Assembly (NCBI GenBank): GCA_018823885.1
Contig: JAHJHG010000009.1
Coordinates: forward strand, 151,751-215,750
DNA: 64,000 nucleotides
Direction of reading: 5' to 3'
DNA from: Patescibacteria group bacterium
GTDB taxonomy: Bacteria > Patescibacteriota > Microgenomatia > UBA8517
In this document: positions 1 to 64,000 of the stretch, piece by piece
Position numbering within the stretch: the stretch's first letter is position 1
Layout of the letters: the number at the start of each line of letters is the position of its first letter
Position numbers and translations under genes: made by a program
Notes under the pieces: model-generated
What the model was told of the DNA's origin: nothing
The model's database searches: none
What the model saw: the letters and a program-made list of their open reading frames with translations, nothing else

Positions 1-1076
1 CCAGCCTGCGTAATGTTATTGAGAGAAGAGTAAACCTTTTTGGTGTTTCAGAACCTAATGTTCAGTCTTCTTCATTTGAAGATAAGGATAGGATAATAGT
101 TGAGCTTCCCGGAGTTAAAGATACGGAAGAAGCAGTGGGCATTATTGGTAAAACTGCCCAACTGGTATTTGCTGAGTTAAGTGATGAAGAAGGAGGGGGT
201 TTAATTCCTACGGAGTTAACTGGTGCGTTCTTAAAAGATGCAAGTGTTGTTTTTGATAGAAATGTCGGTAAGCCAGCTGTGTCAATTGAGTTCACTCAAG
301 AAGGCTCAGAACTGTTTGCAGAAATTACCGGAAGAAATGTTGGTAAGCCACTAGCAATAGTATTAGATAATATGCCGGTTTCGGCACCCATGGTTCAGGA
401 ACAAATAGTGGGTGGTTCGGCCCAGATTACTGGAGAGTTTACTCAAGAGCAGGCCAGAGATTTAGCCATTCAGCTTAATGCTGGAGCCCTTCCCCTTAAT
501 ATAGAACTTATTGAACAAAGGACTGTAGGAGCTACTTTGGGAGGAGAATCTGTTGAAAGGAGCATTAAGGCAGGACTTGTAGGCTTATTAATGGTTCTTA
601 TCTTTATGGTTCTAGCCTATGGGAAATTAGGCTTCTACGCTGATTTAGCCTTGGTTGTTTTTGGGGTTTTAACCCTAGCCTTATACAAGTTAATACCAAT
701 AGTACTCACCCTGCCTGGTATTGCTGGATTTTTACTTTCCGTGGGTATGGCCGTGGATTCAAATATTCTAATTTTTGAGAGGTTTAAGGAGGAAAAGAAG
801 AGGCGTGATTATGCCAACGCATTAGAGATTTCCTTTGGAAGAGCCTGGGATTCAATTAGGGATGCAAATATAGCCACCTTGGTCACGGCGTTTATCTTAG
901 CCAATCCCCTCGATCTCTCTTTTCTTCACACTTCGGGTCCAGTGAGAGGTTTTGCTATCACTCTGGCCTTGGGAATCGGTATCAGTTTGTTTACAGGTAT
1001 AGTTGTTACCAGAAACCTACTTAGGGTGTTTGTTAGGGAAGGAAGAGAGGAAAAGGGAAAGGAAGGTAAAAAATAA
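1..1076 (+). CDS. secD: Protein translocase subunit SecD (5' end lies outside the window; reading frame is open from base 3)
   Basis: Frame 3 translates from base 3 as SLRNVIERRVNLFGVSEPNVQ...GKTAQLVF, typical SecD periplasmic and TM regions. It is followed by secF with a taATGa overlap. Confidence 0.85.
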   Translation, partial: SLRNVIERRVNLFGVSEPNVQSSSFEDKDRIIVELPGVKDTEEAVGIIGKTAQLVFAELSDEEGGGLIPTELTGAFLKDASVVFDRNVGKPAVSIEFTQEGSELFAEITGRNVGKPLAIVLDNMPVSAPMVQEQIVGGSAQITGEFTQEQARDLAIQLNAGALPLNIELIEQRTVGATLGGESVERSIKAGLVGLLMVLIFMVLAYGKLGFYADLALVVFGVLTLALYKLIPIVLTLPGIAGFLLSVGMAVDSNILIFERFKEEKKRRDYANALEISFGRAWDSIRDANIATLVTAFILANPLDLSFLHTSGPVRGFAITLALGIGISLFTGIVVTRNLLRVFVREGREEKGKEGKK

Positions 1077-1981
1077 TGATTAATTGGTTGAAATACAAAA
1101 AAATATATTTCACTGTTTCCGCGATCTTAATTGCGGTTTCTATCTATTCTCTTGTCACTTGGGGCTTAAAGCTGGGAGTTGATTTTAGAGGCGGGACAAT
1201 CATTGAGTATAAATTTGCCAACCAATTTTCAACAGAAGAGGTTATTAAAGAGATAGAAGAGAAAGGATTAGAAGTTACTTCAGTTCAACAAACAGGCGAT
1301 GATACTTATTTGTTTAAATTGCCTCCGATTAATACTGAAGACAAGATAACTATTGAAGGGGTGCTCCTAAATGTTACCAATGCGGAAGAAGAAACGGATG
1401 TGGATGAATTAAGATTTGAGACAGTTGGCCCTTCTGTTGGTCCGGAACTTATTAAAAAAACAGTCTATGCCATTCTGATTGCGGCAGGAGCAATGCTTCT
1501 TTGGATTGCTTATCAGTTCAAGAGTTTTAAATTTGGAGTATCAGCCATTCTAGCCATGTTCCATGACAGCTTCATCTTAATTGGCTCTTTTGCCATCCTA
1601 GGCCATTTCATGTCTGCCGAGATTGATTTCCTTTTTGTTACTGCTCTTCTGACTACTCTTTCGTTCTCGGTTCATGACACGATTGTTGTTTTTGACAGAA
1701 TTAGGGAAATTAAGAAAACACAAGGGGGAGAGATGGTTGATGTTGCTAATAGAGCCTTAACGGAAACAATGGTCAGGAGTTTGAATAATTCCTTCACCAT
1801 TGCCTTCATGTTGATGGCCCTACTTCTTTTGGGTGGAACAACAGTTAAATGGTTTGCAGCGGCACTATTAATAGGAACAATACTAGGAACATATTCTTCT
1901 CCTTTTGTGGCTACACCCCTTCTTATCAGTTGGGATGGGGTTGGTGAAAGAATCAAGTCGATAAAAATAATGAGAAAGTAA
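1076..1981 (+). CDS. secF: Protein translocase subunit SecF
   Basis: 301 aa with the conserved GVDFRGGT motif and multiple TM segments. Directly downstream of secD. Confidence 0.85.
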   Translation: MINWLKYKKIYFTVSAILIAVSIYSLVTWGLKLGVDFRGGTIIEYKFANQFSTEEVIKEIEEKGLEVTSVQQTGDDTYLFKLPPINTEDKITIEGVLLNVTNAEEETDVDELRFETVGPSVGPELIKKTVYAILIAAGAMLLWIAYQFKSFKFGVSAILAMFHDSFILIGSFAILGHFMSAEIDFLFVTALLTTLSFSVHDTIVVFDRIREIKKTQGGEMVDVANRALTETMVRSLNNSFTIAFMLMALLLLGGTTVKWFAAALLIGTILGTYSSPFVATPLLISWDGVGERIKSIKIMRK

Positions 1982-2189
1982 GGGAAACAAGAAATTTCAG
2001 ATCACGACTACGCCGTGAACGTTGTCTTATAAGCGTTGGGAAAGGATTGCGTAGAACTAGCAAACGTTAAAAAAGATTGCTAATTCTCCCAAGCGATTGA
2101 GAAAGAAAAGAAGTCAAAAGAGTAAAAATTTAGTGGATATTGCGCAAGGACTTTAAATTTGACATTATTATATAGAGAAGTGATAATAC

Positions 2190-2468
2190 ATGACCGCCCA
2201 GTCTAAAATGACACTATCAAGGTTTAATGTTGTTTTTAACTTGCCCACTAGATATATAACCGTTAATAAAAAAATATCAGGCGGACAACCCCTTTTGAGA
2301 GGCACTAGAGTCCCAGTTGATTTAATATTCGACTTCATTGTTAAAGGATGGAGCATAGGAGAACTTCCTGCACATTTTCCTGGAATAGACACTTCTTTGG
2401 TTGAAAAACTTGTACGATATCGTTCCATCGAATCCTCACGAGATGAACTCAAAGAGAAAAGAAAATAA
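2190..2468 (+). CDS. DUF433-family small protein (putative antitoxin-like)
   Basis: 92 aa with the GGQPLLRGTRVPVDLIFDFIVKGWSIGELPAHFP core typical of DUF433. Overlaps the next gene. Confidence 0.6.
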   Translation: MTAQSKMTLSRFNVVFNLPTRYITVNKKISGGQPLLRGTRVPVDLIFDFIVKGWSIGELPAHFPGIDTSLVEKLVRYRSIESSRDELKEKRK

Positions 2469-2823
2469 AGGAACACTCGTTTGGGATGCAGGCGCATCAA
2501 GATTACTACAAGAAAGCGCACGAAATGCTGGATATAAGATAATAGCAGTTAATCCTCTTGATAAAACATCGGGTGATCGACTTATTGCTTCCAAATATGC
2601 ACAGGGTAGATTTCCCGTTGTAACTAGCGATAGGACTGCATGGAAAGAGATGCTTGTTGAGAAAGGAGCTACAGCCATTGTGTGTATCAAGAATCCCAGA
2701 AAAGAAGATTTTGGAATAATCAAAAAAAAGCTGGAATCATTTTTAAAGAAAAGCACAGCAAATAGTCTAAGGGGATATATTTGGACAGTTTCTGTAACCA
2801 AAGTTGATAAAAAGAAAATATAG
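2443..2823 (+). CDS. DUF5615-like PIN-like small protein (putative toxin partner of DUF433)
   Basis: LVWDAGASRLL...VVTSDRTAWKEM pattern resembles the DUF5615/Mut7-C-like LVDENL...TxDxDF pattern. Overlaps the DUF433 gene by 26 nt with an ATG at 2443. The ORF track begins earlier, at a TTG at 2401. Confidence 0.5.
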   Translation: MNSKRKENKGTLVWDAGASRLLQESARNAGYKIIAVNPLDKTSGDRLIASKYAQGRFPVVTSDRTAWKEMLVEKGATAIVCIKNPRKEDFGIIKKKLESFLKKSTANSLRGYIWTVSVTKVDKKKI

Positions 2824-2962
2824 TCTTTTGTACCCTATGTATTTTACCCAGCCTATGATATTACATAGCTTTCATGAGTGTTACTATCATAAAACGAAAA
2901 ATGGGTGTCGCCCTCTCGGGCGCTCGCCGACTGATTGACCACCAAACAACCGATTTAAGGGG

Positions 2963-3268
2963 GTGAGTAGGATGATTAAATTTAATTCAACACAAGAATT
3001 TACAAAAACCAATATAAAGAAATTGCCTACCAACAAAGCCATTATTTACAAAATAAAAGACAGCAAAGGCAAAAATATATATACTGGCATAGCTGGAAGA
3101 GGGGAAAGTCAAAATAGATTACTTGCTCACAAGGAATTAAAAAAGGATAAAATTCCAGGAGCGAGTAAATTTCAAATTAAACAGGTTAAAAATAAGGATA
3201 TTGCCAGAAGAAGTGAGAAACAAATAATCAAGAGCGAAAGACCTAAATTTAATAAACAAGATAAATAA
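2963..3268 (+). CDS. Small GIY-YIG-like domain protein
   Basis: AIIYKIKDSKGKNIYTGIAGRGESQNRLLAH matches the GIY...YIG...R pattern. Basic C-terminal tail. Confidence 0.45.
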   Translation: MSRMIKFNSTQEFTKTNIKKLPTNKAIIYKIKDSKGKNIYTGIAGRGESQNRLLAHKELKKDKIPGASKFQIKQVKNKDIARRSEKQIIKSERPKFNKQDK

Positions 3269-3386
3269 CCCAACACGAAAGCCATCTGCAAGTTATGGCG
3301 ATTGAATAAGATTATTAGTGTTATCTAAAAAAATAAAGAGTGGAGTGGAATTAATGAATAAGAAGAAATTAAAAAAATAGAAAAGT

Positions 3387-4072
3387 ATGGGAATAAATAT
3401 GTCAAAGAAATACTGGAAACCCAATACAATAATAAACAGAACCTTAGACGCAACTGGTATAAGGGATTGGAATTTTTTTTCTCAAAAAGCTTTTATAGAG
3501 GAAGAAAAGATGAAATATCTGATGTATTTCAACAAAGAGCACTGGAAACAATTAAGGAATTTGACTTAAAAAAGAATATTGGAAAGTTTTCCTCTTCAAG
3601 TTTTACCAACTTACTTCAAAAAAACGGAGTAAATAACAATATGGATCGACGGATGGTTTGTGAAACGATCCAGTTAGTAAAAGGTGATGCTAATAAAAAT
3701 ATTGTTTCCTACTCGATCAATAAGATAAAAAAGGGAGAGGTTGGTGAAATTTATGAAGAATTGTGCAACATATATGGAATCGCAGATAAAATCGCATGTT
3801 TCTTTTTGAGAGATGTTTCTATTACTTTTAATTTAGATAAAATGATCGACGAAGAAGATTATAAATATTTTCAACCGATTGATACTTGGGTCAATCAAAC
3901 ATCCAGCAAGTTGGGGATCATCGGCCCAGAGTACAATAATGTTCAGGAAATCAAATCCAAAATTATAAACTCATGTCTTAATAACAAAGTATCACCTTTA
4001 CTGTTTAATGCTGGAGCTTGGTATGTAGGAAAACACGCATTTGACATCTTTTTTGAAGAACCATTTAGGTAA
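3387..4072 (+). pseudogene. HhH-GPD-type DNA glycosylase-like protein, reading frame broken at a T8 homopolymer (3473-3480)
   Basis: Two overlapping ORFs, 3387-3569 and 3467-4072 (TTG start), join into one ~229-aa ORF if the T8 run is read as T9. The downstream part carries a helix-hairpin-helix-like IYGIADKIACFFL followed by PIDTWV, resembling the EndoIII-family GxGxKxA...VDTHV signature. Confidence 0.35.
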
Positions 4073-4121
4073 CCCCTATTTATACTGTTTCATTTGTCTC
4101 GTTTAGTTTTAATGTGAGACA

Positions 4122-4424
4122 ATGGTGTTAATGTTTTATACATATATCATACGCACGACGGGGAACACTTTGTACACAGGTCAAACAAATAACCTTAAGC
4201 GAAGAGTAGAGGAACACACAATCCACGGCAAGCGGGCTTCTAAGTATTTGAAATCATTTTTAGGTTGTAAGCTTGTTTACTATGAAATTTATCCTATCCG
4301 AAGCGAGGCAATGCGCCGAGAGGCTGAATTAAAGAATTGGTCTCATGATGAAAAGGAGGATCTTGTTAAACAGTGTCAATTTCCGCTGACAGAATTTAAT
4401 GTGGAACAAAAAGTTCCAATATAG
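4122..4424 (+). CDS. GIY-YIG nuclease superfamily protein (YhbQ/UPF0213-like)
   Basis: FYTYIIRTTGNTLYTGQTNNLKRRVEEH is a classic GIY-YIG N-terminus. Paralogous to 25716-25973. Confidence 0.7.
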   Translation: MVLMFYTYIIRTTGNTLYTGQTNNLKRRVEEHTIHGKRASKYLKSFLGCKLVYYEIYPIRSEAMRREAELKNWSHDEKEDLVKQCQFPLTEFNVEQKVPI

Positions 4425-4434
4425 TCCCAGATGG

Positions 4435-4544
4435 TCAGCCCAATTAGGCACCCTAGCGACCCAGGTGTCTAGAATAACCCGGAAGTTTTTGTTAAAACGC
4501 CAGTTAAAACCTCAAACATTCGTACCACATCCTCACTGTCCGGA
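4435..4544. repeat. Copy A of a ~108-bp direct repeat family (GGCACCCTAGCGACCCA...AAACATTCGTACCACA...CCGGA)
   Basis: Roughly 80% identical by eye to 20853-20960. Shares both ends with 19300-19408. Same orientation in all copies. Confidence 0.6.
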
Positions 4545-4586
4545 AATTTCTATTAAAAATGGTAAAATTGATCGAAACAATCAATA

Positions 4587-7556
4587 ATGATGGAAAATAC
4601 TGTTAAAAACTATATTCAGTCAATCTCCTCAAAATTCTCTTACGAGGAAACTAGCGAGATGGGGTATCGTACTGATTTTGAAATATTGCTTAAAGAAATT
4701 TTCAAATCAATCAAGGTTACTCGCTTTGATCATGATGCGAGAGCCAGACAGGGCAATAAACCGGATTTTGTTGTAGTTAACAATAGCGTGCCTATTTTGT
4801 ATATAGAAACGAAAGATATTGGAAAGTCTCTAGATAAAGTTGAGAAATCAGAACAAATGACCAGATATTTTGGGTATGCCAATCTTGTTCTCACAGATTA
4901 CACAGAGTTTCGTTTTTACAGAAACGGTATTAATTATGGTGAGCCAATAAAAATTGCGGATTATGATATAAAAGATCGAACAATCACTCCGAACCCGAAA
5001 AATTATGAATACCTAGCAAAAACCCTACTTGATTTTACTAAGTCCCACAAAGAACCAATCCGTTCGGGTAAGCACCTTTCAAGAATTATGGGTGGCAAAG
5101 CTCAGAGAATTCGTGATAACACACGCCACTTTTTCTCCAATGGGTCGAAAAAAGATACAGATCTTGTCAAATTGTTTGAAACCTTTAAAAAACTTCTCTT
5201 ACATGATCTGACACCAGACTCTTTCGCTGACATGTATGCACAGACTCTTGTATATGGTCTTTTTGTCGCGCGCTATCACGATAAAACACTTGGTAATTTT
5301 TCAAGACAAGAAGCTCGTGAGCTCATCCCAAATTCCAATCCTCTTTTGCGTCACTTTTTCGATCATATAGTTGGAGCAGATTTTGATAAACGACTTAAAT
5401 ACATTGTTGATGAGTTGTGTGAGGTATTCTCACATGCCGACGTAGCCAAACTCATGGAGGAATATTTCAAGGAAGATTCCCAAAATGGACAAAAAGGCCC
5501 AGATCCAGTTATCCATTTTTATGAGGATTTTTTAAAGAAGTATGATCCAGATTTAAGAAAAAAGATGGGAGCTTACTACACTCCACAACCTATTGTGCAA
5601 TTTATCGTTTGCTCAATCGACTATTTACTCAAAAAAGAATTCGGACTTTCAACTGGCCTTGCTGATACTTCAAAAACGACAGATAATATTCATCGCGTTC
5701 AGATTCTTGATCCGGCAGTGGGAACAGGAACATTTATCAGTGCAGTTATCAGAACAATTTATAAGAGACTATTAAAAAAAGGGCAAAAGGGACGATGGCC
5801 TGCATATGTCCACAATGACTTGCTTCCACGCCTGCACGGTTTTGAGATAATGATGGCTCCATATACAATAGCCCATTTAAAATTAGGTATTGATTTTAGA
5901 AAGACTGGATTTTGGGATTTCCATCGTCGTTTGGGTATTTATCTTACTAATTCACTAGAGGAAAGTAGTATCCAACAGCAAGATTTATTTGCATTTGGTT
6001 TGGCAGAAAGTATCGCTGAAGAATCAAAAGAGGCATCAGTCATTAAGAACAAAACTCCAATTATGGTTGTAATTGGCAATCCACCTTATAGTGTTAGTTC
6101 ATCAAATGTAAATGCATATACAAAGAAATTAATAGAAGTATATAAAAGAGGCTTAAATTTAAGAAATACACAACCGTTATCTGATGATTATATTAAGTTT
6201 ATAAGATTGGCTGAAGTTTTAATAAATAAAAATAAAAGTGGAATAGTTGCGTATATTTCAAACAGATCTTTCTTGGAGGGTATTATCCATAAATCAATGA
6301 GAGCGTCACTTCTTGGTTCGTTTGATGATATATACATTGTTGACTTAAACGGTGATGCGACAATCAATCAAACAAGAGATAATCCTGATAATGATCAAAA
6401 TGTTTTTGATATAAAACAAGGTGTAGCAATATCAATTTTTGTGAAAAAGGTAAATAGTGTTACAGAGAAAAAATTAAATTATTTTAGTGTTCGTGGCAGT
6501 CGATTATCAAAGTTTGATTTTTTAAGTAGCACAAAATTAAGTGATATTGATTTTTCTGAACTCCAACCAAATTCAGAATTCAATTTTTTTGTTGAAAAAG
6601 ACTTAACTAATGATGAGTACGTAAAATTTATTTCTCTAGACGAAATATTTAATGTCCATTCAAGTGCAATAGCAACATCTGATGATAACAACTTGGTATC
6701 GTTTACAAAAAGAGACGAATATAAAATCCCGTTTTCGTACAGACCCTTTGATCAGAGATATATCAATTATGATTTGAAGAAAGTAAAAGGTAATCGTTAT
6801 AATCGTTTGGTTAAATTTTTAATAAATGAAGAATTTAGTGAACTTTTTGAAAATATAAGTTTGGCTTGCTCAAAAAATATCACAACAGAAAGTTTCTCTA
6901 GTGTTTTAGCTAGTAAATCACTTATTGAAAGGAAGTTTTGTGATTATTCAAGAGGCCCACATGTTTTTCCTCTTTACATATACAATGGCAAGGAATCACG
7001 TATCTCAAATGTGAACAATAATTTTACTGCTAATGTATCTCGAATAGTTGGTGATGTATATCCTGAAGATATTTTTGATTATATTTATGCAGTTTTATAC
7101 TCACCCAGCTACCGTGAGGAATACAGGGAATTTTTGAAAATTGATTTTCCAAGAATTCCATATCCTAAGAATAAAGAAGGTTTTAAAAAACTTGTTTCGC
7201 TCGGAAACGAATTAAGAGCACTTCATTTACTGGAATCGTCGAAGTTGAATCAATTCATTACTACTTATTCTATTGATGGGTCTAATATTGTAGAAGAAAC
7301 AAATTACCAAAATGGGAATGTTCGTATCAATGAAAATCAATATTTTGGGAATGTTCCAGAAATAGCCTGGAATTTTCATATCGGCGGGTATCGACCAGCT
7401 CAAAAATGGCTAAAAGATCGCAAAGGTCGAAAATTAATCAATAAAGACCTTGAACATTATCAGAAAATAATTGTTGTTTTGGTAGAGACGGTAAAGATTA
7501 TGGAAGAGATAGATAAATTTTACAATTTGGTAATAAGTTCCTCAAAAAGCCAATGA
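4587..7556 (+). CDS. Type IIG restriction-modification enzyme (fused PD-(D/E)xK endonuclease, gamma-class N6-adenine methyltransferase and C-terminal specificity domain; MmeI/Eco57I-like)
   Basis: N-terminal PDFVVV...ILYIETKD (PD...ExK). GAYYTPQPIV (Eco57I-family MTase signature). DPAVGTGTF (motif I). NPPY (motif IV). A long C-terminal domain ends in the GGYRPAQKWLKDRKG box typical of this family. Confidence 0.75.
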   Translation: MMENTVKNYIQSISSKFSYEETSEMGYRTDFEILLKEIFKSIKVTRFDHDARARQGNKPDFVVVNNSVPILYIETKDIGKSLDKVEKSEQMTRYFGYANLVLTDYTEFRFYRNGINYGEPIKIADYDIKDRTITPNPKNYEYLAKTLLDFTKSHKEPIRSGKHLSRIMGGKAQRIRDNTRHFFSNGSKKDTDLVKLFETFKKLLLHDLTPDSFADMYAQTLVYGLFVARYHDKTLGNFSRQEARELIPNSNPLLRHFFDHIVGADFDKRLKYIVDELCEVFSHADVAKLMEEYFKEDSQNGQKGPDPVIHFYEDFLKKYDPDLRKKMGAYYTPQPIVQFIVCSIDYLLKKEFGLSTGLADTSKTTDNIHRVQILDPAVGTGTFISAVIRTIYKRLLKKGQKGRWPAYVHNDLLPRLHGFEIMMAPYTIAHLKLGIDFRKTGFWDFHRRLGIYLTNSLEESSIQQQDLFAFGLAESIAEESKEASVIKNKTPIMVVIGNPPYSVSSSNVNAYTKKLIEVYKRGLNLRNTQPLSDDYIKFIRLAEVLINKNKSGIVAYISNRSFLEGIIHKSMRASLLGSFDDIYIVDLNGDATINQTRDNPDNDQNVFDIKQGVAISIFVKKVNSVTEKKLNYFSVRGSRLSKFDFLSSTKLSDIDFSELQPNSEFNFFVEKDLTNDEYVKFISLDEIFNVHSSAIATSDDNNLVSFTKRDEYKIPFSYRPFDQRYINYDLKKVKGNRYNRLVKFLINEEFSELFENISLACSKNITTESFSSVLASKSLIERKFCDYSRGPHVFPLYIYNGKESRISNVNNNFTANVSRIVGDVYPEDIFDYIYAVLYSPSYREEYREFLKIDFPRIPYPKNKEGFKKLVSLGNELRALHLLESSKLNQFITTYSIDGSNIVEETNYQNGNVRINENQYFGNVPEIAWNFHIGGYRPAQKWLKDRKGRKLINKDLEHYQKIIVVLVETVKIMEEIDKFYNLVISSSKSQ

Positions 7557-7844
7557 GGTACCAAGGTTGACTGGAGGCTCTTTTAGCGGAATGGACCAGT
7601 TGTATTTTGCTCACAAAAACCTTCTGTTAAAGAAAGTTAGGCAGCGAGAAAATAGCAGAAATATGGAAATAACGACACAAGCTAAAGATGGCTATGAACA
7701 ACGTATTGGTTGGATAGAATTTAAAAACAAGGTAATGACAAAAGAGAAAATTCTATTGTACAACTGGTTGCTTTAACAAAGAGCTGGAACGATGGGGGAA
7801 GCAGGTGATCATTATTATGAAGGCACTTGGCAGATGGTTTGAAA

Positions 7845-9203
7845 TCATGAAACCTTTTGTTTAAGGTGGGCCAATAAAGCTTTTTTCTTGTTTGGAATTT
7901 TCTTTTCTTCAACTTCTTCAAAAAGTTGTTCTAATATTTCTCCTACTTTTGGTCCAGGTTTTAAGTTTAATTCCTTCATGACATCATTTCCTGATATTTT
8001 TAGATCATGAATGGTGAATGGTTGTTTTTGAACTTCAATTATTCTTTTTTTGAATTCTTCTAATCTCCACGAGGTTTCTCTGGCTCCACCACCCAGTCTG
8101 TCTCCTACTCTTAAATCAATCATGTCTTTAATGTTTTCTTTACCTACATTTTTAATAAATCTTCTTATTGCTTTGTCCGTTTGTTTTTCATCAACAGTGA
8201 ATTGATGCCACTGAACAAGAGTGATTAGCTTTTCTGATTGTTTTTTTGATAATTTCAATCTTTCAGCTATTCTTTTGGCAATCCTGGTACTGACAACCTC
8301 ATGGTTATAGAAAGTAATTGTTCCATTTTCTAGTTTTCTGTATGTTTGCGGCTTGCCAATATCATGAATTAAAGTAGCGAACCTAACGATAGGGTCAGTG
8401 CTTTTACAATGTTTTAGAGAAAGGAAACTATGCGTACCAACGTCATGAACGTGGTGTCTGCCCGGTGATTTTTGTTCTACGCCAAAAGTTTTTTCAAGTT
8501 CAGGAAGAATTTCTTCCAACAATCCAACTTCTCTAAAGATAATCATGCCTTCATATGGATTAGTAGAGGCAAGAATTTTAATTAATTCATCTTTTGCTCT
8601 TTCTTTGGCTATCTTGTTAATGAGTGGGGCATTTGTTTTTATTGCTTCGAGTGTTTCCTTTTCAATTTTAAAATTAAGTTCTGTGGCAATTCTCACTGCC
8701 CTCATCATACGCAGGGCATCTTCCGAGAATCTTTCTGAAGCTTCTCCCACGGCTCTAATGAGTTTCTTTTCTAGGTCTTTTTGACCATCGTAGGGATCAA
8801 TAAGTTCATACTCATCTTTCTTGCCCTTTTTTCTTTTAAGAGCCATGGCATTGATGGTGAAATCACGTCTTTTAAGGTCTTCTTCTAGTGTTTTTCCCCA
8901 AACGACCTTGTCTGGACGACGCTTGTCTGTATAGCCTGATTCGTGCCTAAAAGTGGTTATTTCATACGGATGGGGCGATGATTCATGACTAATACCGACA
9001 GTACCGAAGGTATTGTCATAGAAACCGTCTGGAAAAATCTTAAGAATCTCTTTTGGAGTAGCGTTGGTGGTGAAATCCCAGTCTTCAGCGCTCTTTTTCG
9101 TCAATAAATCACGCACGGCTCCTCCTACAAGATATATTTCAAATTCTGCTTTCTCGAATTTTTTTAGAATTTCTAATACGAATTTTGGTAGCTGGACATC
9201 CAC
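7845..9203 (-). CDS. cca: CCA-adding tRNA nucleotidyltransferase with HD domain
   Basis: LVGGAVRDLL, a DxD nucleotidyltransferase core, RRDFTINAMA and a C-terminal HD domain (HDIGK). The ORF track extends to 9476, but that 90-aa hydrophobic extension overlaps recJ on the other strand. An in-frame GTG at 9203, 9 nt after a TATAAT box, is the more likely start. Confidence 0.7.
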   Translation of the reverse strand: MDVQLPKFVLEILKKFEKAEFEIYLVGGAVRDLLTKKSAEDWDFTTNATPKEILKIFPDGFYDNTFGTVGISHESSPHPYEITTFRHESGYTDKRRPDKVVWGKTLEEDLKRRDFTINAMALKRKKGKKDEYELIDPYDGQKDLEKKLIRAVGEASERFSEDALRMMRAVRIATELNFKIEKETLEAIKTNAPLINKIAKERAKDELIKILASTNPYEGMIIFREVGLLEEILPELEKTFGVEQKSPGRHHVHDVGTHSFLSLKHCKSTDPIVRFATLIHDIGKPQTYRKLENGTITFYNHEVVSTRIAKRIAERLKLSKKQSEKLITLVQWHQFTVDEKQTDKAIRRFIKNVGKENIKDMIDLRVGDRLGGGARETSWRLEEFKKRIIEVQKQPFTIHDLKISGNDVMKELNLKPGPKVGEILEQLFEEVEEKKIPNKKKALLAHLKQKVS

Positions 9204-9237
9204 TGCGCTACTATTATACTTCAAGAAAGGAGAACCA

Positions 9238-10920
9238 ATGAATACCCAAACTAAAAAATGGGAGGTATTAAACAAATTACCTAAGGGTAAAAAGAAAATT
9301 ACCAGTAATGATATTATTAACACTCTTCTTAAGAGTCGAGGGATAACAACCCCCGAAAAAAGAAAAGAATTCTTCAATCCGGTCCTGCCTGAAAAAATTA
9401 CCTTACGCACCTTGGGACTCAGCAAGGTGGCTGTTGAAAAGGGGATAGCGAGGATAAAGAAGGCCAAAAAGAACAAAGAAAAGATTATTGTCTATGGAGA
9501 TTATGATGCTGATGGCATAACCGGTACAGCTATTCTCTGGGAAACTCTTTTTGCCTTTGATAAAGAAACACTTCCATATATCCCTGACCGGTTTACTGAA
9601 GGATATGGTTTAAATCCCAAAACTATTATTAAGTTAAAAGAGGAATATCCCAATTTAGGATTAATAATCAGTGTTGATAATGGTATTGTGGCCAATAAAG
9701 CGGTCACTAAGGCCAATAAGCTAGGAATGGATGTCATTATTACCGACCATCACAAAAAAGCAAAAACAATTCCTAAAGCACTAGCCATCATTCACACAAC
9801 TGAGATCGGTGGAGCGGCCGTTGCCTGGGTTTTTGCCAGAGAGATTAGGAAAAAACTTCGAATGCCGAAATCTGAGTTTAAAATGGGAGACGGATTGGAT
9901 TTGGCCGCGATAGGAACAATTGCCGATCAAATTTCTTTACTAGGCTCAAATCGTTCTTTTGTGAAATATGGCTTGAGAGCTTTAAACAAAACTATTCGAC
10001 CCGGATTACTTTCTCTTTTTAAAGAAGCAGCTATTAAGAGAGGAGCGATTGGTACTTATACGGTTGGTTTTATTGTTGCCCCAAGAATTAATGCTATGGG
10101 TAGACTTGAACATGCGATGGATGCTTTAAGACTTCTTTGCACAAAAAAAAGAGTTCAAGCAGAAGAGTTTGCTCATTTTTTGGGAAAAACTAACAACGAA
10201 AGACGAAAAATAGTTGATGAAGTAACTATTCATGCAACCGAGGCCGTTAAGGAGACAATGGAAACATCAATCCTTGTTGTTCATGAAAGTTATCATGAGG
10301 GTGTCATTGGGCTTGTTGCTTCCCGTTTAGTGGAAACATTTTACAAACCAACCATTGTCATTTCTCGAGGAAAAGAAATTTCTAAGGCTTCTGCCCGTTC
10401 AATTCCGGGATTTAATATCATTGATGCGATTAGAAACCTGGATAAATTAACCATTGAGGCGGGAGGTCACCCAATGGCGGCTGGGTTTAGTATCAAGACA
10501 AGCAATATAGATAAATTTACTAAGGAATTTGAGAAAGAAACAAAACTTGCGTTAAACGGGGAACTATTAACAAAAAAATTAAAAGTGGACATGGAATTGG
10601 GTTTTGATTTGTTGAGTAAAGAATTAGCGGAGATAATTTCAACTTTTGAACCAACCGGAACAGGGAATTATGCTCCGGTTTTTGCGACCAAAGGAGCAAC
10701 GGTTATTGAAGCAAGGGTTGTCGGCAAAACAGGTACACATCTAAAGTTAAAGTTGCAAGAAAACGACAAGATACTTGATACGATTGCTTTTGGCTTTGGC
10801 CACTTGTCTCCTAAACTTTCTTTGGGAAGCCTTGTTGATGTTGCTTATAATCTAGAAGAAAATGAGTGGAACGGTAGGAAGAGTTTGCAGCTCAATGCAA
10901 GGGATATAAGAATAAAATGA
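9238..10920 (+). CDS. recJ: Single-stranded-DNA-specific exonuclease RecJ
   Basis: DHH family motifs (IVYGDYDADGITG, ITDHH), DHHA1 and a C-terminal OB-like region. ATG at 9238 is preceded by AGGAGAA. The ORF track begins earlier, at 9064. Confidence 0.85.
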   Translation: MNTQTKKWEVLNKLPKGKKKITSNDIINTLLKSRGITTPEKRKEFFNPVLPEKITLRTLGLSKVAVEKGIARIKKAKKNKEKIIVYGDYDADGITGTAILWETLFAFDKETLPYIPDRFTEGYGLNPKTIIKLKEEYPNLGLIISVDNGIVANKAVTKANKLGMDVIITDHHKKAKTIPKALAIIHTTEIGGAAVAWVFAREIRKKLRMPKSEFKMGDGLDLAAIGTIADQISLLGSNRSFVKYGLRALNKTIRPGLLSLFKEAAIKRGAIGTYTVGFIVAPRINAMGRLEHAMDALRLLCTKKRVQAEEFAHFLGKTNNERRKIVDEVTIHATEAVKETMETSILVVHESYHEGVIGLVASRLVETFYKPTIVISRGKEISKASARSIPGFNIIDAIRNLDKLTIEAGGHPMAAGFSIKTSNIDKFTKEFEKETKLALNGELLTKKLKVDMELGFDLLSKELAEIISTFEPTGTGNYAPVFATKGATVIEARVVGKTGTHLKLKLQENDKILDTIAFGFGHLSPKLSLGSLVDVAYNLEENEWNGRKSLQLNARDIRIK

Positions 10921-12467
10921 ACAGGAAATTAGAAAAAGAATTTCAAGATTTAATAAAAGTTGTTAAAGAGCATGATGAAAAAGCGAATATCGAAAAAATT
11001 AAATTTGCCTGGGAATTTGCCAAGATTGCCCATACGGATCAGAAAAGATTAAGCGGGGAGCCATTTGTAAATCATCCCTTGCAAACTGCCAAAATATTGG
11101 CTGAATGGAGACTCGATTCAACCTCAATTATCGCTGCCCTCCTTCATGACACGATTGAGGATGGGGGAGCCGTCAGAGCAGACATTGTCAAAGAATTTGG
11201 GGAAGAGGTTGCTTTATTGGTAGACGGAGTGACCAAAGTGACTGCTCTTCGTTTGAAGGGGAGTAAGGAGGAAGTGTATACCGAAAACTTAAGGAAACTA
11301 CTGTTGGTGATGGCAAAAGACCTGAGGGTTGTCTTAGTGAAGCTCGCCGATAGGTTCCACAACATGCGGACATTATCAGCTCTTCCTGCAAACAAACAAA
11401 ACGAAAATGCGATAGAAACGTTAGAAATTTACGCACCACTGGCCGAGAGAGTGGGGGTAGGAGAAGTCAAAGGACAACTTGAAGATTTAGCTTTTCCCTT
11501 TGCCTATCCTAAAGAATTTAAGAAGACGATAGAAACCTCAAAGACTCATTATAAGGAAGTGGAGAGTTATATAGGGAAGATGAGAAGAGTCTTGTTGAGG
11601 AAGTTGACCAAAGAAGGCATTAAGGCAAAAATTCACGGTAGGAAGAAACACCTCTACTCATTGTGGAAAAAACTTAATCGTCCAGAGATTAATTGGGACT
11701 TCGATAAAATACATGACGTTGTGGCCATGAGGATTATTGTCAACAGAATTCCTCAATGTTATACGGCCTTGGGGGTTGTCCATGGTACATACAGACCTGT
11801 TCCCAATATTGGGGTTTCGGATTTCATTGCCCAACCAAAACCAAGCGGTTATCGATCAATTCACACAAAAGTGTTTGGTCCGGGAAGAAGAATTGTTGAA
11901 ATTCAAATTAGGACAAACAAAATGCATGAGCAAGCCGAGTTTGGCATTGCTGCCCACTGGGCATACGGAGAAGCGAAGAGTAGAGGAGTGAAAGATGTGA
12001 TATTGGAAGCGATGGGGGTAAGAACAGATGAAAACAAACTTCTTTGGGTTAAGCAACTGATTAATTGGCAGAAAGAAATTACGGACTCGAAAGAATTTTT
12101 AGAGGCAGTTAAATTTGATGCATTTCATCATCGGAATTTTATTTTCTCTCCCATGGGGGATGTTTATGATCTTCCTGATGGTTCCACGCCTGTTGATTTT
12201 GCCTACGCAATCCATTCTGATTTGGGTAGTTACACTAAAGGTGCCAGAGCGGATGGTAAGATGGTCCCGCTTGATTACAAACTAAAAAGCGGACAGGTGG
12301 TTGAAATACTAAAATCAAAAACTCCGAATGTGAATGCAGATTGGCTAGGTTTTGCAGTAACTACAGTAGCTAGACGAGAAATAAAAAAGTTTATTCAAGG
12401 CAAGACGGAGGCTCCAAAGGTTGACGATAATAATAGGCATTTGAGCAACAAGGGTAAAAAAAGGTAG
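10917..12467 (+). CDS. rel: RelA/SpoT-family (p)ppGpp synthetase/hydrolase (short form: HD, synthetase, TGS)
   Basis: HD motif LHDTIEDG. Synthetase region with YRSIHT. TGS-like VYDLPDGSTPVDFAYAIHSDLG. 516 aa. Confidence 0.85.
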   Translation: MNRKLEKEFQDLIKVVKEHDEKANIEKIKFAWEFAKIAHTDQKRLSGEPFVNHPLQTAKILAEWRLDSTSIIAALLHDTIEDGGAVRADIVKEFGEEVALLVDGVTKVTALRLKGSKEEVYTENLRKLLLVMAKDLRVVLVKLADRFHNMRTLSALPANKQNENAIETLEIYAPLAERVGVGEVKGQLEDLAFPFAYPKEFKKTIETSKTHYKEVESYIGKMRRVLLRKLTKEGIKAKIHGRKKHLYSLWKKLNRPEINWDFDKIHDVVAMRIIVNRIPQCYTALGVVHGTYRPVPNIGVSDFIAQPKPSGYRSIHTKVFGPGRRIVEIQIRTNKMHEQAEFGIAAHWAYGEAKSRGVKDVILEAMGVRTDENKLLWVKQLINWQKEITDSKEFLEAVKFDAFHHRNFIFSPMGDVYDLPDGSTPVDFAYAIHSDLGSYTKGARADGKMVPLDYKLKSGQVVEILKSKTPNVNADWLGFAVTTVARREIKKFIQGKTEAPKVDDNNRHLSNKGKKR

Positions 12468-12479
12468 AATCAAGACTAG

Positions 12480-13886
12480 ATGGAAAGAATCTTAATAAAA
12501 GAAACAAAAGAAAAAGTAGGCGAAAAAGTTAAGGTGGTGGGCTGGATCAATAGCATTCGTGATCATGGCAAACTGACTTTTATCGATCTTCGAGACAGAA
12601 CGGGTTTGGTTCAGTTGGTGGGCAAAGAATTACCCAAGATAAGCAATGAAAGTGTTGTAGAAGTAGTCGGTAAGGTCGCTAAGCGTCCTGAGAAGCTGGT
12701 TAACTCGAATCTTGAAACAGGCGGGATTGAAATTCAAATTGAGAAATTTGAAGTAATATCCAAAGCTAAAGAGATACCTATTCCTCTTGATACGGATGGT
12801 TATGATATTGAGGAAGGGACAAGATTAAAATATCGCTACCTCGATCTTAGGCGAGAAAGATTAACGAAAAATATAAGAATAAGAAGTAAGGCCATTAATT
12901 TTATTCGTAACTGGTTAACCGAAAAGGATTTTGTTGATATTGAGACTCCAATTTTTACAAAGACAACTCCTGAAGGAGCCCGTGACTTTTTGGTTCCTTC
13001 TAGACTCCAGCCTGGAAAATTCTATGCATTACCTCAATCTCCTCAACAGTACAAACAACTTTTAATGGTTTCGGGGTTTGAAAAATATTTCCAGATTGCA
13101 CGCTGTTTTAGAGACGAAGATCCTCGAGCGGACAGAGCCTATGGAGAATTTACTCAATTGGATATCGAAATGAGCTTTACCGATCAGGAAGAGATATTAA
13201 AGCTTACAGAGCAACTTTTTACGGATTTAATTAAAAAGGTTTTTCCCGAAAAGAAAATAACCAAGGAACCCTGGCCTCGACTCACTCATGCTGAGGCAAT
13301 TAAAAAATACGGAAATGATAAGCCGGACTTGAGAAAAGATACGAAAGACCCCAACGAGTTGGCTTTTGTTTGGATAGTTGATTTTCCTCTTTTTGTAAAA
13401 CAAGAAAAAGAAGATTTCTATCATGGAATAGGTAAAGCAAAATATGCACCTTCTCATCACATGTTTACCGCTCCTCACCCTGATGATATTTCCATGTTGG
13501 ATAAAGATCCCTTAAAGGTTCGCGGATTACAGCACGATATGGTATTAAACGGACACGAAGTTGGAGGGGGAAGTATTAGGATTCATCAAGCAGAAATACA
13601 AGAAAAAATATTTAAATTGATTGGCTTTGATGACAAGCAAAAGAAGCAATTTGAACATCTTCTTCAAGCTTTTGAATATGGTGTTCCTCCTCATGGTGGA
13701 ATCGCTCCCGGCATTGATAGATTTTTGTACACCGTTTTGGGTGAGCGAAGTCTTAGGGAAGTGATGGCTTTCCCGATGACAGCCGGTGGAACCACGGCCG
13801 TTATGGATGCCCCCAGTCGGGCAGGAGAGGAACAGTTGAAGGAATTGGGAATTAAGGTTACAGAAAGCCGTGACAAGAAAAAATGA
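12480..13886 (+). CDS. aspS: Aspartate--tRNA ligase (compact bacterial type lacking the GAD insertion)
   Basis: QSPQQYKQLLM, FRDEDPRADR (motif 2), GGGSIRIH and PPHGGIAPGIDR (motif 3). 468 aa. Confidence 0.85.
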   Translation: MERILIKETKEKVGEKVKVVGWINSIRDHGKLTFIDLRDRTGLVQLVGKELPKISNESVVEVVGKVAKRPEKLVNSNLETGGIEIQIEKFEVISKAKEIPIPLDTDGYDIEEGTRLKYRYLDLRRERLTKNIRIRSKAINFIRNWLTEKDFVDIETPIFTKTTPEGARDFLVPSRLQPGKFYALPQSPQQYKQLLMVSGFEKYFQIARCFRDEDPRADRAYGEFTQLDIEMSFTDQEEILKLTEQLFTDLIKKVFPEKKITKEPWPRLTHAEAIKKYGNDKPDLRKDTKDPNELAFVWIVDFPLFVKQEKEDFYHGIGKAKYAPSHHMFTAPHPDDISMLDKDPLKVRGLQHDMVLNGHEVGGGSIRIHQAEIQEKIFKLIGFDDKQKKQFEHLLQAFEYGVPPHGGIAPGIDRFLYTVLGERSLREVMAFPMTAGGTTAVMDAPSRAGEEQLKELGIKVTESRDKKK

Positions 13887-14833
13887 AATCTCTTCTAGGT
13901 GGAAATCGTAATCTATTATTTTTGTCTCTATTTTCATTTGTTTTTATAGCATCAAGCGCACTTGCTATTTCAAAAGGACAGGAAATATATTTGGAGAAGA
14001 AAGCAACTGTTTCAAAATCCTTTACCCCAATCCCTGTTTTGTCTGAAGAAGCAGGCTTTCCGGTTCTTTCCGCCCAGGCGGCTTTAGCAATTGATATTGG
14101 TTCGGGAATAACTCTTTATGAAAAGAATCCGGAAAAACCTTTACTTCCGGCTTCTACTACAAAAATTGTTACGGCCCTTGTCGCTATGGATTATTATCCA
14201 ATGGATACGATTATCAAGGTAGGCAGAGTAAATATTGAAGGGCAGAAAATGGGTCTGGTTCAAGGAGAAGAGATAACAGTCCAAGATTTGCTTTATGGTC
14301 TTCTGATTTACAGCGCCAATGATGCGGCAGAAGTTTTGGCGGTCAACTTTCCGGGCGGAAGAGAAATGTTTATCACAGCCATGAATTTAAAGGCAAGTCA
14401 GTTACATTTGGAAAATACTTCTTTTTCAAATCCCTCAGGGCTTGACGGAAACGGGCATCACTCAACGGCAAAGGATTTAATTAGAGTGGCGGAAGTGGCT
14501 ATGAGAAAACCCGCATTTCGGGAGATAGTGGCTATCAGAGAAAAAGAGGTTGCCAGTGTTGACGGAAAAATAAAACACAAACTAGTAAATATAAATGAGT
14601 TGTTGGGAAAAGTTGAAGGGGTTTTGGGAGTAAAAACAGGCTGGACGGAAAGCGCCAGAGAAAACTTGGTTACTTACATTGAGAGGGATGGGAAGAAAAT
14701 CATGATTGTTTTGCTTTCAAGCCAAGACAGGTTTGGAGAAACAGAAGAGCTTATCAACTGGATATTTGAAAATTATGAATGGCAGGAAGTGAAACTGTCT
14801 TTTGAAGAAATTATTCTCCGTAGTAATCACTAG
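13883..14833 (+). CDS. D-alanyl-D-alanine carboxypeptidase (peptidase S11, PBP5-like)
   Basis: Signal peptide. SxxK (ASTTK), SxN (SANDAA) and KTG (KTGWT) motifs present. Confidence 0.75.
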   Translation: MKSLLGGNRNLLFLSLFSFVFIASSALAISKGQEIYLEKKATVSKSFTPIPVLSEEAGFPVLSAQAALAIDIGSGITLYEKNPEKPLLPASTTKIVTALVAMDYYPMDTIIKVGRVNIEGQKMGLVQGEEITVQDLLYGLLIYSANDAAEVLAVNFPGGREMFITAMNLKASQLHLENTSFSNPSGLDGNGHHSTAKDLIRVAEVAMRKPAFREIVAIREKEVASVDGKIKHKLVNINELLGKVEGVLGVKTGWTESARENLVTYIERDGKKIMIVLLSSQDRFGETEELINWIFENYEWQEVKLSFEEIILRSNH

Positions 14834-15857
14834 TCACTGCCGGTACGTAAGCTGAGAATCCTCTGTCTCCCTCAAAGACGATGATTGGTTGGTAAAATTC
14901 TGCTGAGACTCCCCCATCATAATAGGCGAGATAGACACGTCTGATAACAATATTGCTTTCGTTATCGACGCCTTGACTGGCAATAAATGCATTTCCAGCT
15001 TTAAGTTCTTCCCAGGCGGATTCGGCGAGTTTGATGGGATAAGTTGCGGATTTATCTTCGTCTACTGGGAAGTAATGAAATTCAGAGGCAATAATTTGTT
15101 TTTCCCGTTCTCTCGATCCGCTAACCATAAACCAAGTGTTGGCTTGACTCGGATTTGGTGTAAGGCTGGGGAAATTATCATAACTTTTTCTAAAAAGGTA
15201 GACCTTAACCAAGTCAGCTTCGGAAAGTGAAACTGCGTTGGCGAAACTTCCCTCCTCTATTTTAAGGAATTGGTGAGTGGTCGGGCCGGTTAAATCTACT
15301 GGCAAAAGGTTTGCAGAAGAAAGATATGACCTAATTTGAGATGCGGCTATTTCAGGTGAAGGCGGTCTTTGCTCTATTGGAGAAGAATCTTTAGATAAAT
15401 CATAACTAATAGAGAAAATGCCATTAATAATGTTCATATCTAAAGTTGAAGGTGCTCTTTGATGTTTAAAACGATAGAGTGTTTGGGAAACTTGTTCTCC
15501 GCTAGGGATAAAACCGAGATTAGTCGCTTTATCTTTCGCCAGCTCTAAGTTTAATTGGGTTTGAACAGGTTTTGGCATAAAGTATACCTTGGCCTGAGTT
15601 GAGAGAACGGGAATACTTCCTTCAGGCGTTTCAAGAGTATAACTAGGGTTTCCAGCAACTTCTTTTTTTGGGAAGGGAATCTTTGGTAATTTTCCAAAGG
15701 CAACTGTTGGCGGAGGAGGCGGTTCTGGGAAGAAGTGTCGATAAACACTAATACTTGTAGAGAGGGCAATTTTTCCGATAATTAAGGCAATCACCCCATA
15801 AAGGCCGTATCTTATTATTTTCCTGGTCATAATTGCAGTTTGAGTCAATGAGGCCAT
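14811..15857 (-). CDS. Hypothetical membrane-anchored secreted protein
   Basis: N-terminal TM helix, then a Pro-rich stretch (PEPPPPPT). 348 aa. No recognised domain. Convergent with the carboxypeptidase gene, 23-nt overlap. Confidence 0.5.
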   Translation of the reverse strand: MASLTQTAIMTRKIIRYGLYGVIALIIGKIALSTSISVYRHFFPEPPPPPTVAFGKLPKIPFPKKEVAGNPSYTLETPEGSIPVLSTQAKVYFMPKPVQTQLNLELAKDKATNLGFIPSGEQVSQTLYRFKHQRAPSTLDMNIINGIFSISYDLSKDSSPIEQRPPSPEIAASQIRSYLSSANLLPVDLTGPTTHQFLKIEEGSFANAVSLSEADLVKVYLFRKSYDNFPSLTPNPSQANTWFMVSGSREREKQIIASEFHYFPVDEDKSATYPIKLAESAWEELKAGNAFIASQGVDNESNIVIRRVYLAYYDGGVSAEFYQPIIVFEGDRGFSAYVPAVTSDYYGE

Positions 15858-15933
15858 TTTTAGTTTTTCCAGCTGTTTTTGCTTGTTAGGCTGCTTTGAG
15901 TATAGACTTTGTAGGTGGTAGAATTCAATTACA

Positions 15934-17223
15934 ATGGTGGCTTCTGAGGGTAAAAAAGTAAGAGTTAGGATTGCACCTTCTCCAACGGGATTTGCTCATG
16001 TGGGAACTGCCTATGCCGCTCTTTTTAATTACGCTTTTGCGAAAAACAAGGGTGGGAAATTTATTATCAGGCTCGAGGATACAGACGTAAAACGACATGT
16101 TAAAGACGCCGAGCAGGCCATTTACGATGGTCTTGCCTGGCTGGGTTTCTCTTGGGACGAAGGACCGGATAAAGGTGGGGAGTATGCCCCATATAAACAG
16201 TCGGAGAGGCTAGAGATATATAAAGAGAAAGCAAAAGAGTTACTAGAGAAAGGTAAGGCTTACGAGGAAGATGGCGCCATTAGGTTTAAGAACCCTGGAG
16301 ATGATGTTGGTTGGAAGGATATTGTGAGAGGAGATATAAATTTCCCAGGCGGTGAAGTAACCGATTTTGTCATTATGAAGTCCGATGGTTTCCCTACTTA
16401 TAACTTTGCGGTAGTAATAGATGATTTATTAATGAAAATAACCCATGTTATCCGGGGAGAAGAACACATTTCCAATACTCCCAGGCAACTTGCGCTTTAC
16501 AAAGCCTTGAATGAGAAAGCGCCGGAGTTTGCTCATCTGCCCACACTGAGAAACAAAGAAAGAAAAAAACTTTCTAAAAGAAAAGACCCTGTCGATTTAA
16601 GGATCTACCAAAAGGAAGGATATTTGCCGGAAGCATTAGTTAATTTCTTGTGTCTTCTCGGCTGGTCTCATCCGAAAGAAAAAGAAATATTTTCATTGAG
16701 TGAATTTGTTAAATCCTTCAGTTTGGAAAGGGTAAGAAAGGCGGGGCCAATCTTTGATAAAGATAAACTAGATTGGATAAATGGAGAATATTTAAGAAAA
16801 CTAGATGATTCAGAACTTGTAGATAAGATTTGGGAATTTTATAACGGAAAATATTCAAAAGGAGAAATTGCAAAAATAGTTCCACTCATTAAAGAAAGAA
16901 TTAAAACTTTTTCCGAGCTAGAAACATTGGCCGGATTTTTCTTTGAAGAGCAGAAGGTTGACAAAGAATTATTTGGTAAAGGTTATAAGGAACATATTGA
17001 CAAGGCCGTTGAAACATTGGAGAAAGTTGATGAGTGGAGTAAAGAAAATATCGACAAAATGCTTTTGGCTAATGTTAAGAAAAATAATTTTAAGACAGGG
17101 AACTTTTTTATGGATTTAAGAATTGCGATTACGGGAAAGAAATTTACACCACCGATTAATGATTCAATTGTCATCCTTGGGAAAGAAGAAACATTAAAGA
17201 GACTAAAGAAATATAATAAATAA
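15934..17223 (+). CDS. gltX: Glutamate--tRNA ligase (short class I GluRS)
   Basis: HIGH-type motif SPTGFAHVGTA, KMSKS-type KLSKRK, and a helical C-terminal anticodon-binding region. 429 aa. Confidence 0.8.
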   Translation: MVASEGKKVRVRIAPSPTGFAHVGTAYAALFNYAFAKNKGGKFIIRLEDTDVKRHVKDAEQAIYDGLAWLGFSWDEGPDKGGEYAPYKQSERLEIYKEKAKELLEKGKAYEEDGAIRFKNPGDDVGWKDIVRGDINFPGGEVTDFVIMKSDGFPTYNFAVVIDDLLMKITHVIRGEEHISNTPRQLALYKALNEKAPEFAHLPTLRNKERKKLSKRKDPVDLRIYQKEGYLPEALVNFLCLLGWSHPKEKEIFSLSEFVKSFSLERVRKAGPIFDKDKLDWINGEYLRKLDDSELVDKIWEFYNGKYSKGEIAKIVPLIKERIKTFSELETLAGFFFEEQKVDKELFGKGYKEHIDKAVETLEKVDEWSKENIDKMLLANVKKNNFKTGNFFMDLRIAITGKKFTPPINDSIVILGKEETLKRLKKYNK

Positions 17224-17224
17224 T

Positions 17225-18190
17225 ATGGGAAAACCTGCCTCTAAAAAAACAAAGAAAAAAATATCTTCTGAGGATCTGCGACAAAAACTAAAACTTAAAC
17301 ATTTAGAGACTAAAAGAAAGTTTTCAGAAAAATATCCTGATGTAGAAAAGTTTTTCGAAGACAAAGGGATTAAATTAGAAGATGTTAGAAAGCACTCAGC
17401 TAAAATAATCGGGGCAGGGGCGATAACCGGAACCCTTCTTCTAAACCCTTCCGGAGATCCGCAAATATTACCGACTCCAAATGAAGTAATTGAAAAGCTC
17501 AAAGATCAGGGTAAGGTAGAAGGGGTCGACACTCCGCAGAAATTATTGGTTGATACCCTAGATTCTGTTTTACCAAAGGAAGTACAGTCTTTAACTCGGG
17601 CAGAAGAAAAATTTTTAGAACAGCTTTTTCAAAACATATTGGGTGTTAACACTCGGGCAACACTAGAAGGTGAGCATTTAAATACGACATTTGGTCGCAT
17701 TGGGGCAGAACAGCACTTAAGAAGATACCCAGGAGATGTTCTTCTCAATCATGGCTCAGGGGATGTTCTTACGGAAGGAATTGCTCCCGGTCTTGGTGCT
17801 TGGGGATATTTTGCGCCTACTAAGGCTGCGTTTACCCCGGATTTGGAAGAAACCGAAAGATGGTATGCAGTTGTTCAAACTCTCTATTTACCAGACTGGA
17901 ACACAAGACAGCCATATTTAAGGGATTGGTACAAACACAGAAAGGTATTGATAGTTAATACCGATAATGGCAATGCTGTTATTGCCGCTATCGCCGATTC
18001 TGGGCCGGCCGCGTGGACGGGGAAGCATTATGGAGGCAGTCCTGAGGTAATGGACTACCTTGGCGGGCCAAGGTACAAGAAAGGTCCAGTTATTCTGTTC
18101 TTCGTTGACGATCCGGAAAACAATGTGCCATTAGGTCCAGTGGAATATAATAAATTAAACTTACCAGCAGGTTCATTGCACGAAATATGA
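17225..18190 (+). CDS. Hypothetical protein with a C-terminal RlpA-like double-psi beta-barrel (DPBB) domain
   Basis: The C-terminal stretch VLIVNTDNGNAVIAAIADSGPAAWTGKHYGGSPEVMDYLG resembles the RlpA/3D DPBB core (VxVTNxxNGxSVVVRINDRGP...DLSxAA). Confidence 0.4.
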   Translation: MGKPASKKTKKKISSEDLRQKLKLKHLETKRKFSEKYPDVEKFFEDKGIKLEDVRKHSAKIIGAGAITGTLLLNPSGDPQILPTPNEVIEKLKDQGKVEGVDTPQKLLVDTLDSVLPKEVQSLTRAEEKFLEQLFQNILGVNTRATLEGEHLNTTFGRIGAEQHLRRYPGDVLLNHGSGDVLTEGIAPGLGAWGYFAPTKAAFTPDLEETERWYAVVQTLYLPDWNTRQPYLRDWYKHRKVLIVNTDNGNAVIAAIADSGPAAWTGKHYGGSPEVMDYLGGPRYKKGPVILFFVDDPENNVPLGPVEYNKLNLPAGSLHEI

Positions 18191-18513
18191 GTAAAGTATA
18201 TTACGATCATTTAATTGTTCTTGATGATATCGAGAACAAAATTAAAGATATTGCCGAGACACGAGAAGAAAGAGAAGAACTTTGGCAATTAGTTGATGAC
18301 ATTATTCACCGCCGAGTATTGGCTTGTGTATTAGACAATCTTCCTAAGGGCAATCATGAAGAGTTTCTGGGAATGTTCCACGAAGCTCCGCATAGCTTAA
18401 GCTTGATGGATTACTTAAAAGAAAGAATTAAAGATAATATTGAAGAGTTAATTAAACAAGAAATTGGTGGTTTAGCCACGGAACTTCTAGAGGAACTTCA
18501 AGCAAAAGAGTAG
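18187..18513 (+). CDS. Hypothetical acidic small protein
   Basis: 108-aa ORF overlapping the upstream gene's stop (ATGA junction). No recognised motif. Confidence 0.4.
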   Translation: MSKVYYDHLIVLDDIENKIKDIAETREEREELWQLVDDIIHRRVLACVLDNLPKGNHEEFLGMFHEAPHSLSLMDYLKERIKDNIEELIKQEIGGLATELLEELQAKE

Positions 18514-18519
18514 TTGTTT

Positions 18520-18800
18520 TTCGAAGGTGGTACTGGGGACTGGCTAGGAATTGGTAAAGTTGTTGTGATGTTGATGCTGGTATCGGTCTCACTTGGATAG
18601 GTCTAGTCGCCGTTGATTGTTTGGAGCAAGGAGGTAGGATTTTTTATTAAACAGCATATGCTGTCCCTCCTCCTGCGCTTTGTTCGGCGATCCACCCACA
18701 CCCTTTACTTGATATTCAATTGTAGGAAACTTTAGACGCCCAAATCGTCATGTCTCCTGCTTTCTCTACAGATAAGCCAGTCCCCACCGGCTGTCAAGCT
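18520..18800. ncRNA. Candidate structured RNA of unknown class in a 375-bp intergenic region
   Basis: An 11-bp long-range complement joins 18534-18544 (TGGGGACTGGC) and 18777-18787 (GCCAGTCCCCA). There is an internal perfect palindrome ACAGCATATGCTGT, a GGAGG/CCTCC flanking stem, and a further hairpin GGCTG..CGAAC/GTTCG.CAGCC at 18790-18832. Strand and class are undetermined. Confidence 0.2.
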
Positions 18801-18889
18801 TCGAACGAATAAGCAATAATGGTTCGTCAGCCTGACTTCTAACTCATAATACCACAGCTAATATATTTTTCACAAGTAGTTGATATACT

Positions 18890-19201
18890 TTGAACATGGA
18901 GAGAAATTTTGGGGGAGTAGTTTGGACAAATCATGCCTTGAAAAGATTAACAGAAAGAAATATTTCTCAGGGTGATGCTTGGGCAGCCTTCAGGCGTCCA
19001 GAGCAATCAGAGTATGCGAAAGCAAAAGGTGCCTGGATATATTACAAAACCTATGGGAATCAAAGAATTGAAGTTGTTGCCAAGCAAAATGAAAAAAAAG
19101 AATGGATAATTCTTTCTGTTTGGTCAAGGCAAGTTTTCAAAAAAACAAAAAAAATGGATTCTCTTGCAAAACTGCTTTGGAAGAGAATTTTTAAGAAATA
19201 G
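18890..19201 (+). CDS. DUF4258-like small protein (putative BECR-fold toxin-like RNase domain)
   Basis: WTNHALKRLTERNIS matches the DUF4258 signature (TxHAxxRMxERxI). 103 aa. No adjacent partner gene recognised. Confidence 0.5.
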   Translation: MNMERNFGGVVWTNHALKRLTERNISQGDAWAAFRRPEQSEYAKAKGAWIYYKTYGNQRIEVVAKQNEKKEWIILSVWSRQVFKKTKKMDSLAKLLWKRIFKK

Positions 19202-19231
19202 CCTTATCTTTGGTATAATAGGGTTCTTCAA

Positions 19232-19302
19232 TGCGGGATGGTGTAATGGTAGCACGCTGCTCTCTGGAAGCAGAGATTGGGGTTCGAGTCCCTGTCCCGC
19301 AG
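19232..19302 (+). tRNA. tRNA-Gln (anticodon CUG)
   Basis: Manual cloverleaf: acceptor TGCGGGA/TCCCGCA with U1:A72 (typical of bacterial tRNA-Gln). D-stem GTGT/GCAC. Anticodon stem CTGCT/AGCAG with loop CTCTGGA. T-arm TGGGG-TTCGAGT-CCCTG. Discriminator G. CCA not encoded. Confidence 0.85.
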
Positions 19303-19408
19303 CTAGTTTGGGCACCCTATTGACCCATATGCCTCGAAAAGCCCATGTTTCTCTTCAAAACTATCGATCATACTCCCAAACATTCGTACCACACCCTCAG
19401 CTTCCGGA
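19300..19408. repeat. Copy B of the ~108-bp direct repeat family, immediately 3' of tRNA-Gln
   Basis: TTGGGCACCCTATTGACCCATATG...CCAAACATTCGTACCACACCCTCAGCTTCCGGA. Its ends align with copies A and C. Confidence 0.55.
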
Positions 19409-19452
19409 TTTAATACCCCAATTTCCATTGTTGTGTTAAAATCGGAATAAAT

Positions 19453-20352
19453 ATGGCGGATTTCAAAATAACTCTGATTCTTGGAACTGAACTGGCAGGC
19501 ATAAGAAATCTTATTGATCAACTCGAAGGCTTGCATTTCGGAATATTAATAAATAGCCTCAGATGGGAAAGTCAAATCGAAGGAGAAAAAAGAAAAAAAG
19601 AATACTATAAATCGATAAAGGAAAATGTAATAAAGATTAACAAAAGAATAAAAGACTTCAATATTCTTCTAAAAAGAGCATTTGATACCAAATACTACAC
19701 GTTCAGAAAACTTGAACAAATAAAATTAAGTAGTCTGGATAAAATAATTAAGGAACACCGTGGTGAATTTCCTCGTAACAAAAAGGAAGAAAGTTACATA
19801 AAATATGTAATGGCTGAAGACAGCTCACCTTCTTCCCTCGCTAGAAAACACACTTCTGTTCTCCTAAGTAACGCTCTCCTTCCGACCAAGTTGTCTATTT
19901 CAAATTTCGCAAAGGGATTTGACAAGCTTTACGAACCGTTTGGTGATTATAATAGTTTAAATATCCGTTCTAAAACTATTAACGACATCACAAAGGCTGA
20001 AGTTTGTTATACAAACGGGTTGGCAGAAGAAGCTGTTTTCATCCTCGGCAGGACAGTCGAGAGATTGTCAATAGATTGTCTAAAACATCTAAAAAAATTA
20101 GGTAGAGTAAATAAAACTTATAGTGAAATTGACGAGCTCAATTTTGAAAACAGTATTAACTTACTCTCAAGTCCTAAAATAAAAGTTTTTAGAAAAGATC
20201 AAAAACCCAAAGCTCTCGCATTAAAGTGGGATAGAAACATTTATGGACACAAACGATCTTCACCCTCAAAAATGAAGGAGAAAGACATGGATTCCATGAT
20301 TAAAATAGGTATTAATATAATTGAAAGATTAGAAAAAAAATTAAGAAGCTAG
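19453..20352 (+). CDS. Hypothetical protein with a C-terminal HEPN-like Rx4H motif (Abi/DUF4145-like)
   Basis: 299 aa. C-terminal ALKWDRNIYGHKRS fits the HEPN Rx4-6H motif. The helical region before it is predicted by eye. No other domain recognised. Confidence 0.4.
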   Translation: MADFKITLILGTELAGIRNLIDQLEGLHFGILINSLRWESQIEGEKRKKEYYKSIKENVIKINKRIKDFNILLKRAFDTKYYTFRKLEQIKLSSLDKIIKEHRGEFPRNKKEESYIKYVMAEDSSPSSLARKHTSVLLSNALLPTKLSISNFAKGFDKLYEPFGDYNSLNIRSKTINDITKAEVCYTNGLAEEAVFILGRTVERLSIDCLKHLKKLGRVNKTYSEIDELNFENSINLLSSPKIKVFRKDQKPKALALKWDRNIYGHKRSSPSKMKEKDMDSMIKIGINIIERLEKKLRS

Positions 20353-20371
20353 GAATACTGAGACAAATCGT

Positions 20372-20806
20372 GTGTACATGACTATTGGGGATCAAATAAA
20401 GGAAAATTTCTACAGAATAGCCTCATCACTGGCTCCTAATCCCGTTGTAAAACGTGTTATACCAGAAAAATTGAAAAATTATCATGTAGTATGGGACGCT
20501 GAAACAGTAGAAGAACTCTCAACCGGTAAAAAAATTTCACGAGATAACTGGGCGCGAAAGAAAGCGAAAATCAATGGCTTCTATGACGATTTTTTGAAAG
20601 GGAATATCGAAAAGACCCAGATACTTGTAGTAAAAGATTTGGATAATCCAACTATGTTGATTGTTGATGGTATTCATAGGTCAGTGGGTTTTTATACGGC
20701 TTACCTCGAAAATCCAGAAATTGCTTCAAAAACAGATTTCACATATAAACTTTTTGAGTCAAATAAAATAAGAAAGATGTATGATTACAAAAGGTTATTT
20801 AGTTAG
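20372..20806 (+). CDS. Hypothetical protein with a ParB/sulfiredoxin-like motif
   Basis: QILVVKDLDNPTMLIVDGIHRSVGFYTAYL resembles the ParB N-terminal / Srx motif (xxVDGxHRxxA). 144 aa. Lies 19 nt downstream of the previous gene. Confidence 0.4.
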   Translation: MYMTIGDQIKENFYRIASSLAPNPVVKRVIPEKLKNYHVVWDAETVEELSTGKKISRDNWARKKAKINGFYDDFLKGNIEKTQILVVKDLDNPTMLIVDGIHRSVGFYTAYLENPEIASKTDFTYKLFESNKIRKMYDYKRLFS

Positions 20807-20852
20807 AGTTCTATGGTTTAAATTATAAGGACTAGAGAGGCCTAAGCCCACA

Positions 20853-20960
20853 AGCTCAGCCAAATTGGGCACCCTAGCGACCCATGTGCTAAGAATAACC
20901 CGAAAGTTCTTGCTTAACCTCCGTATTATTTCCAAAACATTCAGTTTACAATGCTGAACC
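20853..20960. repeat. Copy C of the ~108-bp direct repeat family
   Basis: TTGGGCACCCTAGCGACCCATGTGCTAAGAATAACCCGAAAGTTCTTG...AAACATTCAGTTTACA. About 80% identical by eye to copy A. Confidence 0.6.
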
Positions 20961-20974
20961 TCACATTTTAGTGT

Positions 20975-21823
20975 TTAGAGGTTTGAAGAGATGATTTTGA
21001 AGCAGTCACCTGTTGAAACACCCAATCCATACTGAAATCCGTCTCCCTGGCTTTCACTGGAAGAAATCGGTAAATTGATCTCAAAAGCACTTCCGGGCTC
21101 GAATTCATATTCTGGACCAAGAACTGCAGGATTAATAGTCAACAAAGGAAGTTTTTTGTTAGGAAATACGGGCGACAAACTAAGGGTGATATATTTGTCT
21201 AAAGGAGCGTCACTCACAGATCTTTCAAATGTAACCTCATCATCATTGCGGTCACGAAGACGAATAGTGTTTAAATCTCCATCAAAAACATTGATTCTAT
21301 AAAAGGAGTCAGGAACGTCATTACTTTTATCTCCATAACTGATAAAAAAGGTTGGATTTTTATTGTTATCTGTTTTGTCTTTTAATGAGAAAGTTATGGA
21401 AACCTCTCTGTCAACTAAATATTTATTTGCAGTCCACATAACCCATGAGGGAAAAGCGGGGTTCTTGGGGGGGCAATAAAATCCCTCTTTATCAGGTGTC
21501 ATTCCACTTGCAAATAACCAGTTTACGATATCAAAACTTTTACCCAGCTCATTGCCAAATTCTCCCTCGTCGCTTACTGATAAAGTGGAGCCAGTCTCGC
21601 TAGTAATAACTGTTTGACTTTGTTTTTGAACATTTGAATTTTGTACTTGAAAATCAGACCTCAAGCTAGCTATGTGCGTGTTTGCAGTATTAATTGCTGC
21701 AAAGTAGGAGAAAAGCCCTGTTATCAGGGCTGGTATAATCGCGATAAACCATCGCGAGTTTATTAACTTCCGAATTTTTACTGACCACTTATTCTTTGAA
21801 CTTTTGGGGGCAGTGTTTTTCAT
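20975..21823 (-). CDS. Hypothetical membrane-anchored exported protein
   Basis: 282 aa with an N-terminal TM helix (WFIAIIPALITGLFSYFAAI). No recognised domain. Confidence 0.5.
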   Translation of the reverse strand: MKNTAPKSSKNKWSVKIRKLINSRWFIAIIPALITGLFSYFAAINTANTHIASLRSDFQVQNSNVQKQSQTVITSETGSTLSVSDEGEFGNELGKSFDIVNWLFASGMTPDKEGFYCPPKNPAFPSWVMWTANKYLVDREVSITFSLKDKTDNNKNPTFFISYGDKSNDVPDSFYRINVFDGDLNTIRLRDRNDDEVTFERSVSDAPLDKYITLSLSPVFPNKKLPLLTINPAVLGPEYEFEPGSAFEINLPISSSESQGDGFQYGLGVSTGDCFKIISSNL

Positions 21824-22159
21824 TTATCTCCAATATATTTTTACCTCGAAGAGTCCTTTCTTGAATTCTTCGAAATTACTTTTAACATTGTCGGAAAGAG
21901 TCCAGAGTTTATCTCTATCACCAGTCAATCTAATCAGAATTTCATTTCGAAGTAATCCACTGAGTGTGGCGCCAATGGACTTTCCATACTCTTCAGAGTC
22001 AGTAGAAAGGTAAGACTTTACGTAAGGACGGAAAACTTTAGCAAAATCTGAACTTGAAAAACTGAAGTTTTTTTCGCTAGAATCCTTCATTCTCAAAATG
22101 GCCCATAAGGCTACTTGTTGAGAAAGTGGAAAGGATGTTACCGTGTTTTTTATGTCCAT
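21824..22159 (-). CDS. Hypothetical small protein (possible regulator), first gene of a two-gene minus-strand operon
   Basis: 111 aa. Abuts the downstream gene with no gap. No confident motif. Confidence 0.4.
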   Translation of the reverse strand: MDIKNTVTSFPLSQQVALWAILRMKDSSEKNFSFSSSDFAKVFRPYVKSYLSTDSEEYGKSIGATLSGLLRNEILIRLTGDRDKLWTLSDNVKSNFEEFKKGLFEVKIYWR

Positions 22160-22267
22160 AGCTCATAAGTATACCATAGAACCACAAGCAAAACAAGTAC
22201 TGTTACCATGACCTCTCTTTTAGCCTCAACTGTGGTACACTCAGAGTAATTGGTTATGGGCTCGAAA

Positions 22268-22350
22268 GGTTCTAGACCGACATGCTCAATTATCTCGGAA
22301 TCAGAACCCCAGGCACGACATCCAGTTATGGGACTGGAAGGGTCTAGACC
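22268..22350. promoter_or_regulatory. Pair of palindromic operator-like sites (GGTTCTAGACC at 22268-22278 and a perfect GGTCTAGACC at 22341-22350), each followed by a (C/G)ATGCTCA-like half-box
   Basis: 10-bp perfect palindrome. The extended motif R-G-K-TCTAGACC-N3-RKGCTCA recurs at 23808-23818 and 23855-23864. Confidence 0.3.
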
Positions 22351-22438
22351 AGAGAGCTCAGCAAAGATTTTTAGTCTCTGTTTTACGGTAAAAGTCAAAA
22401 AATATATTTTCAATATTTGCTATAATTAACATAACAGT

Positions 22439-22831
22439 ATGCAAAGTGAATGGTATCAGCAACTAATTAGACCATCATGGTCACCGCCTTCTTGGCTTTT
22501 TGGCCCAGTTTGGACTTTTCTATATCTATTAATTGTTGTTTCCTTTTTTAAAGTATTTCAATTAACTTTTCAAAAAAGAATCTCATTTATTATCGCTCTC
22601 CCGTTTATTCTTAATCTCATTTTTAACTTCGCATTTACTCCTTTACAATTTGGGTTAAGAAGCAATATCCTGGCGGCCATTGACATTCTTCTTGTCCTGA
22701 TCACTCTTGTCTGGGCGATGAAGGCAATCTATCCTCATGCAAAATGGATTACTTATATCCAAATCCCATATTTGTTGTGGGTTAGTTTTGCGACTGTTTT
22801 GCAGTTAGTCATTACTTATTTAAACCGTTAA
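22439..22831 (+). CDS. tspO: TspO/MBR-family tryptophan-rich membrane protein (short)
   Basis: WYQQLIRPSWSPPSWLFGPVWTFLY matches the TspO N-terminal signature (W..L.KP.W.PP..F.PVW..LY). Four predicted TM helices. 130 aa is short for the family. Confidence 0.55.
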   Translation: MQSEWYQQLIRPSWSPPSWLFGPVWTFLYLLIVVSFFKVFQLTFQKRISFIIALPFILNLIFNFAFTPLQFGLRSNILAAIDILLVLITLVWAMKAIYPHAKWITYIQIPYLLWVSFATVLQLVITYLNR

Positions 22832-22832
22832 G

Positions 22833-23225
22833 ATGTTTTTAAAAGCATATTTAATCACCCTGCCAGTTTTTTTGGCAATCGACTTGGTTTGGCTCAGTCT
22901 AATCGCCAGGAAATTTTACGCTCAATACCTGGGTTATTTGATGAAGGCAAACGTCAATTTTATAGCAGCCGGTCTATTTTACTTACTGTTTGTGGTTGGC
23001 TTAGTGGTTTTCTCAGTTTTACCGGCTTTGGAGAAGAACTCTTGGACCCAGGCTCTTTTTTTAGGAGCTCTGCTTGGATTTGTATCTTACGCCACCTATG
23101 ATTTGACAAACTTAGCCACTATTAAAGACTGGCCGTTGATAGTCACGATTGTGGATATGCTTTGGGGGACAGTCTTGGGGGCTTCAGTCTCTCTGGTTAG
23201 TTATTTTATTGTCACAAAAATTTAA
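22833..23225 (+). CDS. Small integral membrane protein (DUF2177-like)
   Basis: 130 aa with four hydrophobic helices. Begins 2 nt after the tspO stop. Confidence 0.4.
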   Translation: MFLKAYLITLPVFLAIDLVWLSLIARKFYAQYLGYLMKANVNFIAAGLFYLLFVVGLVVFSVLPALEKNSWTQALFLGALLGFVSYATYDLTNLATIKDWPLIVTIVDMLWGTVLGASVSLVSYFIVTKI

Positions 23226-23306
23226 AAAGTTCCAATATCGCCCCACATTCTCAGCAAAAATTATATTATCTGCTATAATTTCCCCAGATTTTGCTCGGGA
23301 ATAAAG

Positions 23307-23780
23307 ATGCCATATTATTATGTTATTAAAGGTCATACGTATGTTGGAGGGCGGGAGGTTATACATGAGGTGCTCGATCGTCGTATTTCTTTTTTGGAAA
23401 AATTGAAAGTGGGCAGAAGAGAATACGGCCTTTTTGGCTCTAAGGAAGTGGAATTAGAAGTTGATAGTCACGATAGAGTGAGAGTTACAGCCCTTAGAGA
23501 TACAACCTTAATCTTAAAAATTCACGAAGAAAATCCAGATCAGGAGGATGTTGTTGATTTAAACCATCCTCTTGTCCCAATAGGTAGTGAGTCAGGCGGA
23601 AACCAAGAATATAAAGCAATTAGATTGACAAAAGGTTCTCAGCTTGCTTTATATAGAACCTCCTTTATGGTTGGAAATAAAACTGATAGACAGATTAGGT
23701 GGGCTTCAAGCGATGACGGCTTTCAAGATGAATTATTTTCGGAATTTTGTATAAAAACACTTAATGAAGGTGGTTTTTAG
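23307..23780 (+). CDS. Hypothetical soluble protein
   Basis: 157-aa ORF. No motif recognised. Confidence 0.4.
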   Translation: MPYYYVIKGHTYVGGREVIHEVLDRRISFLEKLKVGRREYGLFGSKEVELEVDSHDRVRVTALRDTTLILKIHEENPDQEDVVDLNHPLVPIGSESGGNQEYKAIRLTKGSQLALYRTSFMVGNKTDRQIRWASSDDGFQDELFSEFCIKTLNEGGF

Positions 23781-23807
23781 AATAATAACACTATTAGATT
23801 CTAGACC

Positions 23808-23864
23808 CACTCGTTTAACTTGCTGGGAATAGACTGTAAGTAAGGGATCAAGTAGTTCTAGACC
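23808..23864. promoter_or_regulatory. Second pair of TCTAGACC palindromic sites (ATTCTAGACCC at 23808-23818; GTTCTAGACC plus TGTATGCTCAGCC at 23855-23877)
   Basis: Same extended motif as at 22268-22350. Lies between convergent genes. Confidence 0.3.
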
Positions 23865-23898
23865 TGTATGCTCAGCCACATAACACACTGAGGATTTT

Positions 23899-24324
23899 TT
23901 AGCTAAACTCCTGCGCTAGCCACTTTTTAAATTTCTCTTTTCTTTCACCTTCTAAAACAGAATCTATTGTTTTTATTATTTCAATTACAAAGTTTGAATA
24001 TTCTTTTGATAGTTTTTCACCAAGGTACTCCTCACCCAATATCTCCTCGATCTTTTTAAGAGTTTCTAATGCCTCCTCAATCTCAATTTTCTTTTCTCCC
24101 TCTTGATCAAACAAGTTTTTTATTTGATCTTTTTTTATCTGGTCAAGCTGAGTATCTGAAAGAATTTCAGAAAAAACATTCGTGAAAAATTTCTCTTGGA
24201 GTTGATTGTTGAGTTTGGTTTTCGCCTCATCGTCACTAGCTGCCAAATCAACGAATACGGTAAGTAGCTTAATTACTGAATTATAAAAGCTTTTAGGTTT
24301 GTTATCCATTTTACTATTTCTCAA
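23899..24324 (-). CDS. Hypothetical acidic coiled-coil protein
   Basis: 141-aa ORF. Distal gene of a two-gene minus-strand operon. Confidence 0.4.
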   Translation of the reverse strand: MRNSKMDNKPKSFYNSVIKLLTVFVDLAASDDEAKTKLNNQLQEKFFTNVFSEILSDTQLDQIKKDQIKNLFDQEGEKKIEIEEALETLKKIEEILGEEYLGEKLSKEYSNFVIEIIKTIDSVLEGERKEKFKKWLAQEFS

Positions 24325-24786
24325 TCACTCTCTCGCTTGAAGCCATTTTTTTACGTCCTTTTCGGCACTTTTCATCATTTTGTGATGCTTAATATCTTCT
24401 GCCACATTTTTTACTAGATTGGCAGAATACTCACCAGTCATAGCTCCTAGACCCCCAATAAGTCCTACTCCCAGCGTCGTCAATGGAAATATAATCAAAG
24501 CAAACGCACCCCCTCTCGTACCTGCATGAACAATTTCTTCAAATATCTCAGGTTTTACGAGAGTGCCGTGAATCACTGCTCCTGCGGAAGCGATAATTCC
24601 TCCTACCAACTTGGCTTTCTCTATAACATCTTCACTGATTACGTCTTCTTTAAATCTTGTGTACCAATCTTTATTAAACACTTTTTCGCTCAGAGCTTTT
24701 CGAACTTGTTCACGATTTTCTCCAATAAAATCTTCTGGTATTATATGTTCAGGGATTTCAGTAAATTCTTTAGAATTAATATTCAT
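24325..24786 (-). CDS. Hypothetical protein with a Gly-rich membrane-associated segment
   Basis: 153 aa. GGIIASAGAVIHG...LGVGLIGGLGAMTG hydrophobic Gly-zipper-like region. Confidence 0.4.
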   Translation of the reverse strand: MNINSKEFTEIPEHIIPEDFIGENREQVRKALSEKVFNKDWYTRFKEDVISEDVIEKAKLVGGIIASAGAVIHGTLVKPEIFEEIVHAGTRGGAFALIIFPLTTLGVGLIGGLGAMTGEYSANLVKNVAEDIKHHKMMKSAEKDVKKWLQARE

Positions 24787-24915
24787 TTCTTCACTTGACT
24801 TAATATCAACATTTTACTATACAGATGAAATAGAAACAATCTAGTTACGTATTAAGTTCGAAAATCATCAATTAGTCTCAGCCAAATTGAATGTCTAAAT
24901 TAAGAAAAGGATTAT

Positions 24916-25197
24916 ATGACAACAGAAGATAGAGAAATTCAAAATTTACTACCTGAAGCAAAGGAGTTTGTTCACGAAGTTAAAGATGGGGTACATAAAT
25001 ATGCAAATAGAGAATATGGGCATGCTGCCAAAAACCTCGCACTCATATTAGACGGGTGTGCTGAAGAAGGTGTTTCTCGGGAAACCCAAAGAATATTAAT
25101 GAAAGAGTTTATAGAAAGACAAATAGAAGAATTTGGTCCAAACATAATTGATTTTTTAAGAGATGAGTTAAAACTTGTAATAGAGAATGAAGATTAA
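24916..25197 (+). CDS. Hypothetical small acidic protein
   Basis: 93-aa ORF 21 nt upstream of the SET-domain gene. Confidence 0.35.
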   Translation: MTTEDREIQNLLPEAKEFVHEVKDGVHKYANREYGHAAKNLALILDGCAEEGVSRETQRILMKEFIERQIEEFGPNIIDFLRDELKLVIENED

Positions 25198-25218
25198 AGG
25201 CAGCAAATAATTGGGGGT

Positions 25219-25710
25219 ATGACAATAAGAGTGCTTTGGCCGACCCGCTCAGCCAATCTTCCCAAAGATGACAACATCTTTGCTATAATTTTCATCATGC
25301 AAAAACTTCTTGCTTCAGACAAGGTATATATTAGTAAATCAGGAATTCTTGATGCCGGTAGGGGAGTTTATGCAAGACGTGATATTAAGAAAGGTGAAAT
25401 GATTGAAAGGTGTCCAATTATTGAAGTTTCCAAAAATGATACATCCAATCTGAAAGAAAGCGTTCTTGTAACTTATTTCTTCTATTTTGGCAAAAACAAG
25501 GAACGGTTAGCGATAGTTTTAGGTTTTGGATCAATATATAACCATTCATACAAACCTAACGCAACTTATAAAATGAAATCTCGAGAAAAGACAATTGATT
25601 TTATTGCCATAGACGATATCAAGAAAGATGATGAGATTACATTTAATTATTCCAATTGCAGCAACCCAAAAGGTAAGGAAAACCCATTGTGGTTTGAAGT
25701 AAATAAATAG
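25219..25710 (+). CDS. SET-domain protein (putative protein-lysine methyltransferase)
   Basis: GRGVYARRDIKKGEMI, then the NHSCxPN-type motif YNHSYKPNA, then the ELxFDY-type motif EITFNY. 163 aa. Confidence 0.7.
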   Translation: MTIRVLWPTRSANLPKDDNIFAIIFIMQKLLASDKVYISKSGILDAGRGVYARRDIKKGEMIERCPIIEVSKNDTSNLKESVLVTYFFYFGKNKERLAIVLGFGSIYNHSYKPNATYKMKSREKTIDFIAIDDIKKDDEITFNYSNCSNPKGKENPLWFEVNK

Positions 25711-25715
25711 TTTGT

Positions 25716-25973
25716 TTGCTAAAATGTATTGTGTTTACTGTATATATCTTAAGAACCGATAAGAACACTCTTTATACGGGGCAAACCAAAGACCTTGTGG
25801 CTCGCCTAGGAAAACATACATTAGGAAAGGGAGCAAAATACGTAAGAGGATTTAAATCTTTTGAGTTGGTTTACACAGAAAAATTTAAAACTCGTTCAGA
25901 AGCCTTAAAGCGAGAGCATGAGTTAAAGAAATTATCAAAACAAGAAAAAGAAAATCTAATAGCTGCCCTATAG
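25716..25973 (+). CDS. GIY-YIG nuclease superfamily protein (YhbQ/UPF0213-like), paralog of 4122-4424
   Basis: VYILRTDKNTLYTGQTKDLVARLGKH and the C-terminal RSEALKREHELK. Begins 5 nt after the SET gene stop. Confidence 0.7.
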   Translation: MLKCIVFTVYILRTDKNTLYTGQTKDLVARLGKHTLGKGAKYVRGFKSFELVYTEKFKTRSEALKREHELKKLSKQEKENLIAAL

Positions 25974-26146
25974 TTTCTTGACAAATGTTTTTAATCTGTT
26001 ACACTGACATCTGTTCCGTTAACTCGGAACCAAAGACTGTTTTTTTAATTTGATTTAAGTCGGTAAGTAAGGGTACCCCAGAAACTACTTTTAACACGTA
26101 TCTTTCCTTCAAACACTTGCATTCCCATTAATATAAGCAGTTTCGT

Positions 26147-27322
26147 TTGAAACTAATGTATAAACAAAGAAATCATTCGCGTTATTCGCGAAGAAGGAAT
26201 TTTGGGCCCAGAAAGGCCAATATTCGTAGCTTTGATCCAAGGACTGTTATTGGGAAAATAACCAGTCCTATTTCTGATGTCTGTGAAATTAAAAACAAAT
26301 TTTCAGACTTTGTTCTTGACGGGCGACTTTCTGGAAATATCGCAGCTCACAGATTTAATGCGCCTACTCCTATCCAAGATCAGGCGATACCTGAAATCTT
26401 ATCCGGTCATGATGTGGTTGGTGTTGCCAACACAGGTACGGGTAAAACAGCTGCTTTTTTAATCCCCCTTATTAATAAAATAGTTCTTAATGGAAGATCT
26501 AGAGTTTTAATCATTACGCCTACACGCGAGTTGGCTGTTCAAATCGAAAAGGAATTACAAGGTTTTTCCAGTGGTATGGGTATATATTCTGCCGTTTGTA
26601 TTGGAGGAGTTTCCATTCATGGGCAAATAAATAAGCTTCGAAGAGGCCCTCATTTTGTGATAGGCACTCCAGGGAGGTTGCTTGATTTAGAAAATCAAAG
26701 GAAGATTAATTTTAATAGCTTTGATTCAATTGTTTTGGACGAAGTAGATAGAATGCTTGATATGGGATTTATCAACGATATGAAAAAAATTATTTTAAAA
26801 CTTCCAAGAAATAGGCAATCACTCTTTTTCTCAGCTACTCTTGATGAGAAAGTAAAGGGCGTAATGAGTCAATTTGTTTCGAATCCGGTCATGATTTCAG
26901 TTAAAGTCGCAGATGCCAGCACAAACGTACGTCAAGATGTCGTTGAATTGAGAGGTAGAAACAAAGCAGACGTTTTATGTGAACTATTAGATACAAAAGA
27001 AGCGTCAAAAACTCTTATATTCATGAGGACTAAAAGAAGTGCGGACAAGCTGCACAGAAGTCTTACAGATGTTGGGTTTCATACAGCGGTTATGCATGGA
27101 AACAAGACTCAAAACCAAAGACAAAGATCTCTTGAGCAATTCCGTCATGGTAGGGTAAGCGCTTTGATTGCGACAGACGTTGCCTCAAGAGGAATAGACG
27201 TCGATGATATTACTCACGTTATCAATTACGATCTTCCGGAAGACTATGATACTTATATTCACAGAATTGGGAGAACAGGTAGAGTAGACAAAAAAGGAAT
27301 CGCTCTAACATTTATAGGCTAA
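26147..27322 (+). CDS. DEAD-box ATP-dependent RNA helicase
   Basis: Q-motif region. Walker A GTGKTAAF. DEVD (motif II). SAT. HRIGRTGR (motif VI). Confidence 0.85.
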   Translation: MKLMYKQRNHSRYSRRRNFGPRKANIRSFDPRTVIGKITSPISDVCEIKNKFSDFVLDGRLSGNIAAHRFNAPTPIQDQAIPEILSGHDVVGVANTGTGKTAAFLIPLINKIVLNGRSRVLIITPTRELAVQIEKELQGFSSGMGIYSAVCIGGVSIHGQINKLRRGPHFVIGTPGRLLDLENQRKINFNSFDSIVLDEVDRMLDMGFINDMKKIILKLPRNRQSLFFSATLDEKVKGVMSQFVSNPVMISVKVADASTNVRQDVVELRGRNKADVLCELLDTKEASKTLIFMRTKRSADKLHRSLTDVGFHTAVMHGNKTQNQRQRSLEQFRHGRVSALIATDVASRGIDVDDITHVINYDLPEDYDTYIHRIGRTGRVDKKGIALTFIG

Positions 27323-27592
27323 GTCTGATACAATAAATTTATCTTAAAAAACAACGACATGGGAGAAATTATTGAGAACTTCCTCAATAAGGGTGGAAGA
27401 ATCAATAAAAGGTATCTCAAAAATTCTTCAAAAGGACCAGTTTTGGTTTTTTATAAACAGTGGTTTCGTGGCAGAAATATACGTGAGGCAATCTCCAGAG
27501 CATTAGCAGGATAGTTAATATATTCTTCAGTTTCATTTCCGCGAAAACAAAACTACGCGCACTCTTTTTTCAAGATAACCCCTTTGCAATTT

Positions 27593-27985
27593 TTAGGCGT
27601 GGTCGTGCTCGTCTGCCATTGCCTCCTCTTTAGTCTTATGAATTGTTCCGTCTTTGTGTTCAGCTGGAGTATAAATGGTGTAAAGCTTTAACTCTTTTTC
27701 CTGAGATGTATTTATTATATTGTGTTTTGCTCCTGCGGGGATAACTGTGGCCCAGTCATCCTTAATTTCTGTTTCTTCTCCATCTAGAACAACCTTGGCT
27801 TCACCTTCTTCGATTCTAATAAATTGGTCGACATCACTGTGGATTTCTTCTCCAATGTCTTCGCCTGGTTTGAGACTCATGACAACTAATTGACTGTGTG
27901 GCCCCGTAAACAGAACTTTCCTAAAATTTGTATTTTCTTTAGTCTCTTTTTCAATGTCTGTTATATAGCCTGCCATACTGATCAC
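27593..27985 (-). CDS. Cupin-domain protein
   Basis: 130 aa. Cupin_2-like core (GEEIHSDVDQFIRIEEGEAKVVLDGEE...IPAGAKHNIIN). Confidence 0.55.
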   Translation of the reverse strand: MISMAGYITDIEKETKENTNFRKVLFTGPHSQLVVMSLKPGEDIGEEIHSDVDQFIRIEEGEAKVVLDGEETEIKDDWATVIPAGAKHNIINTSQEKELKLYTIYTPAEHKDGTIHKTKEEAMADEHDHA

Positions 27986-28181
27986 CTCTTTTCCTTAATA
28001 ATTTATAGCGCTAATAGAAATATTTATCAACTCCACAGGAAGTTTCTATTATGCGGATGAGTATAGACGGATATAAACGTGAGCGGCTTTTGAAGTTGGA
28101 ACTCAGGGATGAGAAGTTTGGTCTTTTTTTGACCGAACCTATTTATTCTCACCCCTGATCTTTTGGTACTTTCTTGGTAAC

Positions 28182-28706
28182 TTATATTTTAATCATCTCC
28201 TGAGGGTATTTGGGAATTAGCTTGTTTAAATATATTTGCAGGCTGTTGCCCCTAAGATCTTTTAAACACTCTAGAAGTCCAGGTTGAGCTTCGGGTCGGA
28301 TTTTTCGAGCCCACTTTCTAAAACTTTTTCTTTGCTTAGCGCTTAGTTGGGATCGAAAATGTTTGTCGGAATCGACATACTTAAGAAGAATAGTATATGT
28401 TGGTATCAAACCAAGTCCATGATACTTATTTATTGTCGCACATGACTTAGGGGTCAGATGAACTCCTCCACCTTTGTCTTGCTCGATAATCTCAAGTTCC
28501 AAGAGGGGACGAGTATCCGACCCATTTTTCAAAAGGTTTGCCCTACATATCATTCTGCCATTTTTCTTAAGAACCCTCCTGAGGAATACTTTTGAACAAC
28601 CGGGCACAGCATTATTATCAAGAATCGTGTACAGCTCTCTCAGACACTTCATGCCACCCTCCTCGGTGTGATGATGTTTCCCTTTCGGGACTGTGTAAAG
28701 GAACAA
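28182..28706 (-). CDS. Hypothetical basic protein
   Basis: 174 aa. His-rich N-terminus. No confident domain assignment. Confidence 0.4.
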   Translation of the reverse strand: MFLYTVPKGKHHHTEEGGMKCLRELYTILDNNAVPGCSKVFLRRVLKKNGRMICRANLLKNGSDTRPLLELEIIEQDKGGGVHLTPKSCATINKYHGLGLIPTYTILLKYVDSDKHFRSQLSAKQRKSFRKWARKIRPEAQPGLLECLKDLRGNSLQIYLNKLIPKYPQEMIKI

Positions 28707-28809
28707 TTATTACCAAGAGTTTAAAAAAGCAATCTTTCGATTGCGATGTGCCTATTATACATATTTTTCGATTTTTTTCAAAAAGATGTTATAAACTAAC
28801 TAATTAACG

Positions 28810-29484
28810 ATGTTTCTTTTAATAAACAAACCAAAAGGTATTACTTCGCACGATGTTATCTATTTTGTTCGAAAAGTAACAGGAGAAAAAAAAGTTGGGC
28901 ATGCCGGAACACTAGATCCTAACGCGACAGGCTTATTGATTGTGGGAGTAGGGCGCAATTCAACCAAAAAACTTGGTTGGATAGCAAAAGATACAAAGAA
29001 AATGTATGAAGCAGAAATATTTTTAGGTGAAGAACGAGACACTGACGATTCTGAGGGGCAGATCATTTCCAAAAAAAATGATTTTCCGGCCCCAAATATG
29101 GCTTTACTTAAAAAAACGTTGAAAGGCTTTAAAGGTAAACAAAAACAAAAGCCTCCTGCATACTCTGCTCTTAAAATAAAGGGGAAGAAAGCATACGAAC
29201 TTGCCAGGAAAGGAGAAAAGGTGTTTCTCAAAGAAAGAGACATAACAATTTACTCAATTGAATTATTTCAGTATAAATATCCTGTTTTGAAAATAAAGAC
29301 GACTGTTTCTTCCGGAACTTACATTCGGGCCTTAGCTCGGGATATCGGCGAGCAACTTGGTTGCGGTGCGTATTTAAGAAATCTCAAGAGAACAGGGATA
29401 GGCAACTTCGATCTTAAGGATTCTATAGAGATGGACAAGCTAACAGCTGATAACTGGAATAATTTTGCGATTGAGATAGATTAG
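28810..29484 (+). CDS. truB: tRNA pseudouridine(55) synthase TruB
   Basis: INKPKGITSHDV...GHAGTLDPNATGLLIVGVG, the catalytic-Asp motif of TruB. Confidence 0.85.
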   Translation: MFLLINKPKGITSHDVIYFVRKVTGEKKVGHAGTLDPNATGLLIVGVGRNSTKKLGWIAKDTKKMYEAEIFLGEERDTDDSEGQIISKKNDFPAPNMALLKKTLKGFKGKQKQKPPAYSALKIKGKKAYELARKGEKVFLKERDITIYSIELFQYKYPVLKIKTTVSSGTYIRALARDIGEQLGCGAYLRNLKRTGIGNFDLKDSIEMDKLTADNWNNFAIEID

Positions 29485-29499
29485 ATTAAAATATTTATT

Positions 29500-30240
29500 G
29501 TGAACCTAATATCTTCAATATTTCTAGGGATTCTTCAGGGGCTCACTGAATTTTTGCCCGTTTCTTCCTCAGGTCATCTGGTCATTGTTCAAAATCTAAT
29601 CCCTGGTTTCACTCAGGACGGTGTTCTTTTTGATGTGTTCCTTCACGCAGGAACGGTTTTGGCTGTACTGTATTATTTTAGAAAAACACTTTTAAAATTA
29701 ACCCCAAAATATTTGTTTCTCCTTTTAATAGGAACCATTCCAGCAGGACTCGTCGGTGTATTTTTGGGATCATCGATAGAGAATCTTTTCAATGGGGTAT
29801 ATATAGTGGGATTTGCCCTCCTTTTTACGGCTGTCTTGAATTTTCTTACAGATAGAGCAAAAACGGGATCTAAAGAAATTTCAATCAAGAAAACTATCTT
29901 GATTGGTATGGCTCAGGCCTTGGCAATAATTCCCGGTATTTCCCGCTCGGGTTCTACTATCTTTGCAGGAACTAGTTTGGGTATTAAAAGGAAGGAGGCG
30001 GCTCAATTTTCATTCCTGCTTTCTGTTCCAGCCATTGTCGGTGCCAATGCTATTCAGTTTCTAAAATATGGCTCCGAGGTAACTGGAAACATATTGTTTT
30101 ATAGTGTCGGATTTATAGCCGCTTTTATTTCAGGAGTAATTGCGATTAACTTCGTCCTCAAATTTTTACTGGCCGGTAGATTCAAATTATTTGCGTATTA
30201 CTGTGTAGTTTTGGGGGTATTGGTTTTAACTATTTTATAG
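29500..30240 (+). CDS. uppP: Undecaprenyl-diphosphatase UppP/BacA
   Basis: GILQGLTEFLPVSSSGHL and PGISRSGSTI motifs. Eight TM helices. 246 aa. Confidence 0.85.
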   Translation: MNLISSIFLGILQGLTEFLPVSSSGHLVIVQNLIPGFTQDGVLFDVFLHAGTVLAVLYYFRKTLLKLTPKYLFLLLIGTIPAGLVGVFLGSSIENLFNGVYIVGFALLFTAVLNFLTDRAKTGSKEISIKKTILIGMAQALAIIPGISRSGSTIFAGTSLGIKRKEAAQFSFLLSVPAIVGANAIQFLKYGSEVTGNILFYSVGFIAAFISGVIAINFVLKFLLAGRFKLFAYYCVVLGVLVLTIL

Positions 30241-30600
30241 AAAAAGGAATATTTTTGGCAAAAACAGAAAAGTCCCGACGATTATAGAAAAGAATGCCGC
30301 CATAAGGACCACTGCAGCTGAAACATCCTTCGCAATTTTTGCTTCAGGCCTTAACTCTGGACTGACCAGATTTACAAGGGCTTCGAGAGCGGTGTTTAAT
30401 AATTCGAAAGTCATTACTAAGAATATGGTGAAAACAAGAATGGTCCATTCAGAGAGAGTGAAATTTAGAAAATATGCCGCAACGATAGTTATGATGGCAA
30501 CAAAAACATGGATACGAAAGTTTGGCTCTCTTTTGACGGCACTTTTTAGTCCACTGAAGGCAAATCTGAAACTTTTTGTGATTGGATATTTTCTGCTCAC
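30235..30600 (-). CDS. dgkA: Diacylglycerol kinase / undecaprenol kinase family protein (DgkA)
   Basis: 121 aa, three TM helices. FELLNTALEALVN resembles the DAGK_prokar core. Confidence 0.65.
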   Translation of the reverse strand: MSRKYPITKSFRFAFSGLKSAVKREPNFRIHVFVAIITIVAAYFLNFTLSEWTILVFTIFLVMTFELLNTALEALVNLVSPELRPEAKIAKDVSAAVVLMAAFFSIIVGTFLFLPKIFLFL

Positions 30601-30668
30601 ATAACTATATTAACCTAAATAAGAGAGGTTGTTCAAAGAGAAATGTTTGTGTTAGCATAAATTAGATT

Positions 30669-31346
30669 ATGGCCAAGCGAAGAAGAAAGAAATTTTTCAT
30701 ATTTTTGGCTCCAGCACTAGCTCTTTTGGGGCTGTTTGTTATTACGACAACATCAAAAAGAGTAACGGCGCCAACAGGGTGCAACATAGATGATTACTCC
30801 GGGCAATTTAGCGAAGGAGAGAAAATTGCTGTCTTTGAAAATAAGACAATTTCTATTCCCGATCTTGCTACTATTCCTGAAGGAAAAGCAGTATTGGGTA
30901 CGGCTTCACCAAGTGAGCGTTGGATAGAAGTGGATTTATCAGAGCAAAAGCTAAAGGCTTGGGATGGAAATGCTCTATTTTTGGAAACGCCAATTTCTAC
31001 CGGTCTTCCGTGGTGGCCGACACCTAAAGGAGAATTCAGGATTTGGATTAAACTTCGTTTTACTAAAATGGAGGGTGGAGAAGGCAAATATTATTATAAT
31101 TTACCCAACGTTCCCTATGTTATGTTCTTCGAGAATGAAAGTGTGCCTGGGTGGATAGGATATGGACTGCACGGGACTTATTGGCATAATGCCTTCGGGA
31201 CTCAAAGAAGCCATGGGTGCGTAAACCTTCCGACCCCCATAGCGGAAAGGCTTTTTTATTGGACAACACCCGAGCTAGGACATAATAAATGGGCGGTTTA
31301 TGCCTCAGATAAGAATCCGGGGACAAGGATTGTTATTCACGAATGA
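30669..31346 (+). CDS. L,D-transpeptidase (YkuD domain)
   Basis: N-terminal TM anchor. The YkuD catalytic motif HGTYWHNAFGTQRSHGCVNL (His...Ser-His-Gly-Cys). Confidence 0.7.
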   Translation: MAKRRRKKFFIFLAPALALLGLFVITTTSKRVTAPTGCNIDDYSGQFSEGEKIAVFENKTISIPDLATIPEGKAVLGTASPSERWIEVDLSEQKLKAWDGNALFLETPISTGLPWWPTPKGEFRIWIKLRFTKMEGGEGKYYYNLPNVPYVMFFENESVPGWIGYGLHGTYWHNAFGTQRSHGCVNLPTPIAERLFYWTTPELGHNKWAVYASDKNPGTRIVIHE

Positions 31347-31855
31347 ACTTTTATTTAAATCAGCAGGCCGTGCTTGGAGCTACTAGTACGACTTTTATTA
31401 TCACTTTTTTGGCAAGTTTTCTGATTTGGTTTATGTTTGCCGGATTAATTATTCTCTGGTTTGTGGACGGAAGAGTAAAAAAAGAACAGGCGCTTCGTGC
31501 TTTTGCGGCCGCACTATTGGCCTGGGTAATTGCTCAGATGTTAAAAAGCCTTCTCCCGTCTGTTCGACCGTTCCTTATAAATGGGGAATTACCTTTAACT
31601 TTAACTTTTCATTTTGATAATGCGTTCCCCTCATCACATACAGCCATTGCTTTTGGCTTGGCAATTACACTTTGGTTGCATAATAAAAAATTGGGGATTG
31701 TGTATATAGCATTAGCATTCCTTGTTGCTGTAGGGCGAGTGTTTGCTAACGTTCATTATATTTTAGATGTTGTAATCGGAAGCATGATCGGAACAATGGT
31801 GGCTGTTGTTGTTAGCAAACTCCGCTTTTTTAGATTACTCAAGACAAAGAAATAG
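31343..31855 (+). CDS. PAP2-family phosphatase (type 2 phosphatidic acid / undecaprenyl-PP phosphatase-like)
   Basis: PAP2 motifs KSLLPSVRP, PSSHT and GRVFANVHYILD. Membrane protein. Confidence 0.7.
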   Translation: MNFYLNQQAVLGATSTTFIITFLASFLIWFMFAGLIILWFVDGRVKKEQALRAFAAALLAWVIAQMLKSLLPSVRPFLINGELPLTLTFHFDNAFPSSHTAIAFGLAITLWLHNKKLGIVYIALAFLVAVGRVFANVHYILDVVIGSMIGTMVAVVVSKLRFFRLLKTKK

Positions 31856-31906
31856 ATAGGTTAATTTATCTGGCAAGCCCAAGGCTGGTTAGCAGTAAGC
31901 TGGAGG

Positions 31907-31935
31907 TTGACTTCTAGCAGTTAAATTGTTAGACT
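31907..31935 (+). promoter_or_regulatory. Putative sigma70-type promoter of lon (TTGACT, 17-nt spacer, TAGACT)
   Basis: -35 at 31907-31912, -10 at 31930-31935, 20 nt upstream of the lon ATG. Confidence 0.35.
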
Positions 31936-31954
31936 GCTAAAACTGAATTCAAAA

Positions 31955-34414
31955 ATGGGAAAAAGCACAAAAATTATACGAAAAGTCCCAGTTGTTGCTA
32001 TCCGCGGGTCAGTGGTATTTCCTTATACGGATACGATCTTATCTTTTGGAAGGCAAAAGTCGGTAAAGGCTGTTAATGCGGCGTTTCAGGAAGATAAAGT
32101 CATTGCCGTATTTACTCAAAAGGACGCCAAAACTTCACATCCATCTCAAAGAGATTTATATGAAATAGGGACAATTGCCACGATTACACAAATGATGCAA
32201 TCCGATGGTGAAATTCACGCCATAGTCAAGGGACATAATAGAATCCGATTGAATAAAATAGTGCCTCATGAGGCTTATTTAATTGGAGAGGTGGAGGAAA
32301 TAAAAGAAGACAGAGTGATATCTCCAGAGGTTGAGGTTCTTGCAAAGAAACTTACGGAATTATTTAAAAAGGCGGTAAATCTCGGCAAACAGGCAGAAAT
32401 TGTAACAGTGATGAAACTTGTATCAGGACAGGTTGAGCCGGTTGAACTGGTTGATCAGGCGGCTTCACTTTTGGACATAAAGACAAACGAGAAACAAAAG
32501 CTTCTTGAAACACTTACCTTAAAATCAAGAATGAAAAAGGTTTTAGAAGCTCTTGCCCGCGAGATTAACATTTTGGATTTGGAAAAGACGATTTCGCAGA
32601 AAACACAAAAGAGATTTGAAGACCAAATGAGGAAGGCAATGCTCAGGGAGAAGAAGAAAACTATTGAAGAGGAGCTTGGTCAAGAGGGAGGAGAGTTGGG
32701 CTTGGAAGAAGTATCTGAATACAAGAAAAAAATTTTAGAAGCAAAAATGCCCAAAGAGGTTAGAAAAAGAGCCAAAAAGGAACTTAAAAGACTTTCTCAA
32801 CTTTCCCCTCACAATCCGGAGGGTGGTTATATTAGAAATTATTTAGATTGGCTTACCGACATGCCTTGGAGCATATCAACAGCCAACAATGTCTCTATAA
32901 AAGCGGCCGCAAAAGTACTTGAAGATGATCATTATGGTTTAAGGAAAGCAAAGGAAAGAATATTGGAGTATTTGGCTGTAATGAGGGTAAAAAAAGATGC
33001 CCTTGAAAAAATAAAGACAAAATTAAAAATAAAAGGAAAAGATAAAACAATAAAGAATGAAGAGAGTCAGCCAACCATTCTTTGTTTTATTGGCCCTCCA
33101 GGTGTGGGCAAGACTTCAATCGGTAAATCAATTGCAAGAGCCTTGGATAGAAAATTTGTAAGAGTGTCTTTGGGAGGAATTCGTGATGAGGCAGAAATAA
33201 GGGGACATAGAAGGACATATGTTGGTGCGCTTCCTGGACGCATTATTCAGGGAATTAAAAATGCTGGAACAAAAAATCCTGTTTTTATGCTTGATGAGAT
33301 AGACAAGATAGGCATTGATTTTAGAGGAGATCCATCTTCTGCTTTACTTGAAGCCTTAGATCCTGAACAAAACAGGGAATTCTCCGACCACTATCTGGAA
33401 GTACCCTTTGATCTATCAGAGGTTATGTTTATTGCTACGGGGAACGTTTTAGACACAATCCCTGTAGCCTTGAGAGACAGGATGGAAGTTATTAGTTTTC
33501 CAGGTTACACAGAGGAAGAAAAATATAATATTACAAAAAAATTCTTGTGGCCAAAGCAGTTAAGACTTCATGGTTTGGCGGATGAAAAGATTAAATTATT
33601 GAGCGAAGCAATTCGTGAAATAATCAATCGCTATACAAGGGAAGCAGGGGTTAGAAATTTGGAAAGAAATTTGGCTGGGGCTTGTAGAAAGATAGCGCGA
33701 CTAGTTGCCGAGAAAAAGAGATATACGAAAGAAATTAAAATAACTGATGTTCGAAAATTCTTAGGGCCTCAGAAGTTCTCCTCTCTTATTGCCGAAAAGA
33801 AAGATGAAGTAGGTATGGCAACCGGTTTGGCGGTTACTCCGACAGGGGGCGACATTATTTTTATTGAAGTGGCCTTAATGCCGGGTAAAGGAAAGCTTCT
33901 TTTAACAGGGCAATTGGGAGATGTTATGAAAGAATCAGCAAAGGCTGCTTTTACATGGACAAAGGCTCATTGGGAAGAATTGGGCTTAAAGGAGGATTTT
34001 GGTAATGCTTTAGATGTTCACATCCATGTTCCAGAAGGAGCTGTTCCCAAGGATGGTCCGTCGGCAGGAGTAGCCATGGCCACCAGCTTAGTCTCAGCCC
34101 TTGCGGGTATCCCTGTAAAAAGAGATGTTGGTATGACTGGTGAAATAACCTTAAGAGGGAGAGTTTTAGAGATTGGTGGAGTGAAAGAAAAAATTATTGC
34201 CGCTCATAGAGCTGGTTTAAAAACCGTAATTTTACCCAAAGACAATAAAAAAGATTTAGAAGATGTTCCAGCAAAGACTAAAAAAGATATTAAGTTTGTA
34301 TTTACGAACAGATTAGAAGATGTTTTAAAAACGGCGATAAAGAAGTGGCCTCCTAAAAATGTAAAAAAAGTTCGAAAAACCCTATCAACACCTTCATACA
34401 TAGCGGCAAATTAA
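31955..34414 (+). CDS. lon: ATP-dependent protease Lon
   Basis: LON N-domain. AAA+ Walker [10 protein letters not shown]. Protease domain with the catalytic PKDGPSAG. 819 aa. Confidence 0.9.
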
Positions 34415-34485
34415 TTATTCCTGGCTTTAGGTCTTTTTCTTGAAAATTGTATCTCAGCCTCAAATAGAGTAAAATATGTGATTCA

Positions 34486-34558
34486 GGCCCCATCGTCTAG
34501 TGGCCTAGGACACTGGGTTCTCATCCCAGAAACCGGGGTTCGATCCCCCGTGGGGTCA
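34486..34558 (+). tRNA. tRNA-Glu (anticodon CUC)
   Basis: Manual cloverleaf: acceptor GGCCCCA/TGGGGTC. D-arm TCGTCTAGTGGCCTAGGAC, as in bacterial tRNA-Glu. Anticodon stem CTGGG/CCCAG with loop TTCTCAT. T-arm CGGGG-TTCGATC-CCCCG. Discriminator A. Confidence 0.8.
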
Positions 34559-34622
34559 CAACAAAAATACCCGCCTTCAGTTAAACACTGGAAGGTGATA
34601 ACTTTTTACCGACTTCAACTAA

Positions 34623-35237
34623 TTAATACCCTGACAGGATGCGGTTTAACCAGCCAAAAAGGGAAAAGCCCTGAAGTTCCTGATTAAGTTCGGTTTCCAA
34701 GGCATCTGCCTCTCCTTCTAGGTTATCTATAGCATCTTGCATTTCTTCTTGGTCAGACGCGTAAGTTAACTCTTCTTTAAACTTTGCTAGATCCTCAGCG
34801 TCGCTTCTAAATTGAGCTGCTTGAGCCTTTACCTCTCCTGCGTTTTGATAATTAGCCCCAAAAACGAATTTTAGGAGTTTAGAACGGGAACGCATGCTAG
34901 ATAGTGCTGTGTTAATTTTTTCCTGAGATCGCGTATGGTTCTCAGTCATCGTTCTAACTTGTTCTCCAGTCTCTGGGTTATTAAAACGCTCAGACACTCT
35001 GGTCAAGGTTTGTATCGCATTTTCTAAACCAGCTCTAGGGCTTCCGGCTGAACCTTGCCCGTTACCAGTGCTGTCTAGATCTGCCTCTACCACGTCTCCA
35101 TCATGAGTTGTTGGATCCTGAACCCTATTTTGGTCTTGACCCTTTGCACTGATTGGAGATGAAATCCACAGGCCGAGAGTGACGATAAGGAATAAAGATG
35201 TTAATAAAAATTTAATATTTCTTTTCAAAGTTATCAC
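34623..35237 (-). CDS. Hypothetical secreted protein
   Basis: Signal peptide and hydrophobic anchor, then a low-complexity acidic coiled-coil region. 204 aa. Confidence 0.45.
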   Translation of the reverse strand: MITLKRNIKFLLTSLFLIVTLGLWISSPISAKGQDQNRVQDPTTHDGDVVEADLDSTGNGQGSAGSPRAGLENAIQTLTRVSERFNNPETGEQVRTMTENHTRSQEKINTALSSMRSRSKLLKFVFGANYQNAGEVKAQAAQFRSDAEDLAKFKEELTYASDQEEMQDAIDNLEGEADALETELNQELQGFSLFGWLNRILSGY

Positions 35238-35345
35238 CCCCTTTCAAGGTATAAATATATGATACAGAAAGAGAGAAATAATTACATCTCGAGTAAATAA
35301 TTTCACAATTTCAATGATGATAAGAAATGTGGAGTAAAATATTTC

Positions 35346-35375
35346 TTGACAAAAGAATTAGTAAAAAGATACAAT
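35346..35375 (+). promoter_or_regulatory. Putative sigma70-type promoter of greA (TTGACA, 18-nt spacer, TACAAT), with a ~120-nt structured leader
   Basis: -35 at 35346-35351, -10 at 35370-35375. The leader's CCTCCCTTCTTC (35395-35406) can pair with the SD region GAAAAAGGAGGG (35471-35482). Confidence 0.4.
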
Positions 35376-35502
35376 TCCCAAACGATATATTAATCCTCCC
35401 TTCTTCTCGTTTTACCACACGCTAAAAGGTTGGGTAAACGGAGAGAGCGAAATTTTTAACGCTCTTCCGAAAAAGGAGGGTAATTTTTTTGATAAAGAAC
35501 AC

Positions 35503-35976
35503 ATGAGTCAAGACAAAATAAATAATATACAAATAACAAAACAAGGTTTTGAAAACCTGGAGAAAGAGCTCGATGGATTGGTTAATACAAAAAGACCAAA
35601 ACTAGTCGAGAGACTTGCTAATGCAAGAGGTCAGGGGGATTTATCCGAAAATAGTGATTATCAAAACGCAAAAGAAGAGCTTGATTTTTTGGATGGAAAA
35701 ATATCAGAGCTCGAAGGTGTTATTCATAATGCAGAAGTCGTAAGTGGTAAAAATAATAATGGAGAAATTGCTGTCGGGGCTGAGGTAACGCTTAAAATAC
35801 AAGACGAAGAGCATGTCTATTATATAGTAGGCGAGTGGGAAGCTGATCCAATTAGCAAGAAAATTTCCCACAGTTCTCCTCTGGGTTTAGCCTTGGTTGG
35901 AAAGAAGATAGGAGAGAAAGTAGAAGTAGAAGCTCCTGCTGGAAAAGTGGTATACGAGATTTTGTCAATTAAGTAA
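35503..35976 (+). CDS. greA: Transcription elongation factor GreA
   Basis: N-terminal coiled coil with the GDLSENSDY acidic tip motif. C-terminal FKBP-like domain. 157 aa. Confidence 0.85.
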   Translation: MSQDKINNIQITKQGFENLEKELDGLVNTKRPKLVERLANARGQGDLSENSDYQNAKEELDFLDGKISELEGVIHNAEVVSGKNNNGEIAVGAEVTLKIQDEEHVYYIVGEWEADPISKKISHSSPLGLALVGKKIGEKVEVEAPAGKVVYEILSIK

Positions 35977-36023
35977 CAAACTTCTTTTTGTAACTCCTAT
36001 TAATCTTAAGTTATACTTAATCT

Positions 36024-37469
36024 ATGGCGGAACAAAGACTTGAAGAAATTCGAAAAATTAGATTTGAAAAAGCAAAAAAGCTGAGAAGTCTGGGCATCAA
36101 TCCTTATCCGTCTAAAGCTCCTAGTAAGCCCGAGAAGATAAGTAATGTGGTAAGTACACTTGGTAAAGAAGCAGTCGTTGCTGGGCGTATTTGGAGCGTT
36201 AGAGAGCATGGTAATTGCTGCTTTGCCGACGTTAAAGACGAAACAGGAAAAATCCAGCTATTTCTACAAAAGAAAAAATTAGGAGAAAAATTCAAATTAG
36301 TAGATCTTCTTGATATTGGGGATTTTGTTTGGGCTAAAGGGGAGGTAATTAAAACAAAAGCTGGTGAAATCTCACTTGATGTTGCTGATCATGGAATATT
36401 AACAAAATCTATTCGCCCTATCCCTTCAACCTGGTATGGATTAAAAGATATGGAAGAGCGTTATCGTCAAAGATATATTGACTTACTTCTTAACGATGAA
36501 CTAAAAGATCTTTTCAAGAAAAAGACTGTATTTTGGCAAAGCATGCGCGAGTTTTTATACGAGAAAGGTTTTTTGGAAGTAGAGACTCCTATTTTGGAAA
36601 ATACGGTTGGTGGAGCTGATGCCAACCCTTTTGTAACTCACCACGATGCTTTGGATATAGATCTCTATCTCAGAATTTCGATGGGAGAGCTTTGGCAAAA
36701 AAGATTAATGGTTGCCGGATTTGAGAAAACATTTGAAATTGGCCGTCAATTTAGAAATGAAGGGATTAGTCACGAGCATTTACAAGATTACACCCAAATG
36801 GAGTTTTATTGGGCCTATGCGAATTATGAAGACTCGATGAAATTAGTGGAAGAAATGTATAAATATGTGGCTAAAAAAACTTTTGGCAAACTTAAGTTTA
36901 AAATTAATGATTTCGAAATTGATCTCTCTAAGACTTGGAAGAAGATCGATTATACAAAGACTCTTTTAGAACAAACAGGTGTTGATATCTCAAAGGCAAA
37001 GACTGACGAGATTAAAGCGAAGTTGAAAGAACTTAAAGTGCCATTCGAAAAGAAAGCGGCAAAGGGAAGGTTAATTGATGCACTTTGGAAGTCAATTAGA
37101 AAAAACATAGCGGGACCGGCGTTTTTAGTTGGGCATCCGGTTGAAGTATCACCTTTGGCCAAAAGAAAAGAGGATGATCCAGATTTTACCGAAAGATATC
37201 AAGTCATTATTGCAGGAAGTGAGATGGGTAATGGATATTCAGAGCTTAATGATCCAGCAGACCAGACAGAGAGATTTAAAGAACAGCAAAAGATGAGGGA
37301 TGAAGGAGATAAGGATGCTCAGATGCACGACCAAGATTTTGTAAAAGCTTTAGAATACGGAATGCCGCCGGTAACTGGTTTTGGTGTTAGCGAAAGACTG
37401 TTTTCATTCTTAGCTGACAAGCCCATTCGCGAAACTGTACTGTTTCCTCTTCTGAGACCAAAAAAATGA
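36024..37469 (+). CDS. lysS: Lysine--tRNA ligase (class II)
   Basis: N-terminal OB anticodon-binding domain. Class II motifs FRNEGIS and GNGYSELNDP. C-terminal GFGVSERL. Confidence 0.9.
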   Translation: MAEQRLEEIRKIRFEKAKKLRSLGINPYPSKAPSKPEKISNVVSTLGKEAVVAGRIWSVREHGNCCFADVKDETGKIQLFLQKKKLGEKFKLVDLLDIGDFVWAKGEVIKTKAGEISLDVADHGILTKSIRPIPSTWYGLKDMEERYRQRYIDLLLNDELKDLFKKKTVFWQSMREFLYEKGFLEVETPILENTVGGADANPFVTHHDALDIDLYLRISMGELWQKRLMVAGFEKTFEIGRQFRNEGISHEHLQDYTQMEFYWAYANYEDSMKLVEEMYKYVAKKTFGKLKFKINDFEIDLSKTWKKIDYTKTLLEQTGVDISKAKTDEIKAKLKELKVPFEKKAAKGRLIDALWKSIRKNIAGPAFLVGHPVEVSPLAKRKEDDPDFTERYQVIIAGSEMGNGYSELNDPADQTERFKEQQKMRDEGDKDAQMHDQDFVKALEYGMPPVTGFGVSERLFSFLADKPIRETVLFPLLRPKK

Positions 37470-38023
37470 AGAAGAGATTGGTTAACTCGTTGTTAAAGGT
37501 TGGGAAATTAAAATCCTTAAAGCGCACGGGCTGGGTGCGGGAAGGTATGCCTGACCCCGAAAGTGTAGCAGAACATACTTTTAGAGTATGCCTATTGGTT
37601 GTCTTCTTGGGAGAAGAATTGAAGGTCTCGATGGACAAACTTCTAAAAATGGCTGTTCTTCATGATATAGAAGAAGCTGCAACAGAAGATCCTGTTACAC
37701 AGAGAGGGACAGAAGATATTGATGATCATGATCACGAGTCGGAGAAACATATTGTTAGAGACTTAGTTTCTGAAGCTTCGGCGCCACAAGAATTATATCA
37801 ATTATGGATAGAGCATTTGGGAAAGAATGCAAAAGGGGGTTCTCGAGAAGCAGATATTCTTTATCAATTAGGGAAAATTGCCACAGTATGGCAAGCTTTG
37901 GAGTATGAACTTGACGGAGCAGATCCTAAAAAACTTGATGAATTTTGGGAGAACGCACGAGAACATACAAAGGAACAATTGTTAATAAATCTATTAGATT
38001 CCTTAGAAAAAAGAAGAAAATGA
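37466..38023 (+). CDS. HD-domain phosphohydrolase (YfbR-like 5'-deoxynucleotidase family)
   Basis: H...HD motif (EHTFRV...LHDIEEA). 185 aa. ATGA overlap with lysS. Confidence 0.6.
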   Translation: MKKRLVNSLLKVGKLKSLKRTGWVREGMPDPESVAEHTFRVCLLVVFLGEELKVSMDKLLKMAVLHDIEEAATEDPVTQRGTEDIDDHDHESEKHIVRDLVSEASAPQELYQLWIEHLGKNAKGGSREADILYQLGKIATVWQALEYELDGADPKKLDEFWENAREHTKEQLLINLLDSLEKRRK

Positions 38024-38586
38024 TAATAAGAAAAAACGCCTTGGAACTTCTGCACAAAAACATGCAGAACATTAATCTAAGAAGACATTGTTATGCTGTG
38101 GAGGCGACGATGTGTGCTTTGGCAAAGCGGTTTAAAGAAGACGAAGAAAAATGGGGGATGGTTGGACTTCTTCATGATGGGGATTACGAAAAAACCAAAG
38201 AGATACCAGAAAAACATACTCTTTTAATGGCGGAATGGTTAAAAGAAGCCGGTGAGGGTGATAAAGAGATATTGAGTGCAATATTGTCTCATAACTACGC
38301 TCATACAGGGGAAAATCCTCCCAAGAACAAGCTAGAATGGTCTTTATACTGTTGTGATGAATTAACTGGTTTTATTGTTGCCGTAGCCCTTGTCAGGCCG
38401 GATAAGAAATTAGCTTCGGTCACAGCCGATTCTATTTTGAAGAAGTGGAATCAAAAATCTTTTGCCGCCGGCGTAAAAAGAGAGCAAATAGAAGAGTGCG
38501 AGCCTAGCTTAGGAATACCGTTAAGGGAATTTGTTGAAATAACTCTTAACGCTATGCAGGGAATTTCAAATGATTTAGGGTTATAA
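38020..38586 (+). CDS. Second HD-domain hydrolase
   Basis: RRHCYAVE...LLHDGDYEK HD signature. Start taken at the ATG at 38020 (ATGA overlap with the previous gene) rather than the earlier start in the ORF track. Confidence 0.55.
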   Translation: MIIRKNALELLHKNMQNINLRRHCYAVEATMCALAKRFKEDEEKWGMVGLLHDGDYEKTKEIPEKHTLLMAEWLKEAGEGDKEILSAILSHNYAHTGENPPKNKLEWSLYCCDELTGFIVAVALVRPDKKLASVTADSILKKWNQKSFAAGVKREQIEECEPSLGIPLREFVEITLNAMQGISNDLGL

Positions 38587-38593
38587 TAATTCA

Positions 38594-39820
38594 ATGATAG
38601 ACATTAACTATATTAGAGAAAATCCGGAAAAGGTGAAAAAGGGGATAGAGGCAAAACAGCTTGATCCAAAACGAGTTGACGAAGTTTTGGAGTTAGACAA
38701 AAAAAGACGAGAGCTATTGAGCGAAATTGAAACCTTGCGCGCAGATAGAAATAGGGTTGCGAAAGAACAAGATAAAGAAAAAGGTAAAGAGATAAAAACA
38801 AAACTTCAAAAACTAGAACCAGAATTGGCGAAAATTGAAAAAGAATACAAAGAAAAACTATACCAAATCCCAAATCTACCGGCAGACGATGTGAAGACGG
38901 GCAAGGATGAAAGTGAAAACGAGGTTATTAGGGAATGGGGAGAAAAAAAGAAATCTTCTGCTAAGGATTATTTGGAATTAGGTGAGGATTTAGACATTAT
39001 CGATATTAAGCGTGCCGCAAAAGTTTCCGGGAGTCGTTTTGGTTACTTAAAGGGCGATGGCGCTCTTCTTGAGCTTGCTCTGGTTCAGCTCGCAATGGAG
39101 TTTTTGGTTAAAGAAGGATTTACCCCTGTCATTCCTCCCTCCTTTATTAAAAGGGAGTCAATGCGAGGAATGGGATATTTAGAACACGGCGGAGAAGAGG
39201 ATATGTACGTATTTGAGAAAGATGATCTAGTCTTAGTGGGCACATCAGAGCAATCAATTGGACCGATGCATATGGACGAGGTTTTAGAAGAAAAGAATTT
39301 GCCCAAGAGGTATGTTAGTTTCTCTCCATGTTTTAGGCGGGAAGCAGGCTCCTACGGTAAAGACACAAAAGGAATATTAAGGGTTCATCAGTTTGATAAA
39401 GTAGAGATGTTTTCTTTTACTAAGCCGGGGGACTCTGAAAAAGAGCATGAATATTTGCTTTCTTTAGAAGAAAAGTTTTTTCAAGCCCTAGAAATTCCTT
39501 ATCAGGTAGTGAAAATGTGTTCAGGTGATTTGGGAGCGCCAGCCGCAAAAAAATATGATTTAGAGGCTTGGATGCCGGGGCAGGGGAAATATGTAGAGGT
39601 AACTTCGACCTCCAATGCAACTGATTTTCAGGCCCGAAGGCTTAATATTAAATACCAAGATAAAGGTGAAACAAAATTTGTACACACATTAAACGGTACG
39701 GCATTTGCTATCGGTCGCACAATAATTGCGATAATAGAGAATTATCAACAAAAAGACGGGAGTATTCTAATTCCTGATGTTCTTCAAAAGTGGGTTGGAA
39801 AAGAAAAAATTACTAAATAA
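38594..39820 (+). CDS. serS: Serine--tRNA ligase
   Basis: N-terminal coiled coil. Class II motifs FRREAGSYGKDTKG and GTAFAIGRTIIAIIENYQ. Confidence 0.9.
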   Translation: MIDINYIRENPEKVKKGIEAKQLDPKRVDEVLELDKKRRELLSEIETLRADRNRVAKEQDKEKGKEIKTKLQKLEPELAKIEKEYKEKLYQIPNLPADDVKTGKDESENEVIREWGEKKKSSAKDYLELGEDLDIIDIKRAAKVSGSRFGYLKGDGALLELALVQLAMEFLVKEGFTPVIPPSFIKRESMRGMGYLEHGGEEDMYVFEKDDLVLVGTSEQSIGPMHMDEVLEEKNLPKRYVSFSPCFRREAGSYGKDTKGILRVHQFDKVEMFSFTKPGDSEKEHEYLLSLEEKFFQALEIPYQVVKMCSGDLGAPAAKKYDLEAWMPGQGKYVEVTSTSNATDFQARRLNIKYQDKGETKFVHTLNGTAFAIGRTIIAIIENYQQKDGSILIPDVLQKWVGKEKITK

Positions 39821-39833
39821 ACCAGAAAATTAA

Positions 39834-41075
39834 TTATTCTTTTTCTTCGTAGTATTTTTTATCTTTTAATCTCTCTGGCAACAAGCTTTCTTCTGGATAA
39901 AGCTCATAATCTTTACCGTAATCAAGATCCTCCATTAATTTGGTAACAGGGTTTCTAATTTTTAAAGGAACGGGAAGATTGCCATATTGTTTTACATCCC
40001 CCAAAGCTTTCATGTAGGCTTCGTATGCTGATCTGTTCTTTTTTGCTTGAGCTAGATAAACAGTTCCTGCTGCTAAATTCTCTTGACATTCAGGGTAGCC
40101 AATCATTTCACAAGCTCTAAATACGGAGTTGGCGACCACTAAAGCAGTTGGCGAGGAAACATCTTCGGAAGCAAACACAACCATTCTCCTTGCTATATAA
40201 AGAGGATCCTGTCCCGCTTCAACCATTCTGGCTAGATAATAAAGGGCGGCATCAACATCGCTTGCTCTCATTGATTTTATAAACGCTGAAATTACGTTGT
40301 AATATTCTTCACCTTTTTTATCAAAAGTAAATTGTCTTCTTTGAAGAGCTTCTTCCAGGTCTTTCAATGTGATTTTCTTTGACTTAGAAAGATTAGTGGC
40401 AATTTCCAGAACATTTAACATTACTCTTGCATCACCATTTGAAGATTCAATAAGAAAAGTTTTCATTTCCTTATCTAGTGTGATCGTAAGGAATTTAATG
40501 GCTTTGTTAAGGATTTTATTTAAAGCCTTTTTGTCTAATTGATTAAGCGTTAAGATTCGGGATCGGGAGAGCATTGGTCCGATTACTTCAAAGGAAGGGT
40601 TTTCGGTCGTTGCCCCGATTAGTATTATTATTCCCTTTTCAACATGAGGAAGAAGTTTGTCTTGCTGTGCTTTATTAAATCTATGAATTTCATCGATAAA
40701 GATAATTGGAGCGCCTTTTTCTTTTTTCTTTTTCGTTTTTTTAACCAGTCTCATTTGCCCTGGTGCACCCCTTAATTGGATGATTTTTGTGATTATTTCT
40801 TCGACATCTTTTATTGAAGTGTTAACAGCTGAAAATTCAAAAAACTCTCGGTTTAGTTTATTGGCAATAATTCTTGCTAAGGTTGTTTTCCCTGAGCCGG
40901 GTGGTCCCCAGAAAATTAATGATGGGAAAAAACCCGTTTGCTTGGCACCAGTAATGAGTTTTTTAATGACTCCTTCTTTTCCAGTTAGATGTTCTTGGCC
41001 AACAAAACCGGTCAATGCGGGCGGTCTTAGCTTTTCAGGTAGAGGGATTTGGTCCATGGACATATAATAATCCAA
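39834..41075 (-). CDS. rarA: Replication-associated recombination protein A (RarA/MgsA AAA+ ATPase)
   Basis: Walker A GPPGSGKTTLA, Walker B IIFIDEIHRFNK, C-terminal MgsA helical domain. 413 aa. Confidence 0.85.
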   Translation of the reverse strand: MDYYMSMDQIPLPEKLRPPALTGFVGQEHLTGKEGVIKKLITGAKQTGFFPSLIFWGPPGSGKTTLARIIANKLNREFFEFSAVNTSIKDVEEIITKIIQLRGAPGQMRLVKKTKKKKEKGAPIIFIDEIHRFNKAQQDKLLPHVEKGIIILIGATTENPSFEVIGPMLSRSRILTLNQLDKKALNKILNKAIKFLTITLDKEMKTFLIESSNGDARVMLNVLEIATNLSKSKKITLKDLEEALQRRQFTFDKKGEEYYNVISAFIKSMRASDVDAALYYLARMVEAGQDPLYIARRMVVFASEDVSSPTALVVANSVFRACEMIGYPECQENLAAGTVYLAQAKKNRSAYEAYMKALGDVKQYGNLPVPLKIRNPVTKLMEDLDYGKDYELYPEESLLPERLKDKKYYEEKE

Positions 41076-41125
41076 ACAAAAGACGAAGAAAAGGGGTTTC
41101 TTGGTTAGCGTATAATAGTTTAATC

Positions 41126-41800
41126 ATGGGAAAGCTAGAAAATTTTCTCTCAGGCTCGAAAATATTAGAAGAGGTCGTGTCTCCTATTAATGGTAGGCTT
41201 ACGGTTATTCGTGATTTGGCATGGGGTGTCCACATCAAAGCTGGAGGGTTAACTCAATCGGGTGGGGTTGCCGAAAAAGTTTGGTACGCTTCGCTAAAGG
41301 AAGTGGAGAAAGCAAAAACAAAAGTTAATAAATGTCTCATCCTCGGGTTAGGGGGAGGCGGAGCGGTAAGAGTTGTTAGAAAATATTGGCCCAAGACGGC
41401 AATAACTGGTGTAGAAATTGATCCGATTATGATTGATCTCGGGGGAAAGTATATGGGACTAAAAGAGGGCGAAGTAGAGGTTGTAATAGAGGATGCGATG
41501 AAATATGTAAAAAGGCAGACAAAAAAGAAGGAAAGGTACGATTTAATTTTGGTGGATTTATATATTGGAGACACTATTCCGGAAAAGTTTGCATCACCTG
41601 CTTTTTATACTTTGATAAGAAAACTTTTAAGGAGAGGCGGAGCGGTAGTAATTAATAGGTTATATTATAGCGAAAAGAGAAAATTGGCCGACATAACTCA
41701 CCAAGAACTGAAAGAGATTTTTTCAGAAGTTGTGGCTGTTTACCCCGAGGCCAATATAATGTTTGTGTGCTCAGACTCTGATAAGATGAAGGTATGTTAA
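41126..41800 (+). CDS. Spermidine synthase-like class I methyltransferase-fold protein
   Basis: Gly-rich LILGLGGGGAVR loop, EIDPIMIDL, DLILVDLY. Start taken at the ATG at 41126, which avoids overlap with rarA. The ORF track begins at 41015. Confidence 0.5.
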   Translation: MGKLENFLSGSKILEEVVSPINGRLTVIRDLAWGVHIKAGGLTQSGGVAEKVWYASLKEVEKAKTKVNKCLILGLGGGGAVRVVRKYWPKTAITGVEIDPIMIDLGGKYMGLKEGEVEVVIEDAMKYVKRQTKKKERYDLILVDLYIGDTIPEKFASPAFYTLIRKLLRRGGAVVINRLYYSEKRKLADITHQELKEIFSEVVAVYPEANIMFVCSDSDKMKVC

Positions 41801-44514
41801 ATATATTTTCTAAACTATTAGATTTAAATCAAAGGGAGCTTGACAGGCTCTCCAAAATTGTTGGCAAAATTAATTCTTTAGAGCCAGAAATAAAAAAGCT
41901 TAAAGACGGCGATTTTATCAAAAAGACCGAAGAGTATAAAAAGCGACTTAAAGAGGGAGAAGTAATTGAAAATATATTACCGGAGGCTTTTGCTCTTGCA
42001 AGGGAGGCTTCATGGAGAGCGATTGGTTTAAAGCCGTATGATGTTCAACTTCAAGCTGCGATTGCTCTTTTTGAAGGTAAGGTTGTTGAACAAAAAACAG
42101 GGGAGGGAAAAACCCTGTCTGCTGTTCCCGCACTATATTTAAGGGCTCTTGTCGGGAAAGGAGTCCATCTTGTTACTGTTAACGATTACTTGGCTCGCCG
42201 AGATGCAGGTTGGAATGCGCCCGCTTTTGAGATGTTGGGGCTCTCAGTTGGAGTAATCGTTCAAGAAATGAAATCTTTTGTCTACGATACTAAACATGAA
42301 GACAAAAGTCATGGGGATGAGCGTCTTGCCCATTTAAAACCTGCCCAAAGGAAGGAAGCATATGAAGCTGATGTTACTTATGGGACGAATAACGAATTTG
42401 GATTTGATTATCTTCGAGACAATATGGTTCAAAGCCTCGAGCAAATGTCTCAGAGAAGTCACTATTTTGCCATTGTTGATGAGGTGGACTCTGTTTTAGT
42501 TGACGAAGCAAGAACTCCTTTGATTATTTCGGCCCCCGACGCAGAGCCAACCGATAAATATTACAAATTTGCGGGACTTGTTGAACAGCTTAATCCCGAT
42601 ACAGATTATTCAATGGACGAAAAAGCCAAAAGCGCAACTTTAACAGAGCATGGTATTACCAGGGTGGAAAAGATATTAAAAACACCCAATTTATACGAAA
42701 AAGACTTTGAATCGATACACCATATCGAAAATGCCCTTCGCGCCAAAACATTATTTTTGAGAGATAGAGAATATGTTGTTAAAGACAACAAAGTAACCAT
42801 TGTTGATGAATTCACGGGAAGATTGATGGTTGGCCGCCGTTGGAGTGATGGACTTCATCAAGCGGTTGAAGCAAAAGAGGGAGTTGTTATTCAACAAGAA
42901 AGTAAAACCTTGGCAACAATTTCTTTTCAGAATTATTTCAGGATGTATGACCATCTTTCCGGTATGACAGGGACAGCCGCAACCGAAGCAGAGGAGTTCA
43001 AGAAAATTTATGACCTTGATGTTATTGTTGTTCCCACAAATGACCCAATGGTCAGAAAGGATCGTTCTGATGTAATTTATAAATCTCTACGAGGGAAATA
43101 TGGAGCCATAGTAAAAGAGATTGAAGAGAAACACAAAAAGGGACAACCTATTTTAGTAGGTACCACCTCTATTGATAAAAATGAAATAGTTGATACATAT
43201 CTTAAGCGCAAGAAAATTCCCCATAACGTTCTTAATGCTAAGAACCACGAAAAAGAGGCATCGATCATTTCTCAGGCGGGAAAACCAGGTGCCGTTACTG
43301 TTGCGACAAATATGGCCGGTCGAGGTGTTGATATTGTTTTAGGAGGAACTCCTCCAGAGATACCTTCCGGTATGAGTAAAGAGAAATACAAGGAAACTAA
43401 AGGATACAAAGAGTGGCAGAATGCTCATGATGAAGTGATTAAGGCAGGTGGGCTTCATGTAATAGGAACTGAAAGGCATGAATCGAGAAGAATAGACAAT
43501 CAGTTGAGAGGTCGTTCTGGTCGACAAGGAGATGCAGGATCTTCTCTTTTCTATCTTTCATTAGAAGATGATTTGATGAGAATTTTCGGAGGAGAGCAAA
43601 TAGGGGGAATAATGGAAAAATTGAAGTTGCCTGAAGACCAGCCAATTGAAAATAAAATGGTTTCAAGAGCAATTGAACAATCGCAGGTTAAAGTTGAAGG
43701 ATTCAACTTTGACATGAGGAAGAGATTGGTCGAATATGATGATGTCGCTAACCAACAAAGAGAAATAGTTTATGGTTTGAGAAGAAGGATATTGGAGTCG
43801 AAAGATCTAAAGAAGGAGGTTCTTGAAAAGTTAGAACACAGGATTGACAGGATCCTATTATTGGCCTTTCCCGAAGACGGAGGGAAACCAAATCACGAAA
43901 GAATTATTGTTAGCCTTCTTGAGATAATTCCTTTTGATGATGTTTCCAAAGAAGCGGTTAAAAAACAACTTGCTAAATCAGATGACAAAGACAAAATTAG
44001 AACGCTATTAATAAAGGTACTAAATGATGTTCACAAAACGCGGGAGAAACAAGTGGGCGAAACAGTAATGAGACAGATTGAAAAGTATGCCTATTTGGGA
44101 TCGATTGATCACCTTTGGATCAATCATATTGACCACATTGATGGATTAAGAGAAGCGGTTACCTTAAGAGCTTATGGACAAAGAGATCCCTTGGTTGAAT
44201 TCAAGCAAGAGGCGTTTGATCTTTTTGAGGGATTGATAGATAAGATTGACGAAGAACTTTCAAGAAGAATATTTAGGGTAGGGGTGGCGGTTCCTCAACC
44301 GGAAATTCCTTTAGATCAAGCCAGGACAAATATAGATAAAACTGACGCCATGGGCTTAGCTCAGAAAGGTACTGATGAAACAGCTCAAAGTGGAAGTAAA
44401 GCCTTTTCTGGCAGTAAGGCTACAACAAAGAAAAAGGTAGGTAGAAACGACCCCTGCTGGTGTGGGAGCGGCAAAAAATGGAAGAAGTGTCACTATCCTC
44501 AGCAAGGGGAATAG
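41794..44514 (+). CDS. secA: Preprotein translocase ATPase SecA
   Basis: DEAD-like motor motifs. C-terminal zinc-binding CWCGSGKKWKKCH. 906 aa. Confidence 0.9.
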   Translation: MLNIFSKLLDLNQRELDRLSKIVGKINSLEPEIKKLKDGDFIKKTEEYKKRLKEGEVIENILPEAFALAREASWRAIGLKPYDVQLQAAIALFEGKVVEQKTGEGKTLSAVPALYLRALVGKGVHLVTVNDYLARRDAGWNAPAFEMLGLSVGVIVQEMKSFVYDTKHEDKSHGDERLAHLKPAQRKEAYEADVTYGTNNEFGFDYLRDNMVQSLEQMSQRSHYFAIVDEVDSVLVDEARTPLIISAPDAEPTDKYYKFAGLVEQLNPDTDYSMDEKAKSATLTEHGITRVEKILKTPNLYEKDFESIHHIENALRAKTLFLRDREYVVKDNKVTIVDEFTGRLMVGRRWSDGLHQAVEAKEGVVIQQESKTLATISFQNYFRMYDHLSGMTGTAATEAEEFKKIYDLDVIVVPTNDPMVRKDRSDVIYKSLRGKYGAIVKEIEEKHKKGQPILVGTTSIDKNEIVDTYLKRKKIPHNVLNAKNHEKEASIISQAGKPGAVTVATNMAGRGVDIVLGGTPPEIPSGMSKEKYKETKGYKEWQNAHDEVIKAGGLHVIGTERHESRRIDNQLRGRSGRQGDAGSSLFYLSLEDDLMRIFGGEQIGGIMEKLKLPEDQPIENKMVSRAIEQSQVKVEGFNFDMRKRLVEYDDVANQQREIVYGLRRRILESKDLKKEVLEKLEHRIDRILLLAFPEDGGKPNHERIIVSLLEIIPFDDVSKEAVKKQLAKSDDKDKIRTLLIKVLNDVHKTREKQVGETVMRQIEKYAYLGSIDHLWINHIDHIDGLREAVTLRAYGQRDPLVEFKQEAFDLFEGLIDKIDEELSRRIFRVGVAVPQPEIPLDQARTNIDKTDAMGLAQKGTDETAQSGSKAFSGSKATTKKKVGRNDPCWCGSGKKWKKCHYPQQGE

Positions 44515-44574
44515 ACACCAGAGATATCAAATTGCCTCTTGTGGCCGATTTGTTAATATGTAAAAATCGCACTT

Positions 44575-45114
44575 GTGGAAGAAGAAAATCAGGATAATGT
44601 TACCCAAAATAAAATAATGATTGGTTTGGGGGTCGTAGCTTTTGGGGTTTTTGCCTTAGTTTTCTTTGGAAATTTCGGTACGCCCAAGAAACTGGACGTA
44701 GAAGTAGAGGGAACTAAGACAGAAAAAGAAAGCTTGCAATTTGAGATTGAAGGGGAGGATGAAGAAATGACAGCAGAAGAATTACAAATAGAAGATATTG
44801 TTGTCGGCAAAGGAGAAGAAACAGCTTCTGGCGCCAAAATAACAGTTAACTACTCAGGGACATTAACTGATGGAACTAAGTTTGACAGTTCCTATGATCG
44901 AGGTGAACCTTTTACTTTCCTTTTTGGTGTTGGCCAAGTTATCCCTGGTTGGGATAAAGGATTGGTTGGAATGAAAGTTGGCGGAAAAAGAATATTAACA
45001 ATTCCTTCTGAAATGGCTTACGGAGAAGCAGGGGCAGGCGATGTTATTCCTCCTAACGCAACTTTAATTTTTGAAGTAGAACTTCTAGATGTGGAACTTC
45101 CAGAGACAGAATAG
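44575..45114 (+). CDS. FKBP-type peptidyl-prolyl cis-trans isomerase
   Basis: N-terminal TM anchor. FKBP core YSGTLTDGTKFDSSYDRGEPFTFLFGVGQVIPGWDKGLVGMKVGGKR. Confidence 0.8.
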   Translation: MEEENQDNVTQNKIMIGLGVVAFGVFALVFFGNFGTPKKLDVEVEGTKTEKESLQFEIEGEDEEMTAEELQIEDIVVGKGEETASGAKITVNYSGTLTDGTKFDSSYDRGEPFTFLFGVGQVIPGWDKGLVGMKVGGKRILTIPSEMAYGEAGAGDVIPPNATLIFEVELLDVELPETE

Positions 45115-45157
45115 CAAGAACATGCTCCAGTAGATAGAAAATGATATTATTGAGGTA

Positions 45158-45622
45158 ATGAACCTGCCTTCAGTTTTTAAACAAACGATAAATTTTAACC
45201 TTGGAAATATTTCGTTTTCCCCTTCATATATTCAAGCAGGTGGGATTATCTTCTTGCTTTTTCTTTTAGTATTAACTCTTGCCAGAGTCAGAAGGTTGTA
45301 TGTTAATTGGAATCTAAGTAGTGCAGGGTCAATGTTGTTCATAGGCTTTGTTTTAGCTTTGATATTGGAAGGATTTCTAATATTAGGTGGGAGAACGATG
45401 TTGACAGAAATACTAGGGTGGGAAAATGCCCCTAAGCCACTTCAGAATGCCTTGGTTGCAGGAAGGGAAAGAATGGCTGAAGTTTTGGGTATAACGGAGG
45501 AAATTCCTGATACTTATGCAGAGGGCACTCTTGATTTGTATGATGTTGTGACTGAATTTCAAAGCTTAAATTCCGAAGACGCGGAAGAATTTCGCTCCAT
45601 GATTTGTACTCCCGAAGAATAA
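45158..45622 (+). CDS. Hypothetical membrane protein
   Basis: 154 aa with two TM helices. No domain recognised. Confidence 0.4.
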   Translation: MNLPSVFKQTINFNLGNISFSPSYIQAGGIIFLLFLLVLTLARVRRLYVNWNLSSAGSMLFIGFVLALILEGFLILGGRTMLTEILGWENAPKPLQNALVAGRERMAEVLGITEEIPDTYAEGTLDLYDVVTEFQSLNSEDAEEFRSMICTPEE

Positions 45623-45662
45623 GGCTACGGATCGCTCCTCTTTTGATATACTTAAGCTTGTT

Positions 45663-46757
45663 ATGCAAGATCTAAAACAAAATATTAAGAGAATATCCTC
45701 TGATTTTAATAAAATTAAGGCATCGCTTAATTTAAAAGAAAAAGAGGAAAAATTATCAAAACTAGAAGCTGAATCAACAGATACTAATCTTTGGGATAAT
45801 CAAGAAAAGGCGAGGAAATTGATGCAGGAGATTGGAGATATTTCGCATGAAGTTAAAAAGATTAAAGATTTACAAAGCGAAATTGCAACCTTGAACGAGT
45901 TTGCTAAAGAAGGAGAATTGTCATCGGATCTTAAAAGTGACGTTGAAAAATTAGAAAAGCAAGTTGAAGAACTAAAGCTCTCCTCATTTCTTTCAGGAGG
46001 TTATGATGGAAAGAACGCCATTGTATCTATTCATGCCGGCCAAGGAGGAACGGAAGCAATGGATTGGACAAGTATGCTCTATAGAATGTATACGAAGTAT
46101 TGCGAGAAAAGGGGATGGAAGATGCAAGTTATAGATTTATCTTCGGGTGAAGAAGCAGGAATAAAAAGTGTCGTTTTTAAAGTTGCCGGACTTCATGCTT
46201 ATGGATATCTAAAGGGCGAAGCGGGGACACATAGATTGGTGAGGCAATCCCCTTTTAATGCTGACAAACTTCGTCAAACATCCTTTTCCTTGGTAGAGGT
46301 CCTTCCAGAAATAGATGAAGTGGATATGCCGGAATTAGAAATGAAAGATGATGACCTTGAGTGGCAGTTTTTTAGGGCCTCTACACAAGGAGGCCAGAAT
46401 GTCCAGAAAGTATCGACGGCTGTGAGAGTAAAACATAAACCGACAAATACAGTTGTGACTGCACAACGGGAGCGATCCCAAATACAAAATAGGCAGATAG
46501 CCCTTGATTTGCTTCGCGCAAAGCTTTGGGTATTGGAGCAAGCAAAAAAGGATGCCGAGGAAAAAGGATTAAAGGGTGAATATAAGCCGGCCTCCTGGGG
46601 AACACAAATCCGTTCATATGTCCTGCATCCATATAAAATGGTTAAGGATTTGAGAACCAAGGTAGAGACAGCTGATCCGGAATCAGTACTTGATGGGGGT
46701 CTAGATGAATTTATTGAAGCAGAGCTAAAATTATCAGAAAGGGCTATTGATACTTGA
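45663..46757 (+). CDS. prfB: Peptide chain release factor 2
   Basis: SPF tripeptide (RQSPFNA) and GGQ motif (GGQNVQKVSTAVR). Single uninterrupted frame, 364 aa. Confidence 0.85.
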   Translation: MQDLKQNIKRISSDFNKIKASLNLKEKEEKLSKLEAESTDTNLWDNQEKARKLMQEIGDISHEVKKIKDLQSEIATLNEFAKEGELSSDLKSDVEKLEKQVEELKLSSFLSGGYDGKNAIVSIHAGQGGTEAMDWTSMLYRMYTKYCEKRGWKMQVIDLSSGEEAGIKSVVFKVAGLHAYGYLKGEAGTHRLVRQSPFNADKLRQTSFSLVEVLPEIDEVDMPELEMKDDDLEWQFFRASTQGGQNVQKVSTAVRVKHKPTNTVVTAQRERSQIQNRQIALDLLRAKLWVLEQAKKDAEEKGLKGEYKPASWGTQIRSYVLHPYKMVKDLRTKVETADPESVLDGGLDEFIEAELKLSERAIDT

Positions 46758-46781
46758 TAGTTTTTCCCTGGCAATGATATA

Positions 46782-47309
46782 TTGAGAAATATGGATCCTC
46801 AAACAAAAGAAACTCAAAGCCAACCGGTAAGCTCAACCACTAGCCAACCAACTCAACCCACAGCAGGGCAGGCTGTGGCAAAGACTCCAGTACTTAAAAA
46901 ATTTCCTAAAAAGATATCAAAAAGAACTGCCTTTTATGCTTTAGCATCACTATTAGTAGTACTGCTTGGAGTGGGAACCGGTTGGGCTTTATCAGGTACG
47001 AAAAACACGGGTGAACCTACCTCAGCAGGAGCGCCAGGTGCTGAAACAGGGGCCAAAGAGGCAGGGATTGCTGATGAAGCTACTTTTAGAGACTCGGCGG
47101 AAGGATCTTTGGTAAAAGGAGGGATAGATGGAGAAGGTACACACCACCTTGAACGTGAGGGGGGTCCCACAAAGTATGTATATCTAACCTCAACCGTAAT
47201 TGACCTAGAAGCATTTGTTGGGAAAACCGTTACGGTATGGGGTGAAACTATTTCAGCCCAAACAGCTGGCTGGTTAATGGATGTGGGTAAAATTAAGGTT
47301 TCAGAATAG
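46782..47309 (+). CDS. Hypothetical membrane-anchored protein with a Pro/Thr/Gln-rich N-terminus
   Basis: 175 aa with one TM helix. Low-complexity regions. Confidence 0.4.
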   Translation: MRNMDPQTKETQSQPVSSTTSQPTQPTAGQAVAKTPVLKKFPKKISKRTAFYALASLLVVLLGVGTGWALSGTKNTGEPTSAGAPGAETGAKEAGIADEATFRDSAEGSLVKGGIDGEGTHHLEREGGPTKYVYLTSTVIDLEAFVGKTVTVWGETISAQTAGWLMDVGKIKVSE

Positions 47310-47398
47310 GTCCCCAGATTTTTCATATTTAAGAAACTGATTAAGAACTAGCGATATTTCGTTTAATTTGTTAATCTAAAGATTGAACTTAAACTGTC

Positions 47399-48166
47399 AT
47401 GATTAGCTTAAAAGATGTCACAAAAACTTTTGGAAAAATAAAAGCCATCGAAGATGCTACTTTCTCGGTCGATAAAGGAGAGTTTGTATTCTTGACGGGA
47501 CCATCTGGTGCCGGCAAGACAACCATCTTGAAGTTGATTTTAAGAGATTATCTTCCGGATAAGGGGAAGATCTTTTTTGAAGGTAAAGATATAGTGCGAT
47601 TGCCAGATAAATATATTCCTTCTCTTAGGCAGCAAATTGGCGTGGTTTTTCAAGACTTTAAAGTTTTGCCGGAAAGAACAGTTCGCGAAAATGTTGAAGT
47701 TGCTTTAGCAGTTAAAGGAACGCCGCTTTCAGAATGGAAGAAGCGCGTGGGTGATGTTTTGAATTTAGTAGGTTTAATTGAAAGATCTAGTCTTTTTCCT
47801 TCACAGCTTTCAGGAGGAGAGCTTCAAAGAGTTTCTCTTGCCCGAGCCTTAGTGATTAATCCTAAGATGATTTTAGCGGATGAGCCTACAGGAAATTTAG
47901 ATTGGGATACGGCAGATGAATTAATGGATTTATTTGAAAAGATTAGCAAAGAAGGGAAAACTGTCATAATGGCTACACATCATAGGGGAATTGTTGATAA
48001 ACTAAAGAAGCGGGAAATAAAGATAGATAATGGCAAGATTACCGGAGACAGCGAATCTCCTAAGAGAAAAGCGAAAGCTAAAGAAAAACCAGTAGAAAAA
48101 AAGGCTGAAGAAGAGAAAACGAAAGTAAAAGCAGAAGTTGAGGAGGTTAAAGAAAAGAAGGAATAA
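47399..48166 (+). CDS. ftsE: Cell division ATP-binding protein FtsE
   Basis: Walker A GPSGAGKTT, ABC signature LSGGELQR, Walker B ILADEPTGNLD. Lys/Glu-rich C-terminal tail. Confidence 0.85.
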   Translation: MISLKDVTKTFGKIKAIEDATFSVDKGEFVFLTGPSGAGKTTILKLILRDYLPDKGKIFFEGKDIVRLPDKYIPSLRQQIGVVFQDFKVLPERTVRENVEVALAVKGTPLSEWKKRVGDVLNLVGLIERSSLFPSQLSGGELQRVSLARALVINPKMILADEPTGNLDWDTADELMDLFEKISKEGKTVIMATHHRGIVDKLKKREIKIDNGKITGDSESPKRKAKAKEKPVEKKAEEEKTKVKAEVEEVKEKKE

Positions 48167-48172
48167 AATCTG

Positions 48173-49090
48173 ATGGCAAACATTCATTTTAGAACTGCTT
48201 TGGACTACGCAAGAAGGTCTCCATTTCAGGCCTTAGCAGCAATTTTCGTATTGGCGCTGACATTTTTTGTTGGCACTCTTTTAGCGGTATTGGTTTATTC
48301 ATCGGGCAAGGCCCTCTCTCATTTCGAGACAAGACCACAAATTATCGCATTTTTAAAGGATGACGTAACCGCAGAAGAGATTTCTTCTTTTCAAAATACA
48401 CTTAATAAAGATTCACGCGTAAAAGATGTTGCCTATGTTTCAAAAGAAGAAGCTTTGGAGATTTATAAAGATGCAACCGCCGACAACCCGCTTTTATCGG
48501 AGTTGGTAAGCCCGTCGATATTTCCTGCAAGCTTAGAATTTTCGTTGACCGACCTTAATTTTGCCGAAGAAGTTATAAACGAGGTAAAGAAAATAAGTCT
48601 CGTAGATCAAGTAGGTTTTACGGCAAGCTTAGGAGGAGAATCAACTTTGGGTGACGTTGTGACAAGGTTAAGGACAATTACTTGGTATGTCAGAATTGGC
48701 GGGGCGGTTTTTGTAGGACTTCTTGTTGGAACATCTTTATTGGTTCTTTTAGTCATTATCACTATGAGAATAACAACAAGAAGAGGAGAGATGGAAATTC
48801 TAAGTTTAATTGGGGCCACTAAAAAGTTTATTAGAAGTCCAATAATTATGGAGGCTTTAATTTATGCTTTTGTCGGTGTTTTCCTTGGCTGGATTTTTGC
48901 TTTGATATTAGTTCTCTACGCAACACCAGGCATTGTTTCATATTTTGGAGAAATTCCTGTTTTGCCAAGAGACACTGTACAATTATTCATTCTAATGGGT
49001 ATTATATTGGCGGTTGAGATTGTAGTAGGTGTATCGCTGGCATTATTCGGAAGCACCCTTGCAATCTCAAGAGTGCGCCGACGCAAATGA
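48173..49090 (+). CDS. ftsX: Cell division permease FtsX
   Basis: One TM helix, a periplasmic domain, then three TM helices. Directly downstream of ftsE. 305 aa. Confidence 0.8.
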   Translation: MANIHFRTALDYARRSPFQALAAIFVLALTFFVGTLLAVLVYSSGKALSHFETRPQIIAFLKDDVTAEEISSFQNTLNKDSRVKDVAYVSKEEALEIYKDATADNPLLSELVSPSIFPASLEFSLTDLNFAEEVINEVKKISLVDQVGFTASLGGESTLGDVVTRLRTITWYVRIGGAVFVGLLVGTSLLVLLVIITMRITTRRGEMEILSLIGATKKFIRSPIIMEALIYAFVGVFLGWIFALILVLYATPGIVSYFGEIPVLPRDTVQLFILMGIILAVEIVVGVSLALFGSTLAISRVRRRK

Positions 49091-50274
49091 AAAAAATTAA
49101 CCCCAAGAGGTTGTTCTTCGCAATTCTATTCTCGCTCCTATTAGCAGCGGGACTCTTTAAGGTTGGCTCCCATTTTGTTGTAGCTCAAACACCAGACGAG
49201 AAATTACAAGAACTGAATGATCAAATCAAGCAATATGAAGCCGAGCTTTCTCGTCTGAAAAGCCAATCAAATACTTTATCTAATCAGATTGCCCAATTTG
49301 ATGCCCAGATTAGGCTAACAACCCTTAAGATTCAGGAAACCCAAGAAAAAATATTATTACTTGGTGGCAGGATTGATCAACTCGAGGTTTCATTAGAAGC
49401 TTTAACCGAAGCTTTTTCTACTCGAGCCACAGAGATTTACAAGATGACTCGGTTGGGGGATTCTTTAATTTTACTTATCACTGCCTCTGATTTGAATGAA
49501 GCAGTATCCAGATATTATTACCTTCATAAAATTCAAGAGGCAGATAGGGATTTATTAGTAAGACTTCAAGAAGCACAAGATGTGTATGAAGAGGAAAAAG
49601 TGGACCAGGAGGATTTACATGCTCAGTTGGAACAACAAGGCCAAGTGTTGGGTGCCCAAAAAGCTGCTAAGGCTAATTTATTGGCTGTTACCAAAAATGA
49701 CGAGAAGAAATATCAAGATTTATTGTCTCAAGCGGTTGCACAGAAAAATGCGTTTTTAAGATTCGTTTCAGGACAAGGCGGGGCAAGTATCCTTGAAAAC
49801 CAAACTACTCACGATGACTGGGGTTATTATTACAACCAGCGGGATTCTCAATGGGGAAATAATTCTTTGGGCCTGAGTGGGCTCTCTGTTGCTAATTACG
49901 GGTGCTTAATTACTTCAGTTTCAATGATTGCCTCTCATCATGGAATAAATATTAAACCTTCAGACATTGCATCTAATCCGGATGCGTTTTTTGGTAGTAC
50001 CGCTTTTATGTTACACCAATATGAAGTGAATAATGTTGATGTCCGAGTACAGGTTCCCTCAGTGTCCATATTAGATAGTGAGTTGGCTGCAGGCAGGCCT
50101 GTGATAGCAGGTCTATATAACGAATATTCTCCTGAGCACTTTATCGTTATATTAAGAAAAGAAGGAGATCAATATATCATGCACGACCCTTTCTTGGAAA
50201 ACGGGGCTAACCGTCTATTAACAGACAGATATAATGTTTCAGACATAAAGACCTTGCGTCTTGTTAGTTTTTAA
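49087..50274 (+). CDS. FtsEX-associated coiled-coil protein with a C-terminal Cys/His papain-like (CHAP/C39-like) peptidoglycan hydrolase domain (PcsB/EnvC analogue)
   Basis: Signal peptide. ~200 aa of coiled coil. A C-terminal domain with YGCLITSVSMIASHHG (candidate catalytic Cys) and a downstream EHFIVIL...HDP. ATGA overlap with ftsX. Confidence 0.5.
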   Translation: MKKINPKRLFFAILFSLLLAAGLFKVGSHFVVAQTPDEKLQELNDQIKQYEAELSRLKSQSNTLSNQIAQFDAQIRLTTLKIQETQEKILLLGGRIDQLEVSLEALTEAFSTRATEIYKMTRLGDSLILLITASDLNEAVSRYYYLHKIQEADRDLLVRLQEAQDVYEEEKVDQEDLHAQLEQQGQVLGAQKAAKANLLAVTKNDEKKYQDLLSQAVAQKNAFLRFVSGQGGASILENQTTHDDWGYYYNQRDSQWGNNSLGLSGLSVANYGCLITSVSMIASHHGINIKPSDIASNPDAFFGSTAFMLHQYEVNNVDVRVQVPSVSILDSELAAGRPVIAGLYNEYSPEHFIVILRKEGDQYIMHDPFLENGANRLLTDRYNVSDIKTLRLVSF

Positions 50275-50293
50275 GTAACACAAAACCTGCCTG

Positions 50294-51151
50294 ATGCGGA
50301 ACATAATATTCTTTTTTCTTATTTTTTTTGTTTTTACTTTTATCTTTACTTCTAAAGTTTCCGCACAGGTTGAAATAAAAATAAATGAAGTTTTGCCGAA
50401 TCCTTCTGGGGACGATAAAGAAGGTGAATGGATTGAAATATATAATTCTAGTGATACGCCTTTTGTAATCGATGGATATAAGCTTAGTGATAGAAACGAT
50501 AAACAAATTGTTCTATCTGGCTCCGTGGAAAAATGGTTGGTAATTTATCCAAAAGGGGAGAGTGGGTTTGCTGTTGCGAATAGCGACAGCACAACGATTA
50601 CATTACTTGGGCCAGATGATAGCGAAATAGATAAATTTATTTATGTAGGATCAAGCGAGGATAAAAGTTGGGGAAGGATTCCAGATGGGGGTGGAATAAA
50701 TTCCGAGAAACTGAATCCAACTCCTGGTGGAGCGAATGAAGCGCCACCAATTCCAACTCCCACTTCAAATCCCACACCAAATCCAACATCAACCCCTGTG
50801 CCAACCGAGAGTCCAACACCAAAACCTACAGTTTTAGCGGTTGCTACCAAAAGGCCGACAATAACTCCACGACCTGTTGTTAATAATAATGAAGGAGATG
50901 ACGGTGATTATGTATTGGGTTTGAGAGATGGGTTATCATCTCCTTCTCCAGATCCCGAAGAGGAGGTTGAGAAAAAATTTCCTTTTATGGCCGGCCTTTT
51001 TCTTGTTGGTGGTACAGGCTTAATTGGTATTGCTGGATACACCTTTATTAAAAATGGGAAGAAAGAATATAATAAAGACAGCAAAAAAAAGAGAAATGAT
51101 GGATTCAATAAAATTGAAATCAAAGGAAACGATAGCAAGGAAAGTTCTTAA
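50294..51151 (+). CDS. Lamin-tail-domain (LTD) secreted protein with a Pro/Thr-rich linker and C-terminal TM anchor
   Basis: Signal peptide. The LTD signature KINEVLPNPSGDDKEGEWIEIYN. A PTPTSNPTPNPTSTP linker. A C-terminal hydrophobic helix. Confidence 0.55.
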   Translation: MRNIIFFFLIFFVFTFIFTSKVSAQVEIKINEVLPNPSGDDKEGEWIEIYNSSDTPFVIDGYKLSDRNDKQIVLSGSVEKWLVIYPKGESGFAVANSDSTTITLLGPDDSEIDKFIYVGSSEDKSWGRIPDGGGINSEKLNPTPGGANEAPPIPTPTSNPTPNPTSTPVPTESPTPKPTVLAVATKRPTITPRPVVNNNEGDDGDYVLGLRDGLSSPSPDPEEEVEKKFPFMAGLFLVGGTGLIGIAGYTFIKNGKKEYNKDSKKKRNDGFNKIEIKGNDSKESS

Positions 51152-51545
51152 GTATTGGTTTCCAGTTGTTGTTTGGTCATTAGTTATCTTCTATTTCTCT
51201 TCTTTGCCGACTGCACCAATAACAAAAGTGTATTGGAGAGAATTTATTATTAAAAAATCGGCTCATGTTTTTGAATATGCGATATACGCCGCATTAATGT
51301 ACCGTGCGTTGAAAGAAAGTGGAGTTGAAAAAAGAGAAGCCGGTGTTTATTCAATTATATTGGCCATCGTATATGGAATTTCGGATGAGTTTCATCAATC
51401 TTTCACTCCAGGAAGGGATCCGCGATTGCGCGATATCATTTTTGATACAATAGGAGCTTCACTGGCTATCTATACAATATGGAAACTATTACCAACAGCG
51501 CCCAAGAAACTAAAGACTTGGGCAAAAAGACTGCAGTTAATTTAA
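51096..51545 (+). CDS. VanZ-like family membrane protein
   Basis: VanZ-like motifs (SAHVFEYAIYAAL, DEFHQSFTPGR). Four TM helices. Start taken at the ATG at 51096, which overlaps the previous gene's end. Confidence 0.55.
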   Translation: MMDSIKLKSKETIARKVLKYWFPVVVWSLVIFYFSSLPTAPITKVYWREFIIKKSAHVFEYAIYAALMYRALKESGVEKREAGVYSIILAIVYGISDEFHQSFTPGRDPRLRDIIFDTIGASLAIYTIWKLLPTAPKKLKTWAKRLQLI

Positions 51546-51904
51546 AGGGTGGCGAGACGTTAGCTCTAACAGGTGAGCTGGGTAGCGGAAAAACAACTTT
51601 CATTCAGGGATTGGCGGAAGGCTTTGGAATAAAAGGACGAATAATTTCTCCTACCTTCATACTGATGAGAAAGTATGTGGCTTCAAAGTTTGACTTTTAT
51701 CATATTGATTTTTATAGACTTGAAGATGGTTTGGAAAACGAAGTTAAAAACTTAGGAGTCGATGATACTTGGGGAAAGAATGATAATGTTGTTGCGATAG
51801 AGTGGGCGGAGAAGATTGAGAATGCCTTACCGCAGGAAGTTATTTGGATAAGGTTTGAAAATTTAGGCGAGGATAAAAGAAAAATATTGATTGAAGGTAT
51901 ATGA
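51479..51904 (+). CDS. tsaE: tRNA threonylcarbamoyladenosine biosynthesis protein TsaE
   Basis: LTGELGSGKTTFIQGLA P-loop and the conserved FxHxDxYRL motif (FYHIDFYRL). Overlaps the vanZ-like gene's end by 67 nt unless an internal TTG start is used. Confidence 0.7.
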   Translation: METITNSAQETKDLGKKTAVNLKGGETLALTGELGSGKTTFIQGLAEGFGIKGRIISPTFILMRKYVASKFDFYHIDFYRLEDGLENEVKNLGVDDTWGKNDNVVAIEWAEKIENALPQEVIWIRFENLGEDKRKILIEGI

Positions 51905-52893
51905 AAAAAAAGATATTAGTAACAGGTGGAGCTGGATATATCGGGAGCTTCATTGTCCGGGAGCTTAAAAATGAGGGTTATGGCGTGGTTATTGTAGATA
52001 ATCTATCTCAAGGTCACAAGGAAGCCGTTCCGGGGTTTGAATTTCATAAAATTGATCTGGTAAGGGAAAAAATAAAACTAGAAACATTATTTAAAAAGAA
52101 TAAATTTGTTGGCGTCATTCATATGGCCAGTTTTATTCAAATGGGCGAGTCATTTAAAAATCCAAATAAATATTTTCAGAATAATTTAATTGGGGTGATG
52201 AATTTACTGGACGTAATGTTAGAAAACAATGTTAATAAAATAGTTTTTTCTTCCTCCGCTGGTGTCTATGGTAGCCCCAAAAAATTGCCTATCAAAGAAG
52301 ATGATCCTAAAAACCCTGAAAATCCGTATGGAGAAACAAAGTTGATGATCGAAGACATTCTTCGCTGGTTTGATAAAGCATATGATTTTAAATCCGTGAG
52401 CATTAGATATTTTAATGCAGCTGGCGCAGCTTTGGACGGATCAATTGGAGAAGCACATCCAAATGAGAGCCACATTATTCCTTTAATATTAAAGGCAGTT
52501 CTTGCAGGAAGAGAGTTTACTCTTTTTGGCGATGATTATGATACTCCGGATGGCACTTGTGTTAGAGATTATGTTCATGTTTTAGACTTAGCAAAAGCAC
52601 ATACGGCGGCTATTCAATATTTAATTAATGGAGGAAAAACTAATCAATATAATGCCGGGACAGGAGGGGGTTACTCAAACAAAGAAATTGTTGAGGAAGT
52701 TAAGAAAGTGGCTGGAGATTTCAAAGTCAAAATGGGGCCACGCAGACCAGGAGATGCCGATACTTTATATGCTTCAATAGATAAAATTAAAAAAGATTTA
52801 GGTTGGGAGCCAAAATATAAACTAAAGGATATAATCAAGACTGCTTACAAGTGGCACAAAAGCCATCCAGATGGCTACAAAGGTAAAAAATGA
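51901..52893 (+). CDS. galE: UDP-glucose 4-epimerase
   Basis: Rossmann VTGGAGYIGS. Catalytic SSSAGVYG...YGETK (S...YxxxK). 330 aa. Confidence 0.85.
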   Translation: MKKKILVTGGAGYIGSFIVRELKNEGYGVVIVDNLSQGHKEAVPGFEFHKIDLVREKIKLETLFKKNKFVGVIHMASFIQMGESFKNPNKYFQNNLIGVMNLLDVMLENNVNKIVFSSSAGVYGSPKKLPIKEDDPKNPENPYGETKLMIEDILRWFDKAYDFKSVSIRYFNAAGAALDGSIGEAHPNESHIIPLILKAVLAGREFTLFGDDYDTPDGTCVRDYVHVLDLAKAHTAAIQYLINGGKTNQYNAGTGGGYSNKEIVEEVKKVAGDFKVKMGPRRPGDADTLYASIDKIKKDLGWEPKYKLKDIIKTAYKWHKSHPDGYKGKK

Positions 52894-53198
52894 AACTATA
52901 TATAGACACATCGGACGGTAAAAAAATAATAGTTGGTGTTGATGATGAGAAGTTTGAAACAGAAGCAAGGAAGGAGAAGTCTCAAAAACTTCTTCCTTTT
53001 ATAGATGAACTTTTAAAGAAGCAAGGAAAGAAAATAAAAGATATAACGGAAATAGAGGTTAATACGGGACCAGGGTCTTACACTGGCCTAAGAGTAGGAG
53101 TATCGGTTGCTAACGCGATTGGGTGGGCCTTAGATATCCCTGTCAACGGTAAGGATATAAAAAAGGGTGATACGGTAGAAATAAAATACGAAACTTAA
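52890..53198 (+). CDS. tsaB: Truncated TsaB-like protein (N-terminal YeaZ/TsaB domain only)
   Basis: NTGPGSYTGLRVGVSVANAIG matches the TsaB/TsaD-fold signature. Only 102 aa, where canonical TsaB is ~230 aa. Confidence 0.5.
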   Translation: MKLYIDTSDGKKIIVGVDDEKFETEARKEKSQKLLPFIDELLKKQGKKIKDITEIEVNTGPGSYTGLRVGVSVANAIGWALDIPVNGKDIKKGDTVEIKYET

Positions 53199-53223
53199 TA
53201 ATAGGCTCCGTGAGTGGATTACG

Positions 53224-56200
53224 TTGACAAGTACCATAAGACAGTGTATACAGAGGGCACTACTCAATATAATGTCTGACAAGATTTTATTTAAAATATT
53301 GTCTGCTGTGGCTTGTGTCTCATTGCTTCTTAATTCTTTTTTGGGAATTTTATTATACCCACAAACCATTTTTGCTGAAGAGGTAATCGAGAGTACAGAA
53401 TTGGAATTGATTGAAGAGGTGGTGTCAACTCCTGAGGCAAACCCGACGTCGTTACCAGCTTCTGACACAGATGAAATAGAAAAAGAATTACCTGAAACAT
53501 TAGAGGTAGAATTAGAGGAAAGCCCTGTGGTGGAAGAATCAGCTAGTTTGGTAGTTTCACTTTGGATTGAAAACGAAGATGGTTCAGTTACTACCAGTTC
53601 AACAGTTGGTGAAGGGGTGGAGTACTATTATAAAGATACTCAAACAAAAGTTGTTTTTACAAAACTTACAGAACCCGGTTACTTAACTATTAGAGAATTT
53701 GATCCTGAGGATGCTGAAGAATTAGGAATTTTAGGAAAGGCCTACGAAATCACTTCCGATATGCAGAATGGCACTTTCCTATATGATTTGACGCTTCCTC
53801 TTTCTGAAGAAGTGGGGGATGATTTTGAAATTAAATATGCCGAGAATGGAGATAGTTTAGATAATGCGCAAGTTGTTGAAGAACTCAAAGAGGAAAATGA
53901 GAATACAGTAACAATACGAGGATTAGACCATTTTACTGTTTTTATTGTTACCGATGATGAAGCAGATTATGATGGCGGGACATGGATAGATTACGCTACA
54001 CAAGGTTATTATAGTGACGGCGTTCATTATCCACTTACGGTTCCGGTTGGGCAAACTGCAACCTGGACTTTTTCTGGGATCACACCAGGAATTTACTCTG
54101 TCTATATTAGCTGGTCAACTGATATTAACAGAACTACAGCAGCGCCTTATACCCTTAATTATAGTGGCAGCTCAACATCTTTTGAGATAAATCAAGAATT
54201 ACTTGCAGATCAATCAACTGTAGGGGGAGTGGGTGAATGGTCCGGCTGGTATTCTCTAGGGGAATACTCTTTAGATACTAGCTCAACACTTGTTTTAGCT
54301 TCGGTTGAGAACTCTTCCGAATTGGATTATGTAATTGCTGATGAAATTTTAATAAGCCAAGCACCGGTTATTGTTTCTCCTTTAAATAATTCTTTTCTTA
54401 AAACATCTGAATTACTAAAAATAGATTGGACAGACTCAGTTGGGAATGGACCTTTTACCTATCGATATCAAGCATTTTCTGATGAAGGTTATTTAGTAAA
54501 TCGGTATGGACCGACTGCCTGGTTTTCTGGCTCTGAAATACCGACTCCAAATACTCCAGAGGGTGTCTACTATGTTCAGATTCAGGCTAAGGATGCAAAT
54601 GGAAATGAGACTGATTGGAGCAATGGAGCGGGTGATCCTTATAAAATCACCGTTGACAATACTGCCCCGTTAATTACTTGGGATATGCCGATTGATGGCT
54701 CAACTCATAATGGGGCAATACATTTGAAAGCTCTTTGTAATGAAAATTGTGATTATGTGAATTTCTGGTGGAGAGAAGAAAGTGAAACATACAGTTCATC
54801 ATTAAAACGATACCACTATGTTTATGTAGATGGAACAGAATTTGAGTGGGACCTGAATACGCTGAATGCTGAAAGGGCGGACGGCACATTTTATCAAATG
54901 ACAGATGGGACATATTACCTATATGCGGCTGGAAAAGATATCGCAGGAAATTGGGCCAGAACGCCGGATATTCAAATTATTGTTGACAATACGGCTCCGA
55001 CAGCTGATTTAATTTTCCCGATTCCAGGAGCTTCTTCCACTTCTTTTGAGGTAACTTTTAGTGAAAATGTTGTTGTTAGTGAAGCAGAAAATCCTGCTAA
55101 CTACTTTTTGAATAATTGGCCTGGAGCTGGAGGATCAGGAGATCTCTCTGGAGATGTATCAATTGTTTATGATTCTTCAACAAAAACATCGACAATTATA
55201 TTTATGAATTCTTCGTGGTATATTTCAGCCGAACAAGAATGGGGTGTGCAGAATATTCACGATCTAGCGGGTAATTTGTTAAGTCCAAATCCTACGATCG
55301 AAACTTCGACACCAATGATTAATCCCGATATTCCTGGGTTACCAGTTACCCTACCCAATCCTACTAATAATATTAGCCAAACTTGGAATTGGATGCCATC
55401 AATTGACCCGGGAGGAGTTTTTGCTTCTGGGATAAAAGGATATTATTCACGAATTTATGATTCATTATTAAGTGGTTTTTCGGGTGATTGGGTTTATATA
55501 GGAAATGTTTTAGGAACAATAACAAATCTAAATGAAGGAAGCTGGAAATTCTATCTTAAATCCGAAGATAGAGCTGGCAATCAAAGTGGAGAAGTTGAAT
55601 CTGAAAACTTAGTGATAGATACCACTGCTCCAGCCATGCCGACTGGCCTCAAATTTCAATCACAAAACAGGACACAAAATTTTGCTTGTGGCGCGACCGT
55701 TCCACTGCAAGTTGCTATTCCGGACTGGGATGATATAACAGGGGATCCAACATTTTCTCATTATGAATACACTTCTTTTCACCCCAACGGAAGTATTGGA
55801 TTAAATGAGCAAGTTTTGACTGTATCCGAACTCAATAATTCATGGATGCCGCCGGCAGATGGTGCATATGGATACGCTGTTAGATCGGTGGATTTTGCAG
55901 GCAATAAATCAGATTGGGCACTTTCAGCAAAAACATTGGCGGGAAGTTGTCGGATAATTTATGATTCGACAGCTCCTACTAAGCCTGTATTTACTGCACC
56001 GGCAAATAATCTTTTCACAAATGTAAACTTTGTTACCTTAACCTGGTCTGAAGGTGATGATACAGGGATAATTCAATCAGGGATTAAGGGGTATACAATC
56101 CGTTACGATTTTGTTCCTATGGGTGGCGGATTTACAATTGCTTGGACTTCTAATCTCATAGCAAATGGTAATCCCAAAACACACAGTGGTATTTATGGAC

Positions 56201-57165
56201 ATGGACAAGGCACATATACTATCTATGTTTCCACGACAGACAATGCGGGAAACGTCAGTGCTGAGAGCAATCCTCTAACTCTGAACTATGATGCAACGGC
56301 TCCCGTTGTTACATGGACCAGTCCAGCCGAAGGCGTTGTCATTTCAGGTTCGACAGTTGTTGGTACTGATGCCACTGACAGTTTCTCTGGTGTTAAGTCT
56401 GTAACCTATTCTTATCAAAAAGTAGGTGAAGGTACCTGGTCTGCACTAGATATCAAAACAAGTTTTCCCTATGAGACCATTTGGGACACAACTGGTCTTC
56501 CACTTGGCGATTACACTTTAAGAGCTATTGCTGAAGATAATGCTGGTAACAACAGCACAGAAATATTCCGCTCTGTTGGTGTTGCTGCTGTTATCTCAGG
56601 TGAATTTTGGAGTCGGCCAGGATGGGGTGAAATTACTATTAATTGGACCACAGACAGACCAACTGATGGCAGAGTTGTATATGACACAGTAAGTCATCCA
56701 ATTAACCTTACTCATCCTAATTATGGATATGCCAACACCAGTGGTACAGTTGATACTTCTCCAAAAACTTTAAGTCACACAGTAATTCTATCTGGACTTT
56801 CAAATGGGGTGACATATTATTGGCGTACCGTTTCCGCTGGATCACCGACGGCAATTAGCGCCGAACGTAGAGGTGATACCTTCAGTATTCCAGGAGGAAG
56901 CACAGGCGGAGGAGGAACTGTGGTTGGGCTAGCCACAAGCACAACACCCTTTGCTTATGATGCATTTGAAGTAATTACCGCCACAGAAGAAGAGAATTCT
57001 GGAGATATACTAGGAGAAGAAGCAGAGATTGTTACAGAAGAGCCCGAAACAGCCTTTAATGAAGCCGTAGACACTTTAACAAGGACGACTAAGGGTAGAA
57101 TTGCAGCTATTGGTGCTTTTGTGATTGGTTTAATTCTTTTCTTCTTCACTAGGCGCAGGCGTTAA
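53224..57165 (+). CDS. Giant cell-surface protein (1313 aa) with repeated Ig-like/fibronectin-like modules and a C-terminal TM anchor
   Basis: Signal/anchor at the N-terminus. Multiple modules begin VDNTAP/IDTTAP/YDSTAP/YDATAP. C-terminal hydrophobic helix followed by RRRR. Confidence 0.6.
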   Translation: MTSTIRQCIQRALLNIMSDKILFKILSAVACVSLLLNSFLGILLYPQTIFAEEVIESTELELIEEVVSTPEANPTSLPASDTDEIEKELPETLEVELEESPVVEESASLVVSLWIENEDGSVTTSSTVGEGVEYYYKDTQTKVVFTKLTEPGYLTIREFDPEDAEELGILGKAYEITSDMQNGTFLYDLTLPLSEEVGDDFEIKYAENGDSLDNAQVVEELKEENENTVTIRGLDHFTVFIVTDDEADYDGGTWIDYATQGYYSDGVHYPLTVPVGQTATWTFSGITPGIYSVYISWSTDINRTTAAPYTLNYSGSSTSFEINQELLADQSTVGGVGEWSGWYSLGEYSLDTSSTLVLASVENSSELDYVIADEILISQAPVIVSPLNNSFLKTSELLKIDWTDSVGNGPFTYRYQAFSDEGYLVNRYGPTAWFSGSEIPTPNTPEGVYYVQIQAKDANGNETDWSNGAGDPYKITVDNTAPLITWDMPIDGSTHNGAIHLKALCNENCDYVNFWWREESETYSSSLKRYHYVYVDGTEFEWDLNTLNAERADGTFYQMTDGTYYLYAAGKDIAGNWARTPDIQIIVDNTAPTADLIFPIPGASSTSFEVTFSENVVVSEAENPANYFLNNWPGAGGSGDLSGDVSIVYDSSTKTSTIIFMNSSWYISAEQEWGVQNIHDLAGNLLSPNPTIETSTPMINPDIPGLPVTLPNPTNNISQTWNWMPSIDPGGVFASGIKGYYSRIYDSLLSGFSGDWVYIGNVLGTITNLNEGSWKFYLKSEDRAGNQSGEVESENLVIDTTAPAMPTGLKFQSQNRTQNFACGATVPLQVAIPDWDDITGDPTFSHYEYTSFHPNGSIGLNEQVLTVSELNNSWMPPADGAYGYAVRSVDFAGNKSDWALSAKTLAGSCRIIYDSTAPTKPVFTAPANNLFTNVNFVTLTWSEGDDTGIIQSGIKGYTIRYDFVPMGGGFTIAWTSNLIANGNPKTHSGIYGHGQGTYTIYVSTTDNAGNVSAESNPLTLNYDATAPVVTWTSPAEGVVISGSTVVGTDATDSFSGVKSVTYSYQKVGEGTWSALDIKTSFPYETIWDTTGLPLGDYTLRAIAEDNAGNNSTEIFRSVGVAAVISGEFWSRPGWGEITINWTTDRPTDGRVVYDTVSHPINLTHPNYGYANTSGTVDTSPKTLSHTVILSGLSNGVTYYWRTVSAGSPTAISAERRGDTFSIPGGSTGGGGTVVGLATSTTPFAYDAFEVITATEEENSGDILGEEAEIVTEEPETAFNEAVDTLTRTTKGRIAAIGAFVIGLILFFFTRRRR

Positions 57166-57239
57166 TTTTTTCAACTTGCATGTAGAACGATTCTAAAGAA
57201 GTCGAAAGAGCAGGTAAAAAGTATAGCTAACCCTCAAAA

Positions 57240-57269
57240 TTGACAACAAATTCTATTATGGGATATAAT
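57240..57269 (+). promoter_or_regulatory. Consensus sigma70 promoter of paralog 1 (TTGACA, 18-nt spacer, TATAAT)
   Basis: -35 at 57240-57245 and -10 at 57264-57269. An almost identical promoter sits upstream of paralog 2. Confidence 0.55.
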
Positions 57270-57346
57270 GTCGTGTTCATTAACAACTTGCGGAAAAGGT
57301 TGTTGTCAATAATCCGAGTAGTCACACACAAGACAAGGAGGAAACC

Positions 57347-58369
57347 ATGTCTGATAGAGGACCCAACTGGGTTGATTATGCAAATTTGGGAGCCAATATT
57401 GTTCAAGCAGGTCAGTTGGCGGGAGTGCGCGACAGGCTTAGTGAGTTGGCCCGCATAGAGACAAATCGAGAGAGACGGATTCAACTCGAAAACGAACTAA
57501 GGCAGTTTATCTTCGAGATAGAAGAGGGGATTGAACGTCTCACGGGTTATCTCCAAGAGGCACCTTTGGGTGTTTATATTACGGCGCACATACTAGAAAA
57601 TATTTTTGATGAAGTGGGCGTCGAGCCGGCTACTTTCCAGCAGTTTACGGATAAGGACCGAGTTAAGCAGGTTCGAGCAGCAAATTCCCTGATAACGGAA
57701 AATGCAGCAAATGAGTTAAGTGAAAAAGAAGTTGAAAAAGTGCGTTTTCACTTAAAACTCTCTGATCGTTTTTCTGATCTCGACTTGTTAATTTCTCATC
57801 TTAAGGCTTCCCAAAAACTACCAGATATGAAAAAGAAGTTGGAGAAACTTTCCGATGAAAAAAACAGAGGTGTGAAATATTGGGTATTGCTTATAATAGG
57901 GGGATTTCTTGTTCCGCTATTTGCACTTGATTATTTAGGTCCCAATGTCCTGTGTTGGATTGGTTTGATAGAAGTAATAGGGTTTGCTGGTCTACTCTAC
58001 TCGTCGTCGTCGGAAGAGTATAGAAAAGTAAAAAACGAGGGGGAAGAACTTCGAAAAAAGATTCTTTCATCAGAGAAACTTCATGTACTCTATGAGGTTT
58101 TTGGCGAAGGCTTAACGATCTCCCAATACGAAGAGATAGAGAAAGAGACGAGGGATTACATAGGCCAAGCAACAGAGAAGGATAAGGATGGGAATTCTCT
58201 CCCTAAGTCTTTGTTCGAATTAACATTTCCACCACAGATATTTGAGCCGGAAAAAAGCTTGGACAAAGTAGTACATACCCGTGAAAATTGGTTATGTCCC
58301 AAATGTGGTGGTGGTAACCCCGGCAATCGAACAACTTGTTTGGGTTGTAACACCGAGAGAAGATGGTGA
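57347..58369 (+). CDS. Hypothetical membrane protein, paralog 1 of a tandem pair (N-terminal conserved domain, central two-TM hairpin, C-terminal Cys4 zinc ribbon)
   Basis: N-terminus MSDRGPNWVDYANLGANIVQAGQL. TM region WVLLIIGGFLVPLF...IGLIEVIGFAGLLY. C-terminus CPKCGGG...CLGCN. 340 aa. Confidence 0.55.
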   Translation: MSDRGPNWVDYANLGANIVQAGQLAGVRDRLSELARIETNRERRIQLENELRQFIFEIEEGIERLTGYLQEAPLGVYITAHILENIFDEVGVEPATFQQFTDKDRVKQVRAANSLITENAANELSEKEVEKVRFHLKLSDRFSDLDLLISHLKASQKLPDMKKKLEKLSDEKNRGVKYWVLLIIGGFLVPLFALDYLGPNVLCWIGLIEVIGFAGLLYSSSSEEYRKVKNEGEELRKKILSSEKLHVLYEVFGEGLTISQYEEIEKETRDYIGQATEKDKDGNSLPKSLFELTFPPQIFEPEKSLDKVVHTRENWLCPKCGGGNPGNRTTCLGCNTERRW

Positions 58370-58453
58370 GGGATTTAAACGAGATGAATGGGAAAATGTT
58401 TATTTTGATTATTCCGTCACCAGATAGAGAAAGTAACTTTCCGCAAGATTTAA

Positions 58454-58540
58454 GCCCTCCAATCGTAAGAAGATTGCCTTACTGTTGCACACTTTGTGTG
58501 TTATTACAGATAGGTAATTGAGATTGGAGGGTTTTTTATT
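58454..58540 (+). terminator. Rho-independent terminator of paralog 1 (stem GCCCTCCAATC / GATTGGAGGG, long loop, T6)
   Basis: 11-bp GC-rich stem whose 3' arm (58522-58532) runs directly into TTTTTTATTT. Confidence 0.45.
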
Positions 58541-58647
58541 TGGATTACTTTTATGAACCACTAGCGCTCAATAATTATTTCTTCAGCTTATAGATAAACA
58601 AACATAGAGAGATCTTAAAGATGAGCAAGAAGGGTAAAAGCTCTAAA

Positions 58648-58677
58648 TTGACAACAAATTCTGTTATAGGATATAAT
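58648..58677 (+). promoter_or_regulatory. Consensus sigma70 promoter of paralog 2 (TTGACA, 18-nt spacer, TATAAT)
   Basis: -35 at 58648-58653 and -10 at 58672-58677. The TTGACAACAAATTCT.TTAT.GGATATAAT block is shared with the paralog 1 promoter. Confidence 0.55.
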
Positions 58678-58752
58678 ACAACGTTCTTTAAAACTTGCGG
58701 AAAAGATTCGATCCGAATACGCGGAAAGCCCATATTAAAAAGGAGAAAGCCA

Positions 58753-59649
58753 ATGTCTAACAGAGGATCCGACTGGGTCGGTTACGCAAATTTGGGAGCC
58801 AATATTGTCCAGGCAGGTCAATTGTCTAGAGTGCAACGAAATCTTGAAGGCTTAGCCTTGATAGAAATCGCCAGGGAGGAACGCGTCCGACTTGAAAATG
58901 AATTAAGGCAATATATCTTCGAAACAGAAGAAGGGCTCAAGCGCCTGAGGAAATATATTGACAAAGCTCCCTTAGGAGTTTTTACTGTTACTTCGCAATT
59001 AGATAGTTTCTTCAGGGAGATACGACTTGAACCCGAAGCTTTCCAGCAATTTGTCGATAAAGACAGGGTACAAAGTTTGTTTAGATCAGTTGAGGAGATC
59101 TTTGAAGAAACATCAAAGTTTTTGGACCAGAATGTAATGGAAGAGGTAAGAAGCAAGGTTGAACTTGTTCAGAAACTGCTTGGTTATCTGAAGATTTTAC
59201 CTAAACTGACCGAAACTACCAACGAAGACAAGAAACTGGAGAAAAAAAGAGCTTTTGTCATCACCATGTTGTTGGGAGTAGCGATATTTACATTGATCGC
59301 TTTTGGTTTTGATACTCCTGGTAATTGTATCTGTGGTGGGTCGGGCGTGGTGTATTTAGCAATCTTGATGTTCGCACTCGCCAAAGGTCCATATGGAGAT
59401 AAGAAACGGGGAGTGAGAATTAAACAGCTTGAGGAACTTCAGAAACAAGTGAGCTTGCTAGCAAAAGAAATTAATAGTATTGCTGGTAAAGAATTGACGG
59501 AGAAGAAGGAATACGAGCAAGTTCTTGATGAGGCGCAGACGCGTTTGAAAATGTTGACACAAGAAGATAAGGATGGAGAACAGTTCGTTGAATCTTTGTC
59601 TACGATTCTTTTTCAACCGCAGTTCTCGAAAACAGCGCAAGACGAGTAG
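58753..59649 (+). CDS. Hypothetical membrane protein, paralog 2 (lacks the C-terminal zinc ribbon)
   Basis: MSNRGSDWVGYANLGANIVQAGQL aligns with paralog 1. ATG at 58753 is preceded by AAGGAG. The ORF track's start at 58621 would read through the promoter. Confidence 0.55.
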   Translation: MSNRGSDWVGYANLGANIVQAGQLSRVQRNLEGLALIEIAREERVRLENELRQYIFETEEGLKRLRKYIDKAPLGVFTVTSQLDSFFREIRLEPEAFQQFVDKDRVQSLFRSVEEIFEETSKFLDQNVMEEVRSKVELVQKLLGYLKILPKLTETTNEDKKLEKKRAFVITMLLGVAIFTLIAFGFDTPGNCICGGSGVVYLAILMFALAKGPYGDKKRGVRIKQLEELQKQVSLLAKEINSIAGKELTEKKEYEQVLDEAQTRLKMLTQEDKDGEQFVESLSTILFQPQFSKTAQDE

Positions 59650-59667
59650 TGATTTTCCGCAAGGAAT

Positions 59668-59720
59668 GAGCCCTCCAAATCATCGTTATGATGATATGTT
59701 TTGAGGGCTCTTTTTCTTTT
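59668..59720 (+). terminator. Rho-independent terminator of paralog 2 (GAGCCCTCCAAATCAT / ATGTTTTGAGGGCTC, then T5CT4)
   Basis: Imperfect 12-14-bp stem followed by a T-run. Confidence 0.5.
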
Positions 59721-59813
59721 TCGCCAGACACAGATAGTAATTTCTCCAGCTTGCAGACAGCTTCTGAGGCGTTTAAGATGAAATAGATACAGTTATACCC
59801 TTATTGGGGTTTA

Positions 59814-60776
59814 TTGAGTATGCCTAAGAAACTAGATAAAGTAATAAATAGAGCAATTCACTTATTTCTTCCTTGGCATACCAATAATCAGAAGGCCAGA
59901 CTTATTCATCCTCAGATAATAATACTGTTTGTAATAAAACTTATTGTTCTCCAAGTAGGCCTTCAATTTATACCTGCATCTGGACTAAAGATACTTGGAT
60001 ATGCTGCCAATATTTCACCAGATGAAGTGATAAGGATTACTAATGAACAACGGGTTTCAGTTGGGCTTCTTCCTCTTGAAGCGAACCCGACTCTAGCCCA
60101 GGCAGCCCAAGCCAAAGGTGCAGACATGTTAAATAATAATTATTGGGCTCATGTTTCCCCTGATGGAACTCAACCCTGGAGCTTTTTTGTAAATGCTGGC
60201 TACAGTTATCGCTACGCTGGCGAGAATCTTGCCCGTGATTTTACGAATCCGGCATCTGCAGTTGAAGCTTGGATGGCCTCTCCAACCCATAAAGACAATC
60301 TTCTTTCTGCGAATTACAGAGATATAGGTATCGCTGTAATTGAAGGAGATTTAGATGGGGTCGATACAACCATAATAGTTCAGTTTTTTGGTACTAAATA
60401 TACAGATACAGTTCCTTCTGTTCCAATTGCGGAAGCCCAGCCTGCATCAACAGAAGCGCCACAATTTAGCCCATCTCCTGCTCCAGTTGCAGCAACTTTC
60501 CCAAGTCCATCACCAGAGAGTTCATTAGTAGCCGTACAAACACCAATTGCGGAAGCAGGGCCAATAGGAGGACGAGTGTTGATTTCTCCATTTAGTACAA
60601 CTAAAGGGGTTTCTCTAGTTGTAGTGGGCCTTCTTCTAAACGTGCTGGTTTTTGATGGTCTTATTACCAGGCGAAGAAGGATTGCTAGGATTGGAGGGCG
60701 CACTTTTGCCCACCTCTCTTTCCTTGGAATGGTTTTGGCGATAGTATTAATATTAAAAGCAGGGCAAGTTATATGA
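59814..60776 (+). CDS. CAP/SCP/PR1-like (YkwD-type) domain secreted protein with a Pro/Ala-rich linker and C-terminal TM anchor
   Basis: N-terminal signal anchor. CAP-domain motifs HVSPDG, YAGENLAR and SPTHKDNLL. 320 aa. Confidence 0.6.
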   Translation: MSMPKKLDKVINRAIHLFLPWHTNNQKARLIHPQIIILFVIKLIVLQVGLQFIPASGLKILGYAANISPDEVIRITNEQRVSVGLLPLEANPTLAQAAQAKGADMLNNNYWAHVSPDGTQPWSFFVNAGYSYRYAGENLARDFTNPASAVEAWMASPTHKDNLLSANYRDIGIAVIEGDLDGVDTTIIVQFFGTKYTDTVPSVPIAEAQPASTEAPQFSPSPAPVAATFPSPSPESSLVAVQTPIAEAGPIGGRVLISPFSTTKGVSLVVVGLLLNVLVFDGLITRRRRIARIGGRTFAHLSFLGMVLAIVLILKAGQVI

Positions 60777-61036
60777 TGAAAAGAATAGCAAAACACTTAC
60801 CTCACTATTTGTCTCTTGCGGGCATACTTATTGCGGGAGTTGTCGGCTTTTTAGTTTTCTCATATGAGAGAGCCTTTCAGATAGCCGTAGCCATAGGGCT
60901 GGCCTTAGCTTATGTAGCTTGGGGGATTATTCATCACGCAATCCATAGAGATCTTTATCTCTCTGTTGTTGTGGAGTACATAGTGGTTGCTTCCTTGGGC
61001 TTGGTTGTTATTCTCTCATTGATCTTTCGAGCGTAG
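60773..61036 (+). CDS. Small membrane protein
   Basis: 87 aa with two TM helices. ATGA overlap with the previous gene. Confidence 0.35.
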   Translation: MMKRIAKHLPHYLSLAGILIAGVVGFLVFSYERAFQIAVAIGLALAYVAWGIIHHAIHRDLYLSVVVEYIVVASLGLVVILSLIFRA

Positions 61037-61090
61037 CAAAATAGCTTCGAAAAAGTTAATTTTTCCTCTAAATGGTGGTATAATTCGCTC

Positions 61091-61594
61091 ATGGCTAAGG
61101 CTAAGAACAGGATTTTTATCAATCCAACCAAGGGAAAAATATCGAGCACAAAGATGGTGGAAGCGATTGCTGATTTCGTGGAAGAAGAGCCAGATAGTTT
61201 ATATCGACTAATCATCGGTACCGACTCTCAGGCACGAAGGAAGAATGGGAAAGCTGAAATAGATTATGTAACCGCCGTTGTTGCTCATAGAATCGGTAGG
61301 GGAGCTCGTTATTATTGGAGAAAAGAGAAAAAGAATAAAATACCAGTACTTCGGGATAAAATATACACAGAAACTTTAATGTCGCTTGATGTAGCTCAAG
61401 AAATCGTTCCTTGTCTTCGAGAAGCAATTTCCCCGACAAAGTATGATTTCGAAATCCATATTGACGTGGGACCACTGGGACCGACAAGGGATATGATAAA
61501 AGAGGTTGTTGGTATGGTAAATGGCAGTGGATTTGAAGCTAAAACTAAACCTGAATCGTGGGGAGCTTCTTCAGTTGCAGACAAACACGCTTGA
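61091..61594 (+). CDS. YkuK/DUF458-like RNase H-fold protein
   Basis: LIIGTDSQ motif and overall size (167 aa) fit the YkuK family. Confidence 0.45.
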   Translation: MAKAKNRIFINPTKGKISSTKMVEAIADFVEEEPDSLYRLIIGTDSQARRKNGKAEIDYVTAVVAHRIGRGARYYWRKEKKNKIPVLRDKIYTETLMSLDVAQEIVPCLREAISPTKYDFEIHIDVGPLGPTRDMIKEVVGMVNGSGFEAKTKPESWGASSVADKHA

Positions 61595-61603
61595 ACTAAA
61601 AAA

Positions 61604-62089
61604 TTAATTACTTGAGTTTATTTCGTAAGGAAATTCATCATCCTCAACATTTGGAGCAGTGGCTACAACCATTAAGATAGCATTGCGATCTTTCGCAATA
61701 ACTTTGTGAGCAATTCCGGGCCGAACAGAAAGGGCCACATGATCTTCAGCTTTTAGTTCAACAATTTCATGCTTCTTGTTTTGTGGATTTTGCATGTGAA
61801 TCTCAAAACTACCAAAGATAGGATAAAAAAGTTCAAACTTAACTTTATGATAGTGGTTACCGGCTTGATTGCCTATTTTTTCGAAGATAACTGTATAGAG
61901 ATACTCTGACTTGAAATCTTCAATAAGAGGAAAGCGCGAGTCAAAAAGTACACGCAAAGACCTACCAGGCTTTTCTGGTCTTTGTCTTGGTTTGAGAATG
62001 AATAATCGTCCTAATTCTGTATTTCTTGCACTTATCGGATGTGAATATTCATCCATTGGATTAGATGATTCTTGAGATTTTTCTTTCAT
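61604..62089 (-). CDS. Cupin protein resembling the WxcM/FdtA-like sugar 3,4-ketoisomerase C-terminal domain
   Basis: GNHYHKVKFELFYPIFGSFEIHM resembles the RGxHAH...GS motif of WxcM-like cupins. Lies near the nucleotide-sugar genes. Confidence 0.35.
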   Translation of the reverse strand: MKEKSQESSNPMDEYSHPISARNTELGRLFILKPRQRPEKPGRSLRVLFDSRFPLIEDFKSEYLYTVIFEKIGNQAGNHYHKVKFELFYPIFGSFEIHMQNPQNKKHEIVELKAEDHVALSVRPGIAHKVIAKDRNAILMVVATAPNVEDDEFPYEINSSN

Positions 62090-62221
62090 GTTATTTGTAT
62101 TTCACTTAATACGTTTTTGATATTATATACTTTTGCGCTGATGTGGAAAAACGATTGGTTACCACCAGTTGAGGGTTATGGCCTCATAAACTGGTGGTAA
62201 CCATCTGCAGGAAAACAGAAT

Positions 62222-62995
62222 TTAGTTATCGGGTTCGAGTAAGGATGCGGGGAGAATACCTTGAGCAACCGCTCGGGTCACCAAGATGTGGAAATACGCA
62301 TCGTCATTCGCCATGACTGTGTCGCGCATCCTCTCCACGGGCATGATGGTTGGACCTATGGAAAGTTCCCACGGATCCGGATTCGGAAGTTCACCAATCA
62401 ACTCAGCTTGGCTGGCATCAATGATGGCAACAAATAGCTGAGGATGATTGTTGGTCATACCCGCATCAGGAAGAATTCTGCCGAGATTGTGGATTTTTTT
62501 AACGATAAGATTTTCCGACAATCCCAATTCTTCCTTAAATTCCTCCTCGAATCGAGCGAGCATGCCGCTTACGCCTTTTTCATCGGGGGAAGCAAAACCT
62601 CCCACAACATCGAAGGCGTCGCCGCCAACAGCAAATTTGCTGCCGCGCAGAATCACGAAGTGGGTGATGCGATCTTCAGCATCAGCGATAAGAACCAATC
62701 CTTTGGCCCCACTCAATGGTCCATTTTTCCAGCTGACGTACTCGTAAGTGTAGACCTTTTCGGCTTGAGGCTGGCTGACTTCGAAGAGAGTGATGATGGC
62801 GAAATTTCCTCTCTTCAGGTCAACGATCTTATGAATTTCCAAATTGCCGATTTGATCAGGTCGGTTTGCCAGGTCCTCCAGATACCCATCGTGATCTTCG
62901 GGCATGGTGGTAAGCTCAACCCATAGATTGTGATCAGTTGCTTTAATCCACGACCGTTGTTCCAGTAAATCAAGAACCTCGTCTCTAGTGAGCAT
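62222..62995 (-). CDS. Nudix-like hydrolase domain protein; by eye it is about 50% GC, well above its surroundings
   Basis: GGFASPDEKGVSGMLARFEEEFKEELGL approximates the Nudix box Gx5Ex7REUxEExGU. 257 aa. Confidence 0.4.
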   Translation of the reverse strand: MLTRDEVLDLLEQRSWIKATDHNLWVELTTMPEDHDGYLEDLANRPDQIGNLEIHKIVDLKRGNFAIITLFEVSQPQAEKVYTYEYVSWKNGPLSGAKGLVLIADAEDRITHFVILRGSKFAVGGDAFDVVGGFASPDEKGVSGMLARFEEEFKEELGLSENLIVKKIHNLGRILPDAGMTNNHPQLFVAIIDASQAELIGELPNPDPWELSIGPTIMPVERMRDTVMANDDAYFHILVTRAVAQGILPASLLEPDN

Positions 62996-63241
62996 GTCTC
63001 TTCTCCTTTGATAAGATTTTTCCTGCAGGGTTCACTTTTAATAAAAGTGACCACAACAGAGCAAAAGATGTAAAAGTACTAAGTGATTTATAGTAATTTA
63101 CTATAATTGTTCTATTATGTCAAACGGAACGGGGTATCTGCGTAATTCTAGGAGATACATCTTATTATAGGTTTAATAGGTTTTATAAAAGATTTGATTT
63201 TCTTTAACTCTTGTGATATATTTCAATCTGTTAAAAATATT

Positions 63242-63982
63242 ATGAAAGGAATAATTTTAGCAGGCGGTTTAGCCACAAGGCTTTACCCCCTAACTCACGC
63301 AACCAATAAACATCTGTTGCCGGTCTACGACCAACCGATGATTTATTATCCTATAAAAACCTTGCTAAAAGCTGGGATAGACGAGATATTGATAGTCACT
63401 GGAGGCCCACATGCAGGTGATTTTATTCGAGTTTTAAAAGATGGTAAGGATTTGGGAATAAAACATTTGGAATATACTTATCAAGAAAAAGCTGGAGGAA
63501 TAGCTGATGCCTTATCTTTGGCAAAGGACTTTGCAGATAACGAGCCGGTTGCAGTTATTTTAGGAGACAACACAACGGATATTGACATCAAACCTTATGT
63601 TGAATCATTCAAGGATGGCGCGATGATTTTTCTTAAGAAAGTCGCTGATCCCCAACGTTTCGGCGTGCCTGTCTTTACAAAACCTCGAAAAGGAGCAAAA
63701 AAGAAAATAACAAAAATTGAGGAAAAACCAAAAGAACCACAATCAGATTATGCAGTTACCGGGTTGTATTTTTATGACAATGAAATTTTTGATATTATAA
63801 AAACGATTAAACCTTCAGATAGAGGACAACTTGAGATAACAGATGTCAACAATATTTATCTAAAAAAAGACAAACTTAATTGGACAGAGATAGATGGCTT
63901 CTGGACGGATGCCGGGACTCCCGCCTCGCTATTTAAAGCAAATGCTTATTGGTCAATAAGAAAAGGAGTTAACTTAGAATGA
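63242..63982 (+). CDS. Sugar-phosphate nucleotidyltransferase (glucose-1-phosphate thymidylyltransferase-like)
   Basis: MKGIILAGGLATRLYPLT matches the N-terminal G(x)GxRL signature. Start at the ATG at 63242. Confidence 0.7.
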   Translation: MKGIILAGGLATRLYPLTHATNKHLLPVYDQPMIYYPIKTLLKAGIDEILIVTGGPHAGDFIRVLKDGKDLGIKHLEYTYQEKAGGIADALSLAKDFADNEPVAVILGDNTTDIDIKPYVESFKDGAMIFLKKVADPQRFGVPVFTKPRKGAKKKITKIEEKPKEPQSDYAVTGLYFYDNEIFDIIKTIKPSDRGQLEITDVNNIYLKKDKLNWTEIDGFWTDAGTPASLFKANAYWSIRKGVNLE

Positions 63983-64000
63983 ATATATTAATTACTGGAG
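63979..64000 (+). CDS. Start of a downstream gene (MNILITG..., probably an NAD-dependent sugar epimerase/dehydratase); 3' end lies outside the window
   Basis: ATGA overlap with the previous gene. Only 7 codons are visible. Confidence 0.3.

Follow-up and report, generated by a model that had tools for sequence, protein, structure and literature searches.

What occupies the 376-nt gap between the gene for a 108-aa protein and the DUF4258 gene is the question raised by this locus, which lies in a 64,000-nt stretch of Patescibacteria DNA (the whole stretch analyzed, hereafter the window). Members of the Candidate Phyla Radiation (CPR; Patescibacteria) have tiny genomes and are uncultured, and to our knowledge descriptions of regulatory RNAs from them are very scarce. 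An earlier sequence-only reading had put forward positions 18514–18890 as a candidate structured non-coding RNA or leader. That the stretch is a structured non-coding RNA locus and not spacer is now borne out by fold z-scores and by features conserved in homologues, and the earlier guess that the minus strand might be the relevant one was right as well. We note that its remark on genome compactness, that most gaps are shorter than 100 bp, was overstated, as many gaps in the window span 100–290 nt. The stretch is nevertheless among the longest in the window lacking a convincing ORF; a larger gap (25710–26147, 437 nt) contains an 85-aa ORF. Our verdict is that the locus holds a lineage-restricted, unclassified structured RNA gene belonging to no described RNA family, for which we can only infer a function.

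Comparison with related genomes identified most of the gap as an insertion. Searches of 80 syntenic loci from GTDB species representatives with the 377-nt sequence (nhmmer and blastn) returned no homologue, and the stretch was therefore recognized as inserted DNA. The spacing between the 108-aa gene and the DUF4258 gene is about 0–40 nt in ~25 related Woesebacteria, and alignment showed that window positions 18535 to ~18881 are exactly missing from four loci (L001, L002, L092, and L118), which we refer to as empty sites. Alignment to two of these, L001 and L092, set the insertion's left boundary at 18534/18535. Two direct repeats, neither assigned to a strand, flank it. The left repeat, TTTTTCGAAGGTGGTACT (18517–18534), is native spacer directly past the stop codon of the 108-aa gene, and the right repeat, TTTTTCACAAGTAGTT (18866–18881, extent judged by eye), is an imperfect copy of the left one that includes the -35 element described below. 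BLAST pieces from the two flanks share 25 nt of overlap on the single spacer of L001, and a comparable imperfect flanking repeat was present in the other filled sites inspected (L093 and L095).

The inserted cassette comprises ~345 bp (promoter plus RNA), and diverged copies of it were found at the same site, including four full-length copies, one ending at a contig edge, and one or two short fragments. The loci carrying it were L093/L094, L095, L117, L119, and L123 (nhmmer E 1e-46 to 1e-114), with a partial copy in L122 (nhmmer E 4e-12). The nhmmer score of L120 was weak (E 0.01–0.02), and this locus was counted as a cassette because both strands of the closing helix P1 are present at the same site. 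In L123, the cassette occurs as a tandem duplicate at one intergenic site. The family sample comprised at most eight cassettes, and the analyses used six to eight sequences. On a host tree built from one 108-aa protein, with no support values, all filled sites fell within one clade and empty sites were nested inside it; the distribution is that of one genus-level Woesebacteria clade and a single fixed locus. In other Woesebacteria the slot is variable, holding minus-strand genes for hpt, a DUF378-like small membrane protein, or a 520-aa membrane protein, and searches for exact matches to the proteins encoded in the window yielded 100%-identical copies only, which gave no variation to analyze. 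The cassette evolves faster than the neighboring genes, and outside the P1 core its identity falls to 56%–60%. A history in which the cassette entered a short spacer in the ancestor of one small Woesebacteria clade, was then inherited vertically, and split into sub-types is well supported, as are at least one tandem duplication and at least two losses after entry.

The cassette brings its own predicted promoter, which lies on the minus strand. A consensus scan placed a -35 element, TTGTGA, at 18870–18875 and, together with homologue comparison, an extended -10 element, TGG TATTAT, at 18846–18854 (both minus strand). In all six homologues covering the region, TTGTAA, TTGTCG, or TTGAAT lies 17–18 nt upstream of TATTAT, which is itself invariant (6/6), and the upstream TG is present in at least five of six. 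A sigma-70-type extended -10 promoter at 18846–18875, conserved in 6/6, is a well-supported prediction, and from its spacing the RNA would start at ~18839. Read on the plus strand, the same AT box is TATAAT in five of six cassettes and cATAAT in the window. Plus-strand -35 matches were weak and unconserved, the window's plus-strand box was not called by the scan, and other plus-strand promoter-like sites were likewise weak and unconserved in position, the exception being the shared TATAAT box facing DUF4258. The window scan found no intrinsic terminator after P1, and no gene lies downstream of the RNA on its own strand, just the antisense of the 108-aa gene.

Positions ~18526–18839 of the minus strand are predicted, with good support, to be the gene for a highly structured RNA of ~315 nt under this promoter. 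Its layout is also well supported: a 5' hairpin (H0) precedes a G/C-rich closing helix (P1), inside which lie a hairpin (P2) and a long arm (P3/P4/P5). All of the RNA elements that follow are on the minus strand. H0 (18793–18836; motif span 18789–18832) is the bulged hairpin GGCTG..CGAAC/GTTCG..CAGCC of the sequence-only reading, present within 1 nt of where that reading had put it, with an outer stem GUCAGGCU/AGCUUGAC and an inner stem CGAAC/GUUCG. The outer stem is retained in six sequences, where one pair alternates among G-C, A-U, and G·U and other positions change to U-A, U·G, or C-G (alignment, by eye). The inner stem is swapped for AGGA/UCCU (UGGA/UCCU in L117) or, in L119, for GUAAU/AUUAC (alignment reading).

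The closing helix accounts for the long-range complementarity that had first drawn attention to the region. We found TGGGGACTGGC at 18534–18544 and its complement GCCAGTCCCCA at 18776–18786, 1 nt away from the earlier placement (18777–18787), and the full perfect inverted repeat is 12 nt (18534–18545 with 18775–18786). This exceeds chance, since a perfect inverted repeat of at least 12 nt appeared in only one of 300 dinucleotide-preserving shuffles of the 377 nt. In the RNA, the 5' strand of P1 is GGUGGGGACUGGCU (18775–18788) and the 3' strand is AGCCAGUCCCCA (18534–18545). The homologues fall into two groups, and the G-rich 9-nt core of the helix, GGGGACUGG/CCAGUCCCC, is invariant in the complete copies of both, save one G·U pair in L123a; across copies this core extends to 12–15 bp. 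The L123a exception is pair 9, which is G·U in the RNA sense and A·C on the opposite strand, and at pair 10, group 1 has C-G and group 2 has G-C (alignment reading). A distinct P1 of 14 bp, GGGGUUGUUGCACA/UGUGCAACAACCCC, closes the paralogous cassette in L123.

Within P1, RNAalifold on the four group-1 sequences gave the P2 hairpin, GGAGAC-AU-GACG ... CGUC ... GUUUCC (18725–18757), whose stem is nearly invariant in group 1 and whose loop is variable. The long arm spans 18603–18690, where P4 (UCGCCG at 18685–18690 with CGGCGA at 18607–18612, plus UGG/CUA including a G·U) encloses P5. One P4 pair is compensatory, being C-G in the window and U-A in L093, L119, and L123a. In P5 (18629–18674), the Shine-Dalgarno-like AGGAGGAGGGA pairs with UCCUACCUCCU, and the apex is the 14-nt palindrome ACAGCATATGCTGT (18651–18664), which sits within GGAGG (18630) and CCTCC (18666, 18669) arms as had been described and contains an AUG at 18655–18657. 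The apical stem covaries, with double changes at three pairs (window, ACAGC/GCUGU; L095, AUGAC/GUCAU; L117, ACAAC/GUUGU), and in L119 the apical part is replaced by a short CGAAG/CUUCG stem with a GAAAA loop. Burial of the Shine-Dalgarno-like GGAGG and the AUG in stems at the tip of the long arm is well supported. Between P5 and P4 runs an A-rich strand, CCAAACAAUCAA (18613–18624), that is unpaired in the consensus; its motif C(A/C)AAACAAUYRA, shared by all four group-1 sequences, may represent a contact site. The consensus fold is branched (P2 plus the long arm), not a simple rod. Groups 1 and 2 are not convincingly alignable between P1 and P4, and no common structure was established there.

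Fold statistics were consistent with selection on the minus-strand RNA. The window's fold z-score was -3.9 to -4.7 on the minus strand and -1.7 to -2.1 on the plus strand, and in all eight cassettes z was more negative on the window's minus strand than on its complement, which scored -1.0 to -3.8 in seven of the eight. The closing G·U pairs of the P5 apical hairpin become A·C if read on the other strand. Across six sequences, 87.9% of paired cells could pair, compared with 33%–48% when the partners were slid, and we counted 15 double-change pairs against 6.9 ± 1.8 in shuffled alignments (0 of 500 shuffles reached 15), although these pairing statistics are inflated because the tested structure was derived from the same alignment. 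Since indels between homologues were mostly 1–2 nt, the cassette was taken as non-coding.

No known RNA family was recognized. Gathering-level Rfam matches in the 64-kb window were two tRNAs only, and relaxed searches of 18350–19050 (E ≤ 10) and of L117, L120, L119, and L094 (E ≤ 5) gave only noise matches to eukaryotic families; the cassette thus matched none of the 4227 models, including tmRNA, RNase P, SRP, and 6S, for which the sequence-only reading had recommended such a search. ARAGORN found no tmRNA in the window or in six homologous loci. The earlier failure to see a tRNA-like domain was likewise confirmed by the negative ARAGORN and Rfam results and by the lack of a T-arm-like sequence beside the P1 3' strand. 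The short minus-strand frame AEQSAGGGTAYAV followed by a double stop is present in the window, as that reading reported, but its likeness to a tmRNA tag was not borne out, as the frame is unconserved: in L093, stops leave only five codons of it, and in L095, L117, and L120 it continues past the double stop. Additionally, P1 consists of 12 contiguous Watson-Crick pairs, with G-C rather than the tmRNA G·U at pair 3.

As for function, we tentatively consider it likeliest that the RNA has an antisense or insulator role and that its promoter works both ways, between the operon and the toxin-like gene. The RNA would act where it is made. Its gene is convergent with the upstream operon, so the transcript would be fully complementary to operon read-through heading for DUF4258. 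On the other strand, the -10 box TATTATAA reads TATAAT ~44 nt before the DUF4258 start codon, and the cassette could thereby put two back-to-back promoters in place of the coupling that ties the toxin-like gene to the operon. RNA polymerase would fire either toward the RNA or toward DUF4258, antisense pairing would remove read-through, and the elaborate fold would serve mainly for stability and/or partner binding. As the best explanation of the locus as a whole, the structured RNA gene together with this mechanism has in our judgment about an even chance of being correct, and the mechanism taken by itself is less likely than not.

A second possibility, which we regard as unlikely, is that the RNA is a small-protein mRNA (type I toxin-like or dual-function) delivering a micro-ORF of ~18 codons. 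The ribosome binding site and start codon would be locked in P5 and the mRNA kept inert by P1, as in hok/aapA1, and the window copy would be frameshifted and decaying. Behind the Shine-Dalgarno-like box, the window has a 22-codon micro-ORF, MLFNKKSYLLAPNNQRRLDLSK (18589–18657, minus strand), and L095, L117, and L120 have an 18-codon version, M[LS]FHLK...GAN[TV]T, with common ends and several synonymous differences. AGGAGG lies 8 nt upstream of AUG in five of seven cassettes, the GGAGG pairs with CCUCC (or CUUCU) in P5 so that the ribosome binding site is sequestered, and a long-range 5'–3' closing helix is present. Patchy presence and tandem duplication at one intergenic site, both seen here, are typical of type I loci. 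However, the predicted peptides (MLFHLKFPTSLQNGANTT, MSFHLKISTSPQKGANVT, and MLFHLKKPIHHHAGANTT) are polar, not membrane-like, and no conserved hydrophobic small toxin ORF was found among the cassettes. The RNA structure is kept in all seven cassettes, although in four of them the ORF is frameshifted (window and L093, where the AUG does not share a frame with the stop of the 18-codon ORF) or absent (L119 and L123a, which lack the AUG). Chance alone would leave an 18-codon frame open roughly four times in ten. By hand count, differences were not significantly enriched at third positions (L117 and L120, 10 of 19; L117 and L095, 4 of 10), which leaves translation of the micro-ORF unproven. UAR (18604–18606), which looks like a conserved stop codon, overlaps a paired CUA whose partner is an upstream UAG, replaced by UGG in the window. 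As for an antisense promoter, the plus-strand sites seen were weak and varied in position, apart from the shared TATAAT box facing DUF4258. Small ORFs on the plus strand, such as one for a TTG-initiated 28-aa hydrophobic peptide at 18514, were unconserved in L093 and L095.

Just as unlikely in our estimation is that the minus-strand RNA binds a protein in trans, as a decoy or non-essential modulator of DUF4258 or as a 6S/Ms1-like binder of RNA polymerase, with the P1 core and the conserved A-rich internal loop as its recognition sites. The ornate covarying fold and nearly invariant P1 core are not obviously needed by an antisense or insulator RNA and point rather to a specific partner. In keeping with this, the P1 core is held nearly constant while the remainder of the cassette diverges, the CAAACAAUYRA strand is both conserved and unpaired, and the architecture combines a closing stem, a large asymmetric center, and a long terminal arm. 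Additionally, the DUF4258 gene adjoins the cassette in every case, and published work discusses DUF4258 alongside ribonuclease toxins of the RelE/ParE (BECR-fold) kind. Against binding in trans, we could name no partner, and most relatives, like the nested empty sites, keep DUF4258 while lacking the RNA. For RNA polymerase in particular, the Rfam 6S models were negative, and a general regulator of the enzyme would not be dispensable in sister strains, as the cassette is.

A narrower form of the partner idea, which we judge improbable, is a new RNA class that partners the BECR-fold, RNase-like DUF4258 protein as a non-essential decoy or antitoxin or as a substrate mimic. In several group-1 copies, P1 and its flank can be drawn as a tRNA-acceptor-like end (GCCGGUG ... 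CACCAGC-ACCA) behind a removable 5' hairpin. The tRNA-like ACCA end is speculative, since AGCACC(ACC) is native spacer that also occurs in empty sites and is unconserved in group 2. If this partnership were real, it would join a toxin to an RNA in a way that differs from the type I and type III systems known so far.

We give a similarly low probability to the cassette being functionless inserted DNA, that is, a MITE-like or palindromic mobile remnant whose repeats are transposase terminal repeats and whose transcription is incidental. The perfect 12-nt inverted repeat with its nearly invariant core, the imperfect ~16–18-nt direct repeats bordering the insertion, and a variable slot with other cargo in other species would fit such an origin. 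The inverted repeat is internal, though, with H0 and the promoter outside it and the insertion running ~95 bp past its right-hand arm. The cassette is single copy in the 64-kb window and was found nowhere off-site in ~1.9 Mb of related loci, and its covarying internal helices, strand-specific G·U pairs, conserved promoter, and vertical inheritance also speak against a mobile remnant. Searches of phage and plasmid collections (blastn) gave no match, and two pattern scans of viral contigs gave none. A metagenome scan for GGGGACTGG-N(232-262)-CCAGTCCCCACC returned 21 matches, of which 12 were near-identical at 274 nt, and all were GC-rich, apparently coding, and unlike the cassette.

The sequence-only reading had also suggested a plus-strand cis-regulatory leader or an antitoxin RNA for DUF4258, and we consider a leader or an essential antitoxin very improbable. 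The stretch does lie directly upstream of DUF4258, and its plus strand folds somewhat better than shuffled sequences. Yet the plus strand is the weaker folder in 8/8 cassettes, its G·U pairs become A·C, and the conserved promoter faces away from DUF4258, so that promoter orientation, fold asymmetry, and G·U pairs all favor the opposite strand; the folded, promoter-driven strand is antisense to DUF4258. Most DUF4258-bearing relatives lack any such leader. Nor can the cassette be an essential antitoxin, because hosts without it retain the DUF4258 gene, full-length in L092 and L001 and cut by the contig end in L118. Tandem direct repeats of the ToxI type (type III toxin-antitoxin systems) were absent from the region, and the RNA is again on the opposite strand.

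Least credible is the suggestion that the stretch is the remnant of a protein-coding gene or a housekeeping RNA in reduced form (tmRNA, RNase P, SRP, or 6S), for although other Woesebacteria carry minus-strand genes in the same slot and the window has its tag-like frame with a double stop, tblastn of the slot proteins (hpt, DUF378-like, and others) against the region gave chance matches only, for which reason the pseudogene idea was dropped, small indels and covarying base pairs do not suit decay, Rfam and ARAGORN were negative, the tag is unconserved, and the cassette is missing at the site in sister genomes, tandem-duplicated in one, and faster-evolving than its neighbors.

With the antisense or insulator reading as our working explanation, the locus offers a concrete candidate RNA from the CPR, with a conserved promoter, a fold that compensatory changes support, and sister genomes in which loss of the cassette amounts to a natural "knock-out". 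It is set directly between a toxin-like gene of the RelE/ParE superfamily and a conserved operon, and might rewire the expression of that gene. We note that its importance is limited by its confinement to one small Woesebacteria clade and by the inferred nature of its function.

Comparison with known systems places the cassette RNA near several of them and within none. Like tmRNA (SsrA), it has a G-rich 5' end that pairs with a C-rich 3' end and, in the window, a short frame ending in a double stop within or close to a hairpin; unlike tmRNA, it has no T-arm, G3·U70, or in-register encoded CCA, its tag is unconserved, and sister genomes lack it at the locus. With promoter-bearing MITEs such as the Correia elements of Neisseria, it shares inverted repeats, insertion into a small spacer, an imported promoter, and direct repeats. 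It differs from them in being single-copy and locus-specific, in having an internal inverted repeat and imperfect direct repeats of ~16–18 nt, and in covariation and G·U asymmetry that indicate selection at the RNA level. Type I toxin mRNAs with fold-back inhibition (hok/sok of plasmid R1 and aapA1/isoA1 of Helicobacter pylori) resemble it in their stand-alone promoter, RNA length of ~300–400 nt, long-range 5'–3' closing helix, and hairpin-buried Shine-Dalgarno box and start codon, as well as in occurring patchily at a single intergenic site in closely related genomes and in having tandem paralogues. They differ in encoding hydrophobic rather than polar peptides, whereas the cassette ORF is intact in only three of seven copies, the plus-strand candidates for an antisense (antitoxin) promoter are weak and unconserved apart from the shared TATAAT box, and the cassette has no sequence or Rfam relationship to them. 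6S RNA itself is an unlikely identity, as dispensability in sister genomes counts against it and the Rfam 6S models gave no match, and the cassette RNA is not a rod with a central bubble as 6S is. Compared with orphan structured bacterial non-coding RNAs recognized through comparative genomics alone (the raiA motif, ROOL, and OLE) and 6S/Ms1 types, the cassette RNA has a far narrower distribution and no Rfam match, but it shares with them its own promoter, a covarying multi-helix fold, and variable peripheral hairpins.

The spacer between the 108-aa gene and the gene for DUF4258, a toxin-like protein, holds a lineage-restricted cassette with its own predicted promoter and a predicted minus-strand RNA of ~315 nt whose fold is under selection. 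We conclude that the feature is real and represents a new, unclassified, lineage-specific structured bacterial RNA of narrow range. Consistent with the sequence-only reading, which called 18514-18890 gene-free, we found no real-looking ORF there, and the region is among the longest stretches of the window without a convincing one. That reading overstated the compactness of the window in placing most gaps under 100 bp. The sole longer gap (25710-26147) holds an 85-aa ORF (25716-25973, starting MLKCIVFTVYILRTDKNTLYTGQTKDLVARLGKH...) and is therefore not gene-free; by eye, the predicted product resembles a GIY-YIG (UPF0213-type) nuclease domain. The G+C content of the region is 0.47-0.48, compared with ~0.29-0.48 in the genes around it.

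The repeats noticed earlier were all present in the sequence, with one coordinate 1 base out. They comprise a perfect 12-nt inverted repeat (TGGGGACTGGCT, 18534-18545, with AGCCAGTCCCCA, 18775-18786), the palindrome ACAGCATATGCTGT (18651-18664) flanked by GGAGG and CCTCC arms, and a bulged hairpin (18789-18832). Among 300 dinucleotide-preserving shuffles, one contained a perfect inverted repeat of at least 12 nt. Elsewhere in the window, a 280-nt spacer upstream of genes at 22439 contains, at 22236-22363, two direct copies of a ~35-nt unit, each including the palindrome GGTCTAGACC or GGTTCTAGACC. A ~100-nt stretch of it matches the related contig L002 at 8843-8943, 10458-10556 and 11294-11391, as well as L021 and L005; it had no Rfam match and could represent either a small RNA motif or an operator site in dispersed copies.

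The predicted RNA lies outside every described family. The proposed Rfam check assigned no known family: Rfam 15 at gathering score recovered only two tRNAs in the whole window, and relaxing the threshold to E ≤ 10 in the studied region gave only noise. ARAGORN likewise found two tRNAs and zero tmRNA in the window, and neither tool detected a known family or tmRNA in homologous loci. RNase P, SRP, 6S, ToxI-type repeats and MITEs each failed at least one feature tested, as did tmRNA; the tag-like minus-strand frame AEQSAGGGTAYAV, followed by two stops, does exist in the window but is not conserved among cassettes. A single paper matched our literature search for covarying non-coding RNAs of CPR bacteria, and it concerns a different system.

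Comparison with relatives indicates that the cassette was inserted into a short spacer. The window belongs to a Woesebacteria/Microgenomates (CPR) genome, and sequence identical to it was present in GCA_018817485.1, GCA_018815075.1, GCA_018815675.1 and JGI 3300014656. We gathered 80 syntenic loci by means of the adjacent 321-aa protein, and none contained similarity to the 377 nt; in ~25 of them the 108-aa and DUF4258 genes are ~0-40 nt apart. The two closest species, L001 and L002, align with the window up to 18535 and 18514 and resume at 18859 and 18893, respectively. These breaks, together with the short spacers, imply an insertion of ~345 bp (18535 to ~18881). Bordering it are two imperfect direct repeats, ~16-18 nt long (TTTTTCGAAGGTGGTACT, 18517-18534, and TTTTTCACAAGTAGTT, 18866-18881), which explain why the two BLAST pieces overlap on the single spacer of L001. 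Many syntenic records (L001, L006, L007, L009, L010 and many more) are titled 'uncultured Gammaproteobacteria bacterium', with one 'Alphaproteobacteria' and one 'Clostridia' among those assemblies. Their synteny is of the Woesebacteria type, with 50-89% identity to the 321-aa protein, and these bins look like Patescibacteria genomes filed under the wrong taxon.

The cassette sits in a conserved frame of 321-aa gene, 108-aa gene, DUF4258 and tRNA-Gln. The tRNA-Gln(CUG) at 19232-19303 directly follows DUF4258, a position kept in L093 and L095. Across Woesebacteria, the 108-aa gene/DUF4258 junction is a gene-content hotspot, with gaps of 263 to 2018 nt (L003, L004, L010, L011, L016, L017, L019, L026, L031, L034, L041, L042, L049, L051). 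The slot contents there, mostly on the minus strand, include hpt (hypoxanthine phosphoribosyltransferase-like, judged from reading the translation), a ~65-aa DUF378-like protein that has two transmembrane segments, a ~520-aa membrane protein and other ORFs. The insert showed no similarity to these protein genes of other species.

Searching for homologues of the 108-aa protein and examining their contigs revealed further cassettes. Filled sites were L093/L094, L095, L117, L119, L120, L122 (partial) and L123, and L092 and L118 were empty. E-values from nhmmer ranged from 1e-46 to 1e-114 for L093-L095, L117, L119 and L123, and reached 4e-12 for the L122 fragment; L120 scored only 0.01-0.02 and was accepted because both strands of the closing helix (P1) occur at the same site. 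Two tandem cassettes occur in L123, of which the second (1835-2095) shares the layout of the first (promoter box, 5' hairpin, closed domain). It has a TGATACTAT promoter box of its own, its 14-bp closing helix (GGGGTTGTTGCACA / TGTGCAACAACCCC) differs, and its body is shorter, at 159 nt; the folding z-score is -5.3. Ahead of it lies a duplicate of the spacer together with the final ~15 nt of the 108-aa gene, indicating that the whole unit was duplicated along with its flank. In L121, a cassette of this second type apparently adjoins the 108-aa gene, and the contig stops after 48 nt.

When the 108-aa protein was used to build a neighbour-joining tree, all filled sites formed one clade, sister to L002, with the empty sites L092 and L001+L118 nested within it. 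The simplest history would be a single gain followed by two or more losses, on a tree of one short protein with no support values. Group 1 cassettes (window, L093, L119 and the first of L123) share only 56-60% identity with group 2 cassettes (L095, L117, L120), even in cases with 86-88% identity in the adjoining gene, and their distribution does not follow host relationships. This pattern would fit old paralogous cassettes with differential loss, the tandem state being visible in L123. No further copies were found elsewhere in the window, off-site in the fetched loci, or in phage, plasmid and viral-contig searches. The matches of a metagenome pattern scan were all GC-rich and unrelated; even a gapped pattern of 21 bases gathers chance matches from abundant organisms. 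Ten were near-identical, apparently coding 274-nt stretches starting with GGTGGGGACTGG and finishing with CCAGTCCCC (L097-L099, L101, L103-L105, L110, L113, L114), and L109 and L116 formed a second pair of equal length.

Several features place the RNA on the minus strand. All six cassettes covering that part have a minus-strand promoter (TTGTGA, TTGTAA or TTGAAT, 17-18 nt, TGnTATTAT), which in the window predicts a start near 18839. Folding z-scores were more negative in the minus sense in all eight cassettes (window, -4.7 vs -2.1; L120, -2.9 vs +0.6). P1 pair 9 of the first L123 cassette is G.U in this sense and A.C in the other, and closing pairs of the apical hairpin are G.U in most copies. 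A plus-strand leader, an option raised by the sequence-only reading, failed at least one feature tested. The -10 box (18846-18852, TTATAATA) is nearly palindromic, reading TATTAT towards the RNA, with equivalents in L093, L095, L117, L119 and L123. On the other strand it reads TATAAT in five of six cassettes, ~44 nt before the DUF4258 start, which may give the cassette a two-way promoter.

Conservation and covariation in relatives, named earlier as a test, support a functional RNA; the evidence is good for so few sequences. RNAalifold on a MAFFT alignment of six sequences gave a consensus of 67 pairs in 10 helices. Paired cells made up 87.9%, compared with 81.9 ± 0.8 in shuffles, and 15 pairs had changed on both sides (6.9 ± 1.8 in shuffles, reached in 0 of 500), for a structure taken from the same alignment and related sequences. 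Sliding partners by 1-3 columns dropped pairing to 33-48%. The group-1 consensus comprises a 5' hairpin (H0), then P1 around a junction with hairpin P2 and a long arm (P3-P4-P5), plus a side hairpin; an unpaired strand, CAAACAAUYRA, is conserved between P5 and P4. P3 (GUUGUUG/CAACAAC) is weaker in the window's copy, and structure comparison recovered no group-2 counterparts of P2 and P3.

In the outer stem of H0, one pair varies among G-C, A-U and G.U, and by eye more positions become U-A, U.G or C-G. As read from the alignment, the window and L093 share the inner stem CGAAC/GUUCG, which is AGGA/UCCU in L095, UGGA/UCCU in L117 and GUAAU/AUUAC in L119, and P1 pair 10 differs between the groups, C-G in group 1 versus G-C in group 2. 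A P4 pair that is C-G in the window appears as U-A in the remaining three group-1 copies. The apical hairpin varies as ACAGC/GCUGU, AUGAC/GUCAU and ACAAC/GUUGU, and L119 has, in place of the apical part of P5, a short stem (CGAAG/CUUCG) capped by a GAAAA loop.

Indels among homologues are mostly 1-2 nt, so the region overall is not protein-coding. Within the apical hairpin, an AUG lies 8 nt downstream of AGGAGG. In L095, L117 and L120 it starts an 18-codon ORF (M[LS]FHLK...GAN[TV]T); in the window and L093 it does not share a frame with the site of this ORF's stop, and it is absent from L119 and the first L123 cassette. An open frame of 18 codons is not improbable by chance, a hand count found no significant third-position enrichment, and the "conserved stop" coincides with a paired CUA. 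The predicted peptides are polar, and translation is possible but unproven.

DUF4258 figures in papers on RelE/ParE (BECR-fold) ribonuclease toxins. An essential antitoxin role for the cassette is rejected, as L092 and L001 lack it yet retain DUF4258 at full length; L118, which likewise lacks it, has the gene up to the point where its contig ends. Position tentatively suggests another role, which we consider possible but doubtful. The cassette would uncouple DUF4258 from the operon, given that in cassette-free relatives DUF4258 lies ~0-40 nt from the preceding gene. The predicted RNA would be convergent with the 321-aa/108-aa operon and so antisense to read-through otherwise reaching DUF4258, which would come under a back-to-back promoter competing with the RNA's own. 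The fold is ornate and the core of P1 nearly invariant, which hints at a specific partner.

In type I toxin mRNAs, a 5'-3' helix closes the molecule and the ribosome-binding site is buried; they carry a hydrophobic toxin ORF, and their loci are patchy and tandem. They are the closest analogue in design. Although the cassette fails their defining test, a conserved hydrophobic toxin ORF, its predicted RNA resembles them in its closing 5'-3' helix and buried ribosome-binding site, and the cassette, like type I loci, is patchy in distribution and occurs in tandem.

Follow-up and report, generated by a model that had tools for sequence, protein, structure and literature searches.

Direct repeats at a tRNA-Gln gene of Woesebacteria as probable att-type junctions of an accessory-gene cassette array

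The window considered here, i.e. the whole stretch of 64 kb of DNA that was analysed, carries a tRNA-Gln(CTG) gene at whose 3' end a variable island begins (Table 1). On its 5' side are found genes for GluRS, for unknown proteins of 321 aa and 108 aa and for a DUF4258 protein, with no integrase among them; a sigma-70-like promoter precedes the tRNA gene, and no terminator-like site was found between this promoter and the cargo genes. The first two genes of the island encode ORFans: a search of 5.8 billion proteins brought up no more than 3 homologues of the 299-aa protein, and the 144-aa protein likewise has only 3 in a database search; a 64%-identical homologue of the latter lies in locus L046. 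Neither has a sequence match in Pfam, PADLOC or PDB, and the confidence of their AF2 models (pLDDT of 45 and 54, respectively) is too low for a fold search. The labels HEPN-like and ParB-like, which an initial annotation of this DNA had given to these proteins, thus find no backing in Pfam, PADLOC or PDB, only one short motif being visible in each, and the idea of a HEPN plus ParB functional module is not supported, the two genes never co-occurring elsewhere. Deeper in the island, three copies of psi2, a sequence resembling a tRNA 3' end, mark gene boundaries: the first lies behind the minus-strand genes 20975-22159, the second, 72 nt past the preceding copy, is immediately 5' of a TspO gene, and the third separates the genes 22439-23780 (+) and 23899-24786 (-). 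No integrase gene is present anywhere in the window, including the two-gene module, just as the initial annotation had it.

Table 1. Features of the tRNA-Gln locus and of the repeat copies in the window.
Feature	Position	Strand	Evidence or remark
Copy A of R	4436-4557	+	Full-length; nhmmer E=8e-27
Parts of copy A	psi3 4414-4438 (TTCCAATATAGTCCCAGATGGTCAG), core 4436-4452, full R to ~4557	+	
Type ISP/IIG RM gene, directly 3' of copy A	4587-7556	+	Pfam Type_ISP_C 2e-62, N6_Mtase, Eco57I
Sigma-70-like tRNA-Gln promoter, TTAAGA-17-TATAAT with TG	19191-19219	+	Consensus match only
tRNA-Gln(CTG)	19232-19303	+	ARAGORN; Rfam tRNA 61 bits
Copy B of R	19300-19413	+	Full R; nhmmer with a profile of 22 copies, E=3e-30
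Parts of copy B	core CAGCTAGTTTGGGCACC 19300-19316, then ~95 nt including CAAACATTCGTACCACACCCTCAGCTTCCGGA	+	
Variable island, tRNA-Gln to SET-domain gene	19304-25200	.	Content wholly different in L033, L050, L051 and L063
Cargo gene 1, 299-aa ORFan with RNIYGH motif	19453-20352	+	
Cargo gene 2, 142-144-aa ORFan with DGIHR motif	20372-20806	+	
Copy C of R	20857-20942	+	nhmmer E=5e-16 with the R profile
Parts of copy C	psi2 20824-20856 (TATAAGGACTAGAGAGGCCTAAGCCCACAAGCT, tRNA-3'-end-like), core 20857-20873, R	+	
psi2 copy plus part of upstream extension E, without R	22215-22288	+	nhmmer E=4e-9
psi2 copy without R	22326-22366	+	nhmmer E=2e-6
psi2 copy without R	23840-23880	+	nhmmer E=4e-9

The repeat, named R, is present in three copies (A, B and C), all in the + orientation, with gapless in-register identities over 110 nt of 71/110 (A-B), 70/110 (A-C) and 59/110 (B-C) and pairwise nhmmer E-values of 7e-8, 1e-11 and 1e-4, respectively; the 17-nt core GGCACCCTAGCGACCCA is found 3 times, where chance alone would give 0.01. 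The three direct copies reported initially are thereby recovered, and their length of ~108 bp holds for A and B but not for C, where homology is confined to the first ~86-96 nt (65/86 with A, then 5/24), R ending early after AAACATTC at 20942 and the 3' motif GTACCACAYCCTCA..TCCGGA being missing. At the position of an alleged weaker fourth copy (26085-26135), no profile gave any match, even at E<=1000; another weak match, 3' of tRNA-Glu (34663-34696, E=0.085), lies inside an ORF and was treated as chance. The layout described initially agrees with the coordinates: copy B starts within the final bases of tRNA-Gln, B and C (the latter from its psi2) flank the two ORFan genes, and copy A sits between a GIY-YIG gene (4122-4424) and the RM gene (989 aa), which Pfam confirms. 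A link to GIY-YIG homing was rejected, as only copy A abuts such a gene and the second paralogue in the window, 47% identical to the first, has no repeat. Copy A is 15 kb away from tRNA-Gln, and neither edge of its island carries a partner repeat. What the initial annotation had not recorded is that a tRNA-3'-end-like sequence of ~25-45 nt precedes each copy not located at the tRNA, namely psi2 for copy C (E=2e-9 with the psi2 profile) and psi3 for copy A, where it overlaps the GIY-YIG stop codon. Besides, the three copies are mosaics of one another, the 5' part of A being C-like and its 3' part B-like. The same arrangement was found in at least five independent assemblies and is therefore not an assembly artefact; sequencing runs in which this population is represented are SRR6514271, SRR6514274, SRR10598223 and SRR10598177.

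Beyond the window, R (~110 nt) is a repeat family with 30+ copies in ~25 Microgenomates/Woesebacteria contigs, the apparent conservation of which is inflated by the two motifs used for their retrieval from the databases. What lies directly 5' of every R, in the same register, is a real tRNA-Gln or else a decayed sequence (psi) resembling the 3' end of tRNA-Gln. A real tRNA-Gln stands directly before R in the window, L029, L033, L034 and L037, and at the head of the array in L029, L033, L034, L037, L050, L051 and L063; R is partial and degenerate after the tRNA-Gln of L051, and missing beside that of L050, a close relative. Both psi2 and psi3 align in register with the T-arm/acceptor 3' strand of the tRNA at ~60% identity (~15/24), and psi elements are thus, as judged from these alignments, diverged mimics of the tRNA 3' end rather than exact copies. 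The psi element is common, with 49 copies over ~200 kb, and its copies in the window fall within the 6-kb tRNA-Gln island (4/4), with 0 in ~50 kb of housekeeping DNA; the repeats are in other words not the ubiquitous intergenic element, unrelated to cargo boundaries, which the initial annotation had held against its own proposal. psi3 was also found in L028 and at the right end of an element in L063. R copies are co-oriented within each locus, form multi-copy arrays in L009, L010, L025, L026, L028, L032, L033, L034 and L036, and separate groups of unrelated accessory genes, e.g. RM, toxin-antitoxin, kinase and ATP-grasp genes. A phage or plasmid origin was discarded, as searches of IMG/VR, INPHARED and PLSDB gave no match for R, psi3 or the recombinase presented below.

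The block-wise conservation of R across many genomes, together with the open frames that run throughout some copies, could mean that R encodes a structured RNA, transcribed together with tRNA-Gln, or a small protein, an explanation to which we give very little credence. Rfam has no match for R at either gathering or E<=10 thresholds, RNAalifold on 22 copies yields -3.9 (+) and -5.2 (-) kcal/mol without any covarying pair, and the fold z-scores per sequence are ~0 on both strands. Protein coding was rejected too: a + frame is open through A, B and C, but frame-shifting 1-nt indels separate the blocks elsewhere, start codons are missing, and stops occur on the minus frame and in A and B. Somewhat less remote, yet still improbable, is a regulatory role, in which R would be a promoter, 5' leader, insulator or protein-binding element travelling with accessory genes and the tRNA-like piece a processing signal; a promoter or 5'-UTR function had been the alternative offered in the initial annotation. 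The 3' end of R indeed lies 42-44 nt 5' of the RM and 299-aa start codons in the window, the next gene has the orientation of R in ~15/19 cases, the + strand is G-poor, unstructured and leader-like, and some loci show a separate promoter-like TTGAAC-17-TATAAT 3' of R. Such a role is hardly reconciled with the lack of any sigma-70 promoter or terminator match inside R, with distances to the next start codon ranging from ~0 to >700 nt, or with well-conserved full copies before opposite-strand genes (L033, L034, L039 and L030), copy C itself facing a convergent gene. L050 moreover dispenses with R at its tRNA-Gln, and the pseudo-tRNA pieces, having no 5' half, cannot fold as RNase P/Z substrates.

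At the syntenic tRNA-Gln of relatives, different cargo lies between the same kinds of repeats (L033, L050, L051 and L063); the initial annotation had proposed this comparison, and its outcome favours the cassette-exchange reading. The cargo is accessory (RM, Phd/ParE, kinase, NUDIX, ATP-grasp and others) and varies from genome to genome in all those examined, with another type IIG RM gene 3' of an R copy in L032; in the more distant relative L053, both tRNA-Gln and the island are absent from the locus, which makes it uninformative. In L046, the homologue of the 144-aa gene is again inside a repeat-bounded cassette, which strengthens the case made initially for cassette exchange at tRNA-adjacent repeats. 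In four loci, the ATP-grasp gene is accompanied by an R variant of its own, with either psi2 or psi1 on its left, and in the window, L046 and L049 the 144-aa gene retains its particular psi2 variant on the right; linkage switches at the core in these cases.

Close relatives differ in the tRNA-Gln allele itself, that of L051 being a mosaic, which points to homologous replacement as well. One may then ask whether R and psi are simply passive homologous segments, cassettes being gained, lost or swapped after DNA uptake in a RecA-dependent manner, through Campbell-type insertion of circles or double crossover between repeat copies or conserved flanking genes, with no dedicated recombinase. This would fit the comparison of the window with L050, in which a similarity of ~96% collapses on reaching the tRNA 5' end, the tRNA allele and everything downstream being different; it would also fit the mosaicism of the L051 tRNA and of copies A, B and C, the lack of a recombinase in most loci, and the spot between SecF and the CCA-adding enzyme, an island with repeat-free edges that is empty in L050 and occupied by a Fic gene in L051. 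Such passive homology is nonetheless unlikely. Homology stops directly after GGGCAC(C) at four independent junctions (twice in L028, in L036 and at L032:5079), and at least 12 R-less psi2 copies lose homology directly after GCTCAGC, which is the position of the tRNA 3' end; breakpoints recurring at the same nucleotide beside unrelated DNA are not what homologous recombination predicts. All of the ~9 partial R copies retain the 5' (tRNA-side) part, copies within one locus are just 60-75% identical and hence a poor substrate for homologous recombination, and passive repeats should not, across genomes, stay more conserved than the adjoining pseudo-tRNA sequence.

Passive homology accounts no better for L063, where a 4.06-kb element encoding a 504-aa large serine recombinase (Resolvase, Recombinase and Zn_ribbon domains) and a Rep protein is inserted at the exact boundary of the tRNA-Gln 3' end with R. 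The sequence CAGCCAA is found at both junctions, i.e. only 7 nt of shared identity, and the outer halves of the junctions, once joined, recreate the uninterrupted tRNA/R junction of relatives, the empty site being in this case a reconstruction from the L063 junction sequences. The right end of the element is the same psi3 as in copy A of the window, and its own tRNA-side arm is not R, so that R there looks like the old tRNA flank. With such an element lying precisely at the tRNA/repeat junction, the site-specific exchange suggested in the initial annotation gains in substance. A second large serine recombinase adjoins psi2 in L046, possibly inside an element, for which a search for attL was unsuccessful. 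Recombinases were thus encountered in only 2 of ~25 loci, none being detected in the window and ~20 other loci among the >50 proteins scanned.

Considering these observations together, the repeats are probably junctions of the att type in an array of cassettes, with the tRNA-Gln 3' end as its anchor. Against this reading stand the lack of a recombinase in most loci, the distance of copy A from the tRNA and its want of a partner repeat, the low identity of the psi elements to the real tRNA 3' end, the differing tRNA-Gln alleles of close relatives, the tRNA-side arm of the L063 element, which is not R, and the conservation of R, inflated by the retrieval motifs. The recombination site would consist of a left arm corresponding to the acceptor/T-arm 3' strand of the tRNA, a variable spacer of ~7 nt (CAG-CCAAAT), in which the crossover would be located, and a right arm TGGGCACC(C) corresponding to the start of R; tRNA-Gln(CTG) is accordingly proposed as both the array head and the left half of an attB-like site. 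Integrative elements and cassettes would enter at tRNA-Gln through site-specific recombination, the distal end of each incoming unit supplying a tRNA-3'-end-like half-site (psi1, psi2 or psi3) and each entry displacing older material, R first, away from the tRNA. Repeated rounds would generate the series tRNA/R - cargo - psi/R - cargo - psi/... in a single orientation, which is presumably the way R multiplies within the array. In the window, B would be the tRNA/R junction, C a psi2/R junction, and A a psi3/R junction now in a second variable spot (SecF/CCA-adding enzyme), before the RM gene. The 299-aa and 144-aa genes may then constitute a cassette without integrase, of the kind known as cis-mobilizable elements (CIMEs), as the att-like copies B and C flank two ORFans without any recombinase domain, and further movement would require a recombinase in trans, small cassettes being plausibly moved by an enzyme like that of L063. 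The predicted junction of the excised circle combines psi2 of C with R of B (...AAGCCCACAAGCTCAGC + TAGTTTGGGCACCCTATTGACCC), and that of the empty site the tRNA-Gln 3' end with R of copy C; the predicted attB is the tRNA-Gln 3' end + CAGCCAAATTGGGCACCC..., and the predicted attP is TTCCAATATAGTCCCAGGTGCTCAGCCAATCTGTAAAATTGCCAC. Large serine recombinases require sites of only ~40-50 bp, and the strong conservation of the distal ~80 nt of R (e.g. CAAACATTCGTACCAC) is for that reason unaccounted for by the att reading; R beyond its first ~20 nt may have a role in recombination.

Several known systems resemble this proposed array. The Dehalococcoides ssrA islands are arranged in tandem 3' of one small-RNA gene, the 3' end of which is directly repeated at the boundary of each island, and are integrated by a large serine recombinase (the CcrB-like DsiB), the gene of which is on the reverse strand beside attL as in L063 (McMurdie et al., 2011, PMC3146451). 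About half of them lack the integration module and are read as cis-mobilizable elements; further likenesses are the additional conserved sequence beside the repeat and a ParB-domain protein as part of the integration module (PMC3146451). The present target is tRNA-Gln rather than tmRNA and the host a CPR bacterium, the cassettes, of 1-4 genes and 1-5 kb, are far smaller and very few of them have a recombinase, the repeated unit is ~150 nt (psi + R) instead of 20 bp, and the tRNA-like part is a diverged mimic rather than an exact copy. Prochlorococcus tycheposons also integrate at tRNA genes in streamlined genomes, with later integrations displacing earlier ones into the island, a scatter of partial tRNAs and decayed remains, and accessory or defence genes as cargo, but they use tyrosine recombinases, carry replication modules and leave partial-tRNA repeats of ~40 nt (Hackl et al., bioRxiv 10.1101/2020.12.28.424599), whereas only serine recombinases were seen here, most units have none, and a conserved non-tRNA segment of ~110 nt is present at the junction. 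CIMEs and ICE/IME accretion arrays share the att-like flanks, the lack of integrase and transfer functions and the tandem arrangement at one site. By comparison, mobilisation in trans is putative for the cassettes described here, and we know of no conjugation genes in these genomes.

As for chromosomal integrons (e.g. the Vibrio VCR), they have in common with the tRNA-Gln arrays a conserved repeat of ~120-150 nt between many small co-oriented cassettes, which are rich in ORFans and toxin-antitoxin genes and have no recombinase of their own, with a fixed entry at the head. In contrast, the IntI tyrosine integrase and attI are absent here, R has no attC-type imperfect palindrome, no attC-like single-strand DNA hairpin was found in the psi/R units (z-scores of ~0, no consensus structure), several cassettes are reversed, and the array head is a tRNA gene. 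A bolder version of the att reading, which we regard as rather doubtful, would have a large serine recombinase drive a cassette system that is reversible and resembles an integron, tRNA-Gln/R and psi/R sharing their right half. An integrated cassette would then be flanked by active attB and attP, and be excisable or replaceable without a directionality factor; new cassettes would always enter beside the tRNA, transcription from the tRNA-Gln promoter could extend through the array, and all cassettes would have in the conserved distal 80 nt of R a common module for expression or for an accessory factor.

CPR/Patescibacteria have tiny genomes and, to our knowledge, the ways in which they acquire genes are almost wholly uncharted; in the literature searched, neither integrative elements nor cassette arrays were described from Woesebacteria. 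The locus provides a sequence-defined entry point (tRNA-Gln 3' end + TGGGCACC), a searchable junction signature (psi + R) and, as candidate enzyme, the large serine recombinase of the L063 type; the flow of accessory and defence genes in these bacteria can be mapped and tested by means of the three. If the recombinase and its att pair work as proposed, they would make up a serine-integrase system that is new and compact and for which attB, attL and attR are defined. Were the integron-like reading true, the system would be a general way for CPR bacteria with reduced genomes to acquire genes.

The three same-orientation copies of a repeat reported in the initial annotation were recovered by a repeat search, and this ~110-nt family (R; copies A, B and C) is real and beyond chance: the 17-nt start of R, its core, occurs three times in the window vs. 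0.01 expected by chance, nhmmer pairwise E-values are 1e-11 (A-C), 7e-8 (A-B) and 1e-4 (B-C), and ungapped in-register identity amounts to 71/110 (A-B), 70/110 (A-C) and 59/110 (B-C). In C, homology stops at AAACATTC (20942), the 3' block common to A and B being missing. As also claimed, B starts within the final bases of a tRNA-Gln(CTG) gene and encloses with C a two-gene module (ORFs 19453-20352 and 20372-20806), A being located between a GIY-YIG gene and an RM gene (Type ISP/IIG, 989 aa); the same arrangement is present in at least five independent assemblies. A supposed fourth copy at 26085 gave zero profile matches, even at E<=1000. The window encodes two short GIY-YIG-only proteins, 47.5% identical, at 4122-4424 (100 aa) and 25716-25973 (85 aa); only the former gene abuts a repeat, and the latter precedes a DEAD-box helicase gene, likewise in L009 (handles of this form denote fetched comparison loci from Microgenomates/Woesebacteria contigs).

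Positions of R, the decayed tRNA-like elements psi1-3, tRNA-Gln genes and associated modules (window coordinates unless a locus is named)
Feature	Position	Remark
R copy A	4436-4557	co-oriented with B, C; repeat search
R copy B	19300-19413	co-oriented with A, C; repeat search
R copy C	20857-20942	co-oriented with A, B; repeat search
tRNA-Gln(CTG)	19232-19303
tRNA-Gln(CTG)	L050:12012-12083; L051:11661-11734	same locus in relatives
tRNA-Gln promoter	19191-19219	own promoter of the tRNA gene, a sigma-70-like consensus match
psi1		begins at anticodon loop (CTGGA...)
psi2	20824-20856 (copy C)	consensus TTATGGGCTCGAAAGGTTCTAGACCGACCTGCTCAGC
psi3	4414-4438 (copy A)	consensus TTCCAATATAGTCCCAGrTGsTCAG
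psi2 with extension, examples	L009:3086-3141; L026:1439-1384(-); L028:1436-1381(-); L032:~8950-9000; L051:20060-20111
psi2 head-to-tail runs	22254-22366; L025:2012-2170 and 849-935; L050:13697-13870; L048:1282-1390; L035:1146-1037(-)
TTGAACNAAATNAYCCNATAAT module	L025:5303-5324; L032:541-562; L034:7727-7748; L038:340-361; L063 ~14860-14880

Regarding the nature of R itself, no Rfam family was matched at the gathering threshold or at E<=10, single-sequence fold z-scores were ~0, and RNAalifold on 22 full copies gave -3.9 kcal/mol (+) and -5.2 (-) with zero covarying pairs. All three window copies have an uninterrupted + frame; other copies show 1-nt indels between conserved blocks, two differing frames or no start codon, and a coding role was rejected. 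The alternative of a shared promoter or 5'-UTR element gained no support either, as neither a sigma-70-like promoter nor a terminator-like site was found within R. Elsewhere in the window, a tandem paralogous pair without Pfam match (340 and 342 aa; 57233-59649) has its upstream region duplicated before each gene, including TTGACA...TATAAT, the repeated stretches being 51 nt (family D4, 82% identical) and 82 nt (family D2, 84%) long, and a 40-nt direct repeat of 75% identity (41348-41387 and 41627-41666) lies within ORF 41015-41800.

Beyond the window, a scan with a pair of exact motifs, a choice that makes those two blocks look more invariant than they are, retrieved full copies from three Microgenomates/Patescibacteria MAG contigs and 16 metagenome contigs, the comparison sequences being all metagenomic; both blocks are still conserved in copies found by profile alone. 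Viral, phage and plasmid collections yielded no copy. In 9/16 metagenome contigs the contig end falls inside R, as expected of a multi-copy sequence. Profile searches of the fetched loci yielded 32 copies, sharing one orientation within every locus and occurring two or three times at 1-5.5 kb spacing in nine loci. The distal ~80 nt of R is conserved; about nine partial copies all retain the tRNA-side portion and are truncated distally. A genuine tRNA-Gln (CTG or TTG) stands immediately 5' of R in the window, L029, L033, L034 and L037, and all other copies have there, in the same register, a decayed sequence resembling the tRNA-Gln 3' half, of three recurring types (psi1, psi2, psi3).

The psi2 profile detected 49 copies across the ~200 kb of loci searched, every one co-oriented with R, many of them lacking R and 13 bearing a ~50-nt upstream extension. 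This conserved extension reads TTTTTTATACTGTCTCATTTGTCTCATTTAGCCTCA..TGTGATACACTC.GAGTAAGC, contains a -10-like TATACT and a direct repeat of GTCTCATTT, and often has a degenerate core at its 5' side. In the window, psi2 occurs only at 20824, 22254, 22326 and 23840, in each case at a gene-group boundary within the 6 kb from tRNA-Gln to a SET-domain gene, and the profile search found none in the ~50 kb that carries housekeeping genes. Homology repeatedly breaks off at two points: directly after GCTCAGC, the tRNA 3'-end position, in at least 12 R-less psi2 copies, and directly after GGGCAC(C) at four independent junctions (L028 twice, L036:1051, L032:5079). Since these points flank a 7-nt stretch that varies by copy (CCAAAT, CTAGTT, CCACAT, CCAAGA), the layout is that of a left arm, a variable spacer and a right arm; read directly, the psi3 arms form the inverted repeat GGTGCTCA-GCCAAAT-TGGGCACC. 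Some psi2 units stand head to tail in short runs, every 58 or 72-75 nt, gene-free in between and often joined by the linker ATTATCYGGGATTNAGAACCCCAGG; empty cassettes or slippage may account for them.

The genes next to the repeats are diverse, comprising two different type IIG RM enzymes, Phd/ParE toxin-antitoxin genes, a Ser/Thr kinase, a radical SAM enzyme, nucleoside deoxyribosyltransferase-like proteins, NUDIX, APH-like kinases, an ATP-grasp enzyme, BtpA, glycosyltransferases and hydrolases; Pfam scans of 40 repeat-adjacent proteins revealed no integrase or transposase. The proteins of the B-C module (299 and 144 aa) have only three homologues each among 5.8 billion proteins, with no co-occurrence of the two genes outside the module, no match in Pfam, PADLOC or PDB sequences, and unreliable AF2 models. 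The former protein shows the motif RNIYGH and the latter DGIHR, by which their initial labels, HEPN-like and ParB-like (ParB/Srx), are plausible yet unproven.

Relatives located via the conserved neighbouring 321-aa protein keep the order GluRS, 321 aa, 108 aa, DUF4258 and tRNA-Gln and carry different cargo there, the content 3' of the tRNA being wholly different in L033, L050 and L051. In L033, DUF6932-like and APH-like genes lead to a psi1|R junction and then an ATP-grasp gene; L050 has no R, its other genes being separated by psi2 copies; in L051, an 8.4-kb block (BpsA, AdoMetDC, GTP cyclohydrolase I, QueC, others) extends from the tRNA to a copy of extension, psi2 and R. The co-oriented 8-kb block at L051:11882-20015 comprises BpsA_C, AdoMet decarboxylase, GTP cyclohydrolase I, Vut_1, QueC, carbamoyltransferase, GT2, PIG-L and KsgA, and could represent a polyamine or 7-deazaguanine pathway brought in as cargo of the tRNA-Gln island. 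The 144-aa protein has a homologue (64% identity) in L046, where its gene is the final one in a cassette running from a full R (7894-8041) to a psi2 that belongs to the sub-variant of copy C. The ATP-grasp gene occurs in four loci, each time with its own degenerate R variant (>85% conserved, ACTTTCTTYGAAAA to start codon), the psi on its left being psi2 twice and psi1 twice. Thus, psi moves with the left cargo and R with the right cargo, the switch lying at the core. Unrelated cassettes share a further conserved intergenic module, TTGAACNAAATNAYCCNATAAT, placed after R and ahead of their first cargo gene. The window lacks it; it reads TTGAAC-17 nt-TATAAT in L034, L025 and L032 share ~190 nt at it, and it may be a portable promoter.

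The window and L050 are ~96% similar up to the first tRNA bases, and similarity collapses beyond, so that the tRNA allele itself differs; the tRNA-Gln of L051 equals that of the window apart from the T-loop. Cassette turnover may therefore involve replacement of the tRNA gene or of its 3' part. A second variable spot of 5.9 kb (1982-7844), from SecF to the convergent CCA-adding enzyme gene, holds a DUF433 pair, small ORFs, GIY-YIG, copy A and RM in the window, is empty (3 nt) in L050, contains a Fic gene in L051 and has no repeats at its edges. Homologous recombination is the chief competing explanation or else a contributing process; that it operates here too is clear from the replaced tRNA allele, the island edges devoid of repeats and the mosaic relationship of A, B and C.

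A candidate enzyme for site-specific integration at the tRNA occurs in L063, where the 321-aa protein is 90% identical to the window's and a 4.06-kb element lies directly 3' of tRNA-Gln (10445-10518). It encodes, on the reverse strand, a 504-aa large serine recombinase (Resolvase 4e-20, Recombinase 2e-16, Zn_ribbon_recom), besides a Rep protein (REP_ORF2-G2P) and three small ORFs, and is followed by psi3, core and full R (14576-14725). The left junction, ...CCCCGCAGCCAA|TCTGTAAAATTGCC, and the right one, ...GGTGCTCAGCCAA|ATTGGGCACCCC, have CAGCCAA in common, and their outer halves, once joined, restore an intact tRNA|R junction such as L033, L034 and the window have. This psi3 matches that of copy A, further-upstream bases included, and the tRNA-side arm of the element is not R. 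As called, the recombinase ORF extends at its 3' end antisense into tRNA-Gln (L063:10459-10518; C-terminus ...WLRGRDSNSD...); similar antisense ORFs called across tRNA and R in other loci are probably gene-calling artefacts. A second large serine recombinase, 30% identical, stands beside psi2 in L046, where SduA_C (Shedu), PDDEXK_1 and PycTM-like genes just upstream (L046:1-2160) indicate that the psi-bounded region adjoins a defence island.

In the best-supported reading, the tRNA-Gln 3' end, the spacer and TGGGCACC constitute an attB-like site. The psi elements would then be element-borne half-sites mimicking the tRNA arm, and the psi|R and tRNA|R junctions would have arisen by serial site-specific integration; the B-C module would be a cassette without integrase, the R of copy C an older truncated copy, and A a psi3|R junction now in the second variable spot. 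We infer that the small cassettes were moved by a recombinase of the L063 type, with crossover within the spacer; R would have been duplicated in the course of such integrations. So interpreted, the system is a close match to the ssrA islands of Dehalococcoides, with a large serine recombinase by attL and tandem islands, about half of which are without integration module and were read as cis-mobilizable elements (PMC3146451), and it resembles tycheposons in its island-building logic (bioRxiv 10.1101/2020.12.28.424599). No such array was found for this lineage in the literature searched; the feature is probably a tRNA-anchored array of att-bounded cassettes in a CPR lineage, i.e. a variant of a known system type.

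Follow-up and report, generated by a model that had tools for sequence, protein, structure and literature searches.

Lineage-specific juxtaposition of a DUF4145-like HEPN gene and a minimal ParB/Srx-fold gene in the variable flank of a patescibacterial tRNA-Gln gene

The stretch of 64,000 nucleotides analysed here, referred to as the window, contains two co-oriented open reading frames 3' of a tRNA-Gln gene, which are designated P1 and P2 in the following (Table 1). P2 comprises 144 amino acids when the GTG at position 20372 is taken as start, and 142 amino acids with the ATG at position 20378 used by the databases; the gap to P1 is 19 nt with the former start and 25 nt with the latter. The initial annotation had described two co-oriented genes for proteins of 299 and 144 amino acids, 19 nt apart and beside a tRNA, and both the ORF coordinates and the tRNA prediction bear this out. 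No terminator-like site was found between P1 and P2, and the two genes are probably co-transcribed. Both proteins are named hypothetical proteins of a 'Patescibacteria group bacterium' by NCBI, and close relatives of the genes flanking the pair come from Woesebacteria/Microgenomates MAGs.

Table 1 Features of the P1-P2 locus and of the associated repeat element (window coordinates)
Feature	Position	Strand	Description and evidence
Third element copy	4424..4544	+	Core pattern; nhmmer E=2.5e-26
DUF4258 gene	18890-19201		Pfam E=8e-9
tRNA-Gln(CTG)	19232..19303	+	ARAGORN; Rfam tRNA, 61 bits
Left element copy	19289..19408	+	Repeat search, core pattern, alignment; nhmmer E=3e-25; noncoding
P1	19453..20352	+	299 aa; helical N-terminal half and C-terminal HEPN domain, DUF4145 clade
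Predicted HEPN catalytic motif R261-N-I-Y-G-H266	20233..20250	+	Rx4H, canonical RN...H form; translation
P2	20378..20806	+	142 aa; single-domain ParB/Srx-fold protein, rare family
D97-G-I-H-R101 motif, predicted to bind nucleotide phosphates	20666..20680	+	ParB/Srx fold; translation
Right element copy	20847..20962	+	nhmmer E=4.5e-23; closes the 1.55-kb insert

P1 is composed of an all-helical N-terminal half (residues ~1-170), which contains a SxSxLxR(K)HT motif (residues 125-134) that is invariant in the P1 family, and a HEPN domain (residues ~170-299) with the up-and-down helical bundle that characterizes this fold. The HEPN domain includes the sequence KWDRNIYGHKRS (residues 258-269 of 299, nt 20224-20259) and, within it, the predicted catalytic motif; K258, W259, D260, R261, N262, G265, and H266 are invariant in 12 P1-family sequences, which are 33-93% identical. 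The motif aligns within the match to the Pfam profile DUF4145 (PF13643), in which P1 residues 182-285 correspond to positions 3-86 of 88. The match has a score of 13.9 bits (E=0.058), which is below the gathering cut-off of 23.1 bits. All 12 family members match PF13643 weakly, below or near threshold (best E=7.1e-5; 21.0 bits for P0003), and precomputed 'faint' matches to this profile exist for two P1 relatives. Judged by these profile scores, the P1 family is a divergent sister group to DUF4145 rather than a clean member. The proposal that the first gene is HEPN-like is confirmed by the fold match and by the invariant KWDRNxxGH in the 12 sequences, and its Rx4-6H motif is real, but the protein does not end with it, as had been stated; the motif is located near the C-terminus. 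By analogy with studied HEPN proteins, P1 would be expected to act as an RNase.

P2 consists of a single α/β domain of the ParB/Srx (ParB-CTPase) fold, whose closest solved relatives by sequence are kinases. It contains the sequence MLIVDGIHRSVGF (nt 20654-20692) with the motif D97-G-I-H-R101, which is located at a strand/helix junction in the secondary structure (strand 93-97, helix 99-111) and is aligned to DGVHR of SbnI. Among 24 P2-family sequences, D97, G98, and R101 are invariant and H100 nearly so; this invariance and the fold match uphold the earlier reading of the second gene as a carrier of a ParB-N/sulfiredoxin-type DGxHR motif. Bare Rx4H and DGxHR motifs would be common by chance, and those of P1 and P2 are meaningful because they are invariant across their families and agree with the fold matches. 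In analogy to other proteins of this fold, P2 presumably binds a nucleoside triphosphate.

Pfam, NCBIfam, and PADLOC hold no profile for the P2 family, and no relatives were found in 185,579 species-representative genomes (GTDB) or in IMG/VR. The profile of the DndB/DGQHR domain (PF14072) matches 5 of the 24 family members, with a best E-value of 0.0031, and does not match P2 of the window; with its DGIHR motif and its 142 residues free of any extra domain, P2 does not qualify as a DndB protein. It likewise shows neither the features of the DUF262/GmrSD-N sensor domain (DGxQR and QRxxxW, with a fused or adjacent DUF1524/HNH or ParBDB domain) nor those of the canonical partition CTPase ParB (GERRxRA box, HTH DNA-binding domain, parA partner). 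A 163-aa gene product of locus L039 was dismissed as a distant P2, since it has no DGxHR motif and its match is spurious; a 1269-aa hit of the searches (P0036) was also set aside, as it matched through low-complexity repeats. P2 represents a new, very rare, and minimal family that folds cleanly within the known ParB/Srx fold.

The tRNA-Gln gene is the last member of a conserved block (g348-GluRS-g321-g108-DUF4258-tRNA-Gln). Most of 80 Woesebacteria-type relatives show this block in synteny, and synteny with these 80 loci breaks directly 3' of tRNA-Gln. The DUF4258 gene, initially regarded as an orphan beside the pair, is located upstream of the tRNA and belongs to this block and not to the P1-P2 cassette. 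Neither P1 nor P2 was found 3' of tRNA-Gln in the 80 related genomes; the same spot is occupied by a gene for a PF05168 HEPN protein in L030 (E=4e-9), by one for a TM-anchored DUF4145 HEPN protein in L039 (E=3e-4), and by housekeeping genes in other relatives. The GC content of the P1 and P2 genes is 0.327 and 0.338, respectively, compared to a mean of 0.391 (sd 0.030) for the ORFs of the window, and both are, like a restriction-modification (R-M) gene at 4587-7556, among the window ORFs with the lowest GC content (z about -2). As would be expected of a tRNA-targeted islet, the 1.55-kb insert adjoins the 3' end of a tRNA gene, is absent from relatives, and deviates in composition; its flanking repeats have a tRNA-3'-like head but are only ~76% identical and dispersed, and no integrase was found within +/-10 kb of P1-P2. 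The genome had been thought to be strictly core otherwise, which does not hold, since the same window also contains the R-M gene just mentioned, which is of type IIG/ISP (Pfam Type_ISP_C, 2e-62; N6_Mtase; Eco57I), three GIY-YIG genes, and a DUF433 gene.

P1 and P2 are bracketed by an imperfect direct repeat (19300-19344 and 20857-20901, 76% identical), which is part of an element of about 120 nt whose core has three matches in the window, compared to 0.01 expected by chance. The left copy overlaps the 3' end of tRNA-Gln and reaches into the region upstream of P1, and the head of the right copy is similar to the 3' end of a tRNA plus CCA; the element head can be likened to the 3' strand of the T-stem, the 3' strand of the acceptor stem, the discriminator, and CCA. 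The third copy is flanked by a GIY-YIG gene (4122-4424) on one side and the type IIG/ISP gene on the other, a position that points to the element as a dispersed boundary of accessory genes. Further copies are present in L001, where the element is located just upstream of the P2 cassette, in L083, where it abuts tRNA-Gln, and in L030, L031, L033, L049, L059, and L064. Given the third copy and those in other genomes, a unique att pair was rejected, and of the 'repeat-bracketed cassette' described before, the bracketing stands and the notion of a repeat private to the cassette does not. The possibility of a structured RNA was also discarded, as RNAalifold gave no consensus structure, the stems seen by visual inspection were in inconsistent registers, and Rfam returned only tRNA. 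We interpret the element as a boundary of accessory cassettes that is att-like or derived from a tRNA trailer. The bracket suggests that P1 and P2 entered or were assembled at this site as one unit of 1.55 kb, and the joint bracket, the short gap of 19-25 nt, and the lack of a terminator-like site make it probable that the two genes were acquired and are expressed as a unit in the window lineage.

The P1 family was sampled in nine distinct contexts (window, L002, L004, L005/L006, L007/L008, L009/L010, L011, L112, and L113). In three of these, P1 is located just upstream of hsdS within type I R-M operons, with the gene orders HsdM-GIY-YIG-PIN-P1-HsdS-HsdR (L009/L010), HsdM-Bro-UvrD-AbiV-P1-HsdS (L112), and OLD-type ATPase, Ymh gene, P1, 203-aa gene, HsdS, HsdR (L011). 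The other relatives are solo genes; the one in L005/L006 is located directly 3' of a tRNA-Gln(TTG) gene, and housekeeping genes surround P1 relatives in L005, L007, and L113. The copy in L004 is 95% identical to that of the window at the DNA level over 702 bp and has a different N-terminus; homology to the window stops at the P1 stop codon, which is followed by a gene for a membrane protein and not by P2.

The 13 distinct contexts of the P2 family clearly associate it with conflict loci. P2 follows tRNA-Gln(CTG) and a gene for a TIR protein (E=7e-20) and precedes a peptidase S51 gene in L013/L012. The order in L019/L025 is HATPase_c_4 protein, 210-aa gene, P2, HsdS (9e-46), and SWIM protein, with an overlap of 4 nt between P2 and hsdS. 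A resolvase gene and a SLATT_4 gene (1e-29) flank P2 in L023, a 208-aa gene and a DUF3800 gene follow it in L016, and genes for proteins of 266 and 316 amino acids precede it in L001, on a contig that contains Shedu, PD-(D/E)XK, and resolvase genes as well. In L020, P2 is preceded by HNH and 176-aa genes and overlaps the downstream gene of a 209-aa protein with an LRNDFVH motif and weak matches to HEPN_RiboL-PSP (0.029) and DUF3644 (0.0036), and in L022 the gene of a 213-aa protein with an IRNKIQH motif stops 12 nt upstream of P2. Finally, P2 is solo or in a housekeeping context in L003, L014, L017 (after tRNA-Glu), and L021. An all-vs-all BLAST of the neighbours revealed no recurrent neighbour family, and a conserved partner of any family was ruled out, since matches occurred only between near-identical duplicate contigs. 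The 213-aa and 209-aa neighbours in L022 and L020 were rejected as P1 relatives (hhalign not significant, only the RN...H motif aligned), as was the 208-aa neighbour in L016 as a PF05168-type HEPN protein (BLASTP E=1.7, no PDB match). An N-terminal sensor domain common to P1, the TIR protein of L013, and the 316-aa protein of L001 was also discarded (hhalign probabilities <=0.3%).

A conserved two-gene system was defined here by the two families being neighbours in several unrelated genomes. When profile HMMs of both families were run with hmmsearch on all fetched loci, P1 and P2 were adjacent only in the window lineage (L026-L028 represent the same genome type as the window); no P2 was found in the other P1 loci and no P1 in the other P2 loci of the 9 and 13 contexts, and tblastn together with the profile searches led to the rejection of a conserved P1-P2 module. 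The pairing is a lineage-specific juxtaposition and not a conserved system. The initial proposal of a novel two-gene defence module is not supported: a lack of co-occurrence elsewhere had itself been named as a result that would refute it and is observed at the family level, and the 95%-identical P1 of L004 occurs without P2. A search against PADLOC-DB 2.0 with E<=1, a check suggested at the same time, yielded no match for P1 and P2, nor for the DUF4258 protein and the two downstream gene products. The pairing is also not without precedent, as independent fusions and operons of HEPN and ParB genes were catalogued in 2013 (PMC3710099). What remains of the proposed defence role is a link to conflict or defence, which the genomic contexts of both families support; the two-gene defence system is not supported.

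DUF4145 HEPN proteins 'in operon with R-M' are part of the 2013 HEPN survey (Anantharaman et al. 2013, PMC3710099) and, like P1, have a C-terminal HEPN domain with RNxxxH. The P1 relatives located between hsdM-side genes and hsdS occur in the same context, whereas P1 of the window has no adjacent R-M genes, and the helical N-terminal half of ~170 residues with its SxSxLxRKHT motif matches no described N-terminal domain. From the sequence comparisons, P1 represents a well-defined new subfamily among the known R-M-associated DUF4145 HEPN proteins, with predicted RNase activity. PrrC/RloC, with PrrC/EcoprrI as the functional paradigm, possess an ABC-ATPase domain, which is absent from P1. RAZR/PD-T7-4 (PMC13017515) resembles P1 in combining a non-catalytic N-terminal domain and a DUF4145-type HEPN domain in one polypeptide; defence by RAZR depends on the R and H of its HEPN domain, and it offers an experimentally supported model for a P1-like protein acting alone. 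Its zinc-finger is absent from P1, whose helical N-terminal domain is unrelated. In HepT-MNT (type II/VII toxin-antitoxin), the HEPN toxin of ~130 amino acids is accompanied by an NTase, whereas P1 has 299 residues and a neighbour of the ParB/Srx fold.

The HEPN-ParB pairs of the 2013 survey share with the window pair a HEPN RNase that, in a conflict locus, has a ParB-superfamily domain as its neighbour or fusion partner, and the weak HEPN_RiboL-PSP match of the P2 neighbour in L020 fits these pairs. Their HEPN proteins belong to other clades, and their ParB-like nucleases or DUF262 proteins are larger and often accompanied by methylases, in contrast to the DUF4145-like HEPN, the minimal ParB/Srx protein of a separate rare family, and the non-conserved pairing found here. 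The modules with ParB-DUF262 or DndB domains (GmrSD, BrxU, SspE, Menshen NsnA, DndB) carry DGQQR or DGQHR, whereas the motif of P2 is DG[IV]HR; P2 lacks QRxxxW, ParBDB or another DNA-binding domain, and a fused nuclease, and scores far below the thresholds of these families. Sulfiredoxin, the free serine kinase SerK, SbnI, and Osa, small enzymes of the ParB/Srx fold, share 11-17% identity with P2 (E-values about 0.1). P2 has neither the catalytic Cys of Srx (GCHR) nor the C-terminal domains of SerK and SbnI, and its genomic context is of the conflict type and not metabolic.

A DUF4145 HEPN acts as abortive-infection RNase in RAZR (PMC13017515), R-M-embedded HEPN proteins were proposed to be PrrC-like back-up effectors (PMC3710099), and the ParB-CTPase fold binds CTP, ATP, or GTP (PMC12704722). 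In the preferred reading, the segment at about 19.29-20.96 kb would be a small acquired defence islet in the variable flank 3' of a conserved tRNA-Gln gene of a Woesebacteria-type genome, carrying two co-oriented genes from families with independent distributions. In analogy to its studied relatives, P1 would become active only upon infection or when R-M function is lost, and its N-terminal domain might sense the trigger or tether P1 to R-M partners. Pairs of R261/H266 in a dimer or higher oligomer would form a composite active site, and activated P1 would cleave RNA (tRNA, rRNA, or mRNA), leading to a stop of translation and growth arrest, so that P1 would serve as an abortive-infection or R-M back-up effector. 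The DGxHR motif of P2 would most likely bind and perhaps hydrolyse the nucleoside triphosphate, and P2 might function autonomously, either as a small NTP switch or as a conflict protein of the nuclease type; by analogy within the fold, it may serve as a switch, modify other molecules like a kinase, or act as a nuclease.

We lean slightly towards the reading that the window contains a small defence islet with two independently mobile conflict genes, which are independent neighbours; the defence role of the islet is here deduced from the gene contexts. The restriction of the pair to the window lineage and the different distributions of the two families argue for it, while the tight spacing without a terminator-like site and the joint bracket argue against it, as does the repeated placement of P2 relatives beside effector-type genes on the same strand (e.g. 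L013), which hints at a functional link; the sample is also small and many contigs are short. The same placement is the basis for a rather doubtful alternative, in which P2 would be the component common to all variants of a modular two-gene system. It would act in trans with an adjacent effector as a minimal NTP switch or sensor, and P1-P2 would be one such variant, by analogy with the ParB-DUF262 domains that serve as sensors and gatekeepers of the nucleases in GmrSD, SspE, and Menshen. According to PMC12065111, ParB-DUF262 is a sensor that is combined with polymorphic effectors, the 2013 survey lists a RiboL-PSP-HEPN 'operon with ParB' and further HEPN-ParB links (PMC3710099), the repeat brackets the window pair as one unit, and tightly spaced effector-type neighbours occur on the same strand in the window (HEPN), L013 (TIR), L022, L020, and L019/L025 (hsdS). 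This idea is weakened by the P2 genes that are solo or beside non-effector genes (L003, L014, L017, L021), by a partner that is upstream at some loci and downstream at others and of no recurring family, and by the HEPN calls for L020 and L022, which are weak or motif-only. Moreover, P1-family proteins have an N-terminal domain of their own and occur without P2 in 8 of 9 contexts, no N-terminal domain is shared by P1, the TIR protein of L013, and the 316-aa protein of L001, and the DNA-binding domain found together with the ParB domain in known sensors is missing from P2.

That P1 is a HEPN toxin neutralised by P2, through binding or through an ATP-dependent modification comparable to the AMPylation of HepT by MNT, is highly improbable. 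The tight spacing and co-orientation of the genes, the small size of the second one, the phosphotransferases Srx, SerK, and SbnI within the ParB/Srx fold, and the kinases nearest to P2 would suit a toxin-antitoxin pair. However, 8 of the 9 P1 contexts, that of the 95%-identical copy among them, have no P2, so that a P1 toxin would not need P2 as antitoxin; P2 occurs without any HEPN gene in most of its contexts; and, unlike in HepT-MNT, the putative toxin gene comes first and an MNT-like partner is lacking. We also consider it very unlikely that one or both genes have no conflict function and are lineage-specific housekeeping or regulatory genes in a recombination-prone tRNA flank, P2 being for example a kinase or a regulator that binds nucleotides, with P1 as a helical protein whose catalytic motif is irrelevant. 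The housekeeping surroundings in L005, L007, and L113 (P1) and in L017 and L021 (P2), the lack of a PADLOC match, and the metabolic kinases among ParB/Srx proteins would agree with such a role, but it is at odds with the extremely patchy distribution (P2 in none of the species-representative genomes, both genes absent from the 80 syntenic relatives), the low GC content, the invariant HEPN catalytic motif, and the repeated location of both families in R-M operons or beside TIR, SLATT, or HNH genes.

With independent neighbours as the preferred reading, the present finding mainly corrects an over-interpretation, as two genes that are neighbours in a single lineage do not thereby constitute a system. 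An unlikely, more far-reaching proposal is that the P2 family is the constant core of a modular defence system, as yet undescribed, in Patescibacteria and further uncultured bacteria. Its 142-aa minimal NTP switch would act in trans with interchangeable adjacent effectors (DUF4145-HEPN, TIR, RiboL-PSP-like HEPN, and possibly others), and the units would be delivered as small cassettes at tRNA-Gln flanks, bounded by the ~120-nt element with its tRNA-3'-like head. Should P2 indeed act in trans as an NTP switch for exchangeable effectors, no smaller immune module of the ParB type would be known. Patescibacteria have tiny genomes with few recognised defence systems, and each such islet informs on how epibionts handle phages; P1 adds to this a subfamily with an invariant catalytic motif and a second invariant motif in its N-terminal half.

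Divergent Patescibacteria have in common a conserved noncoding element of about 120 nt, the head of which resembles a tRNA 3' end with CCA and the tail of which carries the conserved motif CAAACATTCGTAC..CAC.CTCA...TTCGGA. It is located at the borders of accessory genes, namely the restriction-modification (R-M) gene, the pair formed by P1 (HEPN protein of the DUF4145 clade) and P2 (ParB/Srx-fold protein), and the P2 cassette of L001, a locus from another genome, and it is also found 3' of GIY-YIG genes and 3' of tRNA-Gln. No consensus RNA structure was found for the element, and a search of Rfam gave no match. One of the window copies lies within region 2190-7556, which represents another small accessory islet and whose genes are listed in the table together with both repeat families.

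Positions of the intergenic repeat families and of the genes of the second accessory islet
Feature	Position	Remark
~120-nt element, window	4424-4544; 19289-19408; 20847-20962	
~120-nt element, other loci	L001 7917-8033; L031 10419-10530; L083 9920-10039; L033 10497-10611	
~120-nt element, minus-strand copies	L059 15432-15320(-); L064 16574-16456(-)	
Second intergenic repeat family, window	22255-22360; 23796-23874	core GGTTCTAGACC...ATGCTCA
DUF433 gene and overlapping 126-aa gene	within 2190-7556	toxin-antitoxin-like
GIY-YIG genes	2963-3268; 4122-4424	the former weak
201-aa orphan	3467-4072	low GC
Type IIG/ISP R-M enzyme	4587-7556	single-chain, 989 aa; Type_ISP_C 2e-62

At the tRNA-Gln(CTG) gene (19232-19303), a toxin-like DUF4258 gene (18890-19201) directly precedes the tRNA, an arrangement shared by most of 80 Woesebacteria-type genomes (L029-L087), and an obvious antitoxin partner is absent beside it. 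The window tRNA is followed by CTA, whereas CCA is encoded in the relatives L029, L030, and L083. The gap between g108 and the DUF4258 gene comprises 376 noncoding nucleotides (18514-18889) in the window, but only about 3-40 nt in the closest relatives. Its minus strand folds far more stably than shuffled sequence (MFE -110.7 kcal/mol, z=-4.25, 0/100 shuffles); it had no match in Rfam, and the gap sequence is not conserved among the fetched relatives.

The partners of P2 homologues vary. In L013 (425-2127) and likewise in L012, tRNA-Gln(CTG) is followed by a gene for a 366-aa protein with coiled-coil and TIR domains and then by a P2 homologue (56-59% identical); this order is that of the window, but with TIR in place of HEPN and in a non-syntenic genome. 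L020 (1688-4036) could be a conflict cassette of three or four genes: a gene for an HNH protein comes first, followed by those for a 176-aa protein and for a P2 homologue, the last of which is overlapped by a gene for a 209-aa HEPN-like protein (LRNDFVH). The 176-aa protein contains a DLDFH motif, is possibly nucleotidyltransferase-like, and had no match in Pfam. In L001, the gene at 8952-9902, directly 5' of the P2 homologue, encodes a 316-aa protein with the C-terminal segment ...VRDVHDRWVIGNN...; the protein matched nothing in Pfam or PDB and is a candidate effector.

Besides the HEPN motif, all 12 proteins of the P1 family have another invariant motif, S-x-S-x-L-x-R-(K)-H-T (P1 residues 125-134, window 19825-19854); it is located in the N-terminal half, outside the HEPN domain, and may serve in phosphate binding or in regulation. 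The P1 copy of L004 (362-1246) is 95% identical in DNA to window 19639-20340 across the C-terminal 236 codons, while its N-terminal approximately 60 residues and its flanks are unrelated to the window, a combination which indicates that recombination took place recently within the gene, or possibly that the assembly is chimeric.

The second repeat family occurs as two tandem copies with a 72-nt period between the divergent genes g111 and TspO and as another two copies between the convergent genes g157 and g141. In L013 and L003, the P2 gene is bordered by short motifs that look like this repeat by eye.
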